This document shows positions 1 through 64,000 of a DNA stretch of 64,000 nt, in pieces. Origin of the DNA: Candidatus Kuenenbacteria bacterium. GTDB lineage: Bacteria; Patescibacteriota; Patescibacteriia; UBA2196; GWA2-42-15. The notes under the pieces were generated by a model. It had not been told where the DNA came from. It did no database searches and saw only the letters and a list, made by a program, of their open reading frames with translations. The position numbers and the translations under genes were made by a program. How positions within the stretch are numbered: the first letter of the stretch is position 1; each line of letters starts with the position of its first letter. The DNA is taken from positions 6,147-70,146 of the forward strand of contig JAAZOM010000021.1 of assembly GCA_012797775.1 (NCBI GenBank). The letters are read 5' to 3'.

Positions 1-3000
1 ATTCACTTTGTCTGCCCCCGGAGATCCAAGACCAACTAATTTCGGTGGATGAGGCAGCACTGCCAGAACAGGAGGCTGGCGGGTCGGCCGAAGTGTAGGC
101 CGAGGCAGTGGCTGAGGCAGGACCAGTGCCACAAGAATTTGCGGCCACTACATAAATAGAATAGGAAGTATCTGAAGTGAGATTGGCACCTGATGCAGAA
201 ACTTGAGTCTGGGTATAGGTGGTACCGGAAGTGGTACCAATCAATTGACTAGAAGAATTATAAATACGATATTCGCTCGGGGCATCACCAGAAGAAGGGG
301 CGCTCCACTGCCAAGTGATTGAATTGGTGGTGTTGCTGGTGTGAACCAAATTGGTCGGTTGGCCGGGAGCAATAGTACAGGCGGGGGTGGAAATATTCAT
401 GGTGACTCTGACCGGATTGCCAGTGGAACCACAGGATACATTGTTTTCTAGGGTACAGTTGTCGACCTCATCTCTAACATGAATGCCATACCAATAGTCA
501 CCAGTGTCCGAGATCGTGGTATCATCTCTGCCAATAGTAGCGTTGTCTTCATTATAATCAGCCCAAATCTGGCTCCAGCCACAACCAGTCATGGTAGTAC
601 CATTACAATTAGTGGCATTGTAGTTGGCGCGCCAGAGTTGGATATTGTCAAAGCCGCCACAACCAACATCACTAGTGGTCCACTTGACAGTTGGTTTTTC
701 ACCACTAGAGGAAATAGTCGCGGTACCACCAGCGCTGGCGCCTTCAACAGTAAAAGTATTGATGGTGGGACGAGTTTTATCAACATTGAAATACCCATCA
801 GAACAGATAAGGGAGCTCCAATTGCCCAAATTGTCTTTGCCCCGAGCACAATATTTCCAAGCGCCGGTGGTCACCACTTCATTAATATTGGCAATGCAAG
901 GCGTGGAGCCGCTACAAACAAATGGGGAATTATTACTATCAGTGGTGCCGGGGTCACAGGTCGGGTTGGTACAATTATTCCAGCGGCCATAAGTCACACC
1001 GTCAGCATCATCAATGGTGATTTGTGGGGTTGGATCACTTTGGCTACAAGCCTGTGAGCCAGGATTGACAGTGATGGTTGTACCATTGGCTGGGCAGGCA
1101 GACGATGTGCCATTGACAGAACTACTATAAGTATAAGTATTACCAAGAGAATCACGAACTTTTATCTGATTGGCGTTGATCGTGTAGCTCGTGCCATCAT
1201 AAGTTTTGTAATTGGCAGCTTGCCAGGTAGCACCACCGTCAAAAGAATAAGCGCTAGCGGCTAAACCAGCACAACCGGTATCAGCGGCACCATTGACTGT
1301 AAAGGTAATTTTTTCACATTGGGGTGAGCTGGCGGTGACAGAAGTAATGCCTGGGACAGTAGCATCCACAGAGAGCGGGCCTTGAGCTGCACTATAGGTC
1401 GTAGCACAGGCATTGGAATTTCTAAAACAGACATAATCTGAGTGGGTGGTACTGACCGTGACTGATGAACCAGCGACATAACTATCGGAAGAATTACAAA
1501 CCGCATCAGCGCTATAGGCGTATTCGGGATTTGTGCCATTGGTCCAACTGGCAGTTATGGTATCAGAAGTAATGCAAGAGCCGCTGGCACCGTCGGTAAT
1601 GGTGGCTGCGGGCGTACCGGCAGTGGTGCCAAAATGCCAGACAGGTCCGGTAACAGAAGCGTCGCCATCAGAAGCGGAAACTTTCCAGCCGATAGTCACA
1701 CCGGGGTTGAAACCAGCACCAGTGTAGGAAGTATTATTAGTAGTCCCAATCACAGCAGTAGGATTGCAACCAACGCCCTGACAGCCATAAATAGTATAAG
1801 TGACCGTATCACCTACGTCTGGGTCTCCCCCACTCCAACTGATAGTGGTATTGGTGGCCACGCAAGTAGCGCCATCAGACGGTGAGGGGTTGCTCGGGGT
1901 ATTGGGCGCTTGATCTACGCGGAAAGTAAATGGACCATCGGAAGAAATCTTTTGGTTGGGACCATCAGAAGCAACCACGTTCCAGCGGCAGTAATCACCC
2001 AGAGTCAAGCCAGAAAGACTATAAGAGGTGCCGGAAACAGAGGTGTTTGGAGTGCCAGGTAAGGTGCAACCAGCTGTAGTAGAACAACAGTAATAGACAT
2101 TATAGGTAATGGCCTGGCCCTCGGGATCGCTCGAAGCACCCCAGGTCAGAGTCGGATTTTGAGAAACCATGGTGGAGTTATTGGCGGGAGAGACAAGATT
2201 GAAAGCGGTGGGTGACTGATTAGCAGTTAGGGTGTGCCAGACTGTGTCGCTCTGACAATTTAATAAGGAGTTCCCCCAAGGGTTGTCATTACTGAAACGA
2301 GCGGTGACTTGTATGCCGCGCTTGCTACCGGGACTTAAACTCGTGATAGTATAGCTGTTTGTTGATACTGTGGCATAATGATCAAAAGGCAAAATTGGAT
2401 CATCATTCCAAACTATAACCAAATAATCTGTTGCGCCGCTTGGGGCAGTCCAATTCCAGGTGATAGAAGTGCCAACTGCGTTTTGGCTGGGAGTTAAATT
2501 ATCAACAGTATCAATATAGTCTGCCCAGTCACCGGCTGGACCGGTTTTGGTGCTCTCGCCAACACCATTGTATGAACTTACCCAATAATAGTATTTGGTA
2601 CCAGAAACTGTATTGGTGTCGTTATATTGAGTGGTGCCAGCCCCAAGGGTGACTGGCAAGCGATCAGCCGAACTCGGTGCGCTGGTGTCGGTCCTGCGAT
2701 AAAGGTAAAAACCAGTTTCGTTGCTGGAGTTGTCAGCCCACTTAATATTCATGTTTTGGCTGCCCACATCACAAGAAGTAGAGACAACTTCAAGATTGCT
2801 CGGGGCAGTCGGAGCGACAGGGCAGGAAGAGACGCAAGTGCCGGTTGATTCATTATAGTAGCTGGCAGTACTCGGACAACAGGCAGCATTGGCGGTACCA
2901 GAACAGTTGGGAACAGATTTCTCGTTGGTGTCATCACCACAGCAGAAACCATTTTCGCCATTATCATAATCGCTGCAAACACTGTCAGGGCCCGCTGATT

Positions 3001-3454
3001 TACAATAATTACTATTATTAAACCAGGTCGATTTACAAAAAGTACCAGCATAATTTTCCATTCCTTCAAAGCTGCCATTAAAATCTTGATCATACCACTT
3101 AGAACCGTTACCAAGATCACCAGCCACCTCTTGGTCCGTAGATATATCAGATGTGTTTATTTGTTCACCATTATAATAACCAACATTGTTGTAACAGATA
3201 TTTAAGCCAAGCCACAAACATAAGCCCGGCGGACAAGGCAATGTTTGATAGGTGCAACACTCAAATTGATTGAAAGCCGTCCCATTATAACACAGGGCAC
3301 CCGCGGAAGCATAACATTTAGGCTCTGGCTCACCACAGGTATTGCAGCACCACCCCTTCTGGGCTGCTTTTGTCGATGCTGCTGGTAAAATAAAAAAAGC
3401 CGTTATAAAAAATAGGGTTATAATAAAAACCTTTGTAAAAGAAATGTTTTTCAT
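1..3454 (-). CDS. Large secreted surface protein with signal peptide, Cys-rich N-terminal region and multiple fibronectin type III-like repeats; C-terminus runs off the window start (partial)
   Basis: Manual minus-strand translation from the ATG at 3454-3452 gives MKNISFTKVFIITLFFITAFFILPAASTKAAQKGWCC.... The frame stays open at codons checked near 2760 (SQNMNIKWADNSSNETGFYLY) and at 1-60 (AASSTEISWSWGSPGGQSE), reaching position 1. It is absent from the ORF track only because no stop lies in the window. Recurrent W..(Y)YY..V.A.N..G.S Fn3-like blocks are present. The ORFs listed in 479-3120 are short antisense or off-frame. Confidence 0.75.
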   Translation of the reverse strand, partial: MKNISFTKVFIITLFFITAFFILPAASTKAAQKGWCCNTCGEPEPKCYASAGALCYNGTAFNQFECCTYQTLPCPPGLCLWLGLNICYNNVGYYNGEQINTSDISTDQEVAGDLGNGSKWYDQDFNGSFEGMENYAGTFCKSTWFNNSNYCKSAGPDSVCSDYDNGENGFCCGDDTNEKSVPNCSGTANAACCPSTASYYNESTGTCVSSCPVAPTAPSNLEVVSTSCDVGSQNMNIKWADNSSNETGFYLYRRTDTSAPSSADRLPVTLGAGTTQYNDTNTVSGTKYYYWVSSYNGVGESTKTGPAGDWADYIDTVDNLTPSQNAVGTSITWNWTAPSGATDYLVIVWNDDPILPFDHYATVSTNSYTITSLSPGSKRGIQVTARFSNDNPWGNSLLNCQSDTVWHTLTANQSPTAFNLVSPANNSTMVSQNPTLTWGASSDPEGQAITYNVYYCCSTTAGCTLPGTPNTSVSGTSYSLSGLTLGDYCRWNVVASDGPNQKISSDGPFTFRVDQAPNTPSNPSPSDGATCVATNTTISWSGGDPDVGDTVTYTIYGCQGVGCNPTAVIGTTNNTSYTGAGFNPGVTIGWKVSASDGDASVTGPVWHFGTTAGTPAATITDGASGSCITSDTITASWTNGTNPEYAYSADAVCNSSDSYVAGSSVTVSTTHSDYVCFRNSNACATTYSAAQGPLSVDATVPGITSVTASSPQCEKITFTVNGAADTGCAGLAASAYSFDGGATWQAANYKTYDGTSYTINANQIKVRDSLGNTYTYSSSVNGTSSACPANGTTITVNPGSQACSQSDPTPQITIDDADGVTYGRWNNCTNPTCDPGTTDSNNSPFVCSGSTPCIANINEVVTTGAWKYCARGKDNLGNWSSLICSDGYFNVDKTRPTINTFTVEGASAGGTATISSSGEKPTVKWTTSDVGCGGFDNIQLWRANYNATNCNGTTMTGCGWSQIWADYNEDNATIGRDDTTISDTGDYWYGIHVRDEVDNCTLENNVSCGSTGNPVRVTMNISTPACTIAPGQPTNLVHTSNTTNSITWQWSAPSSGDAPSEYRIYNSSSQLIGTTSGTTYTQTQVSASGANLTSDTSYSIYVVAANSCGTGPASATASAYTSADPPASCSGSAASSTEISWSWISGGRQSE

Positions 3455-3583
3455 AAATTATAAATATATGAATTATACTTACATTATAGCATAAATTTAA
3501 GAAAAATAAAAAGGCCGGCAAGTTGTTTTAATAACTCAACTTGTCGGCCTAGATTTCCTCCTGAAGAACAGGTAAGATGATCC

Positions 3584-4213
3584 CTACTTCATCAGCGTCA
3601 TTTTTTTTGTTGCAATGTAATCACCCGCTTGCATCCGGCAGAGATACACACCACTCGGAACATTGGTCGCGTTCCAGGTGATGGTGTGATTACCGGCATG
3701 TTGATCGGTATCGATCAACGTCTCGACCAGCTCTCCTCGCATGTTGTAGACCGCGAGGCTAACTCGGCACTTCTTGGCCAGGGTGTAGGTGATATTGGTT
3801 GAAGGGTTGAAGGGATTGGGATAGTTGGGAAACAGCAGATAACGAGCGGGCGGTATAAAGAACCAACCACCGGCAGTAGTGCAACTATTGCCAATGGTTA
3901 TTCCTATCCAGTAGTTGCCCGGACGCAAATCGTCAACAACCACTGCCCCAGTATCAAGGAAGCTAGTTCTAAAAATAACAGAGTCTCCGCCGCTAGTTTC
4001 AATGATACAAATGTTTATCGGGGTAGTGGGGGTGGTTAGGTCCCACGTCGCCTTTACCCCTTTGTCGAGAATTTGAAGAATAAGATTCTCCACCCGTCCG
4101 ATATAAATAGGTTGGGGTTTTTCTCGAGCGGCGCTCGATCCCCAGAACATCAGGGAGAACACTAGTGCGGCGAAAAAAAATCTTGCGGATTTCATGGTAG
4201 AAACCCTCCTCAT
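3584..4213 (-). CDS. Secreted protein (209 aa) with T9SS-type (Por secretion) C-terminal sorting domain
   Basis: N-terminal signal peptide. The C-terminus FPNYPNPFNPSTNITYTL...VSLAVYNMRGELVETL...GNHTITWNATNVPSGVYLCRMQAGDYIATKKMTLMK matches the TIGR04183-like CTD consensus. Confidence 0.7.
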   Translation of the reverse strand: MRRVSTMKSARFFFAALVFSLMFWGSSAAREKPQPIYIGRVENLILQILDKGVKATWDLTTPTTPINICIIETSGGDSVIFRTSFLDTGAVVVDDLRPGNYWIGITIGNSCTTAGGWFFIPPARYLLFPNYPNPFNPSTNITYTLAKKCRVSLAVYNMRGELVETLIDTDQHAGNHTITWNATNVPSGVYLCRMQAGDYIATKKMTLMK

Positions 4214-4645
4214 TTAATGAACAATATCGATTAAATTGTTAACTATTTGTTTTAGGAATTCTACTAAAATTACCAGTTTTTTGGTTTTTGTCAATAGCAA
4301 TATATACTGCTGGCAAAAAACAAAAAAACAGCCCTAAAAATTGGCTGTTTTATTGGTTTTAGCTGATTTTTGATTAACAAAAAATATGGGGCAAAGGTAA
4401 GCGGTTAATTTTTGCTCTATATTGATAAATTGCCCGGATTGGGGACTTGTGATAACCATAAGAAATTGAGTCTGTATTAAACTGAACCAGATTTGAACGG
4501 GTAATAGAATCCCGCATGTATAGGTTGCCTTGGGGGCCCACTCACGCGAGATCCTAGATCTACTCGTTATAAAAAGGCTCAGAATAATAAAACTTATTTC
4601 TTGGGGACAAAGATATTATACCAAAAAACAAGGAAAAGACAAATA

Positions 4646-4700
4646 AAAAAGGACCCAGCTCACAATAGCTTTGGAGCTAGGCCCTGTTGATTTGCCTCCT
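4646..4700 (-). terminator. Rho-independent terminator downstream of the M23-peptidase gene
   Basis: On the minus strand the RNA reads GGGCCUAGCUC-loop-GAGCUGGGUCC (11 bp including 2 G-U pairs) followed by UUUUUU. Confidence 0.55.
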
Positions 4701-4707
4701 TCTGGAG

Positions 4708-7700
4708 TTATTTAACATAAAGTATTTTTTTAATTTGTGTTTGGTGGCCAGCTGACAGGCGGCAGAAATAGGTCCCACTTGAGAGACTTTTCGGCTGCCA
4801 GAAAATGGAATACTGGCCAGCTGGCTTTTCAGTATCAATCAACCTACCCACTTCCCTACCCTGTAAGTCATAGATGATCAACACAACGTACACTGGCTCT
4901 GGCAAGTCATAGCTGATCGTGGTCCCGGGATTGAAAGGATTGGGATAAGGGGGGTGAAGGGTGAAGCTACTAACTTTGAGACTACTACTATCAATGGCTG
5001 TGATAATAGGGTTGGGGTCGCTTGGCGGCGAAGTGGGCAAGGTGGCTTCTTTGTCCAAGGACCAGAAAAGAGCATCGAGACAGCTGCCGTCTTCCCTGTT
5101 CCTAATAGTCAGAGTGTGTGTACCGGCAGTAAGATGAATAACCACCCGGCTCTGTTCCACCTGATAAGTAGTGCACAGCGGTCGCCATTGCCAAAGATTG
5201 TCTTTGTTCAAAAACCAGAGGTATTCTGCGCCAGCGTCAATCTGGAACCAGAGAGAATTGGAGACATCACTCGGGCCAAGAGTACGGCCAAAAAAATAGT
5301 AGTCGCCGGCAGTGCTCGTGGTCAGAGAAAAAACAACCGAACCAAGATTGTCTTTGGCGCTGTTATTTTCTGGCACATAAACATAGTAGCTGCCGCAAGC
5401 GTGTCCATCGCGACCCTTGATCATGGGAGGAAAGATGGTCCCGTTTTCTGCTTCCAGATAACCATTAACATTTTGATTACCACCCGGTGGTTCTTTTTTG
5501 GTAAGGGTGATAAGCATCTGTTTATCACCACCATTGGAGTGAATGGTAATATTGCCAGTGTGTGTGCCGTAACCAACCACAGAGTAGTCAACGGTAATGG
5601 TAATATCAGCAGTGCCTTTGCCGACGGTGGGCGCACAACTCAACCAGTTACTATCATCACTCACTTGCCACTCTAGGGTGCCAGTACCAGTATTACTAAT
5701 ACGAAAAGTGGCACTGGTTCTTGTTTCAAAACCAAAACCTTCTGGAGAGACAGAGAGTACTGGGATGGCCGAAGGCGGCGGATCTGGATCGGGCGGAGGA
5801 TTGACTACAGGCAGGCTATAGACAACTTCCAGATACGGCCTTTTATCTTGTTCTGACCATTCGGACATATAGGCGCGGAGACCGCAGGAATTGAGATCCC
5901 GGGTAGAGCCGTTTAGTCTGGGTTCTTTATCATTCAAATCCGAGCCGAGCCGGATGGCCAGTTTGGTATCACCTTGAGTATTGACGTTCGCCAGGCCAAG
6001 GGTGCTCAGTGTGAATTTGGTATAACCGGAATAAGTGACTCTGCTGATGGCGATATCAGCAAACGAGACTGTCCCGATGCGACTATAGTCAGCGGCTGAC
6101 AAGGAGGCCAGATCGGACTGCGAAGCGGCAACAATATGATAAGAATCATCGCTCAAACCATCTCTTTGGGCAAAGTAGATATTCAGGGCGACTGAGACGA
6201 TTTTGGCATCATCAGGCAGGTCGATGGTGTTAAAGCCGAGAAATCCTCGACAGATTTTCCACTTACCAGCCTCCCATTCAGTTCTACCAAAGCCGTCAGC
6301 GATTTGTTGAGCGTAGGGGGGATTGGAATAACCGATTGTCTGATTGTGGGCAGTCTCCCATTCAGCCCAATTGCTGGCAATATAGCCATCACCGGAAGCA
6401 GAATAATATTGCCGGGTGAGGCAATTGCCTTTATACATTTTAACCGTGATGGTATCTCGGCCGCCATTGGAATTCAGATAAATATACCCGGTATAATCGC
6501 CATCTGGCAGACCACTTCGATTGACATAGGCAGTATCAACACAATTGCTGTGGGGAGAGTGATAGCCGAGCTCGGTATATTTGACCGTCAGCCAAGGGGC
6601 GCTGGTAGAGACAGTACAATCCAACATCCCAGAACCAGCATCGCTAATCTCAAATACCTTTTTGACCTGATCAAAACTGAAATCAAGAATACCATTGGCT
6701 GGTCTAGACACGTGAAGAATGGAGATATTAGGAGTAGGATCTGGGTCGGGCGTTGGATCCGGATCAGGTGTGGGGTCAGGATCAGGCGTTGGATCAGGAT
6801 TCGGATTGGGATCAGGAGTAGGCGGATTATCCGGAGACCAGAGCTGGTCATTACCTTCCCAAACATAGTGAGCCAGAGATTGAACCATCTGTTTTTGATT
6901 GTTGACTATCTTGAAGATACAAAAGACATGATTACCAGCATCAACCAGCCATTCATATTGGCCATTCTTGGGAGTGGTAGTGGGGAAAGACACTATATTA
7001 TCATTACTGAAATATTCACCCAAATAAAACCCACTTGGCAAACTAGCGACTGGGTAGGAAAAAACACCAACCGGATAATTGGCCACCAGATTTAACCTGG
7101 CATTGTAAATAATGGTTTTTTGGGTGAGATCGGTTTTGATAAATTTCTGCAGGATAACACTGTCGCCAGACTGACCACAAGCGCTGCCATAATAGGTATA
7201 AGTGGTTTCATTGATATACGGCACACCCCATCTGGTATAACCACCGTTGGCGTAGATGAATTGCAGGATTTTATTGAAGACAACTTTGGTGCTACTGATC
7301 TGGGCATTCCAGACAAACTGGCACCAGATACTGCCCTTTAAAAAATCCTGGACATAGGCGCCATAGGATAGGTGGACATATTTGCCGCCACCATTGTCCC
7401 AAACTAGGCCAAAGGTACTCTCGCCACCGTTAGTGGAATAGAAACTGCGGAAGCTGGGGGTGATGGTCGGATCTTCTTGGTTGTTTGGAAAAAGGCCGAC
7501 AGGGTTGGGGGTTGAATGAGAGTTAACAAAATCAGAAGGGTTATAAAAATCATTGGTTGTTGCCGCCCTTCCTTCATAGAGATCTTTATAAGCTCCCTTC
7601 CTAATACCAAAATGAAGATGTGGTCCTCCAATTCCATTTTCATCATCCCATCCAACATAACCCACGGCTTCTCCCTTGTTAACAGCCCTAACACCAATTA

Positions 7701-8037
7701 GTGGATAACCCGCTCTTTCTGATAAGTGCCCATAAATTGAACAGACCTTTTCGTTATTCGGCAAAGTGTGTTCAATAACTATTACTTGTTCATATCCTTG
7801 GGCGTCTGTTTTAACAATCTTTACAAGGCCATTCGCGGTGGAATAAACTGGAGTGCCCGGATTTAATATAATATCTTCTCCTGTATGAACTCCCGTTCCA
7901 CCGTTAGGATCACCAAAGTAATAACCATTAACCTGGTAGTTACTCACTGGAAACTGGAAACTACTAGCGGCGTCTTGTCCTAATATAAAATTGGACGACA
8001 AAAAGACACCAACAATGAATAATAAAAATTTTTTCAT
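4708..8037 (-). CDS. M23 (LytM) family metallopeptidase-domain surface protein, 1109 aa, with Pro/Asp/Thr-rich linkers and a T9SS-type C-terminal sorting domain
   Basis: Signal peptide. M23 motifs are present (HTGEDI..., GYEQVIVIEH..., GPHLHFGI). It has a (PDPT)n linker. The C-terminus YPNPFNPGTTISYDL...IIYDLQGREVGRLID...SGTYFCRLSAGHQTQIKKILYVK is CTD-like. Confidence 0.8.
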   Translation of the reverse strand: MKKFLLFIVGVFLSSNFILGQDAASSFQFPVSNYQVNGYYFGDPNGGTGVHTGEDIILNPGTPVYSTANGLVKIVKTDAQGYEQVIVIEHTLPNNEKVCSIYGHLSERAGYPLIGVRAVNKGEAVGYVGWDDENGIGGPHLHFGIRKGAYKDLYEGRAATTNDFYNPSDFVNSHSTPNPVGLFPNNQEDPTITPSFRSFYSTNGGESTFGLVWDNGGGKYVHLSYGAYVQDFLKGSIWCQFVWNAQISSTKVVFNKILQFIYANGGYTRWGVPYINETTYTYYGSACGQSGDSVILQKFIKTDLTQKTIIYNARLNLVANYPVGVFSYPVASLPSGFYLGEYFSNDNIVSFPTTTPKNGQYEWLVDAGNHVFCIFKIVNNQKQMVQSLAHYVWEGNDQLWSPDNPPTPDPNPNPDPTPDPDPTPDPDPTPDPDPTPNISILHVSRPANGILDFSFDQVKKVFEISDAGSGMLDCTVSTSAPWLTVKYTELGYHSPHSNCVDTAYVNRSGLPDGDYTGYIYLNSNGGRDTITVKMYKGNCLTRQYYSASGDGYIASNWAEWETAHNQTIGYSNPPYAQQIADGFGRTEWEAGKWKICRGFLGFNTIDLPDDAKIVSVALNIYFAQRDGLSDDSYHIVAASQSDLASLSAADYSRIGTVSFADIAISRVTYSGYTKFTLSTLGLANVNTQGDTKLAIRLGSDLNDKEPRLNGSTRDLNSCGLRAYMSEWSEQDKRPYLEVVYSLPVVNPPPDPDPPPSAIPVLSVSPEGFGFETRTSATFRISNTGTGTLEWQVSDDSNWLSCAPTVGKGTADITITVDYSVVGYGTHTGNITIHSNGGDKQMLITLTKKEPPGGNQNVNGYLEAENGTIFPPMIKGRDGHACGSYYVYVPENNSAKDNLGSVVFSLTTSTAGDYYFFGRTLGPSDVSNSLWFQIDAGAEYLWFLNKDNLWQWRPLCTTYQVEQSRVVIHLTAGTHTLTIRNREDGSCLDALFWSLDKEATLPTSPPSDPNPIITAIDSSSLKVSSFTLHPPYPNPFNPGTTISYDLPEPVYVVLIIYDLQGREVGRLIDTEKPAGQYSIFWQPKSLSSGTYFCRLSAGHQTQIKKILYVK
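6736..6830. repeat. Imperfect tandem hexanucleotide repeat (GGATCA/GGGTCA-like) encoding the (PDPT)n linker of the M23 protein
   Basis: The DNA shows ggatcaggtgtggggtcaggatcaggcgttggatcaggattcggattgggatcagg. The protein shows PTPDPNPNPDPTPDPDPTPDPDPTPDPDPTPN. Confidence 0.6.
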
Positions 8038-8133
8038 TGCAGAACTCCTTTCCTGTCTTACTTCTGGTAATTTCTATTATTTAATTTATTCAATTTTTAA
8101 TGTGCTGTTTTATTTTAATTTGTATTTTAGTTT

Positions 8134-8766
8134 TTATTTAAATCTAATTGTTGATACAATCTTGTCAAATAAATTTATGGAATTATTATTCTCTACCTCA
8201 ATGTCTTTATTATCATTTTGATTACACAACTCCTCTAGATAAAAACTATATAAAATATTATTTTTGTAGAAAAGAGCATATCTCATATAACACCTAAAGG
8301 GGTCTTCGTTTTTCCTATTGTCTAGTGTGGCTAATGTAACATCATAATTATTAATCTTTGTTTCTTGATATGTTCCTGGCCATTTACCGCTATATCCCGC
8401 CCATTTATTATCAAGCCATTGCTTGGCACTTAATTGCTCTTCGGTCTTATAAACTCCAAATAAAAAATATTTTTTATTATATTTATTAAACTCTATATAT
8501 AACAAGGCCTTGTCATTAGGGTTATTTTCTTTTTTTGTTAAATCCTCCGGATACTTAAACTCAAACCCATACTCCTCATTTCTATAGATTTTCCAATCAC
8601 TTGTGTCAATCGCAACCGGAGTACTGGTTGTGGGCTGGTTATTGTCCCAGATAAAGTCCAACTTACTATCTAACCCAGCGACAATGGCGACAACCAAAAG
8701 AGCAAGGAGGGCGAGAGCCACCATGATGATGGGGGTGTATTTTTTGGGCAGGTGTTTTTTGAACAT
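8134..8766 (-). CDS. Hypothetical membrane-anchored protein
   Basis: Complete ORF with a single N-terminal TM helix and an extracytoplasmic domain carrying a W..YRNEEYGFEFKYPEDL motif. No family assigned. Confidence 0.5.
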   Translation of the reverse strand: MFKKHLPKKYTPIIMVALALLALLVVAIVAGLDSKLDFIWDNNQPTTSTPVAIDTSDWKIYRNEEYGFEFKYPEDLTKKENNPNDKALLYIEFNKYNKKYFLFGVYKTEEQLSAKQWLDNKWAGYSGKWPGTYQETKINNYDVTLATLDNRKNEDPFRCYMRYALFYKNNILYSFYLEELCNQNDNKDIEVENNNSINLFDKIVSTIRFK

Positions 8767-8990
8767 ATATTTTGTTTAGTTGGTTAATTTATATATTTAT
8801 TATACCTTGGGAAAACAAAAAACAACAGGTTATACTGCTGTTTTTTGAAGGCAAAAAAGACACTGCTCTGAAGCCCAGAGCCTGAATAATCAAGTCTTCA
8901 AACTGGGCTTTGTTCCGATGCATATAATCTAGCTTTCAAATCATCCTATAAAAAACCAAAAGGTGTCAAGATCGTCTGGGTTAGTTGTTT

Positions 8991-9650
8991 TTAGTGGTCT
9001 TTCTCCTTTCTAAAAACTAGGTAAGAATAAACAATCGTCCCAAAAACCATAAGAGCCAAAATGGCGATCATGGCCGGCCAAAAAAAGCTGGGGTAAAAAC
9101 CACAGACAGCCATGAGCACGCCACAAAACATAAAAATCCGGCTAGCAAAGTGATGTGTTTTTTGCCAGACGCTTTCCGAGCTCAAGGTCCAGGGGGTGCG
9201 GATACCCAAAAACCAATTTTGTTTGACATGGTTTAGGAAATAGCCAATGACCACAAACAAAACACCAATACCAATGGGAATAATGGTCCCAACGGGTATT
9301 TTATAACCAAGACCATTTAGACCAACAACAAAATAGATAAGAGATAAAAACACCACCAAGGCGCCTTTTATCACATGATAGGCGGTCCTGAAATTTTCAT
9401 AATTACCACGGCGCGGATCAAGTGACGGCAAGCCGATCATCAAAAGATATATAGCGAGATTTAACGCGGGGAAAAAGAAAGCGCTAAAGCCCCGACTGGA
9501 CCAGCCATCTACCTCACCGCTGATATTCCAGTGGGTAGCCACGCGCTCCGGAAAATGAGAATAAAAATAAACACTCAAAATCAGACCAACAACAATAAAA
9601 AATATGGGTACAATTTCGGTTTTGATGTTTGGAGCAAGGGGGTTTTTCAT
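8991..9650 (-). CDS. DUF1648 / SdpI-YhfL family integral membrane protein
   Basis: It has the motifs HWNISGEVDGW and NWFLGIRTPWTLSSESVW, which are characteristic of the SdpI/YhfL family, and multiple TM helices. Confidence 0.6.
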   Translation of the reverse strand: MKNPLAPNIKTEIVPIFFIVVGLILSVYFYSHFPERVATHWNISGEVDGWSSRGFSAFFFPALNLAIYLLMIGLPSLDPRRGNYENFRTAYHVIKGALVVFLSLIYFVVGLNGLGYKIPVGTIIPIGIGVLFVVIGYFLNHVKQNWFLGIRTPWTLSSESVWQKTHHFASRIFMFCGVLMAVCGFYPSFFWPAMIAILALMVFGTIVYSYLVFRKEKDH

Positions 9651-9679
9651 AAAAATAATGCTAATTTTTAGATATACAA

Positions 9680-10306
9680 TTATTGTTCATCATTCTCTTC
9701 TCTTAGAAAAAAGAAGAAGTTATTATTAGCCGGCTGGTTTAGCATTATATTTGCTAAAAAATCGACTAGCTGTCCTCTGTTCTTTTTTTCAAAACCATTT
9801 TCATTCATTGGATCAATTAAAATATAATTATCAGCATCTAGTTTCCAGATGCTTCTAGAGTGGTAGCCAAGACCTGTCGTGCACAATCCAGACTGATAGG
9901 TGTCTAAATATTCTAGAATACCGTTTTCTATATTATTTTCGACTTGCCCCCTGGTTAGATTATCCGTGCGAACAGTAACAATGTCCTCTTGCTTGGGCCT
10001 TGAGCCCAAAACAAGGGAAAATAGTCTGACTACGTCGGTATAGCTTAAGGGCTGGTCATCATTCAATATGTCTCCGGGGTCTTCTCCAGATTGTCTCCTC
10101 TTCTCTATAACTAAGTCTCTTAATTCGCGGGGCGACATGATTATCTTACCCTCATGCATAATGCTGTATGTATTTAAAAAATTAATTAGCACACAATCAC
10201 CTGGCCTTGTTTGGTGTATCATCTCTATTTCCATGTCTCCAATTATATGTTTGCGTATTCGGTTGAGGGGCGGGTAATAATCTTGTCCAAAATGCTCACT
10301 GCCCAT
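9680..10306 (-). CDS. Hypothetical protein
   Basis: Complete 208 aa ORF with a 16-nt gap to gatA. No confident family. Confidence 0.45.
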   Translation of the reverse strand: MGSEHFGQDYYPPLNRIRKHIIGDMEIEMIHQTRPGDCVLINFLNTYSIMHEGKIIMSPRELRDLVIEKRRQSGEDPGDILNDDQPLSYTDVVRLFSLVLGSRPKQEDIVTVRTDNLTRGQVENNIENGILEYLDTYQSGLCTTGLGYHSRSIWKLDADNYILIDPMNENGFEKKNRGQLVDFLANIMLNQPANNNFFFFLREENDEQ

Positions 10307-10322
10307 ATTGATGGCTAATTAA

Positions 10323-11762
10323 TTATTTTTGAGATTGTTCGAAGTGGTGGGCTAGCCGCAGGACTGTTTTTTCATCAAACCACTTGCCAATAATTTGGAG
10401 CCCAACTGGCAAGCCATCGGATAGACCAGTGGGAACAGAAATGGTGGGTACGCCGGCCAAGCTCATAGGGATGGTGAATAAGTCGGCCAAATACATTTGC
10501 AGTGGGTCGGCGCTCCTCTCCCCTAATTTAAAAGCAATAGTGGGTGAAGTCGGAGCAAGAATCAGGTCAACACTCTCAAAAGCTTTTTCAAAATCTTTTT
10601 TGATCAGAGCGCGTACAGCACAGGCTTTTTTGTAATAAGCATCATAATAGCCGTGAGATAAAGCAAAGGTACCAAGGATGATGCGACGCTTGGCCTCAGC
10701 GCCTAGACCGGCGCCTCTAGTTTTCAGATAGGTGTCCAATAAATCTTTGCCTGGCGTCGATAGTCCATATTTCACTCCGTCATAGCGCGCCAGATTGGAA
10801 GAAACCTCTGAGGGCATAATGAGATAATAGCAAGCCAGGGCATAATCGGGTGGTGTCAATTTAACAGGCACGACTTTGGAGCCGACCAATTCTTCTATTT
10901 TTTTGACAGCAGAAAGAATGACTTCTTTTACTTGTGGAGCAACGCCTTCGGTCTCAAAATATTCCTCTGGCAAGCCAATCCTAAGGCCAGCAGCCGGCTT
11001 TTTTATTTCTTCATAATAATTATCCAGGGGTTCATTGGCCGTGGTCGAATCATAATCGTCACGTCCGGCAATCGTTTGTAAAACCAAAGCGGCGTCGGCG
11101 ACTGTTTTGGTAAAATGGCTAATAGTATCCAAAGAAGAGGCCATGGCGATCACACCATAACGTGAAGTGCGTCCATAGGTAGGCTTTAAGCCAACAACGC
11201 CGCAAAAAGAAGCGGGCTGGCGGACAGAACCGCCGGTGTCTGTACCAAGAGCATAGACAACCTCATCTGCGGCCACGGCTGCAGCTGAACCACCAGAAGA
11301 TCCGCCGGGTACGCGCGTCTCATCGTGCGGATTTTGGGTGGGAAAGAAAGCTGAATTTTCAGTAGAAGCGCCCATGGCGAATTCGTCCAAATTGGTCTTG
11401 CCGACTAATACTGCTCCTGTTTTTTTTAGTCTTTCGGTGGTGGTGGATTCAAAGGGCGGAACATATTTTTCCAAAATTTTGGAACTGGCAGTAGTAAGCA
11501 AACCTTCGGTGCAAAAAATATCTTTGGCGGCATAAGGAATACCAGCCAAAGGATGCAATTCATCGCCGCGTGCAAGCGACTCGTCAATTTTTTCAGCAGT
11601 AGATAGTGCATGATCGGGGAAAATATTGACAAAAGCCTTGAGGCGATGGTCAATACTGCCAATCTGGTCAAGGCAATTTTTAACCAAATCAACAGAACTG
11701 AATTCCTTATTCTTCAGGCCAAGATGCGCTTGTTCGATTGTCAGTTTACTTAAATCACTCAT
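10323..11762 (-). CDS. gatA: Asp-tRNA(Asn)/Glu-tRNA(Gln) amidotransferase subunit A
   Basis: Amidase signature GGSSGGSAAAVAA...GTDTGGSVRQPASFCG and full-length similarity to GatA. The start overlaps the gatC stop by 4 bp. Confidence 0.95.
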   Translation of the reverse strand: MSDLSKLTIEQAHLGLKNKEFSSVDLVKNCLDQIGSIDHRLKAFVNIFPDHALSTAEKIDESLARGDELHPLAGIPYAAKDIFCTEGLLTTASSKILEKYVPPFESTTTERLKKTGAVLVGKTNLDEFAMGASTENSAFFPTQNPHDETRVPGGSSGGSAAAVAADEVVYALGTDTGGSVRQPASFCGVVGLKPTYGRTSRYGVIAMASSLDTISHFTKTVADAALVLQTIAGRDDYDSTTANEPLDNYYEEIKKPAAGLRIGLPEEYFETEGVAPQVKEVILSAVKKIEELVGSKVVPVKLTPPDYALACYYLIMPSEVSSNLARYDGVKYGLSTPGKDLLDTYLKTRGAGLGAEAKRRIILGTFALSHGYYDAYYKKACAVRALIKKDFEKAFESVDLILAPTSPTIAFKLGERSADPLQMYLADLFTIPMSLAGVPTISVPTGLSDGLPVGLQIIGKWFDEKTVLRLAHHFEQSQK

Positions 11763-12049
11763 AATATTTTTTTGACTCTGATGTGCCGACCGGTTTTATC
11801 AGGAGCATTATTAATAATCTTTTTATCTATATCCCCTGTCGGCTCTTTGGGATCGTCGTGGCGAAAAACATTGTGTAATTTAACAGTCTGGCCGGTTGGC
11901 TCGACGCCAGTGGTGTCCAATTCTTGTAATTTTCTAAAATAATCCAAAATGCCAGCCAACTGGGCGGTATAAAGCTCCTTTTCTTCGGCGGTTAATTCCA
12001 GCCGGGCTAGATTGGCTAGATGTTCAATTTGGTGGATGTCTAAGGACAT
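11759..12049 (-). CDS. gatC: Asp/Glu-tRNA amidotransferase subunit C
   Basis: 96 aa GatC-like sequence (IEHLANLARLELTAEE...) directly upstream of gatA and translationally coupled to it. Confidence 0.85.
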   Translation of the reverse strand: MSLDIHQIEHLANLARLELTAEEKELYTAQLAGILDYFRKLQELDTTGVEPTGQTVKLHNVFRHDDPKEPTGDIDKKIINNAPDKTGRHIRVKKIL

Positions 12050-12303
12050 AAAAAATAAAAATATAAGAATAAAGACAATTTGATTTTAGCATTTTTCAGC
12101 TTTTTGGCAAACTATTGACAGACTTTGGCCATATCTGTAAGATGAGGAAAATTGAAGAAGGGGGGAAGTTCTGAGCTCTGGGTAGGCTAAGGTTAATTCC
12201 TACCCTATCCAATAGAGCATGCGGAACTGCGCTTCTGAAAATGAAGTGTGCCGTGCCCCCCTTCTTCTTTAAATTTAACGCGGGGTGAAGTTTGTCCTGT
12301 GGG

Positions 12304-12376
12304 ACTCGCATAGCTCAATCGGCAGAGCGTGGGGCTCATAATCCCAGGGTTCTTGGTTCGAGTCCAAGGGCGAGTT
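12304..12376 (+). tRNA. tRNA-Met (anticodon CAT; initiator vs elongator vs Ile2 not resolved)
   Basis: Cloverleaf by eye: D-arm GCTC/GAGC, anticodon stem TGGGG/TCCCA with loop CTCATAA, T-arm CTTGG-TTCGAGT-CCAAG. No CCA is encoded. Confidence 0.8.
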
Positions 12377-12388
12377 CAAAGGAGGACT

Positions 12389-12469
12389 GCCACTATAGCT
12401 CAATGGTAGAGCGCTGTGCCTGTACACATGGCTCGGAGGTTTCCGGTTCAAGTCCGGGTAGTGGCACCA
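12389..12469 (+). tRNA. tRNA-like gene with canonical acceptor, D and T arms and an encoded CCA, but a non-canonical anticodon arm; identity unassigned
   Basis: Acceptor GCCACTA/TAGTGGC + A + CCA. D-arm TAGCTCAATGGTAGAGC. T-arm TCCGG-TTCAAGT-CCGGG. Between them are 23 nt instead of 17: a 7-bp stem with one U-U mismatch and a 9-nt loop TGTACACAT. Confidence 0.55.
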
Positions 12470-12475
12470 AATTAA

Positions 12476-12517
12476 AAAGCCCAATCTCTAAAATTAAATT
12501 AGATTGGGCTTTTTCTT
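12476..12517. terminator. Bidirectional rho-independent terminator between the tRNA pair (+) and ligA (-)
   Basis: AAGCCCAATCT-loop-AGATTGGGCTT flanked by T/A runs. Confidence 0.6.
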
Positions 12518-12528
12518 TTTGTCTAAAG

Positions 12529-14550
<2,022 letters not shown>

Positions 14551-14552
14551 TC

Positions 14553-14583
14553 AAAACCCCCTCTGTTTGAAAGAGGGGGTATA
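14553..14583 (-). terminator. Rho-independent terminator after the pilin-like gene
   Basis: CCCCCTCT-GTTTGAA-AGAGGGGG hairpin followed by a T-run on the minus strand. Confidence 0.6.
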
Positions 14584-14594
14584 AAAATTTGCGT

Positions 14595-15071
14595 CTAATA
14601 AATATTGTCCTTGGTGGCCCAGTGCAAACCCGGTTCCATGCCGCCTAATTTACCTTCAAAATAAAAATAAATAACATAGCTGTCGGCCGAATAAAGAGTA
14701 TAACCATAATCACACGGTGAGCTGGATGTATCCGTACAAGGGCTTTCGGTCTGGCTAACCATCTTGGGGTCCCGGGGCACAATCGGCATATAAAAAGGAG
14801 TTTCTGGCGGGCCAGCGGCCCAGCCACGGCCATCAAGAGTGGAACGCGAGGTAACACCAAGGGCTACGCCGTCGCCCGCGGGATAAGATTGCTTGTCCGT
14901 GCTATAAAGCTGGAGCGCTGAACGGAGCTGGTTGATATCAGACATTCTTTTTGTGTCGCGCGATTCTCTTTTGGCACGATCCAAAGAGATCATAGTGATA
15001 TTGGCCATCAGGGCAAAGATAGCAATAACCACTAGGAGCTCAATCAAAGTAAAACCTTTTTTATTTAACAT
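14595..15071 (-). CDS. Type IV pilin-like / pseudopilin (prepilin N-terminal methylation motif)
   Basis: KGFTLIELLVVIAIFALMA class III signal. The start was chosen at the internal MLNKKGF; the ORF track starts 12 codons earlier at 15107. Confidence 0.7.
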   Translation of the reverse strand: MLNKKGFTLIELLVVIAIFALMANITMISLDRAKRESRDTKRMSDINQLRSALQLYSTDKQSYPAGDGVALGVTSRSTLDGRGWAAGPPETPFYMPIVPRDPKMVSQTESPCTDTSSSPCDYGYTLYSADSYVIYFYFEGKLGGMEPGLHWATKDNIY

Positions 15072-15145
15072 ATAAATAATAAAGAGGTGTTGATAACTTC
15101 TTGACACTTATATTATAACACAAAAATGCTAAACAATAGAAGCGG

Positions 15146-16516
15146 TTATTTTCTCTTTAATAAAAACGTCAAAATCGGTGGGGTCAAAAGGGTGGTCAAA
15201 ATTACCATAATAACAATGGCAGAAAAAATCTGATCGGTGACCACGCCAAGGCTCTTGCCCATCATGGCGAAGATGAGCCCCACCTCACCCCTTGGCACCA
15301 TACCAAAACCCACAATTTTTTTATCCACCTTTCCGGCCACAAGCCCGGAAACTATTTTACCCACGAAAGCAGCCAGGGTAATACCCAGCGCGAGCAGTAA
15401 AATTGGTATGTTGAAAAGAGTGGAAAGGTCTACCTCAAAGCCGGTCATCACAAAAAATATCGGGACGAGGAAATAGGCCAGCGGCTCTATCAGGTCTTCG
15501 ATATGGCGGTGGGTGTGATGAGCCAAGAGTTCAGAGACTTTTTCTTTGAGGGGCGTGCCGGCTTTGGAAAAGGCCTCCTCAATATCCGAAACCGCCTGCG
15601 GGGCTTTGAATTTTTTGAAATGAACCGGGTCCAAAACAAGACCAGCAGCAAAAGCGCCGACAATCGGAGCCAGCCCTATTTTATAAGCCAGAAATGAGAA
15701 AATCAAACCAAAAGAAATAGCCATGGTAAATTTCATGCCGGTACCAGAGTGAATCTTGGAAAAAATACGGCCGAGCCAAGGCGCGATGAGCTGCCCCACA
15801 ATAATAGAGCCGGCTAAAAACAAAATAGCTTTGGCAGTAATCCAGGTGATAGCACCAAAACTAACAGCACCGACAGTTACAATAGCAGAAACCACAGCAA
15901 GAATAATAAGGCCTATAACATCATCTATAACAGCAGCACCCAAAACAATTTGGGCCTCAGATGTTTTTAGCTTGCCTAGATCCTTGAAGACTCTGGCAGT
16001 AATGCCGACGGAAGTAGCGGTCAGGGTCGCACCCAAAAACAAATAGGCATTGAAACTCAGGCCTGGTAAAAGCCAAGGACCAACCAAATAAGTACCGAGA
16101 ACAAATGGAACAATCACACCAACGGTGGCGACAATAAGAGCCCGTAAACCAACTTTTTTCATCTGGCTAATATTGGACTCAAGGCCAATTTGGAACAATA
16201 AGATAACAACTCCGAGCTCGGATAAAAATTTTATAATATAATCACTACGTAATGGCTCAAAAATATGAACGCCAACAAGGGCGAGATTGCCCAAAAGAAC
16301 ACCAATGACCAGTTCACCCAGAACTGCAGGCTGACCAAATCTTTCTACTAGTCCAGAAACTTTAGCCGCAATTAAAATAACTGCGATCCATAGAAAGGTG
16401 GGGGCGGGATTGATGTGGACCGAGGACTCCGATGAACCGGAAGCAAACGCGGCTGATCCGAAAACTAAAAATAACAAAAAAAAGAGCAAGATTTTGCTTT
16501 TTGATTTTAAGAACAT
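15146..16516 (-). CDS. Cation:proton antiporter (CPA1/CPA2 Na+/H+ exchanger family)
   Basis: About 12 TM helices and the motifs GELVIGVLLG and LFLGATLTATSVGITARVF, typical of Kef/NhaP-type exchangers. Confidence 0.8.
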   Translation of the reverse strand: MFLKSKSKILLFFLLFLVFGSAAFASGSSESSVHINPAPTFLWIAVILIAAKVSGLVERFGQPAVLGELVIGVLLGNLALVGVHIFEPLRSDYIIKFLSELGVVILLFQIGLESNISQMKKVGLRALIVATVGVIVPFVLGTYLVGPWLLPGLSFNAYLFLGATLTATSVGITARVFKDLGKLKTSEAQIVLGAAVIDDVIGLIILAVVSAIVTVGAVSFGAITWITAKAILFLAGSIIVGQLIAPWLGRIFSKIHSGTGMKFTMAISFGLIFSFLAYKIGLAPIVGAFAAGLVLDPVHFKKFKAPQAVSDIEEAFSKAGTPLKEKVSELLAHHTHRHIEDLIEPLAYFLVPIFFVMTGFEVDLSTLFNIPILLLALGITLAAFVGKIVSGLVAGKVDKKIVGFGMVPRGEVGLIFAMMGKSLGVVTDQIFSAIVIMVILTTLLTPPILTFLLKRK

Positions 16517-16650
16517 AGAAGTATTGCTTGTTTATCTTATTAATTAATAAAAACCTTTGCTTTATTTTAACATACCTGTCAAAAGTGACAAGATGGCTAA
16601 AATATGAAATAATAAAAACAGTTAACAATTAGATTTTTTAAATAAATTTT

Positions 16651-18060
16651 ATGAAAAAAAGGGCTTTTTTTTGTGTTTTAATTTTGGCTTTTTTGTTTTT
16701 GGCCGGAACGGTCCGGGCGGAGATAAAGTTTAGCAATGTTAATGTTTATGCTATAAAAAACGGTACGGCCAAAATCAGCTGGGACACTTTTGGCGAACCG
16801 ACCAAGGCTTTTGTTTATTATGGTACCAGCGCTGACAAACTCGACAAAACTATTGAATATGGGGTTTATGATTTTAGCCATGAAAGCACTATTTATGGAC
16901 TGGAAAAAGATATTACTTATTATTACAAAATAGTGGCAATAAACCAAGCAGGAGAAGCTAAAGAATTATTTTTACAGACATTCTCCACCAAAGACATGCC
17001 GGATACGATTGCGCCGGAATTTGTATCCACCAATGTCATCCAGACTACCAGGGACGCTGCGGCTATTTTTTGGGAAACAAACGAGGAAACAAGGGCGGAG
17101 ATAAAGTTTAGCCCCGATCTCAATAATCTTAATAGAGGCGCCGGCGATGGTGAATTTAAGAAGAGACACGATATTTTGATTCAAGACTTGGATGCTGACC
17201 AGAAATATTATTTTAAAATAATAGCCGAGGACCGGGGTGGGAACAAAATATCAGAGGTGGTTAGCGCCAGAACCGGCATTTATATTAGTAATAAAAACGA
17301 TTTGATAATAGACAATATAAAACCAATAGATTTTGACCCGACAATGATTTTTTCCAGAGAGGCAATGCTCAGCTGGAAAACCAATATGATCGCCAGATGC
17401 AAAATACGCTATGGTACCAAAACCAATGAACACAATAAAGAGTTGGAAGCGAACAACAAAGAACGACTTCTGGACCACGCTATTACTATCACCGGGCTAG
17501 AACCGTCAACGACATATTATTATAAACTGGAATGTTATGACAGTTTTTATGGTAAAAGAAAAGAAACAAAAGAATACACCTTTACGACATTGAACCCCAG
17601 TCTGGTAATCCCAAAGCCGCAGGTGCCACCAGAACCATACAAGGACACGGATGGTGATACGCTGTCTGATACTTATGAAAAAGAAATTGGCACCAACCCA
17701 AACAAAAAAGACACGGATGGTGACAGCTACAATGATGATGTGGAAATAAAATACGGTTATGACCCCCTGATCCCCGGCAGCACTAGATTGAGGATAGATT
17801 ATTATATGAAACCAAAATTCCTCATCAGCAAAGAGGCAATTAAAGAAAAAGAACTGAGAGCGCTAATAAAAATAAGGCTGGGTAATGTAAAAATAAGTAC
17901 AAAAAATTGGCGCACGCTTTTGAATGCTTATGTTTATGGCAACTACCCAGCAGAAGCGATTATCCGAGCGATTCAGCTAGGCGGCAGAACAGTACACCCG
18001 ACAATTGGTTGGGAGAGCTGGCAGAAGACCAGTCAATATAAAGAGTATATGAATAAATAA
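16651..18060 (+). CDS. Secreted protein with Fn3-like repeats and thrombospondin type-3-like Ca-binding repeats
   Basis: Signal peptide. Three EIKFS...ISW...YYYK Fn3-like units. DTDGDTLSDTYE and DTDGDSYNDDVE repeats. Confidence 0.6.
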   Translation: MKKRAFFCVLILAFLFLAGTVRAEIKFSNVNVYAIKNGTAKISWDTFGEPTKAFVYYGTSADKLDKTIEYGVYDFSHESTIYGLEKDITYYYKIVAINQAGEAKELFLQTFSTKDMPDTIAPEFVSTNVIQTTRDAAAIFWETNEETRAEIKFSPDLNNLNRGAGDGEFKKRHDILIQDLDADQKYYFKIIAEDRGGNKISEVVSARTGIYISNKNDLIIDNIKPIDFDPTMIFSREAMLSWKTNMIARCKIRYGTKTNEHNKELEANNKERLLDHAITITGLEPSTTYYYKLECYDSFYGKRKETKEYTFTTLNPSLVIPKPQVPPEPYKDTDGDTLSDTYEKEIGTNPNKKDTDGDSYNDDVEIKYGYDPLIPGSTRLRIDYYMKPKFLISKEAIKEKELRALIKIRLGNVKISTKNWRTLLNAYVYGNYPAEAIIRAIQLGGRTVHPTIGWESWQKTSQYKEYMNK

Positions 18061-18061
18061 T

Positions 18062-18805
18062 ATGACATTAATCATAATTTTATCTTCAACAATAATAATC
18101 AGCCTGATTTCTGTTTTGGGAATTTTTTTATTCTACAAAACTGGTTTATATAAAAAAATAATCGGACTGATCAGCCTGGCCGCTGGGGTGCTTTTGGCAG
18201 TGGTGTGGCTGGATATTATCCCAGAGACGCTAGAAGAGGGGCTCGCGCCAGCCACTTTGGGGGTAACCATCCTAATAACAATTTTGGTATTTTTTCTGGC
18301 AGAAACGATTTTCCGCTGGCACCACTGCCAACATGGTAATTGCGAGGGTGAAAACCACCATCATCTGGCTTGGTTCAATTTGTTTGGCGATGGACTACAC
18401 AATTTTGTAGACGGCATGGTCTTGGCATCGGCCTTTATGGTTGATATCCGGCTAGGCTTTCTGACAGCGGTGGCTATAATGGTGCATGAAATACCTCAGG
18501 AATTGTCAGATGCTGGAGTTTTGTCCTATGCCGGACTGTCTATGAAAAAAATTTATCTTTATAATTTATTTTTCGGGCTGACAGCGGTCATAGGAGCACT
18601 GACTGCCTATTTTCTGGCCGACAAGCTCTCAATAACGCCCGTACTCCTGGCTATAGCGGCTGGTAATTTTATTTATCTGGCCATGGCTGATCTCATACCA
18701 ATAATTCATCACGAAACCGATAGTAAAAAAATAACCAAACAGGCAGTGTGGTTTGTGGCGGGGATTGTTTTAGTTTATCTGATGGGTAAAATCATAGTAG
18801 AATAA
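18062..18805 (+). CDS. zupT: ZIP family metal (zinc) transporter, ZupT-like
   Basis: His-rich loop HHCQHGNCEGENHHH and the signature HEIPQELSDAGVL. 247 aa with about 8 TM helices. Confidence 0.8.
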   Translation: MTLIIILSSTIIISLISVLGIFLFYKTGLYKKIIGLISLAAGVLLAVVWLDIIPETLEEGLAPATLGVTILITILVFFLAETIFRWHHCQHGNCEGENHHHLAWFNLFGDGLHNFVDGMVLASAFMVDIRLGFLTAVAIMVHEIPQELSDAGVLSYAGLSMKKIYLYNLFFGLTAVIGALTAYFLADKLSITPVLLAIAAGNFIYLAMADLIPIIHHETDSKKITKQAVWFVAGIVLVYLMGKIIVE

Positions 18806-18823
18806 GATTGGAAAAAATTTAAA

Positions 18824-18856
18824 CAAAAAACAGGGGTAGCAATCCCCTGTTTTTCT
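18824..18856. terminator. Bidirectional terminator between convergent zupT (+) and the PspC-domain gene (-)
   Basis: ACAGGGG-TAGCAA-TCCCCTGT hairpin with flanking A/T runs. Confidence 0.6.
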
Positions 18857-18863
18857 AATAAAT

Positions 18864-19349
18864 TTATTCTTTGTCGCTTTTGAGAACTAAATAGAGGCCG
18901 AGCGCAATCACCAAAAGTGGCCAAATTATGCCCCAGCGTAACCAGGAAAAATAATAATAAAAATGCCAGGGAAAAAATTCTTTCAACAGAAAAAATAAAC
19001 CCGCCAAAAGAACTATTAGGCCAAAGAAGCGGTGCGAATTGCTAGGTGAGGGTTTTTCTTCTTTTTTAAATTCATTAGCGACTTCTCTTGCTTTTTCACC
19101 CAGCTCACCAGCAAATTGTTTTATCTCTTGGCTGGAAGTAAGTGTTGGGTTGGCGCTCGGGATAATAAGAACCAAAATTATATACAGAATTATTGAGCCA
19201 CCGCCCATCAGGGCGAAGACAACAAAAAGAGCGCGGACGATAATAGGATCAACATCGAAATATTCGCCCAAACCGCCACAAACGCCAAAGAGTACTTTAT
19301 CGCTACTGGAACGGTATAATTTTTTGGGTTGTGATGATTGTGTGTCCAT
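18864..19349 (-). CDS. PspC-domain membrane protein
   Basis: LYRSSSDKVLFGVCGGLGEYFDVDPIIVRALFV PspC signature plus TM helices. Confidence 0.7.
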   Translation of the reverse strand: MDTQSSQPKKLYRSSSDKVLFGVCGGLGEYFDVDPIIVRALFVVFALMGGGSIILYIILVLIIPSANPTLTSSQEIKQFAGELGEKAREVANEFKKEEKPSPSNSHRFFGLIVLLAGLFFLLKEFFPWHFYYYFSWLRWGIIWPLLVIALGLYLVLKSDKE

Positions 19350-19354
19350 AAAAA

Positions 19355-19882
19355 TTATTTAATGGTTAAAAGCTCAACTTCAAAAACAAGTGTGGCTTTG
19401 GGCGGGATCGGACCAACGCCAGCGTCACCATAGGCCAGATCAGAGGGAATAGTCAGCTTGCGTTTCTCCCCTACTTTCATGCCAATAACACCTTGATCCC
19501 AACCAGCAATGACAGCCCCAGCGCCAACCACAAATTCAAACGGTGTGCCACGATCAACGCTGGAATCAAACTTGGTGCCATCGGTCAACCAACCAGTATA
19601 ATGAACCACGGCCGTCTGGCCAGCCACAATCGGCTCGCCTTGGCCGGGAGTTAGGGTTTCAATTTGGAGTTCCATGGGGTTTTGGATTAATTGATTATTG
19701 GTATCGGGCTTGATGGCATTACCTTCCTTATTGGCACCAACGGTGGTATTGGTGTTTGTTTGATTGGAATTCACGGCGGCGGAGTTATCAAAATTTTTTG
19801 CCGGCAGGAAAATCCAGAGCAAAACAATGATGATAATAACGAGCACCAAAATAAAAACAGTGACGAGTTGGCTCTTTGACAT
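19355..19882 (-). CDS. FKBP-type peptidyl-prolyl cis-trans isomerase, membrane-anchored
   Basis: The C-terminal domain [16 protein letters not shown]...[20 protein letters not shown]...LVFEVELL matches the FKBP fold. N-terminal TM helix. Confidence 0.85.
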
Positions 19883-19891
19883 ATTTTTTTA

Positions 19892-20296
19892 TTATTGGTT
19901 AATTTTTTGGTTTAGCCCTCCTAACAGATAATTCTCCATAATTTCTTTGGCTGACATAGAGTGCGGTTTGTTTTTGTCTCCCTTGGTATTAAAAACCTCC
20001 GTGGCTTCTGTCCCGCAGGCAGCACTGATGGCCTCACTACCACCAGTGTGCCCGGCGATAGCCTCGGTAACATCATAAACTTCGTTATTTATAATTACCC
20101 AGCAATCAGAAGCATTGCTGTGGCGCGACACTTCTTCGACAGTGAGGGTAATTACGGCGCCCTGATTGGCAGCTGGCTGATTTGCATTCTCCCCTGAATA
20201 ATTTTGGCGATCATTTAGAACAAAGCCAGCCACCAAAACTGCCACCACCACAGCAAAGAAGACAAACAAACTAACAGAAACTATTTTTTTTGTCAT
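19892..20296 (-). CDS. Cytochrome b5-like heme-binding domain protein, membrane-anchored
   Basis: The motif W(V)IINNEVYDVTEAIAGHTGG fits the cyt-b5 heme-binding signature (an HPGG variant). It overlaps the upstream gene by 4 bp. Confidence 0.7.
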   Translation of the reverse strand: MTKKIVSVSLFVFFAVVVAVLVAGFVLNDRQNYSGENANQPAANQGAVITLTVEEVSRHSNASDCWVIINNEVYDVTEAIAGHTGGSEAISAACGTEATEVFNTKGDKNKPHSMSAKEIMENYLLGGLNQKINQ

Positions 20297-21654
20297 AAGC
20301 TAAATTCCTCTGTGTGAATGTGGTGTTTCTCCACATTCAGATTAATTAATTGTTTTTTGAGCGAGCGCATCATAGCCGGTGGACCACAGATAAAAATTTC
20401 CTTGCCCTCCAGCTCCTGACTTTTGTCTTTTATAATCTCGGCTGTCAGGCGGCCATCGATGGTGGAATTGTGAGGGAAAAACCTCAAATTTTTATTGACT
20501 AAAAAAATATTTTCAATTTCCTCTCTCCACAAGATGTCCTTTTCGCTAACGACCGACCAATAGAAATCAATTTTTGCATAAGCAGGAAGATTTCTCATCA
20601 GGCTGATAAAGGGTGTAACACCAATGCCACCAGCGAGCCAGATCTGTTTTTCCGCGGGGATAAAAAACCGCCCAAAGGGGCCTTCAATTTTTACGCTGGT
20701 GCCAACTTTTAATTTTTCGCCCAAAACAGCCGTAAAATCGCCAAGGGATTTGATGGCTATTTTTAATGTTTCATCGCCAGAGACGGAAGTAAAAGAAAAA
20801 GGGTGGGGCTGGCGGTCAAATCCTGTGATATCAAAACCAAAAAAAGCAAACTGGCCAGGCTTAAAAGAAATTTTCTCTCCTGAAGAACGCATGGCAACCT
20901 CAATAATATCATAACTCAATTTATTGACAGCACTGACGGTGTAATTATATTTTTTGACAAAAGCGCTAGGGAAGACTACTCGATAGATAATAGCAGCAAA
21001 GGCAATTAAACTAAGACCAATTAGATAAGCTCTAAGGCCGCTATGCCGAGAAACATCACTCGGGATAAAAAACATATGGGCAAAGCCAAAAATGTAAGCT
21101 AGGGCCAGAAACTTGTGGGAAATCTTCCAGAGGTGATATTTGAGCACCGAGTAGAAGGTAATAATCAGAAGGACAATCAGTAAACCAAGGGAGAGGCCGC
21201 CCAAAGTTTTGGCCAAATTATTAAAACTGGGGAGCAGGAAAAGAGCGGCACTGTGGCTCGAATAGGTGGCATATTTGGCCGCCAGCCAAAGCGGGTGAAA
21301 TAATAAAAGGACAAAAGCCAATCCGCCAAAAATATGGTGTTTAATATAAATCCTGTTTAGGCCATTAAAATATTGCTCTAAAAATTTTAATCTGGCAGAT
21401 AAGATAATAGCGGTGGCAAAAAGTGAAAATCCCAGAAGGGCAAATATTTGACCAAAACTAGTGAGAGTGGAGTTGAGATTAAGAAAACGAAAAGATATTG
21501 GCTCAACAAAAAACCAAAAGATGACGGGGATAATATTTATGATAATAAGCACGGTCCAGCCGAGAATAATTTTTGTTTTATTAGACATGAGGATTTTTGT
21601 ACCTTGAATTAAGGGTAATTTAATTATATTATCATCTCTTATTTTTGACAACAA
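20293..21654 (-). CDS. Ferric-reductase-like transmembrane domain + FAD-binding + NAD(P)-binding oxidoreductase (NOX/FRE-like)
   Basis: A bis-heme His pair spaced 13 residues apart lies in a TM helix (HHIF...LLFH). The FAD-binding motif is HPFSFTS. The NAD-binding motifs are GGIGVTPF and CGPPAMM. Confidence 0.8.
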   Translation of the reverse strand: MLSKIRDDNIIKLPLIQGTKILMSNKTKIILGWTVLIIINIIPVIFWFFVEPISFRFLNLNSTLTSFGQIFALLGFSLFATAIILSARLKFLEQYFNGLNRIYIKHHIFGGLAFVLLLFHPLWLAAKYATYSSHSAALFLLPSFNNLAKTLGGLSLGLLIVLLIITFYSVLKYHLWKISHKFLALAYIFGFAHMFFIPSDVSRHSGLRAYLIGLSLIAFAAIIYRVVFPSAFVKKYNYTVSAVNKLSYDIIEVAMRSSGEKISFKPGQFAFFGFDITGFDRQPHPFSFTSVSGDETLKIAIKSLGDFTAVLGEKLKVGTSVKIEGPFGRFFIPAEKQIWLAGGIGVTPFISLMRNLPAYAKIDFYWSVVSEKDILWREEIENIFLVNKNLRFFPHNSTIDGRLTAEIIKDKSQELEGKEIFICGPPAMMRSLKKQLINLNVEKHHIHTEEFSL

Positions 21655-21678
21655 AAACCACCAGGGGTGGTTATTTTG
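21652..21678 (-). terminator. Rho-independent terminator after the thioredoxin-CcdA gene
   Basis: ACCACC-AGGG-GTGGT hairpin between A/T runs. Confidence 0.5.
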
Positions 21679-21806
21679 TAGACTAATTATACCAAAAACA
21701 AAAAACTAACTAGAATAAGTAAGCGTATGGATGGGGTTATCTTTTGGAGATTAAATCATGTGGCTGTGGCAACAAACCCTACCAAAATAGGACCAGAGAC
21801 TGGCCC

Positions 21807-23030
21807 CTACCCAAACATCAACCATTGTGGCTTGAAAATTAAAAGCAGGCCAATCAAGAGCATGAGAAGCCCGCCGATTAGTTTTGAATATTTTGTATAT
21901 TTGGTGGTAATGCCGGTCATCTCCAAAGTAATCATGGCTACAAAGAAAATAAACAAATCATCCAGCATAAAGAAAAATATATAAAGCAAAATATAGAAAT
22001 AATACTGAGTTTTTGATAATTCTGTTAAAGCCAAGACTTGGGTGTAAACCGCAGGTAAGCCGGCAGAACAAACAAGCTCTGCTAAATTAACCAAAAGGGC
22101 TAGGGCGATAATGCCCCCGATGGCCAACCAAAGGCTATTTTGCCCAATAATGTTTTTAATTTTTTTAAATACTTTTTGGCGCTTTTCGTCGTCGGCCACC
22201 TTGCAACCACTGTCTTTATTTAATAAAAATTCTTTTAGGTTGTAAACGCCGCCGAAGAAGGCCAATGCTCCAATTATTACCCTCACCCAAGTGACAAAAC
22301 CTAAAAATAATATCAGATTCAGCCAAGCTGACATAAAAAGAAAATAAACTAGGGCGGAAGTAAAAATAAAAGCCACACCCAAAAGCCACATTCTTTTTCT
22401 ATTTTTCATGCCCAAAAGCAGACTAATCAAAAAAAGTAATGTCCACATAGCACAAGGATTGAATCCGTCCAGCGCACCCATGACAATGGTCAGCAGAGGT
22501 AAAGAGATATTTTCCAAGGCGACCTCGCCTAAAAGTGGTAATTTAATTTCTGCCGGGAGAATGGTCACCCCTCCTTTCTGCTGACATTCGCCTTCCTCCG
22601 GTTTGTCCAATAAAATATCTTCTTTGATCTCAATTTCTCTAACTATGTCCAGGCAAGGCAGGACGAGGGCCAAATCCACGGCTTGTTTAATAGACGCTCC
22701 GGTGGTGGATTCTTTATGCCAGCCGATAAAATACCTCTCTCCAATCAGAGTAAAGGGTACACCCTGAATATTAATATTCAATCTTCGCCCGATATCAGCT
22801 AAGAGTTCTATACTCTCATGGCTTGAGCCAATATCAAAAGAACGCAGCTCCAGTTGTGGGTTTTGTTTAACTAAATCTTCTAAAAATGGTTTTTCTGTAG
22901 CGCAATGCGGACAGCCTTGCTGCCAAAAGAAATAGATATTAACTTTTTTTCGTGTTTGAGCATTTACTTGCCCAAAAAGCAAAAAAATAAGAGCAAAAGA
23001 AATTAATATGAAAAACAATCTTTTTTTCAT
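21807..23030 (-). CDS. Thiol:disulfide interchange protein: thioredoxin-fold (CPHC) domain fused to a CcdA/DsbD-like membrane domain
   Basis: WQQGCPHCATEKPFL thioredoxin motif, a GFNPCAMW CcdA/DsbD motif, and multiple TM helices. Confidence 0.7.
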   Translation of the reverse strand: MKKRLFFILISFALIFLLFGQVNAQTRKKVNIYFFWQQGCPHCATEKPFLEDLVKQNPQLELRSFDIGSSHESIELLADIGRRLNINIQGVPFTLIGERYFIGWHKESTTGASIKQAVDLALVLPCLDIVREIEIKEDILLDKPEEGECQQKGGVTILPAEIKLPLLGEVALENISLPLLTIVMGALDGFNPCAMWTLLFLISLLLGMKNRKRMWLLGVAFIFTSALVYFLFMSAWLNLILFLGFVTWVRVIIGALAFFGGVYNLKEFLLNKDSGCKVADDEKRQKVFKKIKNIIGQNSLWLAIGGIIALALLVNLAELVCSAGLPAVYTQVLALTELSKTQYYFYILLYIFFFMLDDLFIFFVAMITLEMTGITTKYTKYSKLIGGLLMLLIGLLLIFKPQWLMFG

Positions 23031-23032
23031 AC

Positions 23033-23311
23033 TTATTTATTGCGATTTTGGTTGATAATTTCTAATAATTTTTCTTTTTTTACCTCACCGTTTAGGCGTA
23101 AAAATTCATCGCCATTATCATCCAAAAAAATAAAAGCGGGTAAAGTTTTATCAATATTATATTTTTCCACCATGTCCTTGTCCGCATCAAAATCATAATA
23201 CTCTGTTTTAAGCCAGGTATTTTCCGTTTCAATTTCCTTCCAGCGGGGTTTCATAACCAGACAACCGGCGCACCAAACAGCGCCAAATTTTAGAACTTTC
23301 ATATTGATCAA
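23033..23311 (-). CDS. Thioredoxin-family small protein (WCAGC active site)
   Basis: 92 aa with GAVWCAGCLVMKP. There is a 2-nt gap to the upstream gene. Confidence 0.7.
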   Translation of the reverse strand: MINMKVLKFGAVWCAGCLVMKPRWKEIETENTWLKTEYYDFDADKDMVEKYNIDKTLPAFIFLDDNGDEFLRLNGEVKKEKLLEIINQNRNK

Positions 23312-23313
23312 AA

Positions 23314-24429
23314 TTAATTATTAATTTTTTTATTTTTAATAAACTGGGCAGCCAACAATGTCGCTAAAGGCACGGCCAGAACTAAACCGATACTGCCGGT
23401 GATGGTTCTGACGATTTCCGTGGCGATCATCTCATTGTCCAACACCTGATTAAAGGTCAAAAAAGGCGGTTGTTTGACACTGAATAAAATAAGCAGGGGT
23501 AAGGAAGCGCCGGCATAAGCTAGAAATAAGGTATTGACCATGGAGCTCAAATGCGAAATGCCTACCCGCATAGCCTGTCTGTAAACTTGACTATTCGTTA
23601 ATTGGGGATTGGATGTTTTTAGTTCTTTGACTAACATTACTTGGGAAATAATCACGTCATCCAAAACACCCAAAGCGCCGATAATAATACCGGCCAAGAG
23701 CAGGCCTTTGATATTAATATTGCCTCCGGCGAGATCCATCAAAAAGACCGCTTCTTCACTGGCAAAGCCGGTCAGTTTGGCAATGGCCGAAAACCAAAAG
23801 GATAATAAGCCGGTAATAACTAGGGAAATTAGAATAGCAAAAATGGCAATGGTTGATGTTTTTTTAACGCCCTCGGTAATATAAACAGCGAGGATTAAAA
23901 TAAAAAATGAGCCGGCGATGCTGATCAAGAGCGGATCACTGCCGGCCAAAATTTTGGGAATAATGAATTTAAGAATAATCAAAAACGTCAGGCACAAAAC
24001 AACTAAAGCCCTTAGGCCCTTTAGCCTGCCGACAATTATCACTATTAAAGCGAATAAAAGCGCCAGCCAATAAATAGAGCTAGTCCGCGAATACCCAATC
24101 ACATAAAAAGTCTCCTCCCCAACCGGACCCAAACTGCGATTGACCAAAACCCGATCGCCAACTTGATATTCGCTGGCAGAAAGCATATCAAGTTCTGTAC
24201 CGTCAAAAATCAGGTCTTTATTTTCCCAAATTCCCTCAAGTCCTTGGAGCTTTAGTTTCTGTTGAATGGAGTTTGAGCCGTCTTCACGTGTGGAGGTTTT
24301 TTGTTCCAGAACCTCAACGACTCTAGCCTTAAACATTTGTTCGTTGGCAACATCAAAATCTTGGCCGAATGAGGACATCGGTAATAAAAACAAAACCAAA
24401 GAAATAAATGTTAAAAACTTTATTTTCAT
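23314..24429 (-). CDS. YibE/F family membrane protein
   Basis: An N-terminal extracytoplasmic domain is followed by a polytopic region with LAGGNINIKGLLLAGIIIGALGVLDDV, typical of YibE/F. Confidence 0.65.
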   Translation of the reverse strand: MKIKFLTFISLVLFLLPMSSFGQDFDVANEQMFKARVVEVLEQKTSTREDGSNSIQQKLKLQGLEGIWENKDLIFDGTELDMLSASEYQVGDRVLVNRSLGPVGEETFYVIGYSRTSSIYWLALLFALIVIIVGRLKGLRALVVLCLTFLIILKFIIPKILAGSDPLLISIAGSFFILILAVYITEGVKKTSTIAIFAILISLVITGLLSFWFSAIAKLTGFASEEAVFLMDLAGGNINIKGLLLAGIIIGALGVLDDVIISQVMLVKELKTSNPQLTNSQVYRQAMRVGISHLSSMVNTLFLAYAGASLPLLILFSVKQPPFLTFNQVLDNEMIATEIVRTITGSIGLVLAVPLATLLAAQFIKNKKINN

Positions 24430-24432
24430 TTT

Positions 24433-24711
24433 TTACTTTTTAATAATACTGATTGCTTTGCCGTTGATCAGGGCATCAGCAATTTTTTTATAAGCGGAAT
24501 ACAAAATCCTTTGGTAGGTGCTTTGGGAGGTATTCATTTTTTCTGCCGCTTCTTTTTGCTCCAAATCATTAATATGCCGCAGACGGTAAGCCTCCAGCTC
24601 TTCGGCTGATAATTCCACTAATTCTAATTGGCTTAGGGGCACGCCCTGGGGTTTGAAATAATTTATCCGGGGACTAAATCTTATTCTCCGGCACAGTCTG
24701 GGTCTTGGCAT
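24433..24711 (-). CDS. DUF134 (UPF0251) putative DNA-binding protein
   Basis: RFSPRINYFKPQGVPLS...LELSAEELEAYRLRHINDLEQKEAAEKMNTSQSTYQRIL matches the UPF0251 pattern (sigma-70 region-4-like HTH). Confidence 0.65.
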   Translation of the reverse strand: MPRPRLCRRIRFSPRINYFKPQGVPLSQLELVELSAEELEAYRLRHINDLEQKEAAEKMNTSQSTYQRILYSAYKKIADALINGKAISIIKK

Positions 24712-24808
24712 AAAGATTGATATTTTCTAATTTATATGATAAATTAATTCTGAAAGAAGGTCGTTCGGCCCCCTACCCTAGGCAGAGGGCCGGTTCTCAC
24801 GCCTTCTT

Positions 24809-25048
24809 TTATTTTTTTTGGCCCTTTAAAACAGTTATCTCTTCCTGAACAGCGGCTAATTCTTCCTCTAACAAGTTTTTCTCATCTTCTAAAGCGGCTA
24901 GTTCGTTTTTGGGTGAAATAAATCTACGACCATAACCATAGCCACCCCCAAAACCCCAGCCACGTCCCATCCCTCCGCCGCAAAGACCCATTCCCCGGCC
25001 GGTCAGAGGACCTTGACCCATCGGACCTGTTTTATTTAATCTAGGCAT
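24809..25048 (-). CDS. DUF5320-like small Gly-rich protein
   Basis: MPRLNKTGPMGQGPLTGRGMGLCGGG...GYGYGRR plus a C-terminal coiled coil. This family is often adjacent to DUF134. Confidence 0.55.
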   Translation of the reverse strand: MPRLNKTGPMGQGPLTGRGMGLCGGGMGRGWGFGGGYGYGRRFISPKNELAALEDEKNLLEEELAAVQEEITVLKGQKK

Positions 25049-25203
25049 ATATTTATAGTTTACTGATTAATTTTAGCAGATAGTCCGACCTTTATCCACT
25101 ATCCCTATTATGAATATACACCCATAACTATTTTGTGTCAAATAAAAACTAAAAAACACCTCATTGTGGAAATGTTTTTTAAACCAACTTCTATAAGCAC
25201 TTC

Positions 25204-25746
25204 TTAGGAAATTTCTAGTATAAACTGATCTTTAAAAACGCGCGTTGGATTGGCTCGCGTTTTTGACCCAGCTTCATTTTTAATCATCGTAGCTCCGCAC
25301 CGGCCGTCATATCTTTTATATATTTTTTTCATCATACCCTTTCTGGCAAAAACATCGTTGATACCCAAAAAATTAACCAATAAACCAGCGATCAGAAGTG
25401 AGACTAAGAGGCTGAGCACGATTGTTGAAAAATTTTTTTTGTAGGAAAAATCATATTTCTTGAGTAGGACTACGCCTAAGAGTACTCCAAAAACAGCCAA
25501 GACAAGCGCCCACCAAGGGAAACTAGCTATAATTTGATCATACTTATAGCCGCGCATATAGCCATTGGTCCTCAAAGAAAAAATAGCAAAGTTGACTAAA
25601 AAAATAGTTACTACCAAAATACTAACCAAACCAGCGGCTGAGGCCAGCGAGCCAAAAACAAAATACCACCTTGGCTTCATTTTTATTTCTCCGGATTTAA
25701 TCCTCTCCATTATTTTTTCTTTTAAATCTATTTCTTTGTTTGACAT
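25204..25746 (-). CDS. Membrane protein, putative anti-sigma factor partner of the ECF sigma factor
   Basis: Its start overlaps the sigma gene's end by 19 nt. It has two TM segments. There is no sequence-level family match, so the call rests on position only. Confidence 0.4.
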   Translation of the reverse strand: MSNKEIDLKEKIMERIKSGEIKMKPRWYFVFGSLASAAGLVSILVVTIFLVNFAIFSLRTNGYMRGYKYDQIIASFPWWALVLAVFGVLLGVVLLKKYDFSYKKNFSTIVLSLLVSLLIAGLLVNFLGINDVFARKGMMKKIYKRYDGRCGATMIKNEAGSKTRANPTRVFKDQFILEIS

Positions 25747-26273
25747 ATTTTTTTCATAAAAATTTTAGCTCGATTGATCCTGGTCCCAACTGTTCCCAAG
25801 GGGAGCCTCAAAATATCGGCTATTTCATTGTAGGATTTTTCCTCAAAGAAATATAAGGATAATGGTTCACTATATAAAATAGGTATTTCTTCTAGACAAC
25901 TTCTCACCTTTTTAATCATCTCCTGCCGATCAAAATCAAATTCCATATCATCTTCGCTCCCAATATCAAAGCCCTCCGGCATTTCAATCTGTTGCTTATT
26001 TTTTTTAATCTCATTGATCGCCTCATTGTGTATAATTCTATAAATCCAGGTCGAAAACTTCATCTCTGTTTTAAAACTCTTCAGGTTTATAAAAGCTTTA
26101 ATGAAAGAATTCTGGACAATATCAGCGGCCTTGTCACGGTCTTTGGATAAAGAATTGGCATATCGAAACAATTTTTCCTGATATCTCAAAACTATTTCGG
26201 AAAATAATTCCTGATTTTCTTTGATAATATATTCAACCAATTGTTCATCTGATAACTGCGCAAGGTTGTGCAT
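25728..26273 (-). CDS. ECF-type RNA polymerase sigma-70 family factor
   Basis: Region 2 is WIYRIIHNEAIN. Region 4 HTH is SYNEIADILRLPLGTVGTRINRA. Confidence 0.85.
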   Translation of the reverse strand: MHNLAQLSDEQLVEYIIKENQELFSEIVLRYQEKLFRYANSLSKDRDKAADIVQNSFIKAFINLKSFKTEMKFSTWIYRIIHNEAINEIKKNKQQIEMPEGFDIGSEDDMEFDFDRQEMIKKVRSCLEEIPILYSEPLSLYFFEEKSYNEIADILRLPLGTVGTRINRAKIFMKKICQTKK

Positions 26274-26353
26274 ATATAAATATTATCCTCTCCAAAAATA
26301 AAAAGCAACAAACGCCGGCTTGAGATTCCAAGCCGGGTTTGTTTTATTAATAA

Positions 26354-26752
26354 TTATCTTGAATAGCGCCCAGAACCCTGACCCTTGCCTTGGCCATAGC
26401 CAGACCCAGCTTTTTGTCCACCAGCCCTTAAGCCCAATTCTTGTCTTATTTTGTTGGCCTCCTCACGTTTTCCCTGCATAGCCAAATCGTGGGCTTCAGT
26501 AAATTTGGCAAAGTTTTCTTGGTTGACAACCTGGTTTACTCGCCCACCCTTGCCGGCCATCAATTCTTTCCAGGCGGAATAATCTCTGTTTTGAAAGGCA
26601 CTGGTCATCAAGACGTGTCTTTCTTCTGAATAATTTGGCCCTTTTTGAGTATAATCTCCCTGATAGGCCAAAACCTGACTCGCGCCCAGAGCCCCGAACA
26701 AGACCGCGAATCCGAGGAACGAAGGCATTAATATTTTTTTATTAATTTTCAT
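26354..26752 (-). CDS. Secreted hypothetical protein with Gly-rich C-terminus
   Basis: Signal peptide. Charged helical middle. C-terminal GSGYGQGKGQGSG. Confidence 0.5.
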   Translation of the reverse strand: MKINKKILMPSFLGFAVLFGALGASQVLAYQGDYTQKGPNYSEERHVLMTSAFQNRDYSAWKELMAGKGGRVNQVVNQENFAKFTEAHDLAMQGKREEANKIRQELGLRAGGQKAGSGYGQGKGQGSGRYSR

Positions 26753-26854
26753 ATATTTATATTATTTAGCTAATATATATTCTAATAATTAACGACCTTT
26801 CACTATTAATACAACTCAAAGGCGTCTTTTCTTTCATTTTTATATTTTATTCAT

Positions 26855-26900
26855 AAATTAAAAATCCACCAGCATAAAGTTGATGAGTTTTTTAATTCTC
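26855..26900. repeat. Direct repeat copy 1 (46 bp): AAATTAAAAATCCACCAGCATAAAGTTGATGAGTTTTTTAATTCTC
   Basis: Near-identical to 33876..33922; the only difference is one extra A in the A-run. Confidence 0.85.
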
Positions 26901-27077
26901 CCAACCTCGGTCTAGTACTACCAGATTGGGGTCTTTTGGGGGTTCTTTGGGCGACTTGTACTGTGGTAAACAACGGGAACGGGTCGAGGTCTTTATATTA
27001 AAATTTTAACACAAATGGGACAAATGGGACAGTATAAAAAAGAGTGTCTAATTTAATATAATTCAAACAATAAAAAA

Positions 27078-27658
27078 TCACTTCTTCTCGCTGGCTTTTA
27101 AAAACAGCGAGGCCGATATTATAAACAATGTGGCGAAAAATCCGCTAAGGACAAATACTCCGGGAACGCTGGGCGACCATGAGATAACGCTGGGGGGCCA
27201 AATAAAAAACGCAATCACAGGAACCAACATTTGAGCGAACGCTGTTATATACAACGCAATCGCCATTCCTTTCGGATTTAAGCGAGCGATAGAAACGCCG
27301 CTAACGCCAATTAACAAGACTCCGCCATACAACAGATTAGCTGGGTTGTCTTCATTTCCGATAATACCAACAGCCCCGTTTATCCAAATAAGAAGCAAAG
27401 CTGTCGCTATTGCCACGCCCACGCCTGCTTTATAGGAAATATATCGCTGGATCTTCTTGAAATCAATTCGTAAGCAATGCCCGAGCCAAATAAGAAAACA
27501 CCGACCATAATAAAATCGCCTAAGCTCCAATCCCAGCCACCGCCTTGACCTCCGTTAATAGTCGCGTTTGGGTTTATCAAAGTTAATACCAAAGGTATCA
27601 AAAGTATAAGTCCCGTTCCGATCGCAAAATAAATTATTCTTTTGTTTTTCTTCTCCAT
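27078..27658 (-). pseudogene. Membrane protein gene split by a frameshift (ORFs 27407..27658 and 27078..27530 overlap by 124 nt in different frames)
   Basis: The upstream 83-aa ORF and the downstream 150-aa ORF are both TM-helix rich. The first ~35 codons of the downstream ORF (MELRRFYYGRCFLIW...) look non-native, so one gene is probably disrupted near 27430-27470. Confidence 0.4.
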
Positions 27659-27858
27659 ATCTTTTTTCTAATTATCAATTTCCAAAAGCCGATTAAAGTT
27701 ATTAAAAGTCCGATCCCTTGAGCGCCGGGGCTGTCGTCATATCCGCCGAATATGATTATAGAAACGCCTAATATTAACACGGGCAAAAATAAAAGCATTC
27801 TTCGCCATTTATGATCTTTTTCCTCTTGGTCTGATTGTATTTTTATTTCGTTCTTCAT
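27634..27858 (-). CDS. Small membrane protein (74 aa)
   Basis: A single TM hairpin. It is tightly packed between neighbouring genes. Confidence 0.4.
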   Translation of the reverse strand: MKNEIKIQSDQEEKDHKWRRMLLFLPVLILGVSIIIFGGYDDSPGAQGIGLLITLIGFWKLIIRKKIWRRKTKE

Positions 27859-27862
27859 AAAT

Positions 27863-29224
27863 TTATTCAGTAGTCATTCTAATCTCACCACATTTATCTT
27901 TATACTCGTTTATAATATCAAAAATATCATCTATTACAGGTTCTTGGGCTGTTATTTCTCTACCATCTTTAAAAACAGCTGTTACTTCTAAAGCATGGGT
28001 TTGCATAATAGATGCTATTTCACAATTTGCAATAGCCTGTTTTATCAAATTCCAATTAGAAATATTAGTAAAAGCGTATTCTTCGGCTTTTGCAATTAAA
28101 TCTTCTACATCATGTTCTAATATTTTTTGCTGAACATCATCTGGAAATATTCTTTTAATATCTTTTGAATAATTAGACCCATCCCCTGGAGCTTCGTAAG
28201 AAAATTTATTCAAATCATAATATGATAATTCATTTGGATAATCTATTTTAGCCGGGCCAGACGAACCGCTTACTGTTTTTAATTCATTGTCTTCAATCAC
28301 ATATTCCCCACAATAAGCCCAAATGTATAATGGAAATAATTCTTGATCAGGTTTTAGGTTTTTAATCGTACAAAAACTATGACTGTCCTCCCTGTTTTTC
28401 CAGCTGAAATGTTTTTCAGTCAAAAGATAATTAGATATCGCTTTTTCAATTTTGTCATTGCTAAAATTATTTTCTATTAAATTTTTATCAATCTCATATC
28501 CGTAAGTCAGCCAAACTCTATCCTCTTCACCACCCAAACAACTTAAATGGATATCAGCTTGATGTTTGTCATTTTCCAGCCTAACTATAGTATTGCCCAT
28601 CGCCCCTCCCTGTATATCAGACGCAAACTCCAAAGTTAGTTCATTATTCTCGCCGTCTAATGACCGCAAAATTCCATACTTAAGATCATACTCAACTACC
28701 TTGAGCGGATCATGTCGCCAAGTCACCAAGCCTTCTTGATAAAGTGAGTGATAAACATTTAACAATTCACGACGTTCAGCCGGAGTTGATATTTTTTTTA
28801 CCAAATTATAGCTAGCCAGCTCTTCTATTTTAATTTGTGATATCTTATCGCCGAAATTATCAACCCTAATCGGAAAATAAATTAACAAAAATACTACAAG
28901 TATGGACAATATTACATTTTTAAATCCGATTCCCCCGGTTTTTTTATCATGCCGGTAATAGACCCATAAAAAAATTGATATTACCAAAAAGAAAAGCGTA
29001 AAATACAAAAGTGGGAAAAAGAAAAACCACGAATAATTATTTTCAAAATTTTCTAGAAAAATACTGCCAAAATTATTGTGAAATATGTTGCCAGACCGAC
29101 CGCCACCCATCCACAAATCAGGGATGGAAATAAAAGTTGAAAATAAAAGCAACGTTCCCCCAACCAGCGCTACACTAAAAAATCGGGACAAATATTCACT
29201 GATAATTACTAAAACATTTTTCAT
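27863..29224 (-). CDS. Hypothetical membrane-anchored protein (453 aa)
   Basis: N-terminal TM helices and a large extracytoplasmic domain. Low-GC codon usage. Confidence 0.5.
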   Translation of the reverse strand: MKNVLVIISEYLSRFFSVALVGGTLLLFSTFISIPDLWMGGGRSGNIFHNNFGSIFLENFENNYSWFFFFPLLYFTLFFLVISIFLWVYYRHDKKTGGIGFKNVILSILVVFLLIYFPIRVDNFGDKISQIKIEELASYNLVKKISTPAERRELLNVYHSLYQEGLVTWRHDPLKVVEYDLKYGILRSLDGENNELTLEFASDIQGGAMGNTIVRLENDKHQADIHLSCLGGEEDRVWLTYGYEIDKNLIENNFSNDKIEKAISNYLLTEKHFSWKNREDSHSFCTIKNLKPDQELFPLYIWAYCGEYVIEDNELKTVSGSSGPAKIDYPNELSYYDLNKFSYEAPGDGSNYSKDIKRIFPDDVQQKILEHDVEDLIAKAEEYAFTNISNWNLIKQAIANCEIASIMQTHALEVTAVFKDGREITAQEPVIDDIFDIINEYKDKCGEIRMTTE

Positions 29225-29247
29225 AAATATATTTTTAAAATTTATAA

Positions 29248-30678
29248 TTAATCATAATAATTCACGATGCCAGAATTTTTGCCTGACACAACTTCCATAT
29301 TGCCTGTAACATATACATTTAATCTGCTCGTATTTATCGCGTTAATTGTCGCTTGCTCCGTTGTAAATTTATCCATTTCAATCCAGCAATCACCTGAATT
29401 TATTATTAAATTTTTAGCTGAACCAGTCAGATTGATTATACCACCTTCAGCTTCTAATTTTAACGTATTAGCAACTTCTATATTACCTTTTATATTATTA
29501 AATCTATGAGTAAGTTTTATTTCCAAATTATTAATTTCCAAATCTTCTAATATAATATTAGCGGCTTCATTCTCTATTTTTTCAATATCGGGCATTGTTA
29601 TTTCTATTGTTAAACGCTTAGTGCCGGCTGCAAATGGTATTTTATCATTCTCCATCGTCCAAGTATTGGTATTATAATATGTCTCCAATTCCGATCTTTT
29701 GATATTTAAAGTATCGCCGACTTTGGCAAATTCTAATCCAATCTGGTCATACTCGCTGCCTATGACTTTAATATCAAAATATTCACCTTGCTTAATTATT
29801 ATGTCGTCAAACTTAACGTAGCGTGAAATATAAATACTATCAAAATCTTTAATATCAATACTGACTTCTTGCATTTTTTCTTTGAACTCAGTCTTTTTAT
29901 TTTGAAATTCAGTATTCAGGTGACAAGACTGCAAGATAAAAATTCCCAAACATAATATGAATAATAAAATTAATTTTAAAAATAATTTTAAATTAAAAAT
30001 ATTTTTCTTACTGGAAAACAGCATTAATCCCAATATTCCTACAAAAAACAATGGTATTGTAATAATGGCCAGCAAGGATAAAAGCGATAAATAATAGTTA
30101 AAAAATCCAACAACGTCTATTATCCTAAAATCAACCATTACGTGCTGAAGCCAAGAACATGAGGGATTAAAAAATAAAATCAAAAATATAATTACAGATG
30201 TCAATATTCCCAACGACCCCACGCCCAAAAATATTCCTCCAAATATTTTTCTCAAAGTTATGGTTATTTTTGAATTTGGATATTTCTTAAATTGCTCCGA
30301 TATGCCTCTGATAACCAAACCAATCAACCCGCCAGCCAGACTTAAAACAACAAAAGGGAAAAACATATCTAAAAACATATAGAAGTCAAAAGGTGGTTTG
30401 TACAAATACAAATGACGTGAATATTCAACAAAATAAGCGACCAAGACAATAGCTATATTGTTAACCAAAGTGCCAATAAAAAGAATCGGCAAAAATTCAT
30501 AACTTCTATTTTTATTTTGTAGCAATATAAACAAAATACCACTAACAAGTGGTATGAGTAGATATATAAGAATTACGGGGATGTAACCAAATACCATACC
30601 ATCCAAACTGCGTGGCGATAACATAATAAGCAAGTTGATAATTACAGTGCCAATAAAAATAAAGGATATTTTTTTCAT
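29248..30678 (-). CDS. Polytopic membrane protein with C-terminal beta-rich (DUF4097/adhesin-like) domain
   Basis: About 8 TM helices. The C-terminal repetitive region (NLEIKLTHRFNNIKGNIEVANTLKLEAEGGIINLTGSAKNLII) resembles DUF4097; the match is weak. Confidence 0.5.
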   Translation of the reverse strand: MKKISFIFIGTVIINLLIMLSPRSLDGMVFGYIPVILIYLLIPLVSGILFILLQNKNRSYEFLPILFIGTLVNNIAIVLVAYFVEYSRHLYLYKPPFDFYMFLDMFFPFVVLSLAGGLIGLVIRGISEQFKKYPNSKITITLRKIFGGIFLGVGSLGILTSVIIFLILFFNPSCSWLQHVMVDFRIIDVVGFFNYYLSLLSLLAIITIPLFFVGILGLMLFSSKKNIFNLKLFLKLILLFILCLGIFILQSCHLNTEFQNKKTEFKEKMQEVSIDIKDFDSIYISRYVKFDDIIIKQGEYFDIKVIGSEYDQIGLEFAKVGDTLNIKRSELETYYNTNTWTMENDKIPFAAGTKRLTIEITMPDIEKIENEAANIILEDLEINNLEIKLTHRFNNIKGNIEVANTLKLEAEGGIINLTGSAKNLIINSGDCWIEMDKFTTEQATINAINTSRLNVYVTGNMEVVSGKNSGIVNYYD

Positions 30679-30690
30679 AATATATTTAAA

Positions 30691-31572
30691 TTACCAATAA
30701 ATCACATTTTCATTATCTGACCAAAAAACATTTTCATATCTGTTTTTAGATAGCCTGTTGTTTTGTTTAATAATTTCGCCTTTTTCTGGGTCAAAAATAA
30801 ATAAAGTCCAATATTCGTTTACTGTATCATAATCAACTGATTTAATCTTTGCTTCAATCGCTATCCGACTACTATCAGGAGAAAAAACCACATGGTTAAA
30901 ATCAAGCAATTTCATTTCTTTAAAATGAGTAATAAAATACCCATCATTTATAAAAGATAAATTAATCAGTCTTAAGCTTAAGTTCTGATTGTTGCAACTG
31001 TGATCTATTTCCATAACAGGTGGATTTTTATCACACTCACTTTCTAGAAAAACAACCTTTCTACCATCTTGCGATTTAGCAACTAATTTACCTTTAGTCG
31101 GTAATTCTACAGTTTTTCTGGTTTTAAAATTTAAATAATAATTAGTAAATGGACCATTATATAATTTACTATCTTGAGGCCATTGCCAAGCCGAACCAAT
31201 TAAAGTGTCTTTTGTTAAAGGTGTAAGTATTGGATCTATATAATTAGTATAAAAACCCAAGGAATATTTAATCTCTCCATTTTTCGTGATTCTAGTCCGA
31301 CCAACACCAAAATCAGCATCTTCTCCTATATGATTAAAAGAAAACATACCTTCATATTTATCAATATTGAAAATAGACGGCTCATTTAAACTTAAAATTT
31401 GTCCTGATAAATTGTTGATTTCATTATCAATATCATCAAGCTTATTTTGAGTATGACAATTGAAATACGGGGGTTGTGTCAAACAAGCATCACCGCGTTT
31501 AAACCAATAAATAAAAATAGCAACTATTGCTAATATTATTAGCGCTAAAACAATACAAATTTTTCTTTTCAT
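30691..31572 (-). CDS. Hypothetical membrane-anchored protein (293 aa), possibly beta-propeller-like
   Basis: N-terminal TM helix. Motifs such as VVFSPDSSRIAIEA. Confidence 0.5.
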   Translation of the reverse strand: MKRKICIVLALIILAIVAIFIYWFKRGDACLTQPPYFNCHTQNKLDDIDNEINNLSGQILSLNEPSIFNIDKYEGMFSFNHIGEDADFGVGRTRITKNGEIKYSLGFYTNYIDPILTPLTKDTLIGSAWQWPQDSKLYNGPFTNYYLNFKTRKTVELPTKGKLVAKSQDGRKVVFLESECDKNPPVMEIDHSCNNQNLSLRLINLSFINDGYFITHFKEMKLLDFNHVVFSPDSSRIAIEAKIKSVDYDTVNEYWTLFIFDPEKGEIIKQNNRLSKNRYENVFWSDNENVIYW

Positions 31573-31694
31573 GTTGTTTATTATACCTTATTTAAGAAAA
31601 AAAAACACCTGTTAAAACAGGTGTTTTTAAAATTCATTGGCCCAGAAGGGATTACTTTCGGCTTTGGATGGTTAATAATGATTAATAGTTTTGC

Positions 31695-33197
31695 CTATTG
31701 AACCTGTCTTAAGCTACTACCATCCCATTCAATCACTGGTTCATCACCATATTTCGCCTTTATTTCTACTGAATGATTTTGCCAAGTTCCATATTCAATG
31801 GTCTTGTTTTTTGGCCCCTCAAAAGGAGCTATGGCAAAATAAACCGTTATTCTATAACTATCGGCTAGCATTTCCGCTGATTGACTATTCTTTTTTAGAT
31901 CAGATGGACGGAAACCATGTTTGAAGCTTTCTCCCTGACCATAGACTTTCCCCATTGTATAGATGCCGCCGACATCTCTATCCTCGGCCGGATTAGCCGC
32001 CAGATCATCCCAACAAGTTGGATTAAAACAAACATCCATCATATAAGATTCTCCGCTGACATTCACAATTTTAAAAATCTGATTAGAATTAATATCAGAA
32101 TTAGTTTTTGGAGTTTCCGTGCTAACTTCTTCTTTTAGAACTTCTGTTGGCTTTACTTCTTGCTTGATTTCTTCTTTAATTTCTTCTTCAATTTGTTTCA
32201 TTATTTCCTCAACTTTTTCTCCGCTTTTAACGATATTATTTTCTTTCATCCACTCAGGCACTTCCTCCTCAGTCAACCCAGCCACACTAGCTTTAGTTTC
32301 ACCCTTTTCATCAGTTTTAATGCTAATTCCCAATATTTTTTCGTCTTGAATGGCTGATCTGATTTGATCGGCAGCAAAATAGCCAGCACTAACTTTTTCC
32401 ATCGCCTTTGACATATTTCCCGGCAAATTGGCAATTGTCAAAATACTAGCTGCTGGTTCAGTCACTGCTCTCGCCTTATTTACCATTTCCGATACCTTAT
32501 TTTTATCTCCCAGAGCTATTCTGGCTTCATCATCCGCCACCTCCAAAACCAAATCCGCACCGCCTACCACTGTCGCTGTCGTTGCCAAAACCCCAGTAGC
32601 ACCTCCGGTCAGCACTACCCCTCCCACAAACACCGTCACCTTGGCTCCGTTTTTAATTCTCATTGAATTTTGTTCGCAAGTTTCAAAGACATCTCCTTCC
32701 TCCCCATAAGCCTCTCGGGTAATTTGATCTTGAGTTTGGTTCAAAATTAAGTGAGCCATTTTGACATCAACTCCCAGGTGTTTAGCCAGGGTTCTTACAG
32801 TTTTACCAGCTGGAGCACTTTCAATTACTTTTTGAATTTCAACTGAAGTATAAGCAGAAGCACCTTTTACTAAATTAAATGCTGTTTTTTTATTAGCCAT
32901 TTTGTCAGCTTCTTTTTCTAACTCCGCTACTTCGCCTTCCAGCGCTTTCCACCCATCAATAACAGCACTCATTTCAGTATTCCATTTATCATAATCTCCG
33001 TACTCTTTGGCTTTTTCTAAAACATTTTCAGTCCGATATCTAAGTAGAGTATATTCTTTTGAAACGGATAGGGTTTTTCTATAAACCGTCTGGTCTAAAG
33101 TTGGAGTTTTGTCTCCTTTTTTTAAGGCCAAAAAACCGACGACCATGACTATTATTACAGTAACAATTGCGATTGGCAAGATTTTTTTTATCGACAT
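31695..33197 (-). CDS. Hypothetical membrane-anchored protein (500 aa) with acidic EEIK repeat linker
   Basis: N-terminal TM helix, a Gly/Thr/Ala-rich segment and EEIKEEIKQEVKPTEV repeats. Confidence 0.5.
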   Translation of the reverse strand: MSIKKILPIAIVTVIIVMVVGFLALKKGDKTPTLDQTVYRKTLSVSKEYTLLRYRTENVLEKAKEYGDYDKWNTEMSAVIDGWKALEGEVAELEKEADKMANKKTAFNLVKGASAYTSVEIQKVIESAPAGKTVRTLAKHLGVDVKMAHLILNQTQDQITREAYGEEGDVFETCEQNSMRIKNGAKVTVFVGGVVLTGGATGVLATTATVVGGADLVLEVADDEARIALGDKNKVSEMVNKARAVTEPAASILTIANLPGNMSKAMEKVSAGYFAADQIRSAIQDEKILGISIKTDEKGETKASVAGLTEEEVPEWMKENNIVKSGEKVEEIMKQIEEEIKEEIKQEVKPTEVLKEEVSTETPKTNSDINSNQIFKIVNVSGESYMMDVCFNPTCWDDLAANPAEDRDVGGIYTMGKVYGQGESFKHGFRPSDLKKNSQSAEMLADSYRITVYFAIAPFEGPKNKTIEYGTWQNHSVEIKAKYGDEPVIEWDGSSLRQVQ

Positions 33198-33281
33198 AGG
33201 CTATTTTATTAAAAATTAATAAGACATATTTATCCCTATAAAAATAGAAAAGTTCTGACAAAAATAAATATTAATATTTAT

Positions 33282-33779
33282 TTAATCGACAATATAGTTT
33301 CTTTCAGCTTTGAAAGTTTCGATTAGGTTTTCTTGAAAATCTTTGATTAACACCGTTACCTCGACTCTAAGTTTACCCACTTTTTCAATAAATGTAGAAG
33401 TAAAAGCACATGTATTATCTCCACCAGCACTCAACACTGTCCGAACTGTCTGTTCTTTATAAAGCACTTCTTCATTGTTTTCGTTAAGGTAAAATCTCCA
33501 TTCACAAAAACCAAATTTTCCGTATTCATCCTCAAAATTATCAATCTTAGCCGACCACATTCGAGCTTGTCTGGCTTGGAACATTTCTTCCTTTGGGCTA
33601 ATGATTATTACCTTAATTGGTTTTTTCTCTTTTTCTTCAACAGGGGCAATTTCGGCACTTTTCTCGCTAATGTTTATTTCTTGTTTTGTCGTTTGTTTTG
33701 GTTGTTTTAATTTAATAAACACTGTTCCCGAAATTATTAAAATTAACAAGACAAGGATTATCCATCTATTATTTTTCAT
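33282..33779 (-). CDS. Hypothetical membrane-anchored protein (165 aa)
   Basis: N-terminal TM helix. It is the first gene of the minus-strand block that ends at 27078. Confidence 0.5.
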   Translation of the reverse strand: MKNNRWIILVLLILIISGTVFIKLKQPKQTTKQEINISEKSAEIAPVEEKEKKPIKVIIISPKEEMFQARQARMWSAKIDNFEDEYGKFGFCEWRFYLNENNEEVLYKEQTVRTVLSAGGDNTCAFTSTFIEKVGKLRVEVTVLIKDFQENLIETFKAERNYIVD

Positions 33780-33875
33780 TTTTTCATAATTTAATTATAA
33801 ATTTGGCTATTTTTTAATTGTTTTCCTAGCCCAATACATGTTTGCCCAGCGCCAATATTATTATGAGTTTACTTA

Positions 33876-33922
33876 AAAATTAAAAAATCCACCAGCATAA
33901 AGTTGATGAGTTTTTTAATTCT
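33876..33922. repeat. Direct repeat copy 2 (47 bp), overlapping the last 3 nt of tRNA-Asn
   Basis: Same sequence as 26855..26900 with one extra A. It ends with the CTC that is complementary to the tRNA 3' end. Confidence 0.85.
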
Positions 33923-33992
33923 CGGGGACAGGGATTCGAACCCTGGACCCATTGGTTAACAGCCAATTGCTCTACCGCTGAGCTATCCCCGA
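33920..33992 (-). tRNA. tRNA-Asn (anticodon GTT)
   Basis: Cloverleaf: acceptor TCGGGGA/TCCCCGA, D-arm GCTC-AGCGGTA-GAGC, anticodon stem ATTGG/CCAAT with loop CTGTTAA, T-arm CAGGG-TTCGAAT-CCCTG. No CCA is encoded. Confidence 0.9.
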
Positions 33993-34237
33993 ATAAAACC
34001 TTTTATAAATTGTCTGCCTCGATAACTTTTTAATTCTTTCTCCCTTTTTAATGCCTCTTCCCTGCTCGCAACATGCTCTAAGCAGATAGCAACCCATTCA
34101 CCATCAAACCTAGCGGTATATCCCTTGGAAAAAATTTTATTGTTATGCAAAGCTAAACGTTCTTCTAAATTTTTAGTCTGCCCTATATAAATTTTATTAT
34201 GTTTTTTATTATAAACACAATAAACTATAAATTCCAT
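33983..34237 (-). CDS. Small GIY-YIG nuclease family protein (YhbQ/Slx1-like URI domain)
   Basis: IVYCVYNKKHNKIYIGQTKNLEERLALHN carries the GIY...YIG...R...E...N motifs. The last 3 codons and the stop overlap the tRNA-Asn acceptor stem. Confidence 0.8.
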   Translation of the reverse strand: MEFIVYCVYNKKHNKIYIGQTKNLEERLALHNNKIFSKGYTARFDGEWVAICLEHVASREEALKREKELKSYRGRQFIKGFIRG

Positions 34238-34243
34238 ATAATT

Positions 34244-34284
34244 ATTGCTCTACCTCCGCCAGCTGGCGGAGAGCTATCCCCGAA
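34244..34284 (-). repeat. Partial duplicate of the tRNA-Asn 5' region (acceptor + D-arm + position 26-28) with a 16-bp perfect palindrome TCCGCCAGCTGGCGGA replacing D-loop nucleotides
   Basis: The minus strand reads TTCGGGGATAGCTC-[TCCGCCAGCTGGCGGA]-GGTAGAGCAAT, against the genuine TTCGGGGATAGCTCAGCGGTAGAGCAAT. It lies 6 nt upstream of the GIY-YIG ATG. Confidence 0.7.
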
Positions 34285-34297
34285 TGTGATTCAAAAT

Positions 34298-35629
34298 TTA
34301 ATAGTCTTTCAACTTTTTCATGTCCAAATGCTGTTGAATTTTCTCCAAAGCCTTGGTCTCAATCTGGCGAATACGTTCGCGGGTCACACCAAATTCTTGA
34401 CCGACTTCCTCTAGGGTGTGGGCGACACCATCAACTAGACCAAAACGCATTTCTAAAATTTTTCTCTCCCTGGGCGTTAATTCTTCAATAATACTTTTAA
34501 CATGTTCAGCCAAAAGCCGCAAGGAGGCGGCCTTTGATGGGCTCATAGTCTTGGTATCTTCAATAAAATCAGAAAGCTTGGCATCGTCGTCACCATCATC
34601 ACCGACCGAAGTTTCGAGAGAGACAGTATCTTGGGAAATCTGCATGATATGATTAATCTTTTCAATTTCTTCTCCCATTTCGGCGGCGATTTCCTCGGCT
34701 AGGGGCTCACGGCCAAGATCTTGGATCAGGCGGCGTTGAACCTGTTGAAATTTATTAATTGTTTCTACCATGTGGACGGGGATGCGGATAGTACGAGATT
34801 GGTCAGCAAGCGCCCGGGTGATAGCTTGACGGATCCACCAGGTAGCATAAGTAGAGAATTTATAACCCTTGCGATAATCAAATTTTTCTACGGCCCGGAA
34901 TAGACCGATATTGCCTTCTTGAATCAAATCTAATAAAGTCAGGCCGCCACGACCGACAAATTTTTTAGCAATAGAAACAACCAGACGCAGGTTGGATTGA
35001 ATCAGCTTCCTTTCCGCTTCTTTGTCCCCTTTTTCCTTGCGCTTGGCCAACTGCATCTCTTCTTCGGTATGGAGCAATGGCGCTTTGCCGATCTCGCGCA
35101 GATACATCTGAATAGAATCTGAGGAAATATCGGTGAGATCCACTTTTTTCTTGTCTGATTTGATACCGATTTCGTCCAAAATTTCCTTGCGGACTTTTTC
35201 TGTGGCCAAAAAACCAATCTCTTTTTCAATAATATTAACACTCAGGTGATCGAGACGATAAAGTACTTCTTCGGCCTGATCTAAATATTCCTCCATTTCC
35301 GGCAGGGCATAGAGAACTTCTGATTCAGTGACAAAACCGCGCAGCTTCCCCTTTTTTATAAGCGAATCTACTGCCTCTTGGGGAAATTCCACCTTAGGGC
35401 TCATTGCCTTGATTACTTTTTTTACTTTGGCTTTGGGACGAATAATCTTGCCTTTCTTTTTTGATTTGGGGTGGAAAAACTTCTTTTTCAATCTGGGCTT
35501 GAATATTTTTTTTGCTTTATCTTTTTTCTTCATTTTTGGGCTATAATTTTTTTTATTTTTTAACTTAAAATGGGAAGGATGATTTTTCCTCGTTTTTTTC
35601 TTTCTGCTGTTTTTTGGGGGGCGAGCCAT
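34298..35629 (-). CDS. rpoD: RNA polymerase primary sigma factor (sigma-70) with Lys-rich N-terminal extension
   Basis: Regions 2-4 are conserved ([54 protein letters not shown]). The first ~75 residues are K/R-rich. Confidence 0.9.
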
Positions 35630-35637
35630 AAAGAAAA

Positions 35638-37473
35638 TTAAAAATCCGTGTCTTTTAATTCAGCGGATAAAACATTAAATTGGCTTAAAAGTTCTTTGAT
35701 TTGAGAATTTACTTTTTCACGATCTGCCAGTGTCAACGACTCTGATAAAGAATTTTCCAGCTCGCGCATCTCTTTCTTGATGGTGTTCAGCCTGTCTTCG
35801 GCACAAATTTTTTTGAGATAACCCAGGTGCTGTTTGATTTCGTGAACAGCCTCAGCATAAGAGAGCTCACGCAATTCTTCTTTCTTTATTATCAGGCTAT
35901 TTGCGAGTGTTGTCAAACTCGGATTGCTTTTTGTGACATAATCGACGGGATCAGATGTCGGCGCATTGCCCGAAAGCTGCTTGGTTAAAAAAACAACCAA
36001 GAGGCGGTAAACTTCTTGCCAGTCAGGGCTAAGATAGTCGGGAGAAAGCTGCTCGCTAATATAAACAGCATAGTCTGGGTCAACCAGCATAAAAGACAAC
36101 AAACGAGTGGTGACGGCTGACTTTTTATCAATATTAATCTTTCTTTGGTTATTCTCAGCTGCTGGCTGGCTCATTTTTTGGCCGGATACTTTATTTTTTG
36201 CCTTGTCAATTGCGGAGCGAAGTGAACTCTCGGAAACGTTTAGCTTTTCAGATATTTTTTTGAGGTAGAAATCTTGTTCAATCTGGTTTTCCAATTTAAT
36301 AACAATATTTAAAAGGTTTTTTGCAGCCAATTTTTTACTCTCAATTTTTTCCGGATGATAATCAACTAAATAGAGGTTGAGAAAATACTCCATAGCTGGG
36401 ATCGCCTTGGTGACGAGCGACTGCCAAGCAGCTGGGTCTTTTTGGGCCAATTCATCTGGGTCTTTGGCAATATTTTTTGGGATAACAGCGACTTTGACAT
36501 TGGTCTCTTCCTGCCAGGCCAAAGTAATGGCTCTTTCAGCGGCTCTAATGCCGGCGGAATCAGCATCAAAAGAAAAAATAATATTGTTGGTATAACGTTG
36601 TAATATTTTCACCTGTTCGCGGGTAAAAGCGGTACCAGAAACAGCAACGACATTTTTGACTCCCCCCCGGACAGAGCCAATAACGTCCATATTGCCCTCG
36701 ACGATAACAACAAAATTTTTATCTTTAATATGTTGTTTCGCCTGATAGAGACCAAAAATAACTTCTGATTTATTATAAACGGCGGTTTGGGGAGTATTAA
36801 CATACTTGGCTTGCTCTTCAGCTTTCATGGCCCGGCCGGTAAAACCAACCGCGTTGCCATGATAGTCCAAGATGGGGAACATGATGCGATCGCGAAAACG
36901 ATCATAATATTCATAGCCGCCAGATTTGGGCACCACTAGGCCGCTTTGGATTATTTCTTCTCGTGTGAATTGCTTGTTTCGCAGGTGCTCCCCCAGGGCA
37001 TCCCAGCTATCTAGCGCATAACCCAGTTGCCAATCTTTTATTAATTGGTCATTTAGACCGCGAGCTTCCCGGAGATACTTTAGAGCTCTGGCGCCAGCAG
37101 AAGAATTTAATAATTGACCAGAAAACCAATCCGTCGCTATTTCATTCATGCTCAAAATGCGCGTTTTGAGATTGATGGTTTTGGGGTCCTGATATTGCAA
37201 GTGGACGCCGGCCTTATTGGCGAGAATCTTGAGGGCTTCTGGAAAATCAATATTTTCTATTTTTTTGATAAACTCGAACATGTCACCACCTTCATTACAG
37301 CCAAAACAATGCCACATCTGGCGCTCGCGGGAAACCATAAAAGACGGCGTTTTTTCCTGATGGAAAGGACAGTTCGCTTTGAAATTGACCCCAGCTTGTT
37401 TTAGGGGCAGATATTCCTGGATAATATCCACAATATCCAGCTTGGATTTTATTTCTTCAACGTTAGAGAGCAT
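35638..37473 (-). CDS. dnaG: DNA primase
   Basis: CHC2 zinc finger ([11 protein letters not shown]...HCFGC), a TOPRIM domain (VIVEGNMD...DAD) and a C-terminal helical domain. Confidence 0.9.
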
Positions 37474-37484
37474 CTAAGTAATTT

Positions 37485-38588
37485 TCAATTTTTAATTTTT
37501 AAATAACCCAACAATTCTTTTTGGCTAAAGCCCACCAATTCTGGTTCGAGCTCTAGTTCTATCCCGGTTTTGGCAAAAACTGTCTGGCGGACTTTTTTGA
37601 CTAGATTCATAATGTCATCAGCCGTGGCGGAATTATTCTTATTAATAATAATCAACGGCTGTTTCTCATAAATAAAGGCCTGGCCAGCGCTCTCCCCTTT
37701 CAGGCCGCAAATATCTAATATCCAGGCAGTGGGAATCTTGATAGCTTCAGCCATGGGAAATTTATTTTTTATCTCCTCAAGGTTGGTGACTGTATCGGAA
37801 TTAAAATTGGCGGAAATTTTTTCTTTGAGCTTTTGATATTCTTCGGTGGTAAGTAATAAATTCTTAAAAAATGACCCGGCAGAGCCCAAGACTTCGGGGT
37901 CTGGTAATTTATACTGACGGATGGTAGCAATGGCCTGACGGATGTCAGACAAATTTGGTTCAATAATATTTTTTTCAGCAAAATATTTGGCGACATCTGG
38001 GTAGTTGATATTGGACGTGCCGGTTTTTTTTAATTCCAAGACAGCGGAAAGAATGAGGTAGCGTTCAGTTTTTTGAAATAAACTGCTGCGATAACCAAAA
38101 TGGCAATCGTCTTTAAAAAATTCTTTGACCTCACTAATTTCGCGGTCGTAGATTTCTACCCGATTTACGACCGAGCTAATTTCCGCGCCATAAGCGCCGG
38201 CGTTTTGGACAATAATGCCACCAAGCGTGCCATAAATAAGAGATAGGTTTTCTAAACCCCACCAGCCATGCCGAACCACTCGAGCAACAACCTCGTCCCA
38301 ATTTTCGCCAGCCCCAATTTTTAAAAATACTTTATCATCATCTTCATGCAAAACCTCCCAGTATTTAATTTTTACTTGGATAACTAAACCGGGAAATCCG
38401 GCGTCACTAATAACCAAATTGCTGCCGCCGCCGAGAATAAAAACTGATAAAGTTTTCTCTTTGGCCCAGTCAATGGCGGACCGAAGATCCTCAATGTTTT
38501 TGGCTTCAATAAAAAAACGAGCCGGGCCACCAACATGCATGGTAGTCAGGTCTTTTAGGGACACATTTTCTTGAATATTTGGGCTCAT
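37485..38588 (-). CDS. murB: UDP-N-acetylenolpyruvoylglucosamine reductase with C-terminal extension
   Basis: FAD-binding PCMH domain (HVGGPARFF...LGGGSNL) and the MurB C-terminal domain. At 367 aa it is longer than typical MurB. Confidence 0.85.
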   Translation of the reverse strand: MSPNIQENVSLKDLTTMHVGGPARFFIEAKNIEDLRSAIDWAKEKTLSVFILGGGSNLVISDAGFPGLVIQVKIKYWEVLHEDDDKVFLKIGAGENWDEVVARVVRHGWWGLENLSLIYGTLGGIIVQNAGAYGAEISSVVNRVEIYDREISEVKEFFKDDCHFGYRSSLFQKTERYLILSAVLELKKTGTSNINYPDVAKYFAEKNIIEPNLSDIRQAIATIRQYKLPDPEVLGSAGSFFKNLLLTTEEYQKLKEKISANFNSDTVTNLEEIKNKFPMAEAIKIPTAWILDICGLKGESAGQAFIYEKQPLIIINKNNSATADDIMNLVKKVRQTVFAKTGIELELEPELVGFSQKELLGYLKIKN

Positions 38589-38640
38589 AGTAGATTAAGC
38601 TTACTACAATCTCATTTTAACGCAAATGTGGGTATAAAAG

Positions 38641-38905
38641 CAAAAACCCAGCCGACGGCTGGCGTTTCTAAAAATAATTCTATCCAGAACGGAGAGCGGG
38701 TCGGTCACAACTCTCGTCGGCTTCCGCCTCCTCGGCGCGACCCCGCCTCGTGGTGCGGCTCGCTCCTTGGCTCGCCACACATCACTCCGGCTTTAGAATC
38801 CCTCACGCGAGCCAAGCAGCTGGCTCGCTTCTCACCCGGTTTGATATCAGAGTGGATAAAGCCTAATAAGAAGCAATAAAAATATTTTGGCTGTTCTATT
38901 CAGAG
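38641..38905 (-). ncRNA. Candidate structured non-coding RNA (unassigned family) ending in a rho-independent terminator, immediately downstream of tRNA-Ser
   Basis: A ~260-nt, non-coding, ~58% GC block sits in a ~40% GC genome. On the minus strand it has a perfect 8-bp hairpin GCGAGCCA-GCTGCT-TGGCTCGC, repeated GTGAG and CGAGCC elements, and a 3' terminator GCCAGCCGUCGGCUGGG + UUUUUG at 38645-38668. The only ORF is a spurious plus-strand one. Confidence 0.3.
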
Positions 38906-38990
38906 CGGAGAGAGAGGGATTCGAACCCTCGGTGCCTTGCGACACACACGCTTTCCAAGCGTGCGCACTAGACCGCTATGCGATCTCTCC
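38906..38990 (-). tRNA. tRNA-Ser (anticodon GGA), class II with long variable arm
   Basis: Acceptor GGAGAGA/TCTCTCC + G. Anticodon stem CACGC/GCGTG with loop TTGGAAA. Variable arm of ~16 nt. T-arm GAGGG-TTCGAAT-CCCTC. Confidence 0.9.
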
Positions 38991-39111
38991 GCCCTGAATA
39001 GAGTTTATATAATTAAGTCCAGTTTAACTAATTTTCAACGTTTAGTCAAAGATACTACAAAATAATAAATTGTGATATAATATAAGCAGATGTTTTAATT
39101 AAATAAAAAAT

Positions 39112-39597
39112 ATGAACAACACAATACCCATACCAGGTGGCGAAAACAATGGCCACAAAAAGGTCACCGCCATAATAATCTTGTTGTTGATAATAGTGGT
39201 TATTGGCGGAGGCGCATATTTATTAAAGAAATCTATTTTGGGGCCAGAGGTTGCCCCACCGAGTAGCGACGGTTTCCCAAATGAATTTTATTCCTATCTC
39301 GGGACTATCCAGTCAATCGAAGACAATAAAATAGTAATGCTGGCGACAGCAGCCAAAAACTACCTCAAGGAAGATACTAGTATCACTATTTTTACTGATG
39401 AGGAAACAACATTCATAAGGCAAGACAAGAATTTTGATATAAATAATGTCAAGCCAGGAGAAACTGGGCAATTTTATAAAACCACCACAATCAAACTAAC
39501 TGATCTCAAAGTGGGCGAAGAGATAACGGCCATTGACTATAAAAATGTCAAAGATAAGATAGAATTTACGGCTAAAAGAATCGAGGCGGTAAAATAA
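39112..39597 (+). CDS. Hypothetical membrane-anchored protein (161 aa)
   Basis: N-terminal TM helix and a small extracytoplasmic domain. One of the few plus-strand genes. Confidence 0.5.
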   Translation: MNNTIPIPGGENNGHKKVTAIIILLLIIVVIGGGAYLLKKSILGPEVAPPSSDGFPNEFYSYLGTIQSIEDNKIVMLATAAKNYLKEDTSITIFTDEETTFIRQDKNFDINNVKPGETGQFYKTTTIKLTDLKVGEEITAIDYKNVKDKIEFTAKRIEAVK

Positions 39598-39652
39598 TTT
39601 TATTTTAAAATACCCCCGAGTAATGTCGGGGGTATTTGTTTTGATAGATAGA

Positions 39653-40570
39653 TTAATAAATTTTCCAATTTTTACGGTCAGAAATAATTATTCTTTCTTT
39701 TTGGTTGTTATAATATCCCTTGGCAGTAACCTCAATGCCGATTGGCATAAAAATATCACCGGCAATGCTCGGGTTTAATTCATAAATAACCGCGTTATTG
39801 GTTTCATCGTTGATAATACGTATGCGCGGAGCCAAAAATTGACTGCCGCTGATAATGTCAAGGTTCCGATGAGAAGAGGCGGGGAGGGTGCCAGGATCTG
39901 AGGGTATGTGTTTTGTATAAATTGGGGCATCTTGTTCTACCCCACCACCCTCATTTTTGTGCAAAACAATTATTCTACCTTCTTTTTGTGCTGGCCAGTC
40001 GATATCAATTGAATCTGGATAAAAAACTAGCCCAGTTGGCACACTAACTCCAAAATCAATCTCAAAAGAACGGCCCGGCTGTAATCTAACCTTTAGGGGG
40101 TTATTTTTGACAATGTCGGAATTTAGTGTCTCGGTATAGATACAATTTTTATTTCCGCCCTTACTAGAATCAGTAACATCGGCCACAGAACCATATGTAA
40201 AAACAGAGGTTATGTTGGAGTTGTCAAAACATATGACACTGCCTAATTTTTTTATGGGCTTTAGATAGCTTTTCCAAGAAATAATATTATTATCGAGAAA
40301 ACCACTAGCGGGGGTGCCTTCGGTACCGAGCTCGCTCCCATCACGCTCTTTTTCAATTTTATATATAGCTTTTTCCATGGCACTTTCAGCTGCGAAATAA
40401 GCACTCTCTGATTCACCTATGGCTCGGCTGGTCTTGCCAATCCTCAAGATGACATCCGCAACAATAAAAGTAATCATGAGTAAATTGGCCAGAATCAAAA
40501 CGGTTAAAACAAGGGCGATACCCCCTTGATTTGATAGTAATTTATTTAATATTGGTTTCTTATTATTCAT
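39653..40570 (-). CDS. PilX-like minor pilin / pilus assembly protein (PilX N-terminal domain)
   Basis: SNQGGIALVLTVLILANLLMITFIVA matches the PilX N-terminal pattern. The start was moved to the internal MNNKK so that it does not overlap the upstream gene. Confidence 0.5.
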   Translation of the reverse strand: MNNKKPILNKLLSNQGGIALVLTVLILANLLMITFIVADVILRIGKTSRAIGESESAYFAAESAMEKAIYKIEKERDGSELGTEGTPASGFLDNNIISWKSYLKPIKKLGSVICFDNSNITSVFTYGSVADVTDSSKGGNKNCIYTETLNSDIVKNNPLKVRLQPGRSFEIDFGVSVPTGLVFYPDSIDIDWPAQKEGRIIVLHKNEGGGVEQDAPIYTKHIPSDPGTLPASSHRNLDIISGSQFLAPRIRIINDETNNAVIYELNPSIAGDIFMPIGIEVTAKGYYNNQKERIIISDRKNWKIY

Positions 40571-40589
40571 AAATAAAAGATAAAAGATA

Positions 40590-41153
40590 TTAGAATCCGG
40601 CCAGTCTTTGGGGGATTGTCTGCTGAATTGAGAGGTGTCTTTCTTGGCCGGCACGAATATTTTTTAAGTCTAGAATAATCGTTACTTTGGGAAACTGGGT
40701 TGGGGCTACGTTGATATCAGCAAAAGGGTTAGAGGCAGGTGTGATATAAAATTTTAAATCAGAAACAGAGACATCGGCCGGTGGTATCGCAAAAAAATTA
40801 CCACTCAAACTACAGTTAGTAATACAAACTTTTATATTATTATCTTCAAACTTGAAAACAGTCTCATTGCCTCCGCTATCAAGAAGAGCGAGGGTGGTCA
40901 CACCTTCCTGGTTAATATTATTATTATAAAAACTATAATTTACTTTTCCACTTCTAATTTTTTTGGCTACTATTTCCATAATAAACTGGGCTTCTTTTTG
41001 AAGTTTGGAAATCTGGATGGTTCTCTGTTCTGCCTGTAGCGAATAATTATAAATCCCGAGGGTCATGGTAAATAAAACCACAAAAATACCAAGGGCGATA
41101 GTCATTTCTAGTAAAGTAAAACCTTTTTGTTTTTGGAGATGAGACAATATCAT
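40590..41153 (-). CDS. Minor pilin, PilW-like (prepilin-type N-terminal cleavage/methylation domain)
   Basis: QKGFTLLEMTIALGIFVVLF class III signal. Confidence 0.6.
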   Translation of the reverse strand: MILSHLQKQKGFTLLEMTIALGIFVVLFTMTLGIYNYSLQAEQRTIQISKLQKEAQFIMEIVAKKIRSGKVNYSFYNNNINQEGVTTLALLDSGGNETVFKFEDNNIKVCITNCSLSGNFFAIPPADVSVSDLKFYITPASNPFADINVAPTQFPKVTIILDLKNIRAGQERHLSIQQTIPQRLAGF

Positions 41154-41175
41154 AGATAAAAATAATTTTATGCCC

Positions 41176-41733
41176 TTAATCAGCCTGCCAATCGGTGAGT
41201 CGGGCTTCCAGGGAGAAAGTAGAAACCCGCCCCTTTACCTGCCAAGAGACGGTCGAAGTAATAACTTTTTCATAGGCACTATCAGACGGACTGATAGTGA
41301 CCGTTCTTTTAAAGACGGTTTCCTGGGCACTGGGTGAAAAGGTGTGTGAATAGCGACCATTACTGTCAAGATAAAGTTTGCAATTTTCACAGTTATCGAG
41401 GCTGGCATAATTTAGGGTATTGAAAGTGGAAAGAGTATTATTTGACTGGCTATCCACAAAATAACTCTCATTATCATAATCACCGCTAAATATATCAATT
41501 TTACTGGGCTCACTGTCGGCAATGGCGCTATTGTTGTTTCTAATAGAGCGAACTATCTCTATCCCCTCCCGGGCCAAATTGACAACGACTATTTCGTCTT
41601 CGGTCGACTGGATATATTTGAAAGAAGAGAGCATTAAGGTCAGACTGGCCAGGATGCCAATCATCAAAATACCAAGTGCAATAGTGGTCTCGAGCAGGGT
41701 CAATCCTTTTTTGTTTTGATATAAATAAAACAT
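41176..41733 (-). CDS. Minor pilin, PilV-like
   Basis: KKGLTLLETTIALGILMIGILAS class III signal. Confidence 0.6.
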   Translation of the reverse strand: MFYLYQNKKGLTLLETTIALGILMIGILASLTLMLSSFKYIQSTEDEIVVVNLAREGIEIVRSIRNNNSAIADSEPSKIDIFSGDYDNESYFVDSQSNNTLSTFNTLNYASLDNCENCKLYLDSNGRYSHTFSPSAQETVFKRTVTISPSDSAYEKVITSTVSWQVKGRVSTFSLEARLTDWQAD

Positions 41734-41739
41734 AAAAAC

Positions 41740-42324
41740 TTATTGAATGTTTATACGACCAGATTTGACATCCAGAGTAATGGTTTTGGTATAGTTGGTA
41801 TTTTTGAAGCCAATAGTGATCTGTGCTCCCGTGGCCGTATTGGAGCCATTGATATAAACAAGGCCCTGGGGTGGCACAAAGGCAATATCCAGAGAACTTG
41901 GGGGCGTACCACCAGTCGGAGTAATAGCAACCTGATTGATATAAACGTCATCGTCGAGCATGCCAAATGTCTGTACAAGAATATCATTTGTATCATTGGA
42001 ATTGTATATGTGATCTGCGCCAAGGCCATCAGCAAAAAGTAAATATGAACAGTTGGCTTGGCAAGTGGAAAGATGTAGGCCATAACCACCAGGTGGTCGA
42101 GAGCCACTGCTGGTAGTCAAGCCAATAAGGGAGTTGATGTTGGCTTGCCTCAAAATAGTACTCAATCTTTCTGCTTCGTTGTCCAAAGCGGCCTTTTGGC
42201 TAGAGCCACGGAAGTTGGCAATCACCAAAACAGAAATCATAGCAATAATACCAGCGGCGACTACTAATTCGGCGATCGTAAATCCTTTTGTATTTTTTAT
42301 TTTTTTTATCAAGACAATATCCAT
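41740..42324 (-). CDS. Minor pseudopilin, FimT/GspH-like
   Basis: TKGFTIAELVVAAGIIAMISVLV class III signal. The start was set at the internal MDIVLIKK. Confidence 0.6.
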   Translation of the reverse strand: MDIVLIKKIKNTKGFTIAELVVAAGIIAMISVLVIANFRGSSQKAALDNEAERLSTILRQANINSLIGLTTSSGSRPPGGYGLHLSTCQANCSYLLFADGLGADHIYNSNDTNDILVQTFGMLDDDVYINQVAITPTGGTPPSSLDIAFVPPQGLVYINGSNTATGAQITIGFKNTNYTKTITLDVKSGRINIQ

Positions 42325-42329
42325 AAATA

Positions 42330-43199
42330 TTAATAAAGAGTAAGGGAAAGATATTTTGTCAGAATCCACTGCCCACAAAGAAGGGTGATAAGGGCGCTCG
42401 GAGTCAAAAAGGTGCCGAAGGGAATAGCTGATTGCATGCTCTTTTTTTTACTAATTATGAGAAAAATACCGACTGCGGCTCCGGAAATATAAGCGAGGAA
42501 AAGACAAACCAAAGTGTGCGGCCAGCCCAAGAGAAACCCGATTAAAAAACCCAGACGAATATCTCCCCCACCAATCCACTTGCCTTTGGATAAAATAAAT
42601 TGGGCCAAGAAAAAACCACCACCGACCAGTCCGCCCAAAAAATAACCAGAAAAAAATGACCAAAAGCCCTGGGCAGTGGGGGCTGAAAAATAAATTAATA
42701 AATTAAATATTAAGGCAAGAAAAATGGCCGGCAAGGTGACAACATCAGGAATCAAATAATACCTTAGATCATAAATAAAAATAAAAAGAAAAACGGCTGC
42801 AAAAAAACAATAGCCAACAAAATATAAAATAGCAATAGAACCAAGAACAAAAGAAAAATAAATTTTTAAAGAAATAAGCACAAAAATAAGGCCGCAAGCG
42901 AACTCCACTAGGGGATATTGGAGGGAAATTGTCTGCCGGCAATGACGACAATGACCGCGAAGTAACAGGTAACTAATAATGGGCAAATTGTCGTACCAGA
43001 TAATCTGTTTTCTGCATTTTGGACAATGAGAGCGCTCAGTGACAAAAGGTTGCTTCGTATGCAGGCGATAAACCAAGCAATTAATAAAACTCCCTATGAT
43101 CAAACCAAATAAAAAAGAAAAAATAATAAACAAATAAAACATGATATTATTATAACACAAAACCCTTCTTGTGTTGAGAAGAAGGGTTTTGGGTGACAA
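42330..43199 (-). CDS. pilD: Prepilin peptidase (A24 family)
   Basis: N-terminal Zn-binding CxxC pairs (CPKCRKQI...CRHCRQ) and a polytopic DUF/peptidase A24 core. The true start may be the internal MFYLFIIF. Confidence 0.85.
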   Translation of the reverse strand: MSPKTLLLNTRRVLCYNNIMFYLFIIFSFLFGLIIGSFINCLVYRLHTKQPFVTERSHCPKCRKQIIWYDNLPIISYLLLRGHCRHCRQTISLQYPLVEFACGLIFVLISLKIYFSFVLGSIAILYFVGYCFFAAVFLFIFIYDLRYYLIPDVVTLPAIFLALIFNLLIYFSAPTAQGFWSFFSGYFLGGLVGGGFFLAQFILSKGKWIGGGDIRLGFLIGFLLGWPHTLVCLFLAYISGAAVGIFLIISKKKSMQSAIPFGTFLTPSALITLLCGQWILTKYLSLTLY

Positions 43200-43203
43200 G
43201 TAA

Positions 43204-43668
43204 TTACCTTATATAGTTGGGAACACCAGAGTGGACGCCCGAAGACAAACCGCCAGAGGGACTTTCTAAAGTAAAGGTAATAGTATAGGTAGAGCCATCA
43301 CTTGAATAAACATAATCAGACCCACCCGGAGAGGGGTTCGCTTGAATTTTTGCCATATAAGTACTACCGGAAACCGAGGAATTAAAACCGTTGGCAGAAC
43401 TAAGGCTAGTCCTGGGATCTACACCCAGTGCTCCATCTTGTACCACGCCACCAATGGTGCCAGAAGGATAACCGCCCAAGTCATTGAAATAAAGCTCAAG
43501 GGCGGTTTGGATATTGCGAACATCCCCCAACCTGCGGCTATCGCGTGATTTTATCCTGGCGTTGTTTAATGAAGTTACGGCCAAGGTAGCCAAAAGCCCA
43601 ATAATCGCTATGACCAGTAAAAGCTCAATTAAAGTAAACCCGGGTTGACTTTTTTGTTTGTAAAACAT
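43204..43668 (-). CDS. pilA: Type IV major pilin (paralog 1) with S/T/G-rich C-terminal half
   Basis: PGFTLIELLLVIAIIGLLATLAVTSLNNARIKSRDSRR is a classic T4a pilin N-terminus. The C-terminus is Ser/Gly-rich. Confidence 0.8.
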   Translation of the reverse strand: MFYKQKSQPGFTLIELLLVIAIIGLLATLAVTSLNNARIKSRDSRRLGDVRNIQTALELYFNDLGGYPSGTIGGVVQDGALGVDPRTSLSSANGFNSSVSGSTYMAKIQANPSPGGSDYVYSSDGSTYTITFTLESPSGGLSSGVHSGVPNYIR

Positions 43669-43747
43669 ATTTTAAAAATAGTTTCTATTGTATTATTATT
43701 TATTATAGCTTAAAATTATAATAATTAACAACAAAGAACGGTGGATA

Positions 43748-45385
43748 ATGGCAAAAGATAAATACTATAAAAATCTTAAATCTTTTCTTGTTTCGCACAA
43801 ATATCCTTTTTTATTGACTCTAATTATAATATTGGGGCTATTTTTGAGGTTGGTGAATATCGAGAAAGAACCATATTGGTGCGATGAACTTTTAAGTTTG
43901 GGAGTGGCAAAACACTATATTAACAATCTGGCAGAAATGTGGGATTATTTACGATTGGTAGATATACACCCACCGCTCTATTATTATTTGCTTAGTTTTT
44001 GGATAAAAATATTCGGCCACGGAGAAGCCGCCACAAGGGCAATGTCCCTTGTCTTTAGTTTGGGTGTTGTATGGTTAACTTATATAGCCGGAGTAGTTTT
44101 TTTAAAAAACAAAAAAATAGCTATCGTTGCCTCGTTTTTGGCGGCTATTTTGCCAATGCAGATAGAGTATGGCCAAGAGGCTAGACCTTATGCTATTTAT
44201 TGTTTCTTTGGTTTGGCCAGTATTATCCTGCTGGCCAAATATTTTGAAGCTGAAAAAAAGAATAAAAAAATTTTATTATCTTTCTTCTACGCAGCGACAA
44301 GCATAATTGGCCTTTATCTTCACTACTCGTTTCTGCTAATAATAATACCAACGGCCAGCTGGTGGTTGATAAAAGTAATAAAAGAAAAAAAGAGTAAGGA
44401 TTTTCTATGGTGGCTGGGGACTATGACAATAATTTTTCTAGGTTTTTACCCGTGGCTATCAGTATTTATTTTTAAAAGCTTTTTGTCCAATAATGTGATA
44501 ACTAATAGCCAGATACTGATGACCACGGCTAGGCCTTTTGATTTTATGGAAACCGCAATGAGCCAACTAATATGGACGAACAAAATGCCCCTATCCTCTC
44601 CAGTGGAGGTGTTTGCTGCTTTTGTTGTAAAAATTTTTGTATTAATACTTGTACTAATAATTATAACCAACGGAAAAGACCACTTTAAAAAAAATCGGTC
44701 GGCAATAAATTTTATAGGGTGGGTAATAGTCATAAGCAGCCTGCTTTTTCTTTTTATGCCCAGCTCCAATGCTTATACAACGCTCCTGGAAAGACACCTG
44801 ATAGTTGACTCTGTTCTCTTGGCTTTATTGCTGTCTTTTTTGATAGTCTTTGGGTTGCGAAAAAGCCGGTGGATATTGATAGCTTTGGGTTTGATAGTTG
44901 TAAGCTTATTCACTCTAAATATAAAAATATTGAGCGATGATTCACTTTTTGATATCAACAGCCGCTTTGGAATAGTGGCCAATTATATAAATGAGCAATA
45001 CAAGGATGGCGACCTGCTTTTGATCAATGATAGTATAGTTAGATCGGATATGAATTATTATTTGAGAAACGATATTCAGGGCTTTAAGACTATTTATCCA
45101 ACGATTATTGGCGAGAATGATCTTTTGGCAACAAGAGACACCTTGGGTTTTGTGGAAAGCGCTTTTCATTTATTAAAAGAAACTGGTATGGTGGAAAGTC
45201 GCTTAAATATAAAAATGAATTATCTGATAAAAAAATATAACCCAAAAAGGGTCTGGGTTGTTTGTGCTTCTGATGATGTCAAAGACTGGTTTCGGACGGA
45301 CGATTGGCGCATGGCATTTAAACCAATCGGCAAACTCTTCCCGGTAAGTTTATACGTCAAAATAGAACCAACAAAAAATAAATAA
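43748..45385 (+). CDS. GT-C fold membrane glycosyltransferase (PMT_2 / ArnT / GT39-GT83-like), 545 aa
   Basis: It has 11+ TM helices. An acidic motif sits in the first extracytoplasmic loop (EPYWCDELLSLG). The architecture is family-typical (RPYAIYCFFG...) and there is a C-terminal soluble domain. Confidence 0.75.
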   Translation: MAKDKYYKNLKSFLVSHKYPFLLTLIIILGLFLRLVNIEKEPYWCDELLSLGVAKHYINNLAEMWDYLRLVDIHPPLYYYLLSFWIKIFGHGEAATRAMSLVFSLGVVWLTYIAGVVFLKNKKIAIVASFLAAILPMQIEYGQEARPYAIYCFFGLASIILLAKYFEAEKKNKKILLSFFYAATSIIGLYLHYSFLLIIIPTASWWLIKVIKEKKSKDFLWWLGTMTIIFLGFYPWLSVFIFKSFLSNNVITNSQILMTTARPFDFMETAMSQLIWTNKMPLSSPVEVFAAFVVKIFVLILVLIIITNGKDHFKKNRSAINFIGWVIVISSLLFLFMPSSNAYTTLLERHLIVDSVLLALLLSFLIVFGLRKSRWILIALGLIVVSLFTLNIKILSDDSLFDINSRFGIVANYINEQYKDGDLLLINDSIVRSDMNYYLRNDIQGFKTIYPTIIGENDLLATRDTLGFVESAFHLLKETGMVESRLNIKMNYLIKKYNPKRVWVVCASDDVKDWFRTDDWRMAFKPIGKLFPVSLYVKIEPTKNK

Positions 45386-45389
45386 TATT

Positions 45390-46139
45390 ATGCCAAAAAT
45401 ACACCCGGGCAAAAGAGTAATAGCCGTTTTGCCAGCTTATAATGCCGAGAAAACCCTAAAAAAAACACTCGACGATATACCAAAAGATTGGGTAGATGAA
45501 ATAATATTGGTAGATGACGCCAGCGGAGACAAAACAGTTGAATTGGCCAGATTTTTGGGGATAAAAACATTCACTCATAATAAAAATTTGGGTTACGGAG
45601 GAAACCAAAAAACTTGTTATACAGAAGCCCTAAAACTGGGAGCCGATATCGCCATAATGATACACCCGGACCACCAATATGATCCGCGCTTGGTGCCAGA
45701 TTTACTTTTGCCACTTTTAAGAGAGGACGCAGATGCTGTTTTTGGATCAAGGATGATGAGACCGGGTGGAGCCAGAAATGGAGGCATGCCCAGCTGGAAA
45801 TACTGGGCCAATATTTTTTTAACTAAGTTGGAAAACCTGATACTTGGCCTTAGGTTGACCGAATATCATTCCGGTTTTCGCGCTTATTCAAAAAAAGCTC
45901 TAGAACAAATAAATTTTTTGGACAATTCGGATGATTTTGTTTTTGATACAGAGATAATTATACAACTTCGAATAAAAAAAATGCATATCCAAGAAGTGCC
46001 AATTAGTACTCGTTATTTTAAAGAAGCTTCGATGATAGGATTCAAGAGAAGCCTGATCTACGGCCTGAGTATTATAAAAAATTTGGGAGAATATATTTTA
46101 TTTAGGTTGGGCTGGAAAAAATACAAAAAATTTGGATAG
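45390..46139 (+). CDS. GT2 polyprenol-phosphate glycosyltransferase (DPM1 / GtrB / ArnC-like)
   Basis: AVLPAYNAEKTL...EIILVDDASGD...GYGGNQKTCY is the GT2 signature of dolichol/undecaprenol-phosphate sugar synthases. Confidence 0.85.
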   Translation: MPKIHPGKRVIAVLPAYNAEKTLKKTLDDIPKDWVDEIILVDDASGDKTVELARFLGIKTFTHNKNLGYGGNQKTCYTEALKLGADIAIMIHPDHQYDPRLVPDLLLPLLREDADAVFGSRMMRPGGARNGGMPSWKYWANIFLTKLENLILGLRLTEYHSGFRAYSKKALEQINFLDNSDDFVFDTEIIIQLRIKKMHIQEVPISTRYFKEASMIGFKRSLIYGLSIIKNLGEYILFRLGWKKYKKFG

Positions 46140-46163
46140 TTAATACAAATTACAGATGTTAAA

Positions 46164-46571
46164 ATGATATTTAAAAAGATAATTAACTATTTTCTCCAAA
46201 AAAAATTTATCCGCTTCGCTATTTCCGGAGGCATAGCCACGGTAGTGGATATCTCCCTGCTATATATACTAACAGAATGGTTGGGCATCTGGTATTTAAT
46301 ATCCTCCGTCTTTTCTTTTCTGGTGGGCTCAATTACTCATTTCTCAATTAGCCGCGCGTGGGTATTTGATGATAGGGGCAAAAAATACTGGCAACAATAT
46401 AAATCTTTTTTTGTTATACACTTGGTCGGGCTGGCGATAAATACGGCCGCACTTTATATTCTCGTAGAATATTTTGATGTTTATTATATAGCCGCCAAAA
46501 TTATTACGGTTATTTTTGGTGTAAGTTGGACATTTTGGGCTAACAAAAAATTAACTTTTGAAAAAACCTAA
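46164..46571 (+). CDS. GtrA-family small membrane protein (lipid-linked sugar flippase-like)
   Basis: 135 aa with 4 TM helices. FIRFAISGGIATVVDISLLYIL is GtrA-like. Confidence 0.8.
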   Translation: MIFKKIINYFLQKKFIRFAISGGIATVVDISLLYILTEWLGIWYLISSVFSFLVGSITHFSISRAWVFDDRGKKYWQQYKSFFVIHLVGLAINTAALYILVEYFDVYYIAAKIITVIFGVSWTFWANKKLTFEKT

Positions 46572-46602
46572 AAGAATAGTAACGAAAAATAAAATTTTAC
46601 AA

Positions 46603-46640
46603 CAAAAACGCCCCTCATGCGTAAGGGGCGTTTTATAAAA
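46603..46640. terminator. Bidirectional terminator between the GtrA-like gene (+) and the pilin gene (-)
   Basis: AACGCCCCT-CATGCGTA-AGGGGCGTT hairpin with flanking A/T runs. Confidence 0.6.
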
Positions 46641-46648
46641 ACCGAAAT

Positions 46649-47122
46649 TTACTGAATACCGTTGGGGGTGGCGGTTCTCGCGCCTGAGGCTAGACCACCA
46701 GTAGCTCCCTCAAGACTGAAAGTAATCATATAGCTTTGGGTGCTAGCAGCACAAGTGGTGGGCGCAGCTGAAGTGGCACTACAATAAGTGTAATCAGCAC
46801 CATTTGGTGTCGGATTGCTCGGGACTTGACCCATATAAACTGTGCCAGAGGTAGAACCAGTAGCAGTAAATCCACCGGCGCTAAGAGCTGCATAATTACT
46901 AGAACCAAGTGTCTGGCCTGTGCCAACGCTTGGATAGCCATTTTGATCAACAAAATATAATTCTAAAGCAGTCTGGATTTGTTTGATATCAGAAACACGT
47001 TTGGCGTCTCTGGATTTTTGACGAGCATTGTTTAGAGCCACGACAGAAAGAGTAGCTAGAAGACCAATAATGGCGATAACAACCAAGAGCTCAATCAAAG
47101 TAAAACCTTTTCTATTTTTCAT
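46649..47122 (-). CDS. pilA: Type IV major pilin (paralog 2) with S/T/A-rich C-terminal half
   Basis: RKGFTLIELLVVIAIIGLLATLSVVALNNARQKSRDAKR. The C-terminus is GSTSGTVYMGQVPSNPTPNGADYTYCSATSAAPTTCAASTQ. Confidence 0.8.
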   Translation of the reverse strand: MKNRKGFTLIELLVVIAIIGLLATLSVVALNNARQKSRDAKRVSDIKQIQTALELYFVDQNGYPSVGTGQTLGSSNYAALSAGGFTATGSTSGTVYMGQVPSNPTPNGADYTYCSATSAAPTTCAASTQSYMITFSLEGATGGLASGARTATPNGIQ

Positions 47123-47293
47123 AAATTTTTAACAAATTACTTATTTAATAAACCTAGCTAGATTTATTACAAAAAAAGATTTCGACCTTTGCTTTTGTAT
47201 TTTGTAACTAAATGCAAATAATTATTTATCCACAGTTTAATTATAACATCAAAACAAAAAAAGGACAAATATTTTGCTGAAATAAGCTATTTA

Positions 47294-48499
47294 CTAAAAG
47301 CCAGAAGACATATTATACATAGGCATAATGACAGCCGCGACCATGATACCGACCCCCACGCCCATAACTACCATAATCATAGGCTCTATAAGACTAATAA
47401 GGTTGGCGACCAAGGACTCGACCTCTCTAGCGTAGAAATCGGTCATTTTGCTCAAAACATCACTGATGCGGCCTGTTTTTTCGCCAACCGAAAGCATGTG
47501 GGCAATCATAGGCGGTATCTCCTTGCTCTTCAAAAATAACGTGGCAATAGGATTGCCGTCCTGGACATCTTTGGCTGTGCGGTCGATTAGGTCTTTGTAG
47601 TAAGCATTGCCCACAACATCACTGACAATATTCAAAGAGGTAGTAATGGGGACCCCGCCTTCCACTAAAGTTGCCATGCTGCGAGTAAAGCGCACGAGAT
47701 AAATACGCTGGAAAAGTGTGCCAAAAACTGGCAATTTCAACTTGAGATAGTCCCACTTGCGGCGAGGCCCGGGCTGACGAAGTAGATATCTCATGCCGAC
47801 AACGAAAATAACAGCAAAAATAATTATGGCCCACCAATAATTTACCAAGAAAGCACTGGTGCCGATCAAAAGTCTCGTGGCCAGCGGCAATTCGCCGCCA
47901 GTTTCCGATAATATAGCAGTAATTTTTGGTACAACGAAAACCATCATTATAATACCGACGCCGCCGAGGGCCGCCAAAATAAAGGCGGGATAAATCATTG
48001 AGCCCTTGATCTTACTCATAAGAGCATAATCTTTTTCTTGCTCATCAGCCAGATAGTTTAAAACTTTGTCCAAGCTGCCCGACGTCTCCCCGGATCGCAC
48101 CATGGCAATAAAAAATGGACTAAATATCTTTTTGTGGCGCTCCAGAGAGTTGGAAAGCCTTTCGCCGCCCTCTACATCATCGGCGATTTCGGAGATGGCA
48201 GACTTAAAAGCATTGTTTTCTGTCTGTTCTATCAAAATACGCAATGACTGCACAATGGGAAGAGTGGCTGTAGACATAACTGCTAATTGACGAGAAAACA
48301 TAACTAGATCTTTTATTTTTACTCTATTAAAAAATGGCAGACTGATATTGAGCGCTGTTTTTTTGGCTTGAGCTTCAAGAAAAATAATAGCAACCCCTTG
48401 TTCACTAAGGGTTGCCACGGCATCATTTTTGTTGATAGACTCGATAAGCCCCTCAACACTCTGTCCTTCTTTGTTTTTGCCTCTATATTTGAATATCAT
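47294..48499 (-). CDS. pilC: Type IV pilus assembly platform protein (GspF family)
   Basis: Two T2SSF repeats, 3 TM helices, 401 aa. Confidence 0.85.
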   Translation of the reverse strand: MIFKYRGKNKEGQSVEGLIESINKNDAVATLSEQGVAIIFLEAQAKKTALNISLPFFNRVKIKDLVMFSRQLAVMSTATLPIVQSLRILIEQTENNAFKSAISEIADDVEGGERLSNSLERHKKIFSPFFIAMVRSGETSGSLDKVLNYLADEQEKDYALMSKIKGSMIYPAFILAALGGVGIIMMVFVVPKITAILSETGGELPLATRLLIGTSAFLVNYWWAIIIFAVIFVVGMRYLLRQPGPRRKWDYLKLKLPVFGTLFQRIYLVRFTRSMATLVEGGVPITTSLNIVSDVVGNAYYKDLIDRTAKDVQDGNPIATLFLKSKEIPPMIAHMLSVGEKTGRISDVLSKMTDFYAREVESLVANLISLIEPMIMVVMGVGVGIMVAAVIMPMYNMSSGF

Positions 48500-48502
48500 A
48501 TA

Positions 48503-49591
48503 TTAATTGGCAACATGAAATTTTTGAGCCATGGCCTGAAAATCTATTTTATCAACAGCCGCCTTTAGGGCATCAGTATAACTAACTTCTCCGGTTTTTA
48601 CCAACTCCAAGAGTGTCTGGTCTAGGCTACGCATCCCCTCTTCTTTGGACATTTGGATGACGCTTGTCAGCTGAGCAAAGCGTCCTTCTCTGATTAGGGC
48701 GCGGGAAGCAGAGTTGGAAATAAGAATTTCCATAACGGTAATCTCACCACCGCCACGACGCGGCAAAAGCTGCTGGACCAAAACCCCCAACAAGATCTCA
48801 GCAAGAGTATCTTTTGTTTTTTCACTTTCACTTTCGGGCACCAGCTTCACGAGATTATCAACAGCATCGGCAACAGAATTGGACTCGGTAATAGCTATTA
48901 CTAAGCGGCCACTTTCTATAAAACTAAAAATATTATTTAAAATATCAGCACTTTCTATCTTGGAAAGAAAAACAATATCAACGTCGCTGTCTTTGGAAAA
49001 CTTGAGGGCGTCAAGATAGCTGCCGCTATCGCGGCCTATCTCCCGCTGTTCAATAATGCTCTTTTCAGAAGTAAGAATATACTCTACAGGCTGTTCAAGA
49101 GTCAAAATATATTTTGACTCTGTTTTGTTAATATTATTTAAAAGAGACAAGGCTGTTGATGTCCGCCCGGAACCGTGGTGTCCAGAGATGATTATCAGAC
49201 CGCTTTTGTTTTTGGTTAAGTCGGCAAATTCCCGACTAATACCCAAAAAATCTGGGTCATTGATGACAGTCGGGATATAAGTAAAAATCATTGACAGACT
49301 ATTTTTTTGATAAAAGATATGAATTTTGAAACGAATATCACCCTCAAATGTGTGGGTAATAATAATAGATTTTTTTTGTTCAAATTCAGCTACTTCCTCT
49401 TTCGATAAAATAATTTTGACCACATCCTCCAAAAATTCATTACCAACAATATCTTCACTATCAAGAAGAACAAGGCGTTGATCTGAACGGACAATGGGCT
49501 TGGAGCCAGGCTCTAAATGAAAACAAGAAGCACCACTTTTAACAACACTATTTATTATTTTGTTGAGTATAAGGCTGCTTTGAGTAGACAT
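48503..49591 (-). CDS. pilT: PilT-like retraction ATPase homolog with degenerate Walker A (GHHGSGRTS; Lys replaced by Arg) and non-canonical Walker B/Asp box
   Basis: PilT-like N-terminal domain and C-terminal His-box region. The CGG Arg codon was confirmed on the DNA at ~49172. The expected ...GEMRD... region reads DVDIVFLSKIESAD. Confidence 0.75.
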   Translation of the reverse strand: MSTQSSLILNKIINSVVKSGASCFHLEPGSKPIVRSDQRLVLLDSEDIVGNEFLEDVVKIILSKEEVAEFEQKKSIIITHTFEGDIRFKIHIFYQKNSLSMIFTYIPTVINDPDFLGISREFADLTKNKSGLIIISGHHGSGRTSTALSLLNNINKTESKYILTLEQPVEYILTSEKSIIEQREIGRDSGSYLDALKFSKDSDVDIVFLSKIESADILNNIFSFIESGRLVIAITESNSVADAVDNLVKLVPESESEKTKDTLAEILLGVLVQQLLPRRGGGEITVMEILISNSASRALIREGRFAQLTSVIQMSKEEGMRSLDQTLLELVKTGEVSYTDALKAAVDKIDFQAMAQKFHVAN

Positions 49592-49621
49592 ATTGGTTGG
49601 GACATTAGAATTATTTAAAGA

Positions 49622-51352
49622 TTATTCTTTGGTAACTGTTAATATTTCTTCAACGGTAGTTTTGCCTTCGAGGGCCTTGATAATACCATCCTGTTTGAGG
49701 GTCAACATGCCTTGTTGCACAAAAATTTCTTTGACTTTGTCAAGACTAGAACCTGAATAAATAATATTTTTTATCTCCTCGCTGATGTCCAAAACTTCAA
49801 CGATGGCGGTGCGTCCCTTGTAGCCCGTCTGGTCGCAACGAGAACAACCCTTGCCATGATAAATGGTTTTTAGGCTTTCTTCGTTTATGCCCTTTGGTAG
49901 ACTACCCTTGGGGATAGATTGAAAAATTTCTTTGGCTTGATCAACAAGGGTTTTGGGCATGGGTACTGGCTCTTTGCACTCCGCGCAGATACGCCGAACG
50001 AGCCTTTGGGCAATAATAACATTTAGGGTAGAGGCCAAAAGAAATGGTTCGACCTTCATGTCAATCAGACGGGGAATGGCGCCAAAAGCGTCATTGGTGT
50101 GAAGGGTGGACAAAACAGTGTGTCCAGTAAGGCTGGCATGGATGGCCAGTTCGGCTGTTTCGGCGTCGCGTATTTCGCCAACCATGATAATATCTGGATC
50201 TTGACGGAGAATGGAGCGCAAGCCAGAAGCAAAAGTAAATTTCACTTCTGGGTGAACCTGTGATTGGTTGACACCAGTCAAATAATATTCTACTGGGTCT
50301 TCAAGGGTAACAATGTTTACTTCTTCTTTGTTGAGGATCTGCAGGGCGGCATAAAGAGTGGTTGACTTACCGGAACCAGTAGGGCCAGTAACAAGAAACA
50401 TGCCATGCGGTTTAACAATGTTGTTGTACATCAATTCTAAATTTTTACCCTCAAAGCCCAAATCCTCCCAAGTGGAAACGCCGTGAGAAGTATCCAGAAT
50501 CCTCATTACCACCTTTTCTTGACTATATAGGGGAAGCGTAGATACACGGAAATCGATATTTTTGTTGTTGATATTGAGACGAATGCGGCCGTCCTGGGGA
50601 ATTCTGGTTTCGTCAATTTTTAGATTGGCCATGACTTTGATGCGTGAAACTATAGCGGCATGAACATATTTCGGCAAAAGAAGAGATGTTTGCAAAAGCC
50701 CGTCAATACGATAACGCACTCGTGTCTCTCCGGTTGTTGGCTCTATATGAACATCTGAAGCGCCAAGCTCTACGGCGTGTTTCAAAATAACAGAGACCAT
50801 CTTGGAAATGGGCGCTGATTTGATAACCTGATCCATTTTGTCTTCGCCAGGTTCTTCGGTCTCAAATTTATCTTCAGCAACTTTTAAAGCTTCACTGACT
50901 TCAGTTTTGAGGCTACCATATTGCTGCAAAGCTTTATTGAAGCTGCTCGGAGAGGTGATATAATATTCAATCTGCAACCCTTTGCCTCGAGCTACAAAAT
51001 CGGCAGCTTCTCTGGCTTTTATATTTAGGGCGTCAACAAGGGCAACTTTGAGCAAATCATTTTCTTTGGCGAAAACAACCATTTGATAGTTTTCTGCCAA
51101 GTCTCTAGGGAGAATAAAAAGTATGGCGCCAGGAATGCGCTCCTCCCCCAAAACTGTATAGGGTAAGTTAAAAATTGCCGCTTTAGCCTTGGTGATATCT
51201 TCTTCGGAAATATCTTTTGTCTTTTGGAGGGCTTGTTCTAGTTTTGGTAAATCTAACTCTAATTTTAGCTGGTTAATGTCAGCAGCTGTAATTTTGCCAT
51301 TAGATAAAAAATAATCAAGAATTTTATCCTTGAGATCCTCTGTTTTTTTCAT
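49622..51352 (-). CDS. pilB: Type IV pilus assembly ATPase (GspE family)
   Basis: N-terminal GSPII domain, Walker A GPTGSGKSTT, and the tetracysteine CAECKEP...CSRCDQTGYKGR. Confidence 0.9.
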   Translation of the reverse strand: MKKTEDLKDKILDYFLSNGKITAADINQLKLELDLPKLEQALQKTKDISEEDITKAKAAIFNLPYTVLGEERIPGAILFILPRDLAENYQMVVFAKENDLLKVALVDALNIKAREAADFVARGKGLQIEYYITSPSSFNKALQQYGSLKTEVSEALKVAEDKFETEEPGEDKMDQVIKSAPISKMVSVILKHAVELGASDVHIEPTTGETRVRYRIDGLLQTSLLLPKYVHAAIVSRIKVMANLKIDETRIPQDGRIRLNINNKNIDFRVSTLPLYSQEKVVMRILDTSHGVSTWEDLGFEGKNLELMYNNIVKPHGMFLVTGPTGSGKSTTLYAALQILNKEEVNIVTLEDPVEYYLTGVNQSQVHPEVKFTFASGLRSILRQDPDIIMVGEIRDAETAELAIHASLTGHTVLSTLHTNDAFGAIPRLIDMKVEPFLLASTLNVIIAQRLVRRICAECKEPVPMPKTLVDQAKEIFQSIPKGSLPKGINEESLKTIYHGKGCSRCDQTGYKGRTAIVEVLDISEEIKNIIYSGSSLDKVKEIFVQQGMLTLKQDGIIKALEGKTTVEEILTVTKE

Positions 51353-51361
51353 AAAATAAAA

Positions 51362-51682
51362 TTACTGAGCGAAATAAGGAGCAAAGGGATCGGCTTTGCC
51401 AACATTGCTAGGCACTATTGGCCAGTCACCTATTTTTTTTAACTTTGCGAAGAGACTATCTTCCAAAATGGCTGCCTCTTTTTGGGCGGGGTTAGCGTTG
51501 GCTCCGGTTTGAATAGTGGTGTTAATTAGGCTATTAACCTCACTATTATTATAAATATTGGCCACTGAATCATTTTTGGAATTATTAAAATAAATATAAA
51601 TATTTAGACCGGCCATCAAAGCTATGACCGCTAAATAGGTGATTAATTTCTTTTTTGATAATTGAGAGCGATTGGCCAACAT
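51362..51682 (-). CDS. Small membrane-anchored protein in the pilus operon (possible PilP-like component)
   Basis: 106 aa with an N-terminal TM helix. Assigned by position only. Confidence 0.4.
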   Translation of the reverse strand: MLANRSQLSKKKLITYLAVIALMAGLNIYIYFNNSKNDSVANIYNNSEVNSLINTTIQTGANANPAQKEAAILEDSLFAKLKKIGDWPIVPSNVGKADPFAPYFAQ

Positions 51683-51686
51683 AAAA

Positions 51687-52310
51687 CTATTTAAGATAAT
51701 AAGCAGTTAAAAATACGGATAGCGAGCCATCAGAAGGGGTAAAATTGAAAGAGTTGATGTCCATCAGTCTGATATTGTTTTCGATAAGGGCAAAAAGCTG
51801 TTTAACTTTATTGTAACTAATATTGGAAAGGCTAAAATTAATACTAAGGGATTTTAGTTGTCGAGTAACGTTTTTTTCTGCCTGAGCGCCCCCAGAACCC
51901 GAAGGAATTTTTTGCGGTTCAGGTTTTTTTTCTTCATTTAGTTGGATACTAATGCTCTCTACCTTGGCCTTAACTTGTTCTGACAGGCTCTCAAGGTTGA
52001 TATAAAGATTGGCTTCATCAGGACCAATGGGAATAATTTCGCCAACCTTTTGCTTGTCCTCAGAGCTTATGGCATCATAACTCATAATGATTTTTTTGTA
52101 TTTTTGGATCTGGGACATTTTCTGGTTGAATTCTGATTCTTTGGCCGAATAAAGAGTCTGATTTGCTTTATATTTGTTGTTCTCTGGGCTAATAAGAAAA
52201 AAATAACCCGGGAGTAATAAAATAAAAAAAAGTAAAAAGACTAAAACCCCAAAATGTTTTTTATAAAATGGTATATTCTTTTTTTGTTCTTCGGTGACGG
52301 TTGTTTCCAT
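51687..52310 (-). CDS. PilO-like pilus assembly protein
   Basis: N-terminal TM helix and a coiled coil. Assigned by position and architecture in the pilMNO block. Confidence 0.45.
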   Translation of the reverse strand: METTVTEEQKKNIPFYKKHFGVLVFLLFFILLLPGYFFLISPENNKYKANQTLYSAKESEFNQKMSQIQKYKKIIMSYDAISSEDKQKVGEIIPIGPDEANLYINLESLSEQVKAKVESISIQLNEEKKPEPQKIPSGSGGAQAEKNVTRQLKSLSINFSLSNISYNKVKQLFALIENNIRLMDINSFNFTPSDGSLSVFLTAYYLK

Positions 52311-52322
52311 ATCTTATTTTTA

Positions 52323-53357
52323 TTATTGCGGTTGAGTATTGTTGTCGGCATTACCCACCTTTTCAATCACAGAGTGGGGAACAATAAAACTTATACTAAA
52401 AGACACACCGGGATCACCTGGCTGTTCTGTTTTTTCAAAGGTCAGATTGGTCAATTTTACATCTTGGTAAATCGGGCTGGAATTTAAAACTACTAGCTCT
52501 TCTGCCATGGAGCGCAAGTTTAGAGCTTTGCCGCCGAGATCAACACCGCCGAGGTCAGTCACCGATAAACCCGTAAAATAAACGTTGCCAGCTGTATGAT
52601 TTTCCAGGGTGGGGAAAAACTGACTCCAGTAGACATGATTCTTGAAAACATTGTTCAGATTATTAAACTGCTGGGAAAGACTACCATAATCTTTTATCTC
52701 TGATTCAAATTCGGTTATTTTTTTATCTATCAATATGAGTTTTTCTTTAAGCAGATTTATATCCTCATTGTAGCGCTTATTTTTGCTCTCAAAATAGATA
52801 TAGGGAGAAAAAACAACTAACAAGCTGATAATAAAAATAAAAAAATAGCTCCAAATAATCTGGGTGTCGGTAAACCCCTTGGGGCTGCTGGGGAGTAAGT
52901 TCACAACCAATCCTGGCTCATCAGTATTTTTATTGGCAGACTTGACCTCATTGAAACCACCAATTTCTTTCTTGACCTGGACCACCTTGGTGGAAGGAAT
53001 AATTTTGGCGGGAGGAGAATAAGTGCTTACTGGAGAATGGGTCGGGGCAGCGGGTGTTGTTTTTGGGGGCTGAATTTTGACCTCATTCACGGCGACAACT
53101 GACGATTCTTTTGGGCTTTTTAATTTCTTCTTAAATAGACGACCAAAAAAAGACGGCTTGGGTGTCTTTGGCTTGCCAACAACATGCGAAGGTTGCGTGT
53201 TGGCTATAATTTTTTTGCCATCATCTTTTGCGGGCATATGAAGACCGGGGCTTACTGGGTCCTTTTTGGGACTGTGGTGCCTGGCTTGCTGTAATTCTCC
53301 GGGTAAAAAATTTATGCCCTCGTCTTTGTCGTTGTTATTTTTTGGGTGATCAAACAT
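52323..53357 (-). CDS. PilN-like pilus assembly protein with long Pro/Lys-rich disordered N-terminal region
   Basis: A TM helix at ~170 aa followed by coiled-coil and periplasmic domains. It sits directly downstream of pilM. Confidence 0.5.
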   Translation of the reverse strand: MFDHPKNNNDKDEGINFLPGELQQARHHSPKKDPVSPGLHMPAKDDGKKIIANTQPSHVVGKPKTPKPSFFGRLFKKKLKSPKESSVVAVNEVKIQPPKTTPAAPTHSPVSTYSPPAKIIPSTKVVQVKKEIGGFNEVKSANKNTDEPGLVVNLLPSSPKGFTDTQIIWSYFFIFIISLLVVFSPYIYFESKNKRYNEDINLLKEKLILIDKKITEFESEIKDYGSLSQQFNNLNNVFKNHVYWSQFFPTLENHTAGNVYFTGLSVTDLGGVDLGGKALNLRSMAEELVVLNSSPIYQDVKLTNLTFEKTEQPGDPGVSFSISFIVPHSVIEKVGNADNNTQPQ

Positions 53358-53363
53358 AAAAAA

Positions 53364-54563
53364 TTATATTTCTCTCATAGCCAGTCCAACAGCAACAGAG
53401 AACCGCGGACCGATTTCGGTCAAGACTGGTTTTAGCTCCAAGGGATAAACTATCTTATCCCAAGGGTCGCCGATAATAACTTTGATGTCTAAGATTTTGG
53501 AGAGAAAAGATGGCAATTCCGGCAAAAACGAACTGCCTCCGGTTAAAATTATTTTCTCTACCTTGTTCTGAGTTGGATTTTGCGCCAAATAAATATCCAG
53601 AGAATATTTTATCTCATTAATAATCGGATTGATGGCTGTTTTTATCGTATCCGGCAGACCGCCTGGGCCAAGCGAAGAAAAGCCAATATCTCTTTTAAAC
53701 TGTTCGGCCCGACCGAGATCCACGTTTAAACTAGACATTATTGATTTGGTTAGGGTGGTACCGCCGACGTCAATACTTCTGGTGAGGACTGGGATGCCAC
53801 TTTCTATAATGCAAATATTACTAGAAACAGCCCCAACATCAACGATCATAATAGAGGCTGGATCATTGCCGGCCAAAGAGCGCTCAAGAGCAAAGGATTC
53901 TGTTTCTAGGCTGACAAGCTCCAGCTCGGCAGCACGGAAAATCCGAATATATCTTTCTACTATTTTTTTGGGTGCGGCAGTTAGAAGAACTTTTGTGTTA
54001 TTTTTTAGTAGTTGATTGACTGGAGTGCTGCCCTTGACGGTTCCTTTGTGGCTAAAAATTTTGTCAAGGAAGGAGCCCTGCTTGGCATCACCCGCTTCGC
54101 CATTTGGAGAGACGGCATTCTCTTTATTGTTCGGGTTTGTGTTGTTAATCGGCGGAATAACACTCTTTTTGTCTGGCCGCACGGGGACGACCTTCCAGTC
54201 GAGGGTCATCTCTTCCATGGGAAGGGGAATAAATTTTTTGGCTTCCCACTGAATAGCTTTGGCTAGGTCTTTTTTGCTCATGGAAGGGAGATTGATAATC
54301 GAACTAAAAACAGAAAAGCTAGGCAGGGCGGCAACAACTTTTTTGCTGCTCATGCGACTTTTTTTGCAGATATCTTTGATAATGTTGACAATTTTATCCT
54401 CCATCTCTTTGGATGAGGAACGGATAATGTCAGTGGGCTGCTCTACATAACCATAGGTTAAAAGTAAGGCTCGACCCCCCTTGTCTTGTAGTTCCACAAT
54501 TTTAATGGCGGAAGTACCTAAATCAACGCCTAAATAGCTTCTCTTTGGACTAATTATATCCAT
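53364..54563 (-). CDS. pilM: Type IV pilus assembly protein PilM (actin-like ATPase fold)
   Basis: SYLGVDLGTSAIKIVEL...; the pattern DVGAVSSNICIIE...GGT is PilM/FtsA-like. There is a ~60 aa insertion. Confidence 0.8.
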   Translation of the reverse strand: MDIISPKRSYLGVDLGTSAIKIVELQDKGGRALLLTYGYVEQPTDIIRSSSKEMEDKIVNIIKDICKKSRMSSKKVVAALPSFSVFSSIINLPSMSKKDLAKAIQWEAKKFIPLPMEEMTLDWKVVPVRPDKKSVIPPINNTNPNNKENAVSPNGEAGDAKQGSFLDKIFSHKGTVKGSTPVNQLLKNNTKVLLTAAPKKIVERYIRIFRAAELELVSLETESFALERSLAGNDPASIMIVDVGAVSSNICIIESGIPVLTRSIDVGGTTLTKSIMSSLNVDLGRAEQFKRDIGFSSLGPGGLPDTIKTAINPIINEIKYSLDIYLAQNPTQNKVEKIILTGGSSFLPELPSFLSKILDIKVIIGDPWDKIVYPLELKPVLTEIGPRFSVAVGLAMREI

Positions 54564-54787
54564 AAATAAGTAATAACTAAAATTGAGCGATTGAACTCTG
54601 GTGTTTAATAAAAACTATCGCTTATGTCTGATTTTATTATAACACAAAAAATAATTTATTCCTACAAGGCCAAGTGGGATAAACAGACAATTTGTTGTAA
54701 TTGACTTAAATAACTAAAGGGATTAACATTATAATAAGTCGAGAGTAAATAAAATAATAATTAATTGGCTGGCAAAAAATAAAAATT

Positions 54788-55366
54788 TTGACTGCCAAAG
54801 AGAAAAAATATATGCAAATATTGTATATAATATTAGCCGTTTTGGTTGTCGCCTTGGTGTGGCTAGTCGGTGTCTATAACGGCCTGATTCGCCTGAAAAA
54901 TCGCACTGATGAGGCGGCTTCGGATATCGATGTCCAGCTCAAAAGAAGGCATGATCTTATCCCAAACCTAGTGGAAACGGTCAAGGGTTATGCCACACAC
55001 GAAAGAGAGGTGTTTGAAAAAGTGACTGAGGCTAGAGCTTCGGCTATGCAGGCCACTGGCATGGAAGCCAAGGCTAAGGCAGAAAATGCCCTGATGGATA
55101 CCATGAAAAGTTTATTTGCGGTAGCGGAAAATTATCCACAGCTTCGTGCTTCGGAAAATTTTGCCAAACTACAAGATGAACTCTCGGATACGGAGAATAA
55201 AATCCAAGCTTCCAGAAGATTTTATAATGGTAATGTACGCGACTTCAATACCAAGATCCAGGTGTTCCCGAATAATATGGTGGCTGGCATGTTGAAGTTC
55301 ACCAAATATGAATTTTTTGAAGTGGCTGATGCGAGTGAGAGAGAAAATGTGGAAGTAAAGTTTTAA
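54788..55366 (+). CDS. lemA: LemA family protein
   Basis: N-terminal TM helix and the LemA signature NGLIRLKNRTDEAASDIDVQLKRRHDLIPNLVETVKGYA. Confidence 0.85.
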   Translation: MTAKEKKYMQILYIILAVLVVALVWLVGVYNGLIRLKNRTDEAASDIDVQLKRRHDLIPNLVETVKGYATHEREVFEKVTEARASAMQATGMEAKAKAENALMDTMKSLFAVAENYPQLRASENFAKLQDELSDTENKIQASRRFYNGNVRDFNTKIQVFPNNMVAGMLKFTKYEFFEVADASERENVEVKF

Positions 55367-55436
55367 AAAACACAAAATTCAATTAACAAAACTCAAAAAA
55401 TGTTTTTTGTTAATTATTTTTTGATTTTTGTGATAT

Positions 55437-56330
55437 ATGTACCAACAAATTGACTCTAATAAAAGAAAGACATTGATTTTGATGACACTATTTTTGGCAT
55501 TTGTCATATTTTTGGGTTGGGTAATTGGAAAAATTTATCCGGATTATGGCTATGGGCCGCTGGTAATGGCCGTGGTAATTTCTTTGGTGATGACTTTGGT
55601 TAGTTATTTTGCGGGAGATAAAATCAGTCTGGCCACTGCCGGGGCCAAAGGGCCAATCACTGTGAGTGATAATCCCTATGTTTATAGATTGGTAGAGAAT
55701 CTATGCATCACGGCTGGCACACCGATGCCGAAAATTTATATTATCCAAGACCCGGGCATGAATGCTTTTGCCACAGGCCGTGACCCAGAGCATGCTTCTA
55801 TTGCTTTGACGAGTGGAATAATCGAGGGGCTAGAGAATGAAGAATTGGAGGGTGTAATCGCCCATGAATTGTCGCACATTAAAAATTATGACATCAGAAT
55901 AATGATGATCGTGGTGGTCTTGGTCGGAGCGATTTCTATTTTGAGCGACTACTTTCTAAGATCTAGATGGCGAAAGAGAGATTCTAACGAGAGTAATGGT
56001 AATGTGGGTGCGATTTTGATGGTAGTAGGAATAATCTTGATAGTCCTCTCCCCGATTATCGCTGAGTTGATAAAGTTGGCGATCTCTAGAAAAAGAGAAT
56101 TTTTGGCAGATGCTGATGGCGCACTTCTAACTAGATACCCGGAAGGATTGGCTAGGGCACTAGAAAAAATCACCAATAATTCTACGCCTCTGATCAAGGC
56201 CAATACGGCCACGGCCCACCTCTATATTGCCAGCCCGTTCGGAGCCAGGGCCACTAGTGGCTTTAAAAAACTTTTTTCCACTCATCCGCCAGTGGAAGAA
56301 AGAATCCGACAACTCAGGTCAATGGCTTAA
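55437..56330 (+). CDS. htpX: M48 family zinc metalloprotease (HtpX-like)
   Basis: HEXXH motif VIAHELSHIKNYD, TM helices, and the typical LemA-HtpX pairing. Confidence 0.85.
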   Translation: MYQQIDSNKRKTLILMTLFLAFVIFLGWVIGKIYPDYGYGPLVMAVVISLVMTLVSYFAGDKISLATAGAKGPITVSDNPYVYRLVENLCITAGTPMPKIYIIQDPGMNAFATGRDPEHASIALTSGIIEGLENEELEGVIAHELSHIKNYDIRIMMIVVVLVGAISILSDYFLRSRWRKRDSNESNGNVGAILMVVGIILIVLSPIIAELIKLAISRKREFLADADGALLTRYPEGLARALEKITNNSTPLIKANTATAHLYIASPFGARATSGFKKLFSTHPPVEERIRQLRSMA

Positions 56331-56407
56331 ACCTACGAATATACAAATCAGTTACAAATATACGAATATTTTATTCGTATATTTGTAATTAATTCGTAAT
56401 TTGTATT

Positions 56408-57352
56408 ATGGAATTGTTAAAAGAAATAACGGAAAAAGATCTAGGCATTAGTGAGGAAACGATCAGCGAGACAATCAAATACAAAGTCCGCCGGGCTGCT
56501 CGGGCGGTGGTTTTGGATCAGGAAAATAAGGTGGCAATAGTGTGGAACGGTAAAGAAAAACACCATAAAATTCCCGGGGGTAAAATAGAAGAGGGCGAAG
56601 ATATTCAAGAAGCGCTGCGGCGAGAAATAAAAGAAGAGGTTGGTTGCCAAGCGGAAATGATCGGGGAGGTGGGTTGCATTGTAGAATTCAAGAACAAATT
56701 TGAAGAATTGCATTTTTCTTATTGTTACTTGGCAAGAATAAAAGGCGAAAAAGGAGAACCGGAGTTTACTGAGCAAGAAAAAGAACATGGTTTCCAGCTT
56801 AAATGGGAGTCATTGGACGAGGCGATAAGTTTGTTCGGGAATGATCAGCCCGATGGCTATTGGGGTAAATTTATGTGGCGGCGAGATTTTGATTTTTTGC
56901 TGAAAGCCAAAGAACTATTAGATAATGAACAGAAAAATAAGCGACCATTGGTGGGTGTTGGAGTGATGATCCAGAATAAAAAAGGCGAAGTATTGATAGG
57001 ACTACGCAAGAGCCAACACGCTAATGGCGAGTGGAGCTTCCCGGGCGGGCATGTGGAATTCGGGGAAAGGATTGAAGAGACAGCAAGAAAAGAGGTCTTG
57101 GAGGAGACCGGACTAGAGATTGAAAAAATGGAATTGATTTCGGTGGCTGACCAGATGCGCTATATAGAAACAGAGGGCAAACATTATTTGAATATCGGAT
57201 TTAAGGGAGAGTATGAGGGTGGAGAACCAAAAGTATTGGAACCGGAAAAATGCGCCGAGTGGCGGTGGTTTTCACTCGACAATCTGCCGACTCCCCTGCT
57301 AGAAGGGACGGAGCTAGTGATAAAAAATTACTTAAAGGGGAAGATATATTAA
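56408..57352 (+). CDS. Tandem-domain NUDIX hydrolase
   Basis: Two NUDIX boxes: GGKIEEGEDIQEALRREIKEEVG and GGHVEFGERIEETARKEVLEETG. Confidence 0.8.
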   Translation: MELLKEITEKDLGISEETISETIKYKVRRAARAVVLDQENKVAIVWNGKEKHHKIPGGKIEEGEDIQEALRREIKEEVGCQAEMIGEVGCIVEFKNKFEELHFSYCYLARIKGEKGEPEFTEQEKEHGFQLKWESLDEAISLFGNDQPDGYWGKFMWRRDFDFLLKAKELLDNEQKNKRPLVGVGVMIQNKKGEVLIGLRKSQHANGEWSFPGGHVEFGERIEETARKEVLEETGLEIEKMELISVADQMRYIETEGKHYLNIGFKGEYEGGEPKVLEPEKCAEWRWFSLDNLPTPLLEGTELVIKNYLKGKIY

Positions 57353-57373
57353 TAATAAAAAATTAATAGAAAT

Positions 57374-57407
57374 AAAAAGGGAGCTACGCTTGTAGCTCCC
57401 TTGGTTC
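57374..57407. terminator. Bidirectional rho-independent terminator after NUDIX (+) and after the rSAM-cluster operon (-)
   Basis: GGGAGCTAC-GCTT-GTAGCTCCC hairpin flanked by A-run and T-run. Confidence 0.65.
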
Positions 57408-57424
57408 ATGGGACGATGCCGGTG

Positions 57425-57511
57425 TCACTTTTTTTTGACGACGGGATTTTTGCGCTTTACCGTCAGAGTCGTGACCTTGCGGGAGTCCAGAACCTTTTTA
57501 CATTTTGACAT
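57425..57511 (-). CDS. Candidate small ORF, 28 aa, Lys-rich (MSKCKKVLDSRKVTTLTVKRKNPVVKKK), with a strong Shine-Dalgarno
   Basis: Found manually; it is below the ORF-track size cutoff. GGAGGTGA sits 5 nt upstream of the ATG at 57511. It ends just before the terminator hairpin, 37 nt downstream of the YkgJ-like gene. Confidence 0.25.
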   Translation of the reverse strand: MSKCKKVLDSRKVTTLTVKRKNPVVKKK

Positions 57512-57548
57512 CTTACTCACCTCCTCATTGTCATTGTTGTTTTTTTGT

Positions 57549-58085
57549 TCACGCCGGATACCTTCCAAGCGGGAATAAAACTTGAGATCGATTTGGTCCG
57601 TATGGGTATTTACTTAGGTTTTCCACCGCCAACCAGGTATCCACGACTCTTTTTAGAAGATCCGGGTTCATTTTAGAAAAAAGTCGTTGGGCTTTTTGTT
57701 TGAAGGATTTATTTTGAACCGCAGACCAAGCACAATCAAGTTGTAATACCACATGGACTATACCCCCTTCGCACGAAAAATCCAAAGGGAAAAGTCTGCA
57801 GAATAGCGGTCTTTTCTCGTGGATAGAACAGAGCCCATTTTCTCTCCACGGGCAAGGGGGTTTATAGATCTCAACGTCTATTGGCCCCTCCAAGAAAGGG
57901 TTGATAAATTTACTCTCGTTGACCTGCAGAATTTCAACCCCTGCCTCATAAAGTGGCTCTTCTTCTTCTGGCATGAGCCAAATATAGCCGCGACAATCAT
58001 CGTGGGTGCATGACGAACAGGCTCGACTAATGCCACTCAATAAAACATCCAAGGCTGCATACAATTGATCAAGATTTGCTATCAT
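57549..58085 (-). CDS. YkgJ / UPF0153 family cysteine-cluster protein (putative Zn/Fe-chelating domain)
   Basis: CSSCTHDDC followed by CSIHEKRPLFCRLFP, which matches the family motif C.IY..RP..CR.FP. It overlaps the rSAM gene by 4 bp. Confidence 0.6.
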   Translation of the reverse strand: MIANLDQLYAALDVLLSGISRACSSCTHDDCRGYIWLMPEEEEPLYEAGVEILQVNESKFINPFLEGPIDVEIYKPPCPWRENGLCSIHEKRPLFCRLFPLDFSCEGGIVHVVLQLDCAWSAVQNKSFKQKAQRLFSKMNPDLLKRVVDTWLAVENLSKYPYGPNRSQVLFPLGRYPA

Positions 58086-59380
58086 GTCACCACCTCCCTT
58101 ACGGCTCCAATTTCTATCAGCTTGCTGACGAATGATCGGAACTCCGGCTCTTCAACTTCTTCAGAGAAGCGCCCCACCAAAATCTCCTCTGCACATTGCC
58201 CAGAAGAAATTAGGAATCGGATAATTTCCGTAGCGGTTTCATCGATACGAATCGCCTGATAGCGGGTTATAAGATAAGGAATACGGTGAAATGTATTCAA
58301 TATAGTATAATTATCCACCATCAGCCGCCGATATGGTTTTGGGAAGGTGATCGGTAATGCTCGACGTCGGATTTTTCTCAATGGGTTGGGTGGGCTGTTA
58401 AGGCCCCGGACAGCATAATCAACGCAAAATCCACACGCTTGACTGCAATCAACCTTACAACCGCAGAGGCATTCTGACAAAACCGGGCAAGACCGGCACG
58501 GTTCTGTGACCCAGGACAGATCCCGAAACTCTTGAAGCTCCTTGCTCTGCCATATCGCCTCAATGGGTTTTAACAGAACATTACCATAAACCTTTATTGA
58601 TTGATTGCAGACACGGACATCGCCGTCCGGATTGACGGCCGCAAAGGTTATCCCTGCTCCACAGTCAGAATGCATGTTCTCGGTGATCAGCCTCGGGTCT
58701 AGACAAAAAGGAATGGCAGTACCAAAGCCGACCGGCATGCCAAAATCATCACGCGCTTTAATCATCTGCCCTAAGGCAATCTGGAATTGCTCTAGTGAGG
58801 GCTTCAACACATTAGACATCTGGCTACCGAGACCGCCATCCTCATAGCGATCAACGAACACCGATTCCATGCCGAGCTGGCTGGCAAGCTTTATAACTTC
58901 GTACACCTGATCATAGTTCCATGCGGTCAAAACCGGTATACACCGAACATCAAAGCCATCTTGAATATATTGTCTAATATTCTCAATGGTTTTGTCGTAC
59001 CCGCCAGGAAAGCGGGTATGACGTTCGTGCGTGGTTTTGTTTCCGTGAATAGGAATACCAATACAGGCGAGACGACGCGAAAGGCCCTGTAAATAAATAA
59101 GCCCGTTCGTCACAATTGTTATGGAAGAACGCCGCGCCAGCAGGTTGATGTATTGATTCAGCTTTCCGACTCCTAATAATGATGGCTCTCCGCCAATCAA
59201 ATAGACGTGGGGAACCCAAGAGTCATAGATAGACTGGATGATTTTGTCCATCTTTGTCTCGTTAAAGGGTACCCCGCGGAGAGGGTTGTAACAAAAAACA
59301 CATCCCGGATCTGAAGTGCAGCGATAGGTCGTTTCTATATGCACCAGATCCGGAACAGGAGGAATTTGGATTTTGAACAT
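58082..59380 (-). CDS. Radical SAM protein with SPASM/twitch auxiliary-cluster domain and C-terminal RRE(PqqD)-like extension
   Basis: The N-terminal cluster motif is CTSDPGCVFC (Cx5Cx2C rather than Cx3Cx2C), followed by a Gly-rich SAM site (LIGGEPSL). The SPASM Cys cluster is CNQS...CRSCPVLSECLCGCKVDCSQACGFC. About 90 C-terminal residues show a beta-beta-beta-alpha-alpha pattern. Confidence 0.75.
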   Translation of the reverse strand: MFKIQIPPVPDLVHIETTYRCTSDPGCVFCYNPLRGVPFNETKMDKIIQSIYDSWVPHVYLIGGEPSLLGVGKLNQYINLLARRSSITIVTNGLIYLQGLSRRLACIGIPIHGNKTTHERHTRFPGGYDKTIENIRQYIQDGFDVRCIPVLTAWNYDQVYEVIKLASQLGMESVFVDRYEDGGLGSQMSNVLKPSLEQFQIALGQMIKARDDFGMPVGFGTAIPFCLDPRLITENMHSDCGAGITFAAVNPDGDVRVCNQSIKVYGNVLLKPIEAIWQSKELQEFRDLSWVTEPCRSCPVLSECLCGCKVDCSQACGFCVDYAVRGLNSPPNPLRKIRRRALPITFPKPYRRLMVDNYTILNTFHRIPYLITRYQAIRIDETATEIIRFLISSGQCAEEILVGRFSEEVEEPEFRSFVSKLIEIGAVREVVT

Positions 59381-59389
59381 GTCAACCTC

Positions 59390-59695
59390 TCAATGTTGTG
59401 TTTTCATCACCTCTATCATCGCCTCTGTAGAATCATTCGGGGTGGCGCGATTTCTCTTTTCCTTACCACATGTAAGGCAAAGGTGAGTGATTATATACTC
59501 GCCTGAACGACTCTCCACATAAACGGGCTTCATCAGGCCATGACACGGATTCTTTCTATCGCCAGGATTATTGTCGACATGCTGGCTGTAAAGACAGCTA
59601 GGGCAATGATTAGTATATCCATTGCCGGTTATCTCCGCTCCACAGTGTCCGCACGTAAAATTTTCCCGGCAACGCGTGAACTTCTTTGCTGACAA
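59390..59695 (-). CDS. RNHCP-domain (Zn-ribbon-like) small Cys-rich protein
   Basis: CRENFTCGHCG...YTNHCPSCLYSQHVD...NPCHGLMKP matches the RNHCP domain pattern. There is a 9-nt gap to the rSAM gene. Confidence 0.6.
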   Translation of the reverse strand: MSAKKFTRCRENFTCGHCGAEITGNGYTNHCPSCLYSQHVDNNPGDRKNPCHGLMKPVYVESRSGEYIITHLCLTCGKEKRNRATPNDSTEAMIEVMKTQH

Positions 59696-59910
59696 CTCTC
59701 TACCTCCATTAATTTTTTAAGGTACAATGCATGCAACTAAACATGCGTTATTTAGCAGATAATCATAAACTTATGACTATCAAAATATTTTTGCACATTA
59801 TCCAATATTTGTCAAGTTTTATACTATATACTCATTTTTAATGGAACATTAGAAAAACAAAAAAATACACACAAAAAAATAAAATATTTGGTGTTTTTTA
59901 CTCCAATCTT

Positions 59911-60678
59911 TTATTTTTTTCTCAATAAAACAATATTACTGGCTTTGGCTTTCCCTAGCTCTGCTATTCGATCTCGCTCAAACCAGCCCAAAAATTCAAA
60001 CGTACCATTCAGTCTAACCAACGATATCAATTCCTGGGGAAAGATCAATTTGAGCTCGTCTTGGTCTACAAACTCAGTTTTCTTCCCGTGATCATTTATA
60101 TTTAATTTGATTGTCTGCAAAATCGTCTGTTTCAATGTGTCCTTTACCCCAATCTGATAAGCAGTCATTACTGTTATTCCATCTTTTTTCATAGTCCAAG
60201 TTTGTGGTTTGTAAAATTCTTTATTATCCCAATCCAACGGCATGTTTTCTATGAGGTATAAACCACCTTTGTTGAGAGAGGCCGAAACGGAATTCAAGTG
60301 TTTTAGAAAATCATTATTATTTTTTAGATAAATGATAGAGCCCATCAAAATATAAGCAAAATCAGCCCTTTCTTTTAACTTAAAATTGGCCATGTCTTTT
60401 TGAACTTTTTTAATCTTAATTTTTCCCTGTTTTTCTTTTGCTCCCAAGTAACCCAGCATAGCAGCGCTTGAGTCAAGACCAACTGCCTTGTATCCCCTTC
60501 GAGCAAATTCCAACAATTGGCCAGCTGGGCCACAGGCAATATCTAATACTTTTTTTACTTTAATCTTGCTGTATTTTTTTATAAACTCTTCAAATAAATT
60601 TACCTGTTTTTTAATATCGCGGAAGTCAAAGGCAATATCATAATATAGGGGGTTGTTATAAATTTTACTCTCTGCCAT
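59911..60678 (-). CDS. Class I SAM-dependent methyltransferase
   Basis: Motif I VLDIACGPAGQ and motif post-I GLDSS. Confidence 0.8.
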   Translation of the reverse strand: MAESKIYNNPLYYDIAFDFRDIKKQVNLFEEFIKKYSKIKVKKVLDIACGPAGQLLEFARRGYKAVGLDSSAAMLGYLGAKEKQGKIKIKKVQKDMANFKLKERADFAYILMGSIIYLKNNNDFLKHLNSVSASLNKGGLYLIENMPLDWDNKEFYKPQTWTMKKDGITVMTAYQIGVKDTLKQTILQTIKLNINDHGKKTEFVDQDELKLIFPQELISLVRLNGTFEFLGWFERDRIAELGKAKASNIVLLRKK

Positions 60679-60865
60679 ATATTTTATTTTAAATTATATA
60701 AATTATATTAGCACAAAAACATAAATTATTATAACTAGCTTATAAATACCCGTATTGGCTCGACGCACATTGATTTGACATTAAATTCTTTTTATGTTAT
60801 ATACTTTGAATGCTAAACTCACGTTAAATTGCACATAAAATAAATATGAGACAAGGAGAAGTGTT

Positions 60866-61048
60866 ATGTCCAATCTTCCTTTTGATGTCGGTGACCGCGT
60901 CATTAATTTAACGGCCGAATTGCATGATTGGCCTGATAAGAAAGGGGTGGTTGCCAAGGTTGATGGCGGTCAATTTTTAGTCCGCTACGATGATAGCGGC
61001 AATGAGCGCTGGAAGCAATACATCAACCTACGCCTATCAAATGCATGA
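60866..61048 (+). CDS. Small hypothetical protein (60 aa)
   Basis: Complete ORF with a plausible RBS, between AT-rich promoter regions. Confidence 0.35.
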   Translation: MSNLPFDVGDRVINLTAELHDWPDKKGVVAKVDGGQFLVRYDDSGNERWKQYINLRLSNA

Positions 61049-61111
61049 TGTAAAAGGCTTTGACCCATATGCCATGGAGTAAGGGTCTTTTTCTTTTTAA
61101 AAAACGTGTTT

Positions 61112-61156
61112 CAAAAAACCGCCCAGACGGATGTCGGGGCGGTCTTTTATTTTGGT
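61112..61156. terminator. Bidirectional rho-independent terminator between convergent genes
   Basis: CCGCCCAGACGGATGTCGGGGCGG hairpin flanked by AAAAAA and TCTTTTATTTT. Confidence 0.65.
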
Positions 61157-61161
61157 TAGAT

Positions 61162-64000
61162 CTAGTTGCCGCTAGGGATTTTGGCTAGATCGGCGTTGGT
61201 AATGCCTAGAGACAGCTTGGGGAAAACGCTCATAGCATTGGCCCAAGTGATCTCCCAGCGCTGGCCGCTAAAATCCACATACCAGAGGCGACCACGGTCC
61301 TCGACTTGGAGTAAAAATCTACCTCTATTTTGATATGCCATAGTCCTATCAAAAGACAATTTGTCATTACCGCGATTGGCTGGGTTAGAAGCAACAAAGG
61401 GATTGTAACCATACTTCACTTCTGAATAATCGCTGAAGCCATCATCGTCACTATCAACATCAGAAGAAACAGATTCTAGGTTGATGGGGATTTTGTTCAA
61501 ATCATTATTAGTAATACCGGCTGCTAGAGATGGCAGGACCGACATCATATTGTCAAAGGTAACCTCGTATTTTTTATAATTTACTGGATAAATATAAAAG
61601 ATACGTCCACGATCTTCAGTCGCCAATAGCAGACGGCCGGCTAGTCTTTTGGCAAAATTCGGATCGGCTTTGGGCGCTGGCAAGGTAATCAAGCCAATCG
61701 CCGCTTGGCCGATAAGAGCAGTGTCATCTTCGGTAACCAAGCCATCGCGATTTACATCAGCTACATATTTTTGATAAAGATTTAGAGCGGCGACGCTAGT
61801 GCCTTTTACGTGACCAAGTACCAAAGCGGCATCATAGGTCTCGGCTAGACCATTACCATCAACATCGCCAAATCTGACTGGCAACTTGTCTACTTTACCC
61901 ATAGCATAATCAGATATCACCTCTACGTCGGTATTGTCTAAAACACTATTGCTGGTCACTTCAGCTACAGTCAATTGTGCTGTTGTAAGGGTGCTCTGCT
62001 TGGCCAAGTAGCGAGCCAAGAGTGCGGCATCATACATTTGGACTTGACCGTTGCCATCGAGGTCGCCAAGGAGCGAAGATTCATTTGTTTTTATATTGAA
62101 AGAATATATTTTACTTTCAACAGTTGTATTGTTGGCCGTGCAAACAACTTTATAAAAATAGTTGACGTTAGCTTGAAAACCAGAAATATTGTTTGTCCAA
62201 TAATAGTAAAAGGTTGGTCTATCGCTTGGCCTATTTTGCGCAGCCATTTGAGTCGATGAAAAATCTTTTAAGTCTGAACTGGTACTATACAAGACATCAC
62301 AATTGCTGGAAGAGCGATTCAAATACCAATTAAAAACTACAGAATTTGAACTCACAATATCAACTTTGACGTCAGTAATAATTGGATTAGTGTCATCAAT
62401 TATTGTAACTGTTTTTGTTAATACATTGTTGCCTTCATTTGATTCGTCAACAACATTGTTGTAGGTAGGGCTAAGACTATTCCTATCTACTTCAACCTTC
62501 ACATTGGAATAAACAGAGCTGGTGGCCAAACCCTCAAAAGAAGAAATTAATACAAGCGGATATATACACTGTCCGGCTTCAATGGGTTCAGTGCTACCGT
62601 TTATGGCTGTCTTTCCATTAACAGTAAATTCTGTCGATATCTGGGGATTAGATGATTTAGAGATCATACCACGGTTACAGACTTTAGCCCTTAATACATA
62701 GTCGAGACCACCAAAATTTCTGGCATATTCAATATCTTCAACTGTTAAATCTGGCTTGTTGGCTGACGGTACATAATTTGAATTGTACAGAACGGAGCTA
62801 CCCCCAAACGTCTTTACTAGAGCACCGTCTACCCAAGGGCCAAAAGATAATGAGACAGGGGTGGTGGATAAATCTGACCACATAAATTGGCCATAATCAC
62901 CCAAGGAAGTAAGCTTGACCATGCCGCCGTCTGCGTTGGTAACAGTCCCTTTGACAATGTAAGTCCTCATGCGACCAGCGGTAATAGTCTCTGGCGCCAA
63001 GAGCGCAAATTCAATTATTGATTCATTTCCTATGGTACCATTGCCTAATATTAATGATGGGTTGGTCTCTTCATATAAATAGGTGCCCGCTATACCTACG
63101 TTGCCGCCTGTCTCTAGTTTAAAACTAATCTTTTTCCAGGCGACATCACCAGCAGCGTCAGCAGCCACGGTAAACTTGTATAAAGTGGCCGTACCATTAT
63201 TTAAAACACTTGTTGGCAAACTCTGCGTCATAAACGTCGGGACGGTCTTTCTGACGGTCATGTTATTGCCATAGACGTCGTTGCCAGCGAAGGTGTTAAC
63301 CATGTTGGATGACTCACCAAGAGCAGAAAAGTTGTTGTCGCCATCAAAAATCAATCTTGGTTGATCACCGGAGTCAGCGCCGGCGCTGATGGTCGGAATT
63401 TCAGCTTTGACGGTCAATATGGCAGTAGAATCTTTGGGTACATACATATTCAAACCAGTGAAGTCAACGATGCCTCCGGAATTCAGATAACCTTCTTTGG
63501 TCACAGTATTGCCAGATTTGTCTTTATATTCCAAAATAACTTTATTGATGGAATCATAGTTACTCGGGTTGTCTTCCAAAATTCTAACTTTTGTTATGGT
63601 AAATGGTTCGCCAGAGGCGGTAAATTTGATGGCATTCATTTTGACGGTGGTGCCGGCAACAATGATAGCCGATGCTGGTTTGCCTCCGTCAGATGAAGTA
63701 ATGGAACCAGCAGCGAGGGTCATGGCCTGCATAGTCACATCGCCGGTGGTGACCGATACACCAGAGGTGGCTGTGCCCTGCAAATCAACTACAAGCGCAA
63801 AGCTATTGGTGCCACTACCCGCCTTAATATCTGCATAAACATCAATCACTTTTGACTCGCCAGCGGCTAGATTTAAGTTATAAGCCGTGAAAACATTTTC
63901 AGTGGTATTATTAGAGGCCAAGGTGACCTTGGTTGCACCGATCTGCGTGGAGCCAGTCATCAGTTTCATGTTCTGCATGGTGCCTGATGTGGCCTGAGAA
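61162..64000 (-). CDS. Large surface protein (more than 945 aa) with three dockerin-like Ca-binding repeats and two C-terminal ~50-aa repeats; N-terminus lies beyond the window end (partial)
   Basis: The frame is open from 63978 to 64000 upstream of the listed Met. Dockerin-like repeats are DLDGNGQVQMYDAALLARYLA, GDVDGNGLAETYDAALVLGHV and DVNRDGLVTEDDTALIGQA. The C-terminal repeats are ATEDRGRIFYIYP...GITNNDLNKIP and QVEDRGRLWYVDF...GITNADLAKIP. Confidence 0.7.
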   Translation of the reverse strand, partial: SQATSGTMQNMKLMTGSTQIGATKVTLASNNTTENVFTAYNLNLAAGESKVIDVYADIKAGSGTNSFALVVDLQGTATSGVSVTTGDVTMQAMTLAAGSITSSDGGKPASAIIVAGTTVKMNAIKFTASGEPFTITKVRILEDNPSNYDSINKVILEYKDKSGNTVTKEGYLNSGGIVDFTGLNMYVPKDSTAILTVKAEIPTISAGADSGDQPRLIFDGDNNFSALGESSNMVNTFAGNDVYGNNMTVRKTVPTFMTQSLPTSVLNNGTATLYKFTVAADAAGDVAWKKISFKLETGGNVGIAGTYLYEETNPSLILGNGTIGNESIIEFALLAPETITAGRMRTYIVKGTVTNADGGMVKLTSLGDYGQFMWSDLSTTPVSLSFGPWVDGALVKTFGGSSVLYNSNYVPSANKPDLTVEDIEYARNFGGLDYVLRAKVCNRGMISKSSNPQISTEFTVNGKTAINGSTEPIEAGQCIYPLVLISSFEGLATSSVYSNVKVEVDRNSLSPTYNNVVDESNEGNNVLTKTVTIIDDTNPIITDVKVDIVSSNSVVFNWYLNRSSSNCDVLYSTSSDLKDFSSTQMAAQNRPSDRPTFYYYWTNNISGFQANVNYFYKVVCTANNTTVESKIYSFNIKTNESSLLGDLDGNGQVQMYDAALLARYLAKQSTLTTAQLTVAEVTSNSVLDNTDVEVISDYAMGKVDKLPVRFGDVDGNGLAETYDAALVLGHVKGTSVAALNLYQKYVADVNRDGLVTEDDTALIGQAAIGLITLPAPKADPNFAKRLAGRLLLATEDRGRIFYIYPVNYKKYEVTFDNMMSVLPSLAAGITNNDLNKIPINLESVSSDVDSDDDGFSDYSEVKYGYNPFVASNPANRGNDKLSFDRTMAYQNRGRFLLQVEDRGRLWYVDFSGQRWEITWANAMSVFPKLSLGITNADLAKIPSGN

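Follow-up and report, generated by a model that had tools for sequence, protein, structure and literature searches.

The window, a 64,000-nucleotide stretch of a Candidatus Kuenenbacteria genome, contains four genuine genes in a row on the minus strand. In order, these encode a 101-amino-acid RNHCP-domain double zinc-ribbon protein (59695..59390, TTG start, Pfam accession PF12647), a 432-amino-acid radical SAM/SPASM enzyme with a C-terminal RRE-like domain (rSAM1; 59380..58082, Pfam accessions PF04055 and PF13186), a 178-amino-acid cysteine-cluster protein of the YkgJ/CxxCxxCC family (58085..57549, Pfam accession PF03692) and a 28-amino-acid candidate precursor or substrate peptide (MSKCKKVLDSRKVTTLTVKRKNPVVKKK; 57511..57425). 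The RNHCP and rSAM1 genes are separated by 9 nt, rSAM1 and YkgJ overlap by 4 bp (ATGA) and 37 nt lie between YkgJ and the 28-codon ORF. As read from the sequence, a Shine-Dalgarno element (GGAGGTGA; 57524..57517, minus strand) precedes the peptide ATG by 5 nt. The operon ends in an intrinsic terminator (57402..57377, minus strand) with an 11-bp stem, 6 GC pairs and a T-run. All of these ORFs and signals had been reported, with the same positions and spacings, in a first-pass annotation of the window, and all were found again. The terminator also serves a convergent NUDIX gene.

Two further features lie upstream of RNHCP. A promoter-like site (59787..59815, minus strand; TTGACA-17-AAAAAT with TG) is a weak candidate for the operon promoter, being a consensus match alone in a search that found 9 such sites against 8.9 expected in shuffles. 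A gene for a 255-amino-acid class I SAM methyltransferase (Pfam accession PF13649) occupies 59911..60678 on the minus strand.

The RNHCP and YkgJ annotations proposed at first pass are borne out by family searches. The RNHCP protein matches PF12647 with 99.8 bits (cut-off 24) and carries the (R/T)NHCP motif as TNHCP, and the family's conserved Cys/His residues and GYTNHCPxCLxSKHVDxNPGDR motif are evident. The YkgJ protein scores 24.1 bits against PF03692 (cut-off 23), a family matched by all 26 cluster YkgJ homologues (best E = 1e-7), and has seven invariant cysteines (C23, C26, C31, C78, C86, C96 and C118). Four of these 26 homologues also match DUF3109 weakly (best E = 0.0021), and FliB models match none of the cluster YkgJ proteins.

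rSAM1 belongs to the radical SAM superfamily (PF04055, 40.5 bits, cut-off 29.5) and, as first suspected from its cysteine-rich region, contains a SPASM domain (PF13186, 40.5 bits, cut-off 21.5; TIGR04085, 35.5 bits, cut-off 27) at residues ~226-319 (58424..58705, minus strand). SPASM domains bind two auxiliary [4Fe-4S] clusters through a seven-cysteine motif, CX9-15GX4C-gap-CX2CX5CX3C-gap-C. The complete motif is present in rSAM1 (C240, C258, C295xxC298x5C304x3C308 and C319), with a first spacing, C-x17-C, that falls outside the textbook range. Invariant positions across rSAM1 homologues are C226, C240, C258, C295, C298, C304 and C308; C319 is almost invariant. A model of the whole enzyme has moderate confidence in the core and low confidence in the SPASM region (pLDDT 31-39 at residues ~292-340).

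The radical SAM cluster motif of rSAM1, located by alignment of homologues, is CTSDPGCVFC (59291..59320, minus strand), which has Cx5Cx2C spacing. The canonical Cx3Cx2C spacing occurs in 115 of 116 scorable homologues and in 48 of 48 scorable loci. By this alignment the motif is a two-residue insertion private to this species; the first-pass annotation had read the variant correctly, and its further suggestion that a variant Fe-S motif characterizes the system does not hold. An identical protein is encoded on 8 independent contigs from different samples, so the insertion is not an assembly error.

We identified more than 371 full-length rSAM1 homologues at 52-68% identity. The closest structures by Foldseek are SkfB, SuiB, PqqE and anSME, and the closest PDB sequences by profile are PqqE (best), SkfB, SuiB, CteB and anSME. 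By both structure and sequence, the nearest relatives of rSAM1 are peptide-modifying SPASM/twitch enzymes. rSAM1 reaches the cut-off of none of the NCBIfam equivalogs, which include PqqE (top match, 54.3 bits, cut-off 381), MftC (third match, 48 bits, cut-off 265), anSME (28.7 bits, cut-off 349), PapB (26.2 bits, cut-off 340), QhpD (36 bits, cut-off 453), StsB, HxsC, ScmF and NirJ/AhbD, and it matches no housekeeping family end to end. We found no description of the system in curated families or in the searchable literature. The gene cluster was previously unannotated, in line with the early impression that it represents no described RiPP class.

The ~90-residue tail of rSAM1 (residues ~345-432; 58085..58348, minus strand) had been likened at first pass to a PqqD/RRE domain. 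RREs are peptide-docking modules with a winged helix-turn-helix fold, in which a three-stranded sheet is followed by three helices. Modelled on its own with AF2, the tail adopts a beta-beta-beta(-beta)-alpha-alpha-alpha topology with a pLDDT of 91.6. Its top 26 Foldseek PDB matches are almost all RRE domains (TM 0.6-0.71, rmsd 1.8-3.4 Å, with modest E-values of 3e-3 to 0.3), among them those of TruD, McbB, LynD, TbiB1 with leader peptide, lasso B1, PbtF RRE, ThcOx, TigE, MccB and SuiB. By sequence, one of 17 tails matched Pfam PqqD (Pfam accession PF05402, E = 0.11), and a profile search of the tail against PDB sequences returned nothing meaningful. Because the list of structural matches is coherent and the TM scores are 0.6-0.7, the modelled tail is best described as an RRE by fold and not as a sequence-level member of the PqqD family. 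The tail strand YLVTRYQT is strongly conserved, and we infer precursor binding from its co-conservation with residues 12-21 of the peptide.

The peptide belongs to a family with a MSKCK..LD... core, in which M1, S2, K3, C4 and D9 are invariant. The peptide has a single Cys, and its core lacks aromatic residues. The core is followed by a semi-conserved, strand-like segment (K12 [VI]13 .. [IL]16. [V]18.. K21) and a variable tail; pairwise identity averages 64% over residues 1-21 and 13% over the tail. K3, K12 and K21 are invariant or near-invariant, and K5 is present in most members. Every peptide starts exactly at MSKC, with no N-terminal leader. Many members have a cationic tail (median net charge +7) and some an acidic one, so the lysine richness noted at first pass describes the window's peptide and is not a trait of the family's tail.

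Peptide homologues were identified in 55 of 62 genome loci, one per cluster; the other 7 loci are truncated contigs, and every locus with sufficient flank encodes the peptide. The alignments have a strong coding signature (third-codon-position entropy of 1.45 against 0.80 and 0.59), Ser2 is specified by both TCN and AGY codons and an SD-like sequence lies upstream in 44 of 50 unique loci. When metagenomes were scanned with the peptide alone, 100 of 120 loci carried rSAM1 or YkgJ, and the remainder were short of flank or contained other cluster genes. Second peptide copies follow a divergent B12-rSAM in four loci (L128, L139, L140 and L147) and lie beside an rSAM2-like/B12 block in two more (L130 and L182). 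The peptide gene, initially flagged as an unannotated ORF whose conservation would be decisive, is thus real and translated-looking, is under strong purifying selection and, in the genomes compared, is inseparably linked to rSAM1 and YkgJ. Gene callers miss it at most loci: about 30 called proteins exist in a collection of 5.8 billion, all of them unnamed and free of Pfam domains, and more than 170 loci encode it.

This linkage bears on whether rSAM1 might instead act on a small molecule, such as a tetrapyrrole or cofactor intermediate in the manner of NirJ and AhbD, with the peptide being incidental. NirJ2, AhbD and HpnH are weak NCBIfam matches of rSAM1 (46-49 bits), which points in this direction, as does the JGI label 'AdoMet-dependent heme synthase' on a few rSAM1 homologues. 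These scores are far under the family cut-offs, however, the enzyme has an RRE domain, the peptide linkage is strict in both search directions and tetrapyrrole genes were not found nearby. We regard a small-molecule substrate as barely credible.

The four genes recur together. The order RNHCP, rSAM1, an optional second small radical SAM enzyme (rSAM2), YkgJ and peptide is the same in 62 species-level genomes, an arrangement far beyond chance. RNHCP lies directly upstream of rSAM1 in 49 of the 62 loci and YkgJ is present in 55. Rosetta-stone fusions join RNHCP to rSAM1 (P0005, L007 and L008), YkgJ to rSAM1 (P0012 and L036) and, in many loci, YkgJ to rSAM2. The co-occurrence analysis that the first-pass annotation had called for thus finds the genes co-conserved. 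The carriers are Patescibacteria, DPANN archaea (including Nanoarchaeota) and one gut Firmicutes bin (CAG:822-type). The system is patchy (roughly 60 of 185,579 species representatives) and therefore fits uneasily with a housekeeping cofactor.

Three substrates had been put forward initially: the small peptide, RNHCP and YkgJ. The enzymes could mature one of the two proteins much as anSME matures sulfatases, leaving the small ORF as an unrelated regulatory or structural micro-protein. Both proteins are Cys-rich, adjacent and translationally coupled, and anSME is among the structural neighbours of rSAM1. However, archaeal clusters that lack RNHCP still hold the peptide, and RNHCP also occurs in Alphaproteobacteria (about 57-62% identical), beside GapR and with no rSAM nearby. 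The fusions that join YkgJ and RNHCP to the enzymes are of a kind expected of subunits rather than substrates, the peptide gene is duplicated beside additional radical SAM enzymes and an RRE is a module for docking peptides. Maturation of a protein partner is accordingly very improbable, and of the three candidates the peptide is favoured.

Accessory enzymes vary by lineage and include an amidohydrolase (Amidohydro_2), a methyltransferase, a B12-rSAM and a PLP enzyme. The Amidohydro_2 gene, present in 15 of 62 loci, could encode a hydrolase that removes the C-terminal part of the peptide, its follower. The methyltransferase upstream of the window's operon has as its top NCBIfam match a daptide RiPP methyltransferase (54 bits, cut-off 175). 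In 10 of 62 loci a close homologue (E 1e-45 to 1e-89) is encoded no more than 6 kb from the cluster, its position and orientation varying between loci. The methyltransferase is probably an accessory tailoring enzyme of the system, judging from this recurrence.

Most relatives have rSAM2. The window lacks it, as well as Amidohydro_2 and B12-rSAM. Position 6 of the peptide is Ala in 43 of 43 loci with rSAM2 and in 3 of 12 without, counts that ignore phylogeny; the window's peptide has Lys6 in place of the usual Ala. The missing enzymes, Lys6 and a Cx5Cx2C spacing seen in 1 of 116 homologues, with which activity is not guaranteed, could together mark a relic, the system being inactive or decaying in this genome. 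Several observations oppose this. The ORFs are all intact, with good Shine-Dalgarno sequences, translational coupling and a terminator; the remaining invariant family residues are all kept in the alignment of rSAM1; and the same protein recurs across samples. Other radical SAM enzymes, HmdB among them, accommodate Cx5Cx2C spacing. The rSAM2-less architecture is shared by at least 11 other species and is therefore a stable variant. We consider decay improbable.

The precursor gene is co-located and co-conserved with its maturase, as in RiPP clusters. The combination of rSAM-SPASM, RRE and an adjacent short peptide is indeed the usual hallmark of clusters for sacti- and ranthipeptides, and the product might be a classical secreted RiPP of antimicrobial or signalling function, such as a single-ring sacti- or ranthipeptide, exported for inter-microbial conflict or host interaction. 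The patchy cross-domain distribution, suggestive of horizontal spread of an accessory trait, and the many cationic tails agree with this. On the other hand, no protease, transporter/exporter (including ABC transporters) or immunity gene recurs among the neighbours in the 62 loci, in contrast to the peptidase and exporter expected of a RiPP cluster. Conflict peptides diversify quickly, whereas this core hardly changes between Patescibacteria and Nanoarchaeota. The lack of an N-terminal leader and the acidic tails of some members also argue against export, and a secreted RiPP is unlikely.

Each of the four checks set out at first pass went in favour of its reading. Taken together, it is quite likely that the operon encodes a RiPP-like peptide maturation system whose substrate is the 28-amino-acid product of the last gene; that the peptide is modified is something we infer. 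In the proposed mechanism, the RRE would dock the strand-like residues K12-K21, which are C-terminal to the core and would thus form a 'follower' and not a leader. Docking there would place the invariant core S2-K3-C4-(K5)...D9 in the rSAM1 active site. The core would then be modified by 5'-deoxyadenosyl radical chemistry with the assistance of two auxiliary clusters. Because the core lacks aromatic residues and Cys4 and Asp9 are its invariant reactive side chains, the likeliest reaction would be Cys4-centred, forming a Cys4-Asp9 thioether of the PapB/QhpD type; oxidation of Cys4 is a less likely outcome.

YkgJ may work on the same bound peptide, and the example of FliB and DpdM suggests that it might be an Fe-S/SAM N-methyltransferase for Lys or the N-terminal amine. 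Equally, it could be an Fe-S partner for electron transfer or an auxiliary-cluster protein. Our leading guess combines a Cys4-centred modification with methylation of an amine by YkgJ. RNHCP, which is confined to the bacteria, may be a zinc-ribbon accessory subunit, and the class I methyltransferase may add a tailoring methyl group. In most relatives rSAM2 would act at or near Ala6; the window may have lost rSAM2, with peptide positions 6-7 then drifting (Lys6).

An intracellular modified peptide or cofactor precursor is a more likely product than a secreted antibiotic, because the cluster lacks a conserved exporter, protease or immunity gene and the peptide core hardly varies between two domains of life. 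More tentatively, and with odds clearly against it as a complete account, the MSKC(K)..LD peptide might be the precursor not of an antibiotic but of a conserved intracellular product (a peptide-derived cofactor or functionally modified micro-protein). Through inter-domain gene transfer, this product would be common to symbionts with reduced genomes, namely Patescibacteria, DPANN archaea and a CAG:822-type Firmicute of the gut. A new enzyme combination would make it, a radical SAM maturase whose integral subunits include an Fe-S protein of the YkgJ type and a zinc ribbon of the RNHCP type. If so, the peptide would be the first defined substrate for UPF0153/YkgJ and RNHCP, two families long classed as of unknown function, and hence provide them with a function, and new peptide chemistry would operate on an aromatic-free core.

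The invariance of M1-S2-K3-C4 and D9 across two domains suggests a conserved molecular target or role and not that of an arms-race toxin, in organisms that are otherwise biosynthetically minimal. Graspetides were the first RiPPs known from CPR bacteria, in a 2022 survey (PMC8939145). The cluster would be a second, unrelated CPR peptide-modification system, with DPANN archaea included. It also links three poorly understood modules (YkgJ/UPF0153, RNHCP and an RRE at the C-terminus of a SPASM enzyme) to a single, very small substrate that can be synthesised, making the function of these families testable.

The system resembles characterized rSAM-SPASM RiPP maturases with RREs (SuiB/StrB, CteB, AlbA/SkfB-type sactisynthases, PapB, PqqE/PqqD and MftC/MftB) in its radical SAM core, seven-cysteine SPASM domain, PqqD-like winged-helix RRE and adjacent short precursor. 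Identity of rSAM1 to any of these is only 16-18%. Its RRE is C-terminal to SPASM, whereas theirs is N-terminal or stand-alone, and the conserved core of the peptide occupies the very N-terminal end, ahead of the presumed docking segment. The peptide contains one Cys, and its core is free of aromatic residues. Partnership with YkgJ is obligatory and that with RNHCP usual, and protease and exporter are absent. PQQ (PqqA/PqqD/PqqE) and mycofactocin (MftA/MftB/MftC) provide a parallel in their very short, highly conserved precursors, SPASM radical SAM enzymes, RREs and intracellular processing without an exporter. However, homologues of PqqB/C/F and MftD/E/F are absent here, the conserved residues are S-K-C-K...D as opposed to Glu/Tyr or Val-Tyr, accessory enzymes depend on lineage and the distribution is patchy and limited to reduced-genome lineages.

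Bottromycin also has its core at the N-terminus, right after Met1, with a C-terminal recognition sequence, the 'follower peptide'. Both systems share this core-then-follower order and include B12-rSAM methylases, an amidohydrolase and SAM methyltransferase classes. The enzymes are non-homologous and neither a YcaO nor a P450 is present here, so the analogy is one of organization alone.

FliB is a flagellin lysine N-methylase that uses [4Fe-4S] and SAM (PMC8598068), and DpdM is a preQ1 N-methylase (PMC10516641). Both studied relatives in the YkgJ/PF03692-DUF3109 group thus methylate primary amines (PMC8598068, PMC10516641). YkgJ shares the Cys-cluster domain, and the peptide offers Lys residues and a free N-terminus; the relationship is at the superfamily level only and the methyltransferase role here is putative.

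Finally, the SPASM enzymes PapB and QhpD form Cys-to-Asp/Glu thioethers, and their invariant Cys donor and downstream invariant Asp are paralleled by C4 and D9. PapB motifs are repeated Cx3D sequences, whereas the peptide described here has one Cx4D. By this analogy, a PapB/QhpD-type thioether crosslink is the favoured, if hypothetical, chemical model for the peptide.

The operon in the window lies on the minus strand. It comprises genes for an RNHCP-domain protein (59695..59390, 101 aa with a TTG start; Pfam accession PF12647, 99.8 bits), the radical SAM enzyme rSAM1 (59380..58082, 432 aa; Radical_SAM and SPASM domains at 40.5 bits each in Pfam), and a YkgJ-type protein (58085..57549, 178 aa; CxxCxxCC, Pfam accession PF03692, 24.1 bits with the cut-off at 23), followed by a 28-codon ORF (57511..57425, MSKCKKVLDSRKVTTLTVKRKNPVVKKK). 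RNHCP and rSAM1 are separated by a 9-nt gap, rSAM1 and YkgJ overlap by 4 bp (ATGA), and the 37-nt gap between YkgJ and the ORF includes GGAGGTGA. The tight linkage of the first three genes described in the first-pass annotation was thus borne out, with their domains confirmed by Pfam. A terminator with an 11-bp stem (57402..57377, minus strand) follows the ORF, and a class I methyltransferase gene (60678..59911, minus strand) lies upstream of RNHCP. This MT-RNHCP-rSAM1-YkgJ-peptide arrangement is a minimal variant of the system, of which no further accessory genes were found anywhere in the window's 64 kb.

Several neighboring features were also recorded. The convergent gene that shares the operon's terminator region (56408..57352, plus strand) encodes a 314-aa protein containing two NUDIX domains in tandem; weaker NUDIX matches, with E values of about 1e-3 or better, lie close to the cluster in 3-4 of the 62 loci (L029, L034, L041). 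A 60-aa ORF (60866..61048, plus strand) between the methyltransferase and a giant putative surface protein is a predicted gene on all independent contigs and has no Pfam match. The surface protein, just upstream of the cluster's methyltransferase, is represented by its C-terminal part (61162..63978, minus strand, continuing past the window end; 1627 aa in locus L001) and gives faint CARDB and dockerin-like matches. A type IV pilus/T2SS-like block typical for Patescibacteria (47294..54563, minus strand) encodes PilM, a PilN-like protein, two unknowns, two T2SSE ATPases, and T2SSF. An 81-nt tRNA (12389..12469, plus strand), called tRNA-Cys with anticodon ACA by ARAGORN, aligns in Rfam as a tRNA whose anticodon/variable region is enlarged. 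A better reading of the sequence is tRNA-Tyr(GUA), a type II tRNA in which the variable arm is long and the loop is CU-GUA-CA, and the tRNA-Cys label is probably a tool mislabel rather than a genuine oddity.

We identified 62 loci in a co-conservation scan of one genome per GTDB species, with loci processed through six-frame ORFs, phmmer searches with the window proteins, and domain-wise labeling. The consensus gene order is RNHCP - rSAM1 - [rSAM2] - YkgJ - peptide, where rSAM2 is a second, small radical SAM enzyme. Of the 62 loci, 49 have RNHCP and 55 have YkgJ, the missing cases lying mostly at contig ends. Natural fusions join RNHCP to rSAM1 (protein P0005; loci L007 and L008), rSAM1 to YkgJ (P0012, L036), rSAM1 to rSAM2 (P0086, P0111, L025), and, in many loci, rSAM2 to YkgJ. 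The three genes are thus co-conserved well beyond the window, whose rSAM2-less layout is common to at least 11 other species. Recurrent accessories are an Amidohydro_2 protein (15/62 loci), the same class I methyltransferase as the window's upstream gene (10/62, E 1e-45 to 1e-89, at varied positions), a B12-binding radical SAM enzyme (B12-rSAM, 6/62), a PLP aminotransferase-like protein (6/62), and, in archaeal loci, another methyltransferase (6/62). No exporter, peptidase, or immunity gene recurs in the 62 neighborhoods. Nor was a phage or defence-system link of the cluster found; PADLOC gave only generic viperin-like radical SAM similarity, and IMG/VR contained no relatives.

The loci come from many Patescibacteria classes, DPANN archaea, and the gut 'Firmicutes bacterium CAG:822'. 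In archaeal loci RNHCP is absent and the peptide gene stands upstream of rSAM1; the archaeal origin of one of them, L053, is verified by the split RpoA''-type subunit that it encodes. The CAG:822 locus (L063, scaffold HF990866.1; protein P0134) has a complete cluster of RNHCP, rSAM1, rSAM2+YkgJ, and peptide, so the system is not confined to CPR and DPANN and is also present in the human gut. The peptide cluster of this human-gut Firmicutes bin has records on 69 contigs.

The small ORF is a genuine and conserved gene. We matched it in 42 loci by phmmer with the 28-aa sequence and in 51 by motif search (of 62), and four divergent or truncated copies added by inspection bring the total to 55/62: L055 (MSKCKGKL..., cut at the contig end), L048 (VSKCLAVLDGEKITDIQVKTK...), L053 (MSKCTAIMDSEKVDKIEVLSDEEDEL), and L013 (MSKCTAVLDAKKVESITLEDSSESLNADTESLD). 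The seven loci without it are contigs ending inside or beside the cluster. Its DNA bears a textbook coding signature: entropy at codon positions 1, 2, and 3 is 0.80, 0.59, and 1.45; six codons (TCA, TCG, TCT, TCC, AGT, and AGC) are used for the invariant Ser2; and 44 of 50 unique loci have an SD-like sequence no more than 18 nt upstream. Gene callers nearly always missed it, as a profile search of 5.8 billion proteins returned ~30 entries, all unnamed and with no Pfam domains, and there is no NCBIfam model for the peptide. In a Staskawiczbacteria locus (L011:8171-8851, plus strand), the YkgJ frame runs without a stop into the peptide (...GQKEKPMSKCRAVMDSAKV...); these are either a natural YkgJ-peptide fusion or merely in-frame neighbors.

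Conservation is concentrated in the first part of the peptide, with mean pairwise identity of 64% over residues 1-21 and 13% in the tail. M1, S2, K3, C4, and D9 are invariant, K5 and K12 nearly so, positions 8, 13, 16, and 18 are hydrophobic, and K21 is near-invariant. The tail ranges from strongly basic to acidic. In the archaeal variants L013:5877-5978 and L053:5814-5957 (start about 5877), Thr5 replaces Lys5 and the C-terminal tails are acidic rather than basic (...LEDSSESLNADTESLD; ...LSDEEDEL). The Lys-rich character described in the first-pass annotation was therefore rejected as a feature.

In the reverse direction, we scanned metagenome contigs for the back-translated MSKCKAVLD core and recovered at least 120 loci. 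Among the 120 listed, 100 encode rSAM1 or YkgJ; the others are either nearly without flanking sequence on the side that matters or contain further genes of the cluster, such as B12-rSAM, RNHCP, or the Amidohydro_2 protein. Some loci contain two peptide genes. In L139, L140, L147, and by extension L128, a divergently transcribed B12-rSAM is followed by its own second copy, the other coming after rSAM2+YkgJ. In two archaeal-type loci, L130 and L182, there is a peptide gene ahead of an rSAM2-like/B12-rSAM block in addition to the one ahead of rSAM1. The peptide thus accompanies a number of distinct radical SAM enzymes, as a shared substrate would, and its identification as substrate is well supported.

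rSAM1 has more than 371 full-length homologues (52-68% identity, mostly labeled Patescibacteria), with which it forms a tight family of its own. A 100% identical NCBI protein identifies the source as a Candidatus Kuenenbacteria bacterium (Patescibacteria), and the same rSAM1 sequence recurs unchanged on 8 contigs, several of which derive from different samples. A named or housekeeping role was rejected: the best of 49 NCBIfam matches, to PqqE, reaches 54 bits where the cut-off is 381, rSAM1 falls far below the cut-offs for MftC, NirJ2, ScmF, AhbD, HxsC, anSME, and PapB, and no sulfatase that would suit an anSME role lies nearby. For its catalytic part, structure comparison points to SkfB, SuiB, PqqE, and anSME, and profile comparison to PqqE, SkfB, SuiB, CteB, and anSME; these nearest relatives are all peptide or protein modifiers. 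The nearest solved relative of rSAM2 is SkfB. The window protein has a complete 7-Cys SPASM motif and the CTSDPGCVFC cluster motif. This Cx5Cx2C spacing is present as first described, with two extra residues found only in the window protein in an alignment of 27 members. Cx3Cx2C occurs in 115 of 116 scorable homologues and all 48 scorable loci are canonical, so the spacing reflects a species-level insertion and is no property of the system; Cx5Cx2C was rejected as a family hallmark.

The rSAM1 tail (residues ~345-432) is conserved across the family, with a near-invariant strand YLVTRYQT, and is the best-predicted part beside the barrel in a whole-protein AF2 model. Modeled alone (pLDDT 91.6), it adopts a beta-beta-beta(-beta)-alpha-alpha-alpha topology. 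Foldseek against the PDB returned RiPP recognition elements (RREs) almost exclusively (TM 0.6-0.71 over 80-88 residues, with modest E-values of 3e-3 to 0.3): TruD, McbB, LynD, TbiB1, lasso B1, PbtF RRE, ThcOx, TigE, MccB, and SuiB, of which TbiB1 and lasso B1 are leader-peptide-bound structures. Neither Pfam on 17 tails nor a PDB sequence profile detected PqqD/RRE significantly. Given these E-values and the silence of sequence methods, the tail is an RRE in its modeled fold, not a member of PqqD at the sequence level. The RRE identification, proposed initially from the secondary-structure pattern, is well supported.

RNHCP and YkgJ have no solved structures. RNHCP contains two Cys4-type sites and a strongly conserved GYTNHCPxCLxSKHVDxNPGDR. 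Alphaproteobacteria from the gut and from environmental sources have proteins with ~57-62% identity to the window's (MAG contigs L069-L074; gene at 6001-6315, except in L074, where it is at 577-891). There, in a fixed setting that differs from the operon, the gene directly follows that of the DNA-binding protein GapR, overlapping or abutting its stop and translationally coupled, with no rSAM, YkgJ, or peptide nearby. We therefore rejected RNHCP as a system-specific component. The GapR context suggests that RNHCP, once considered a possible substrate, is instead a general-purpose module recruited here, and hints at an autonomous, possibly nucleoid-related role.

YkgJ has seven invariant Cys. 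Two relatives sharing the Cys-cluster fold have been studied experimentally, and both are primary-amine N-methyltransferases: FliB methylates flagellin lysines using a [4Fe-4S] cluster and SAM (PMC8598068), and the preQ1 aminomethyl group is methylated by DpdM, which is a DUF3109 protein and has YkgJ as its E. coli homologue (PMC10516641). By analogy we hypothesize that YkgJ methylates peptide lysines or the N-terminus, the cluster proteins being related to FliB and DpdM at the superfamily level only. Alternatively, YkgJ may act as an Fe-S electron-transfer or auxiliary-cluster partner.

On the peptide, the RRE docking segment would most plausibly be K12-K21, because it is strand-like and conserved in step with the RRE strand. 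Since this segment follows the invariant core, which begins at residue 2, the layout would be follower-type, not leader-type. The core has no aromatic residue, and 47 of 51 peptides have a single Cys. The reactive side chains that never vary are those of Cys4 and Asp9, which favors a Cys4-centered rSAM1 reaction. PapB and QhpD make Cys-to-Asp-type thioethers, and a thioether of this style is the leading candidate; Cys oxidation would be an alternative. Ala6 occurs in 43/43 loci with rSAM2 vs 3/12 without (Fisher p = 3e-8, loci treated as independent). This association suggests that rSAM2 acts at or near Ala6-Val7 and would explain Lys6 in the window peptide.

Our literature searches (RNHCP, CxxCxxCC, SPASM in DPANN, CPR radical SAM peptides) returned no published description of this system; the CPR RiPPs found were unrelated ATP-grasp clusters only (PMC8939145). 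Its chemistry and biological role are directly testable. The cluster would work like rSAM-SPASM-RRE RiPP pathways, resembles the PQQ and mycofactocin cofactor pathways in brevity and conservation, and resembles follower-type RiPPs in peptide layout. It falls in none of the named maturase families tested (NCBIfam). In contrast to those families, it has a C-terminal predicted RRE, a core at the peptide N-terminus, an obligatory YkgJ and usual RNHCP, and a distribution limited to reduced-genome lineages across two domains of life.
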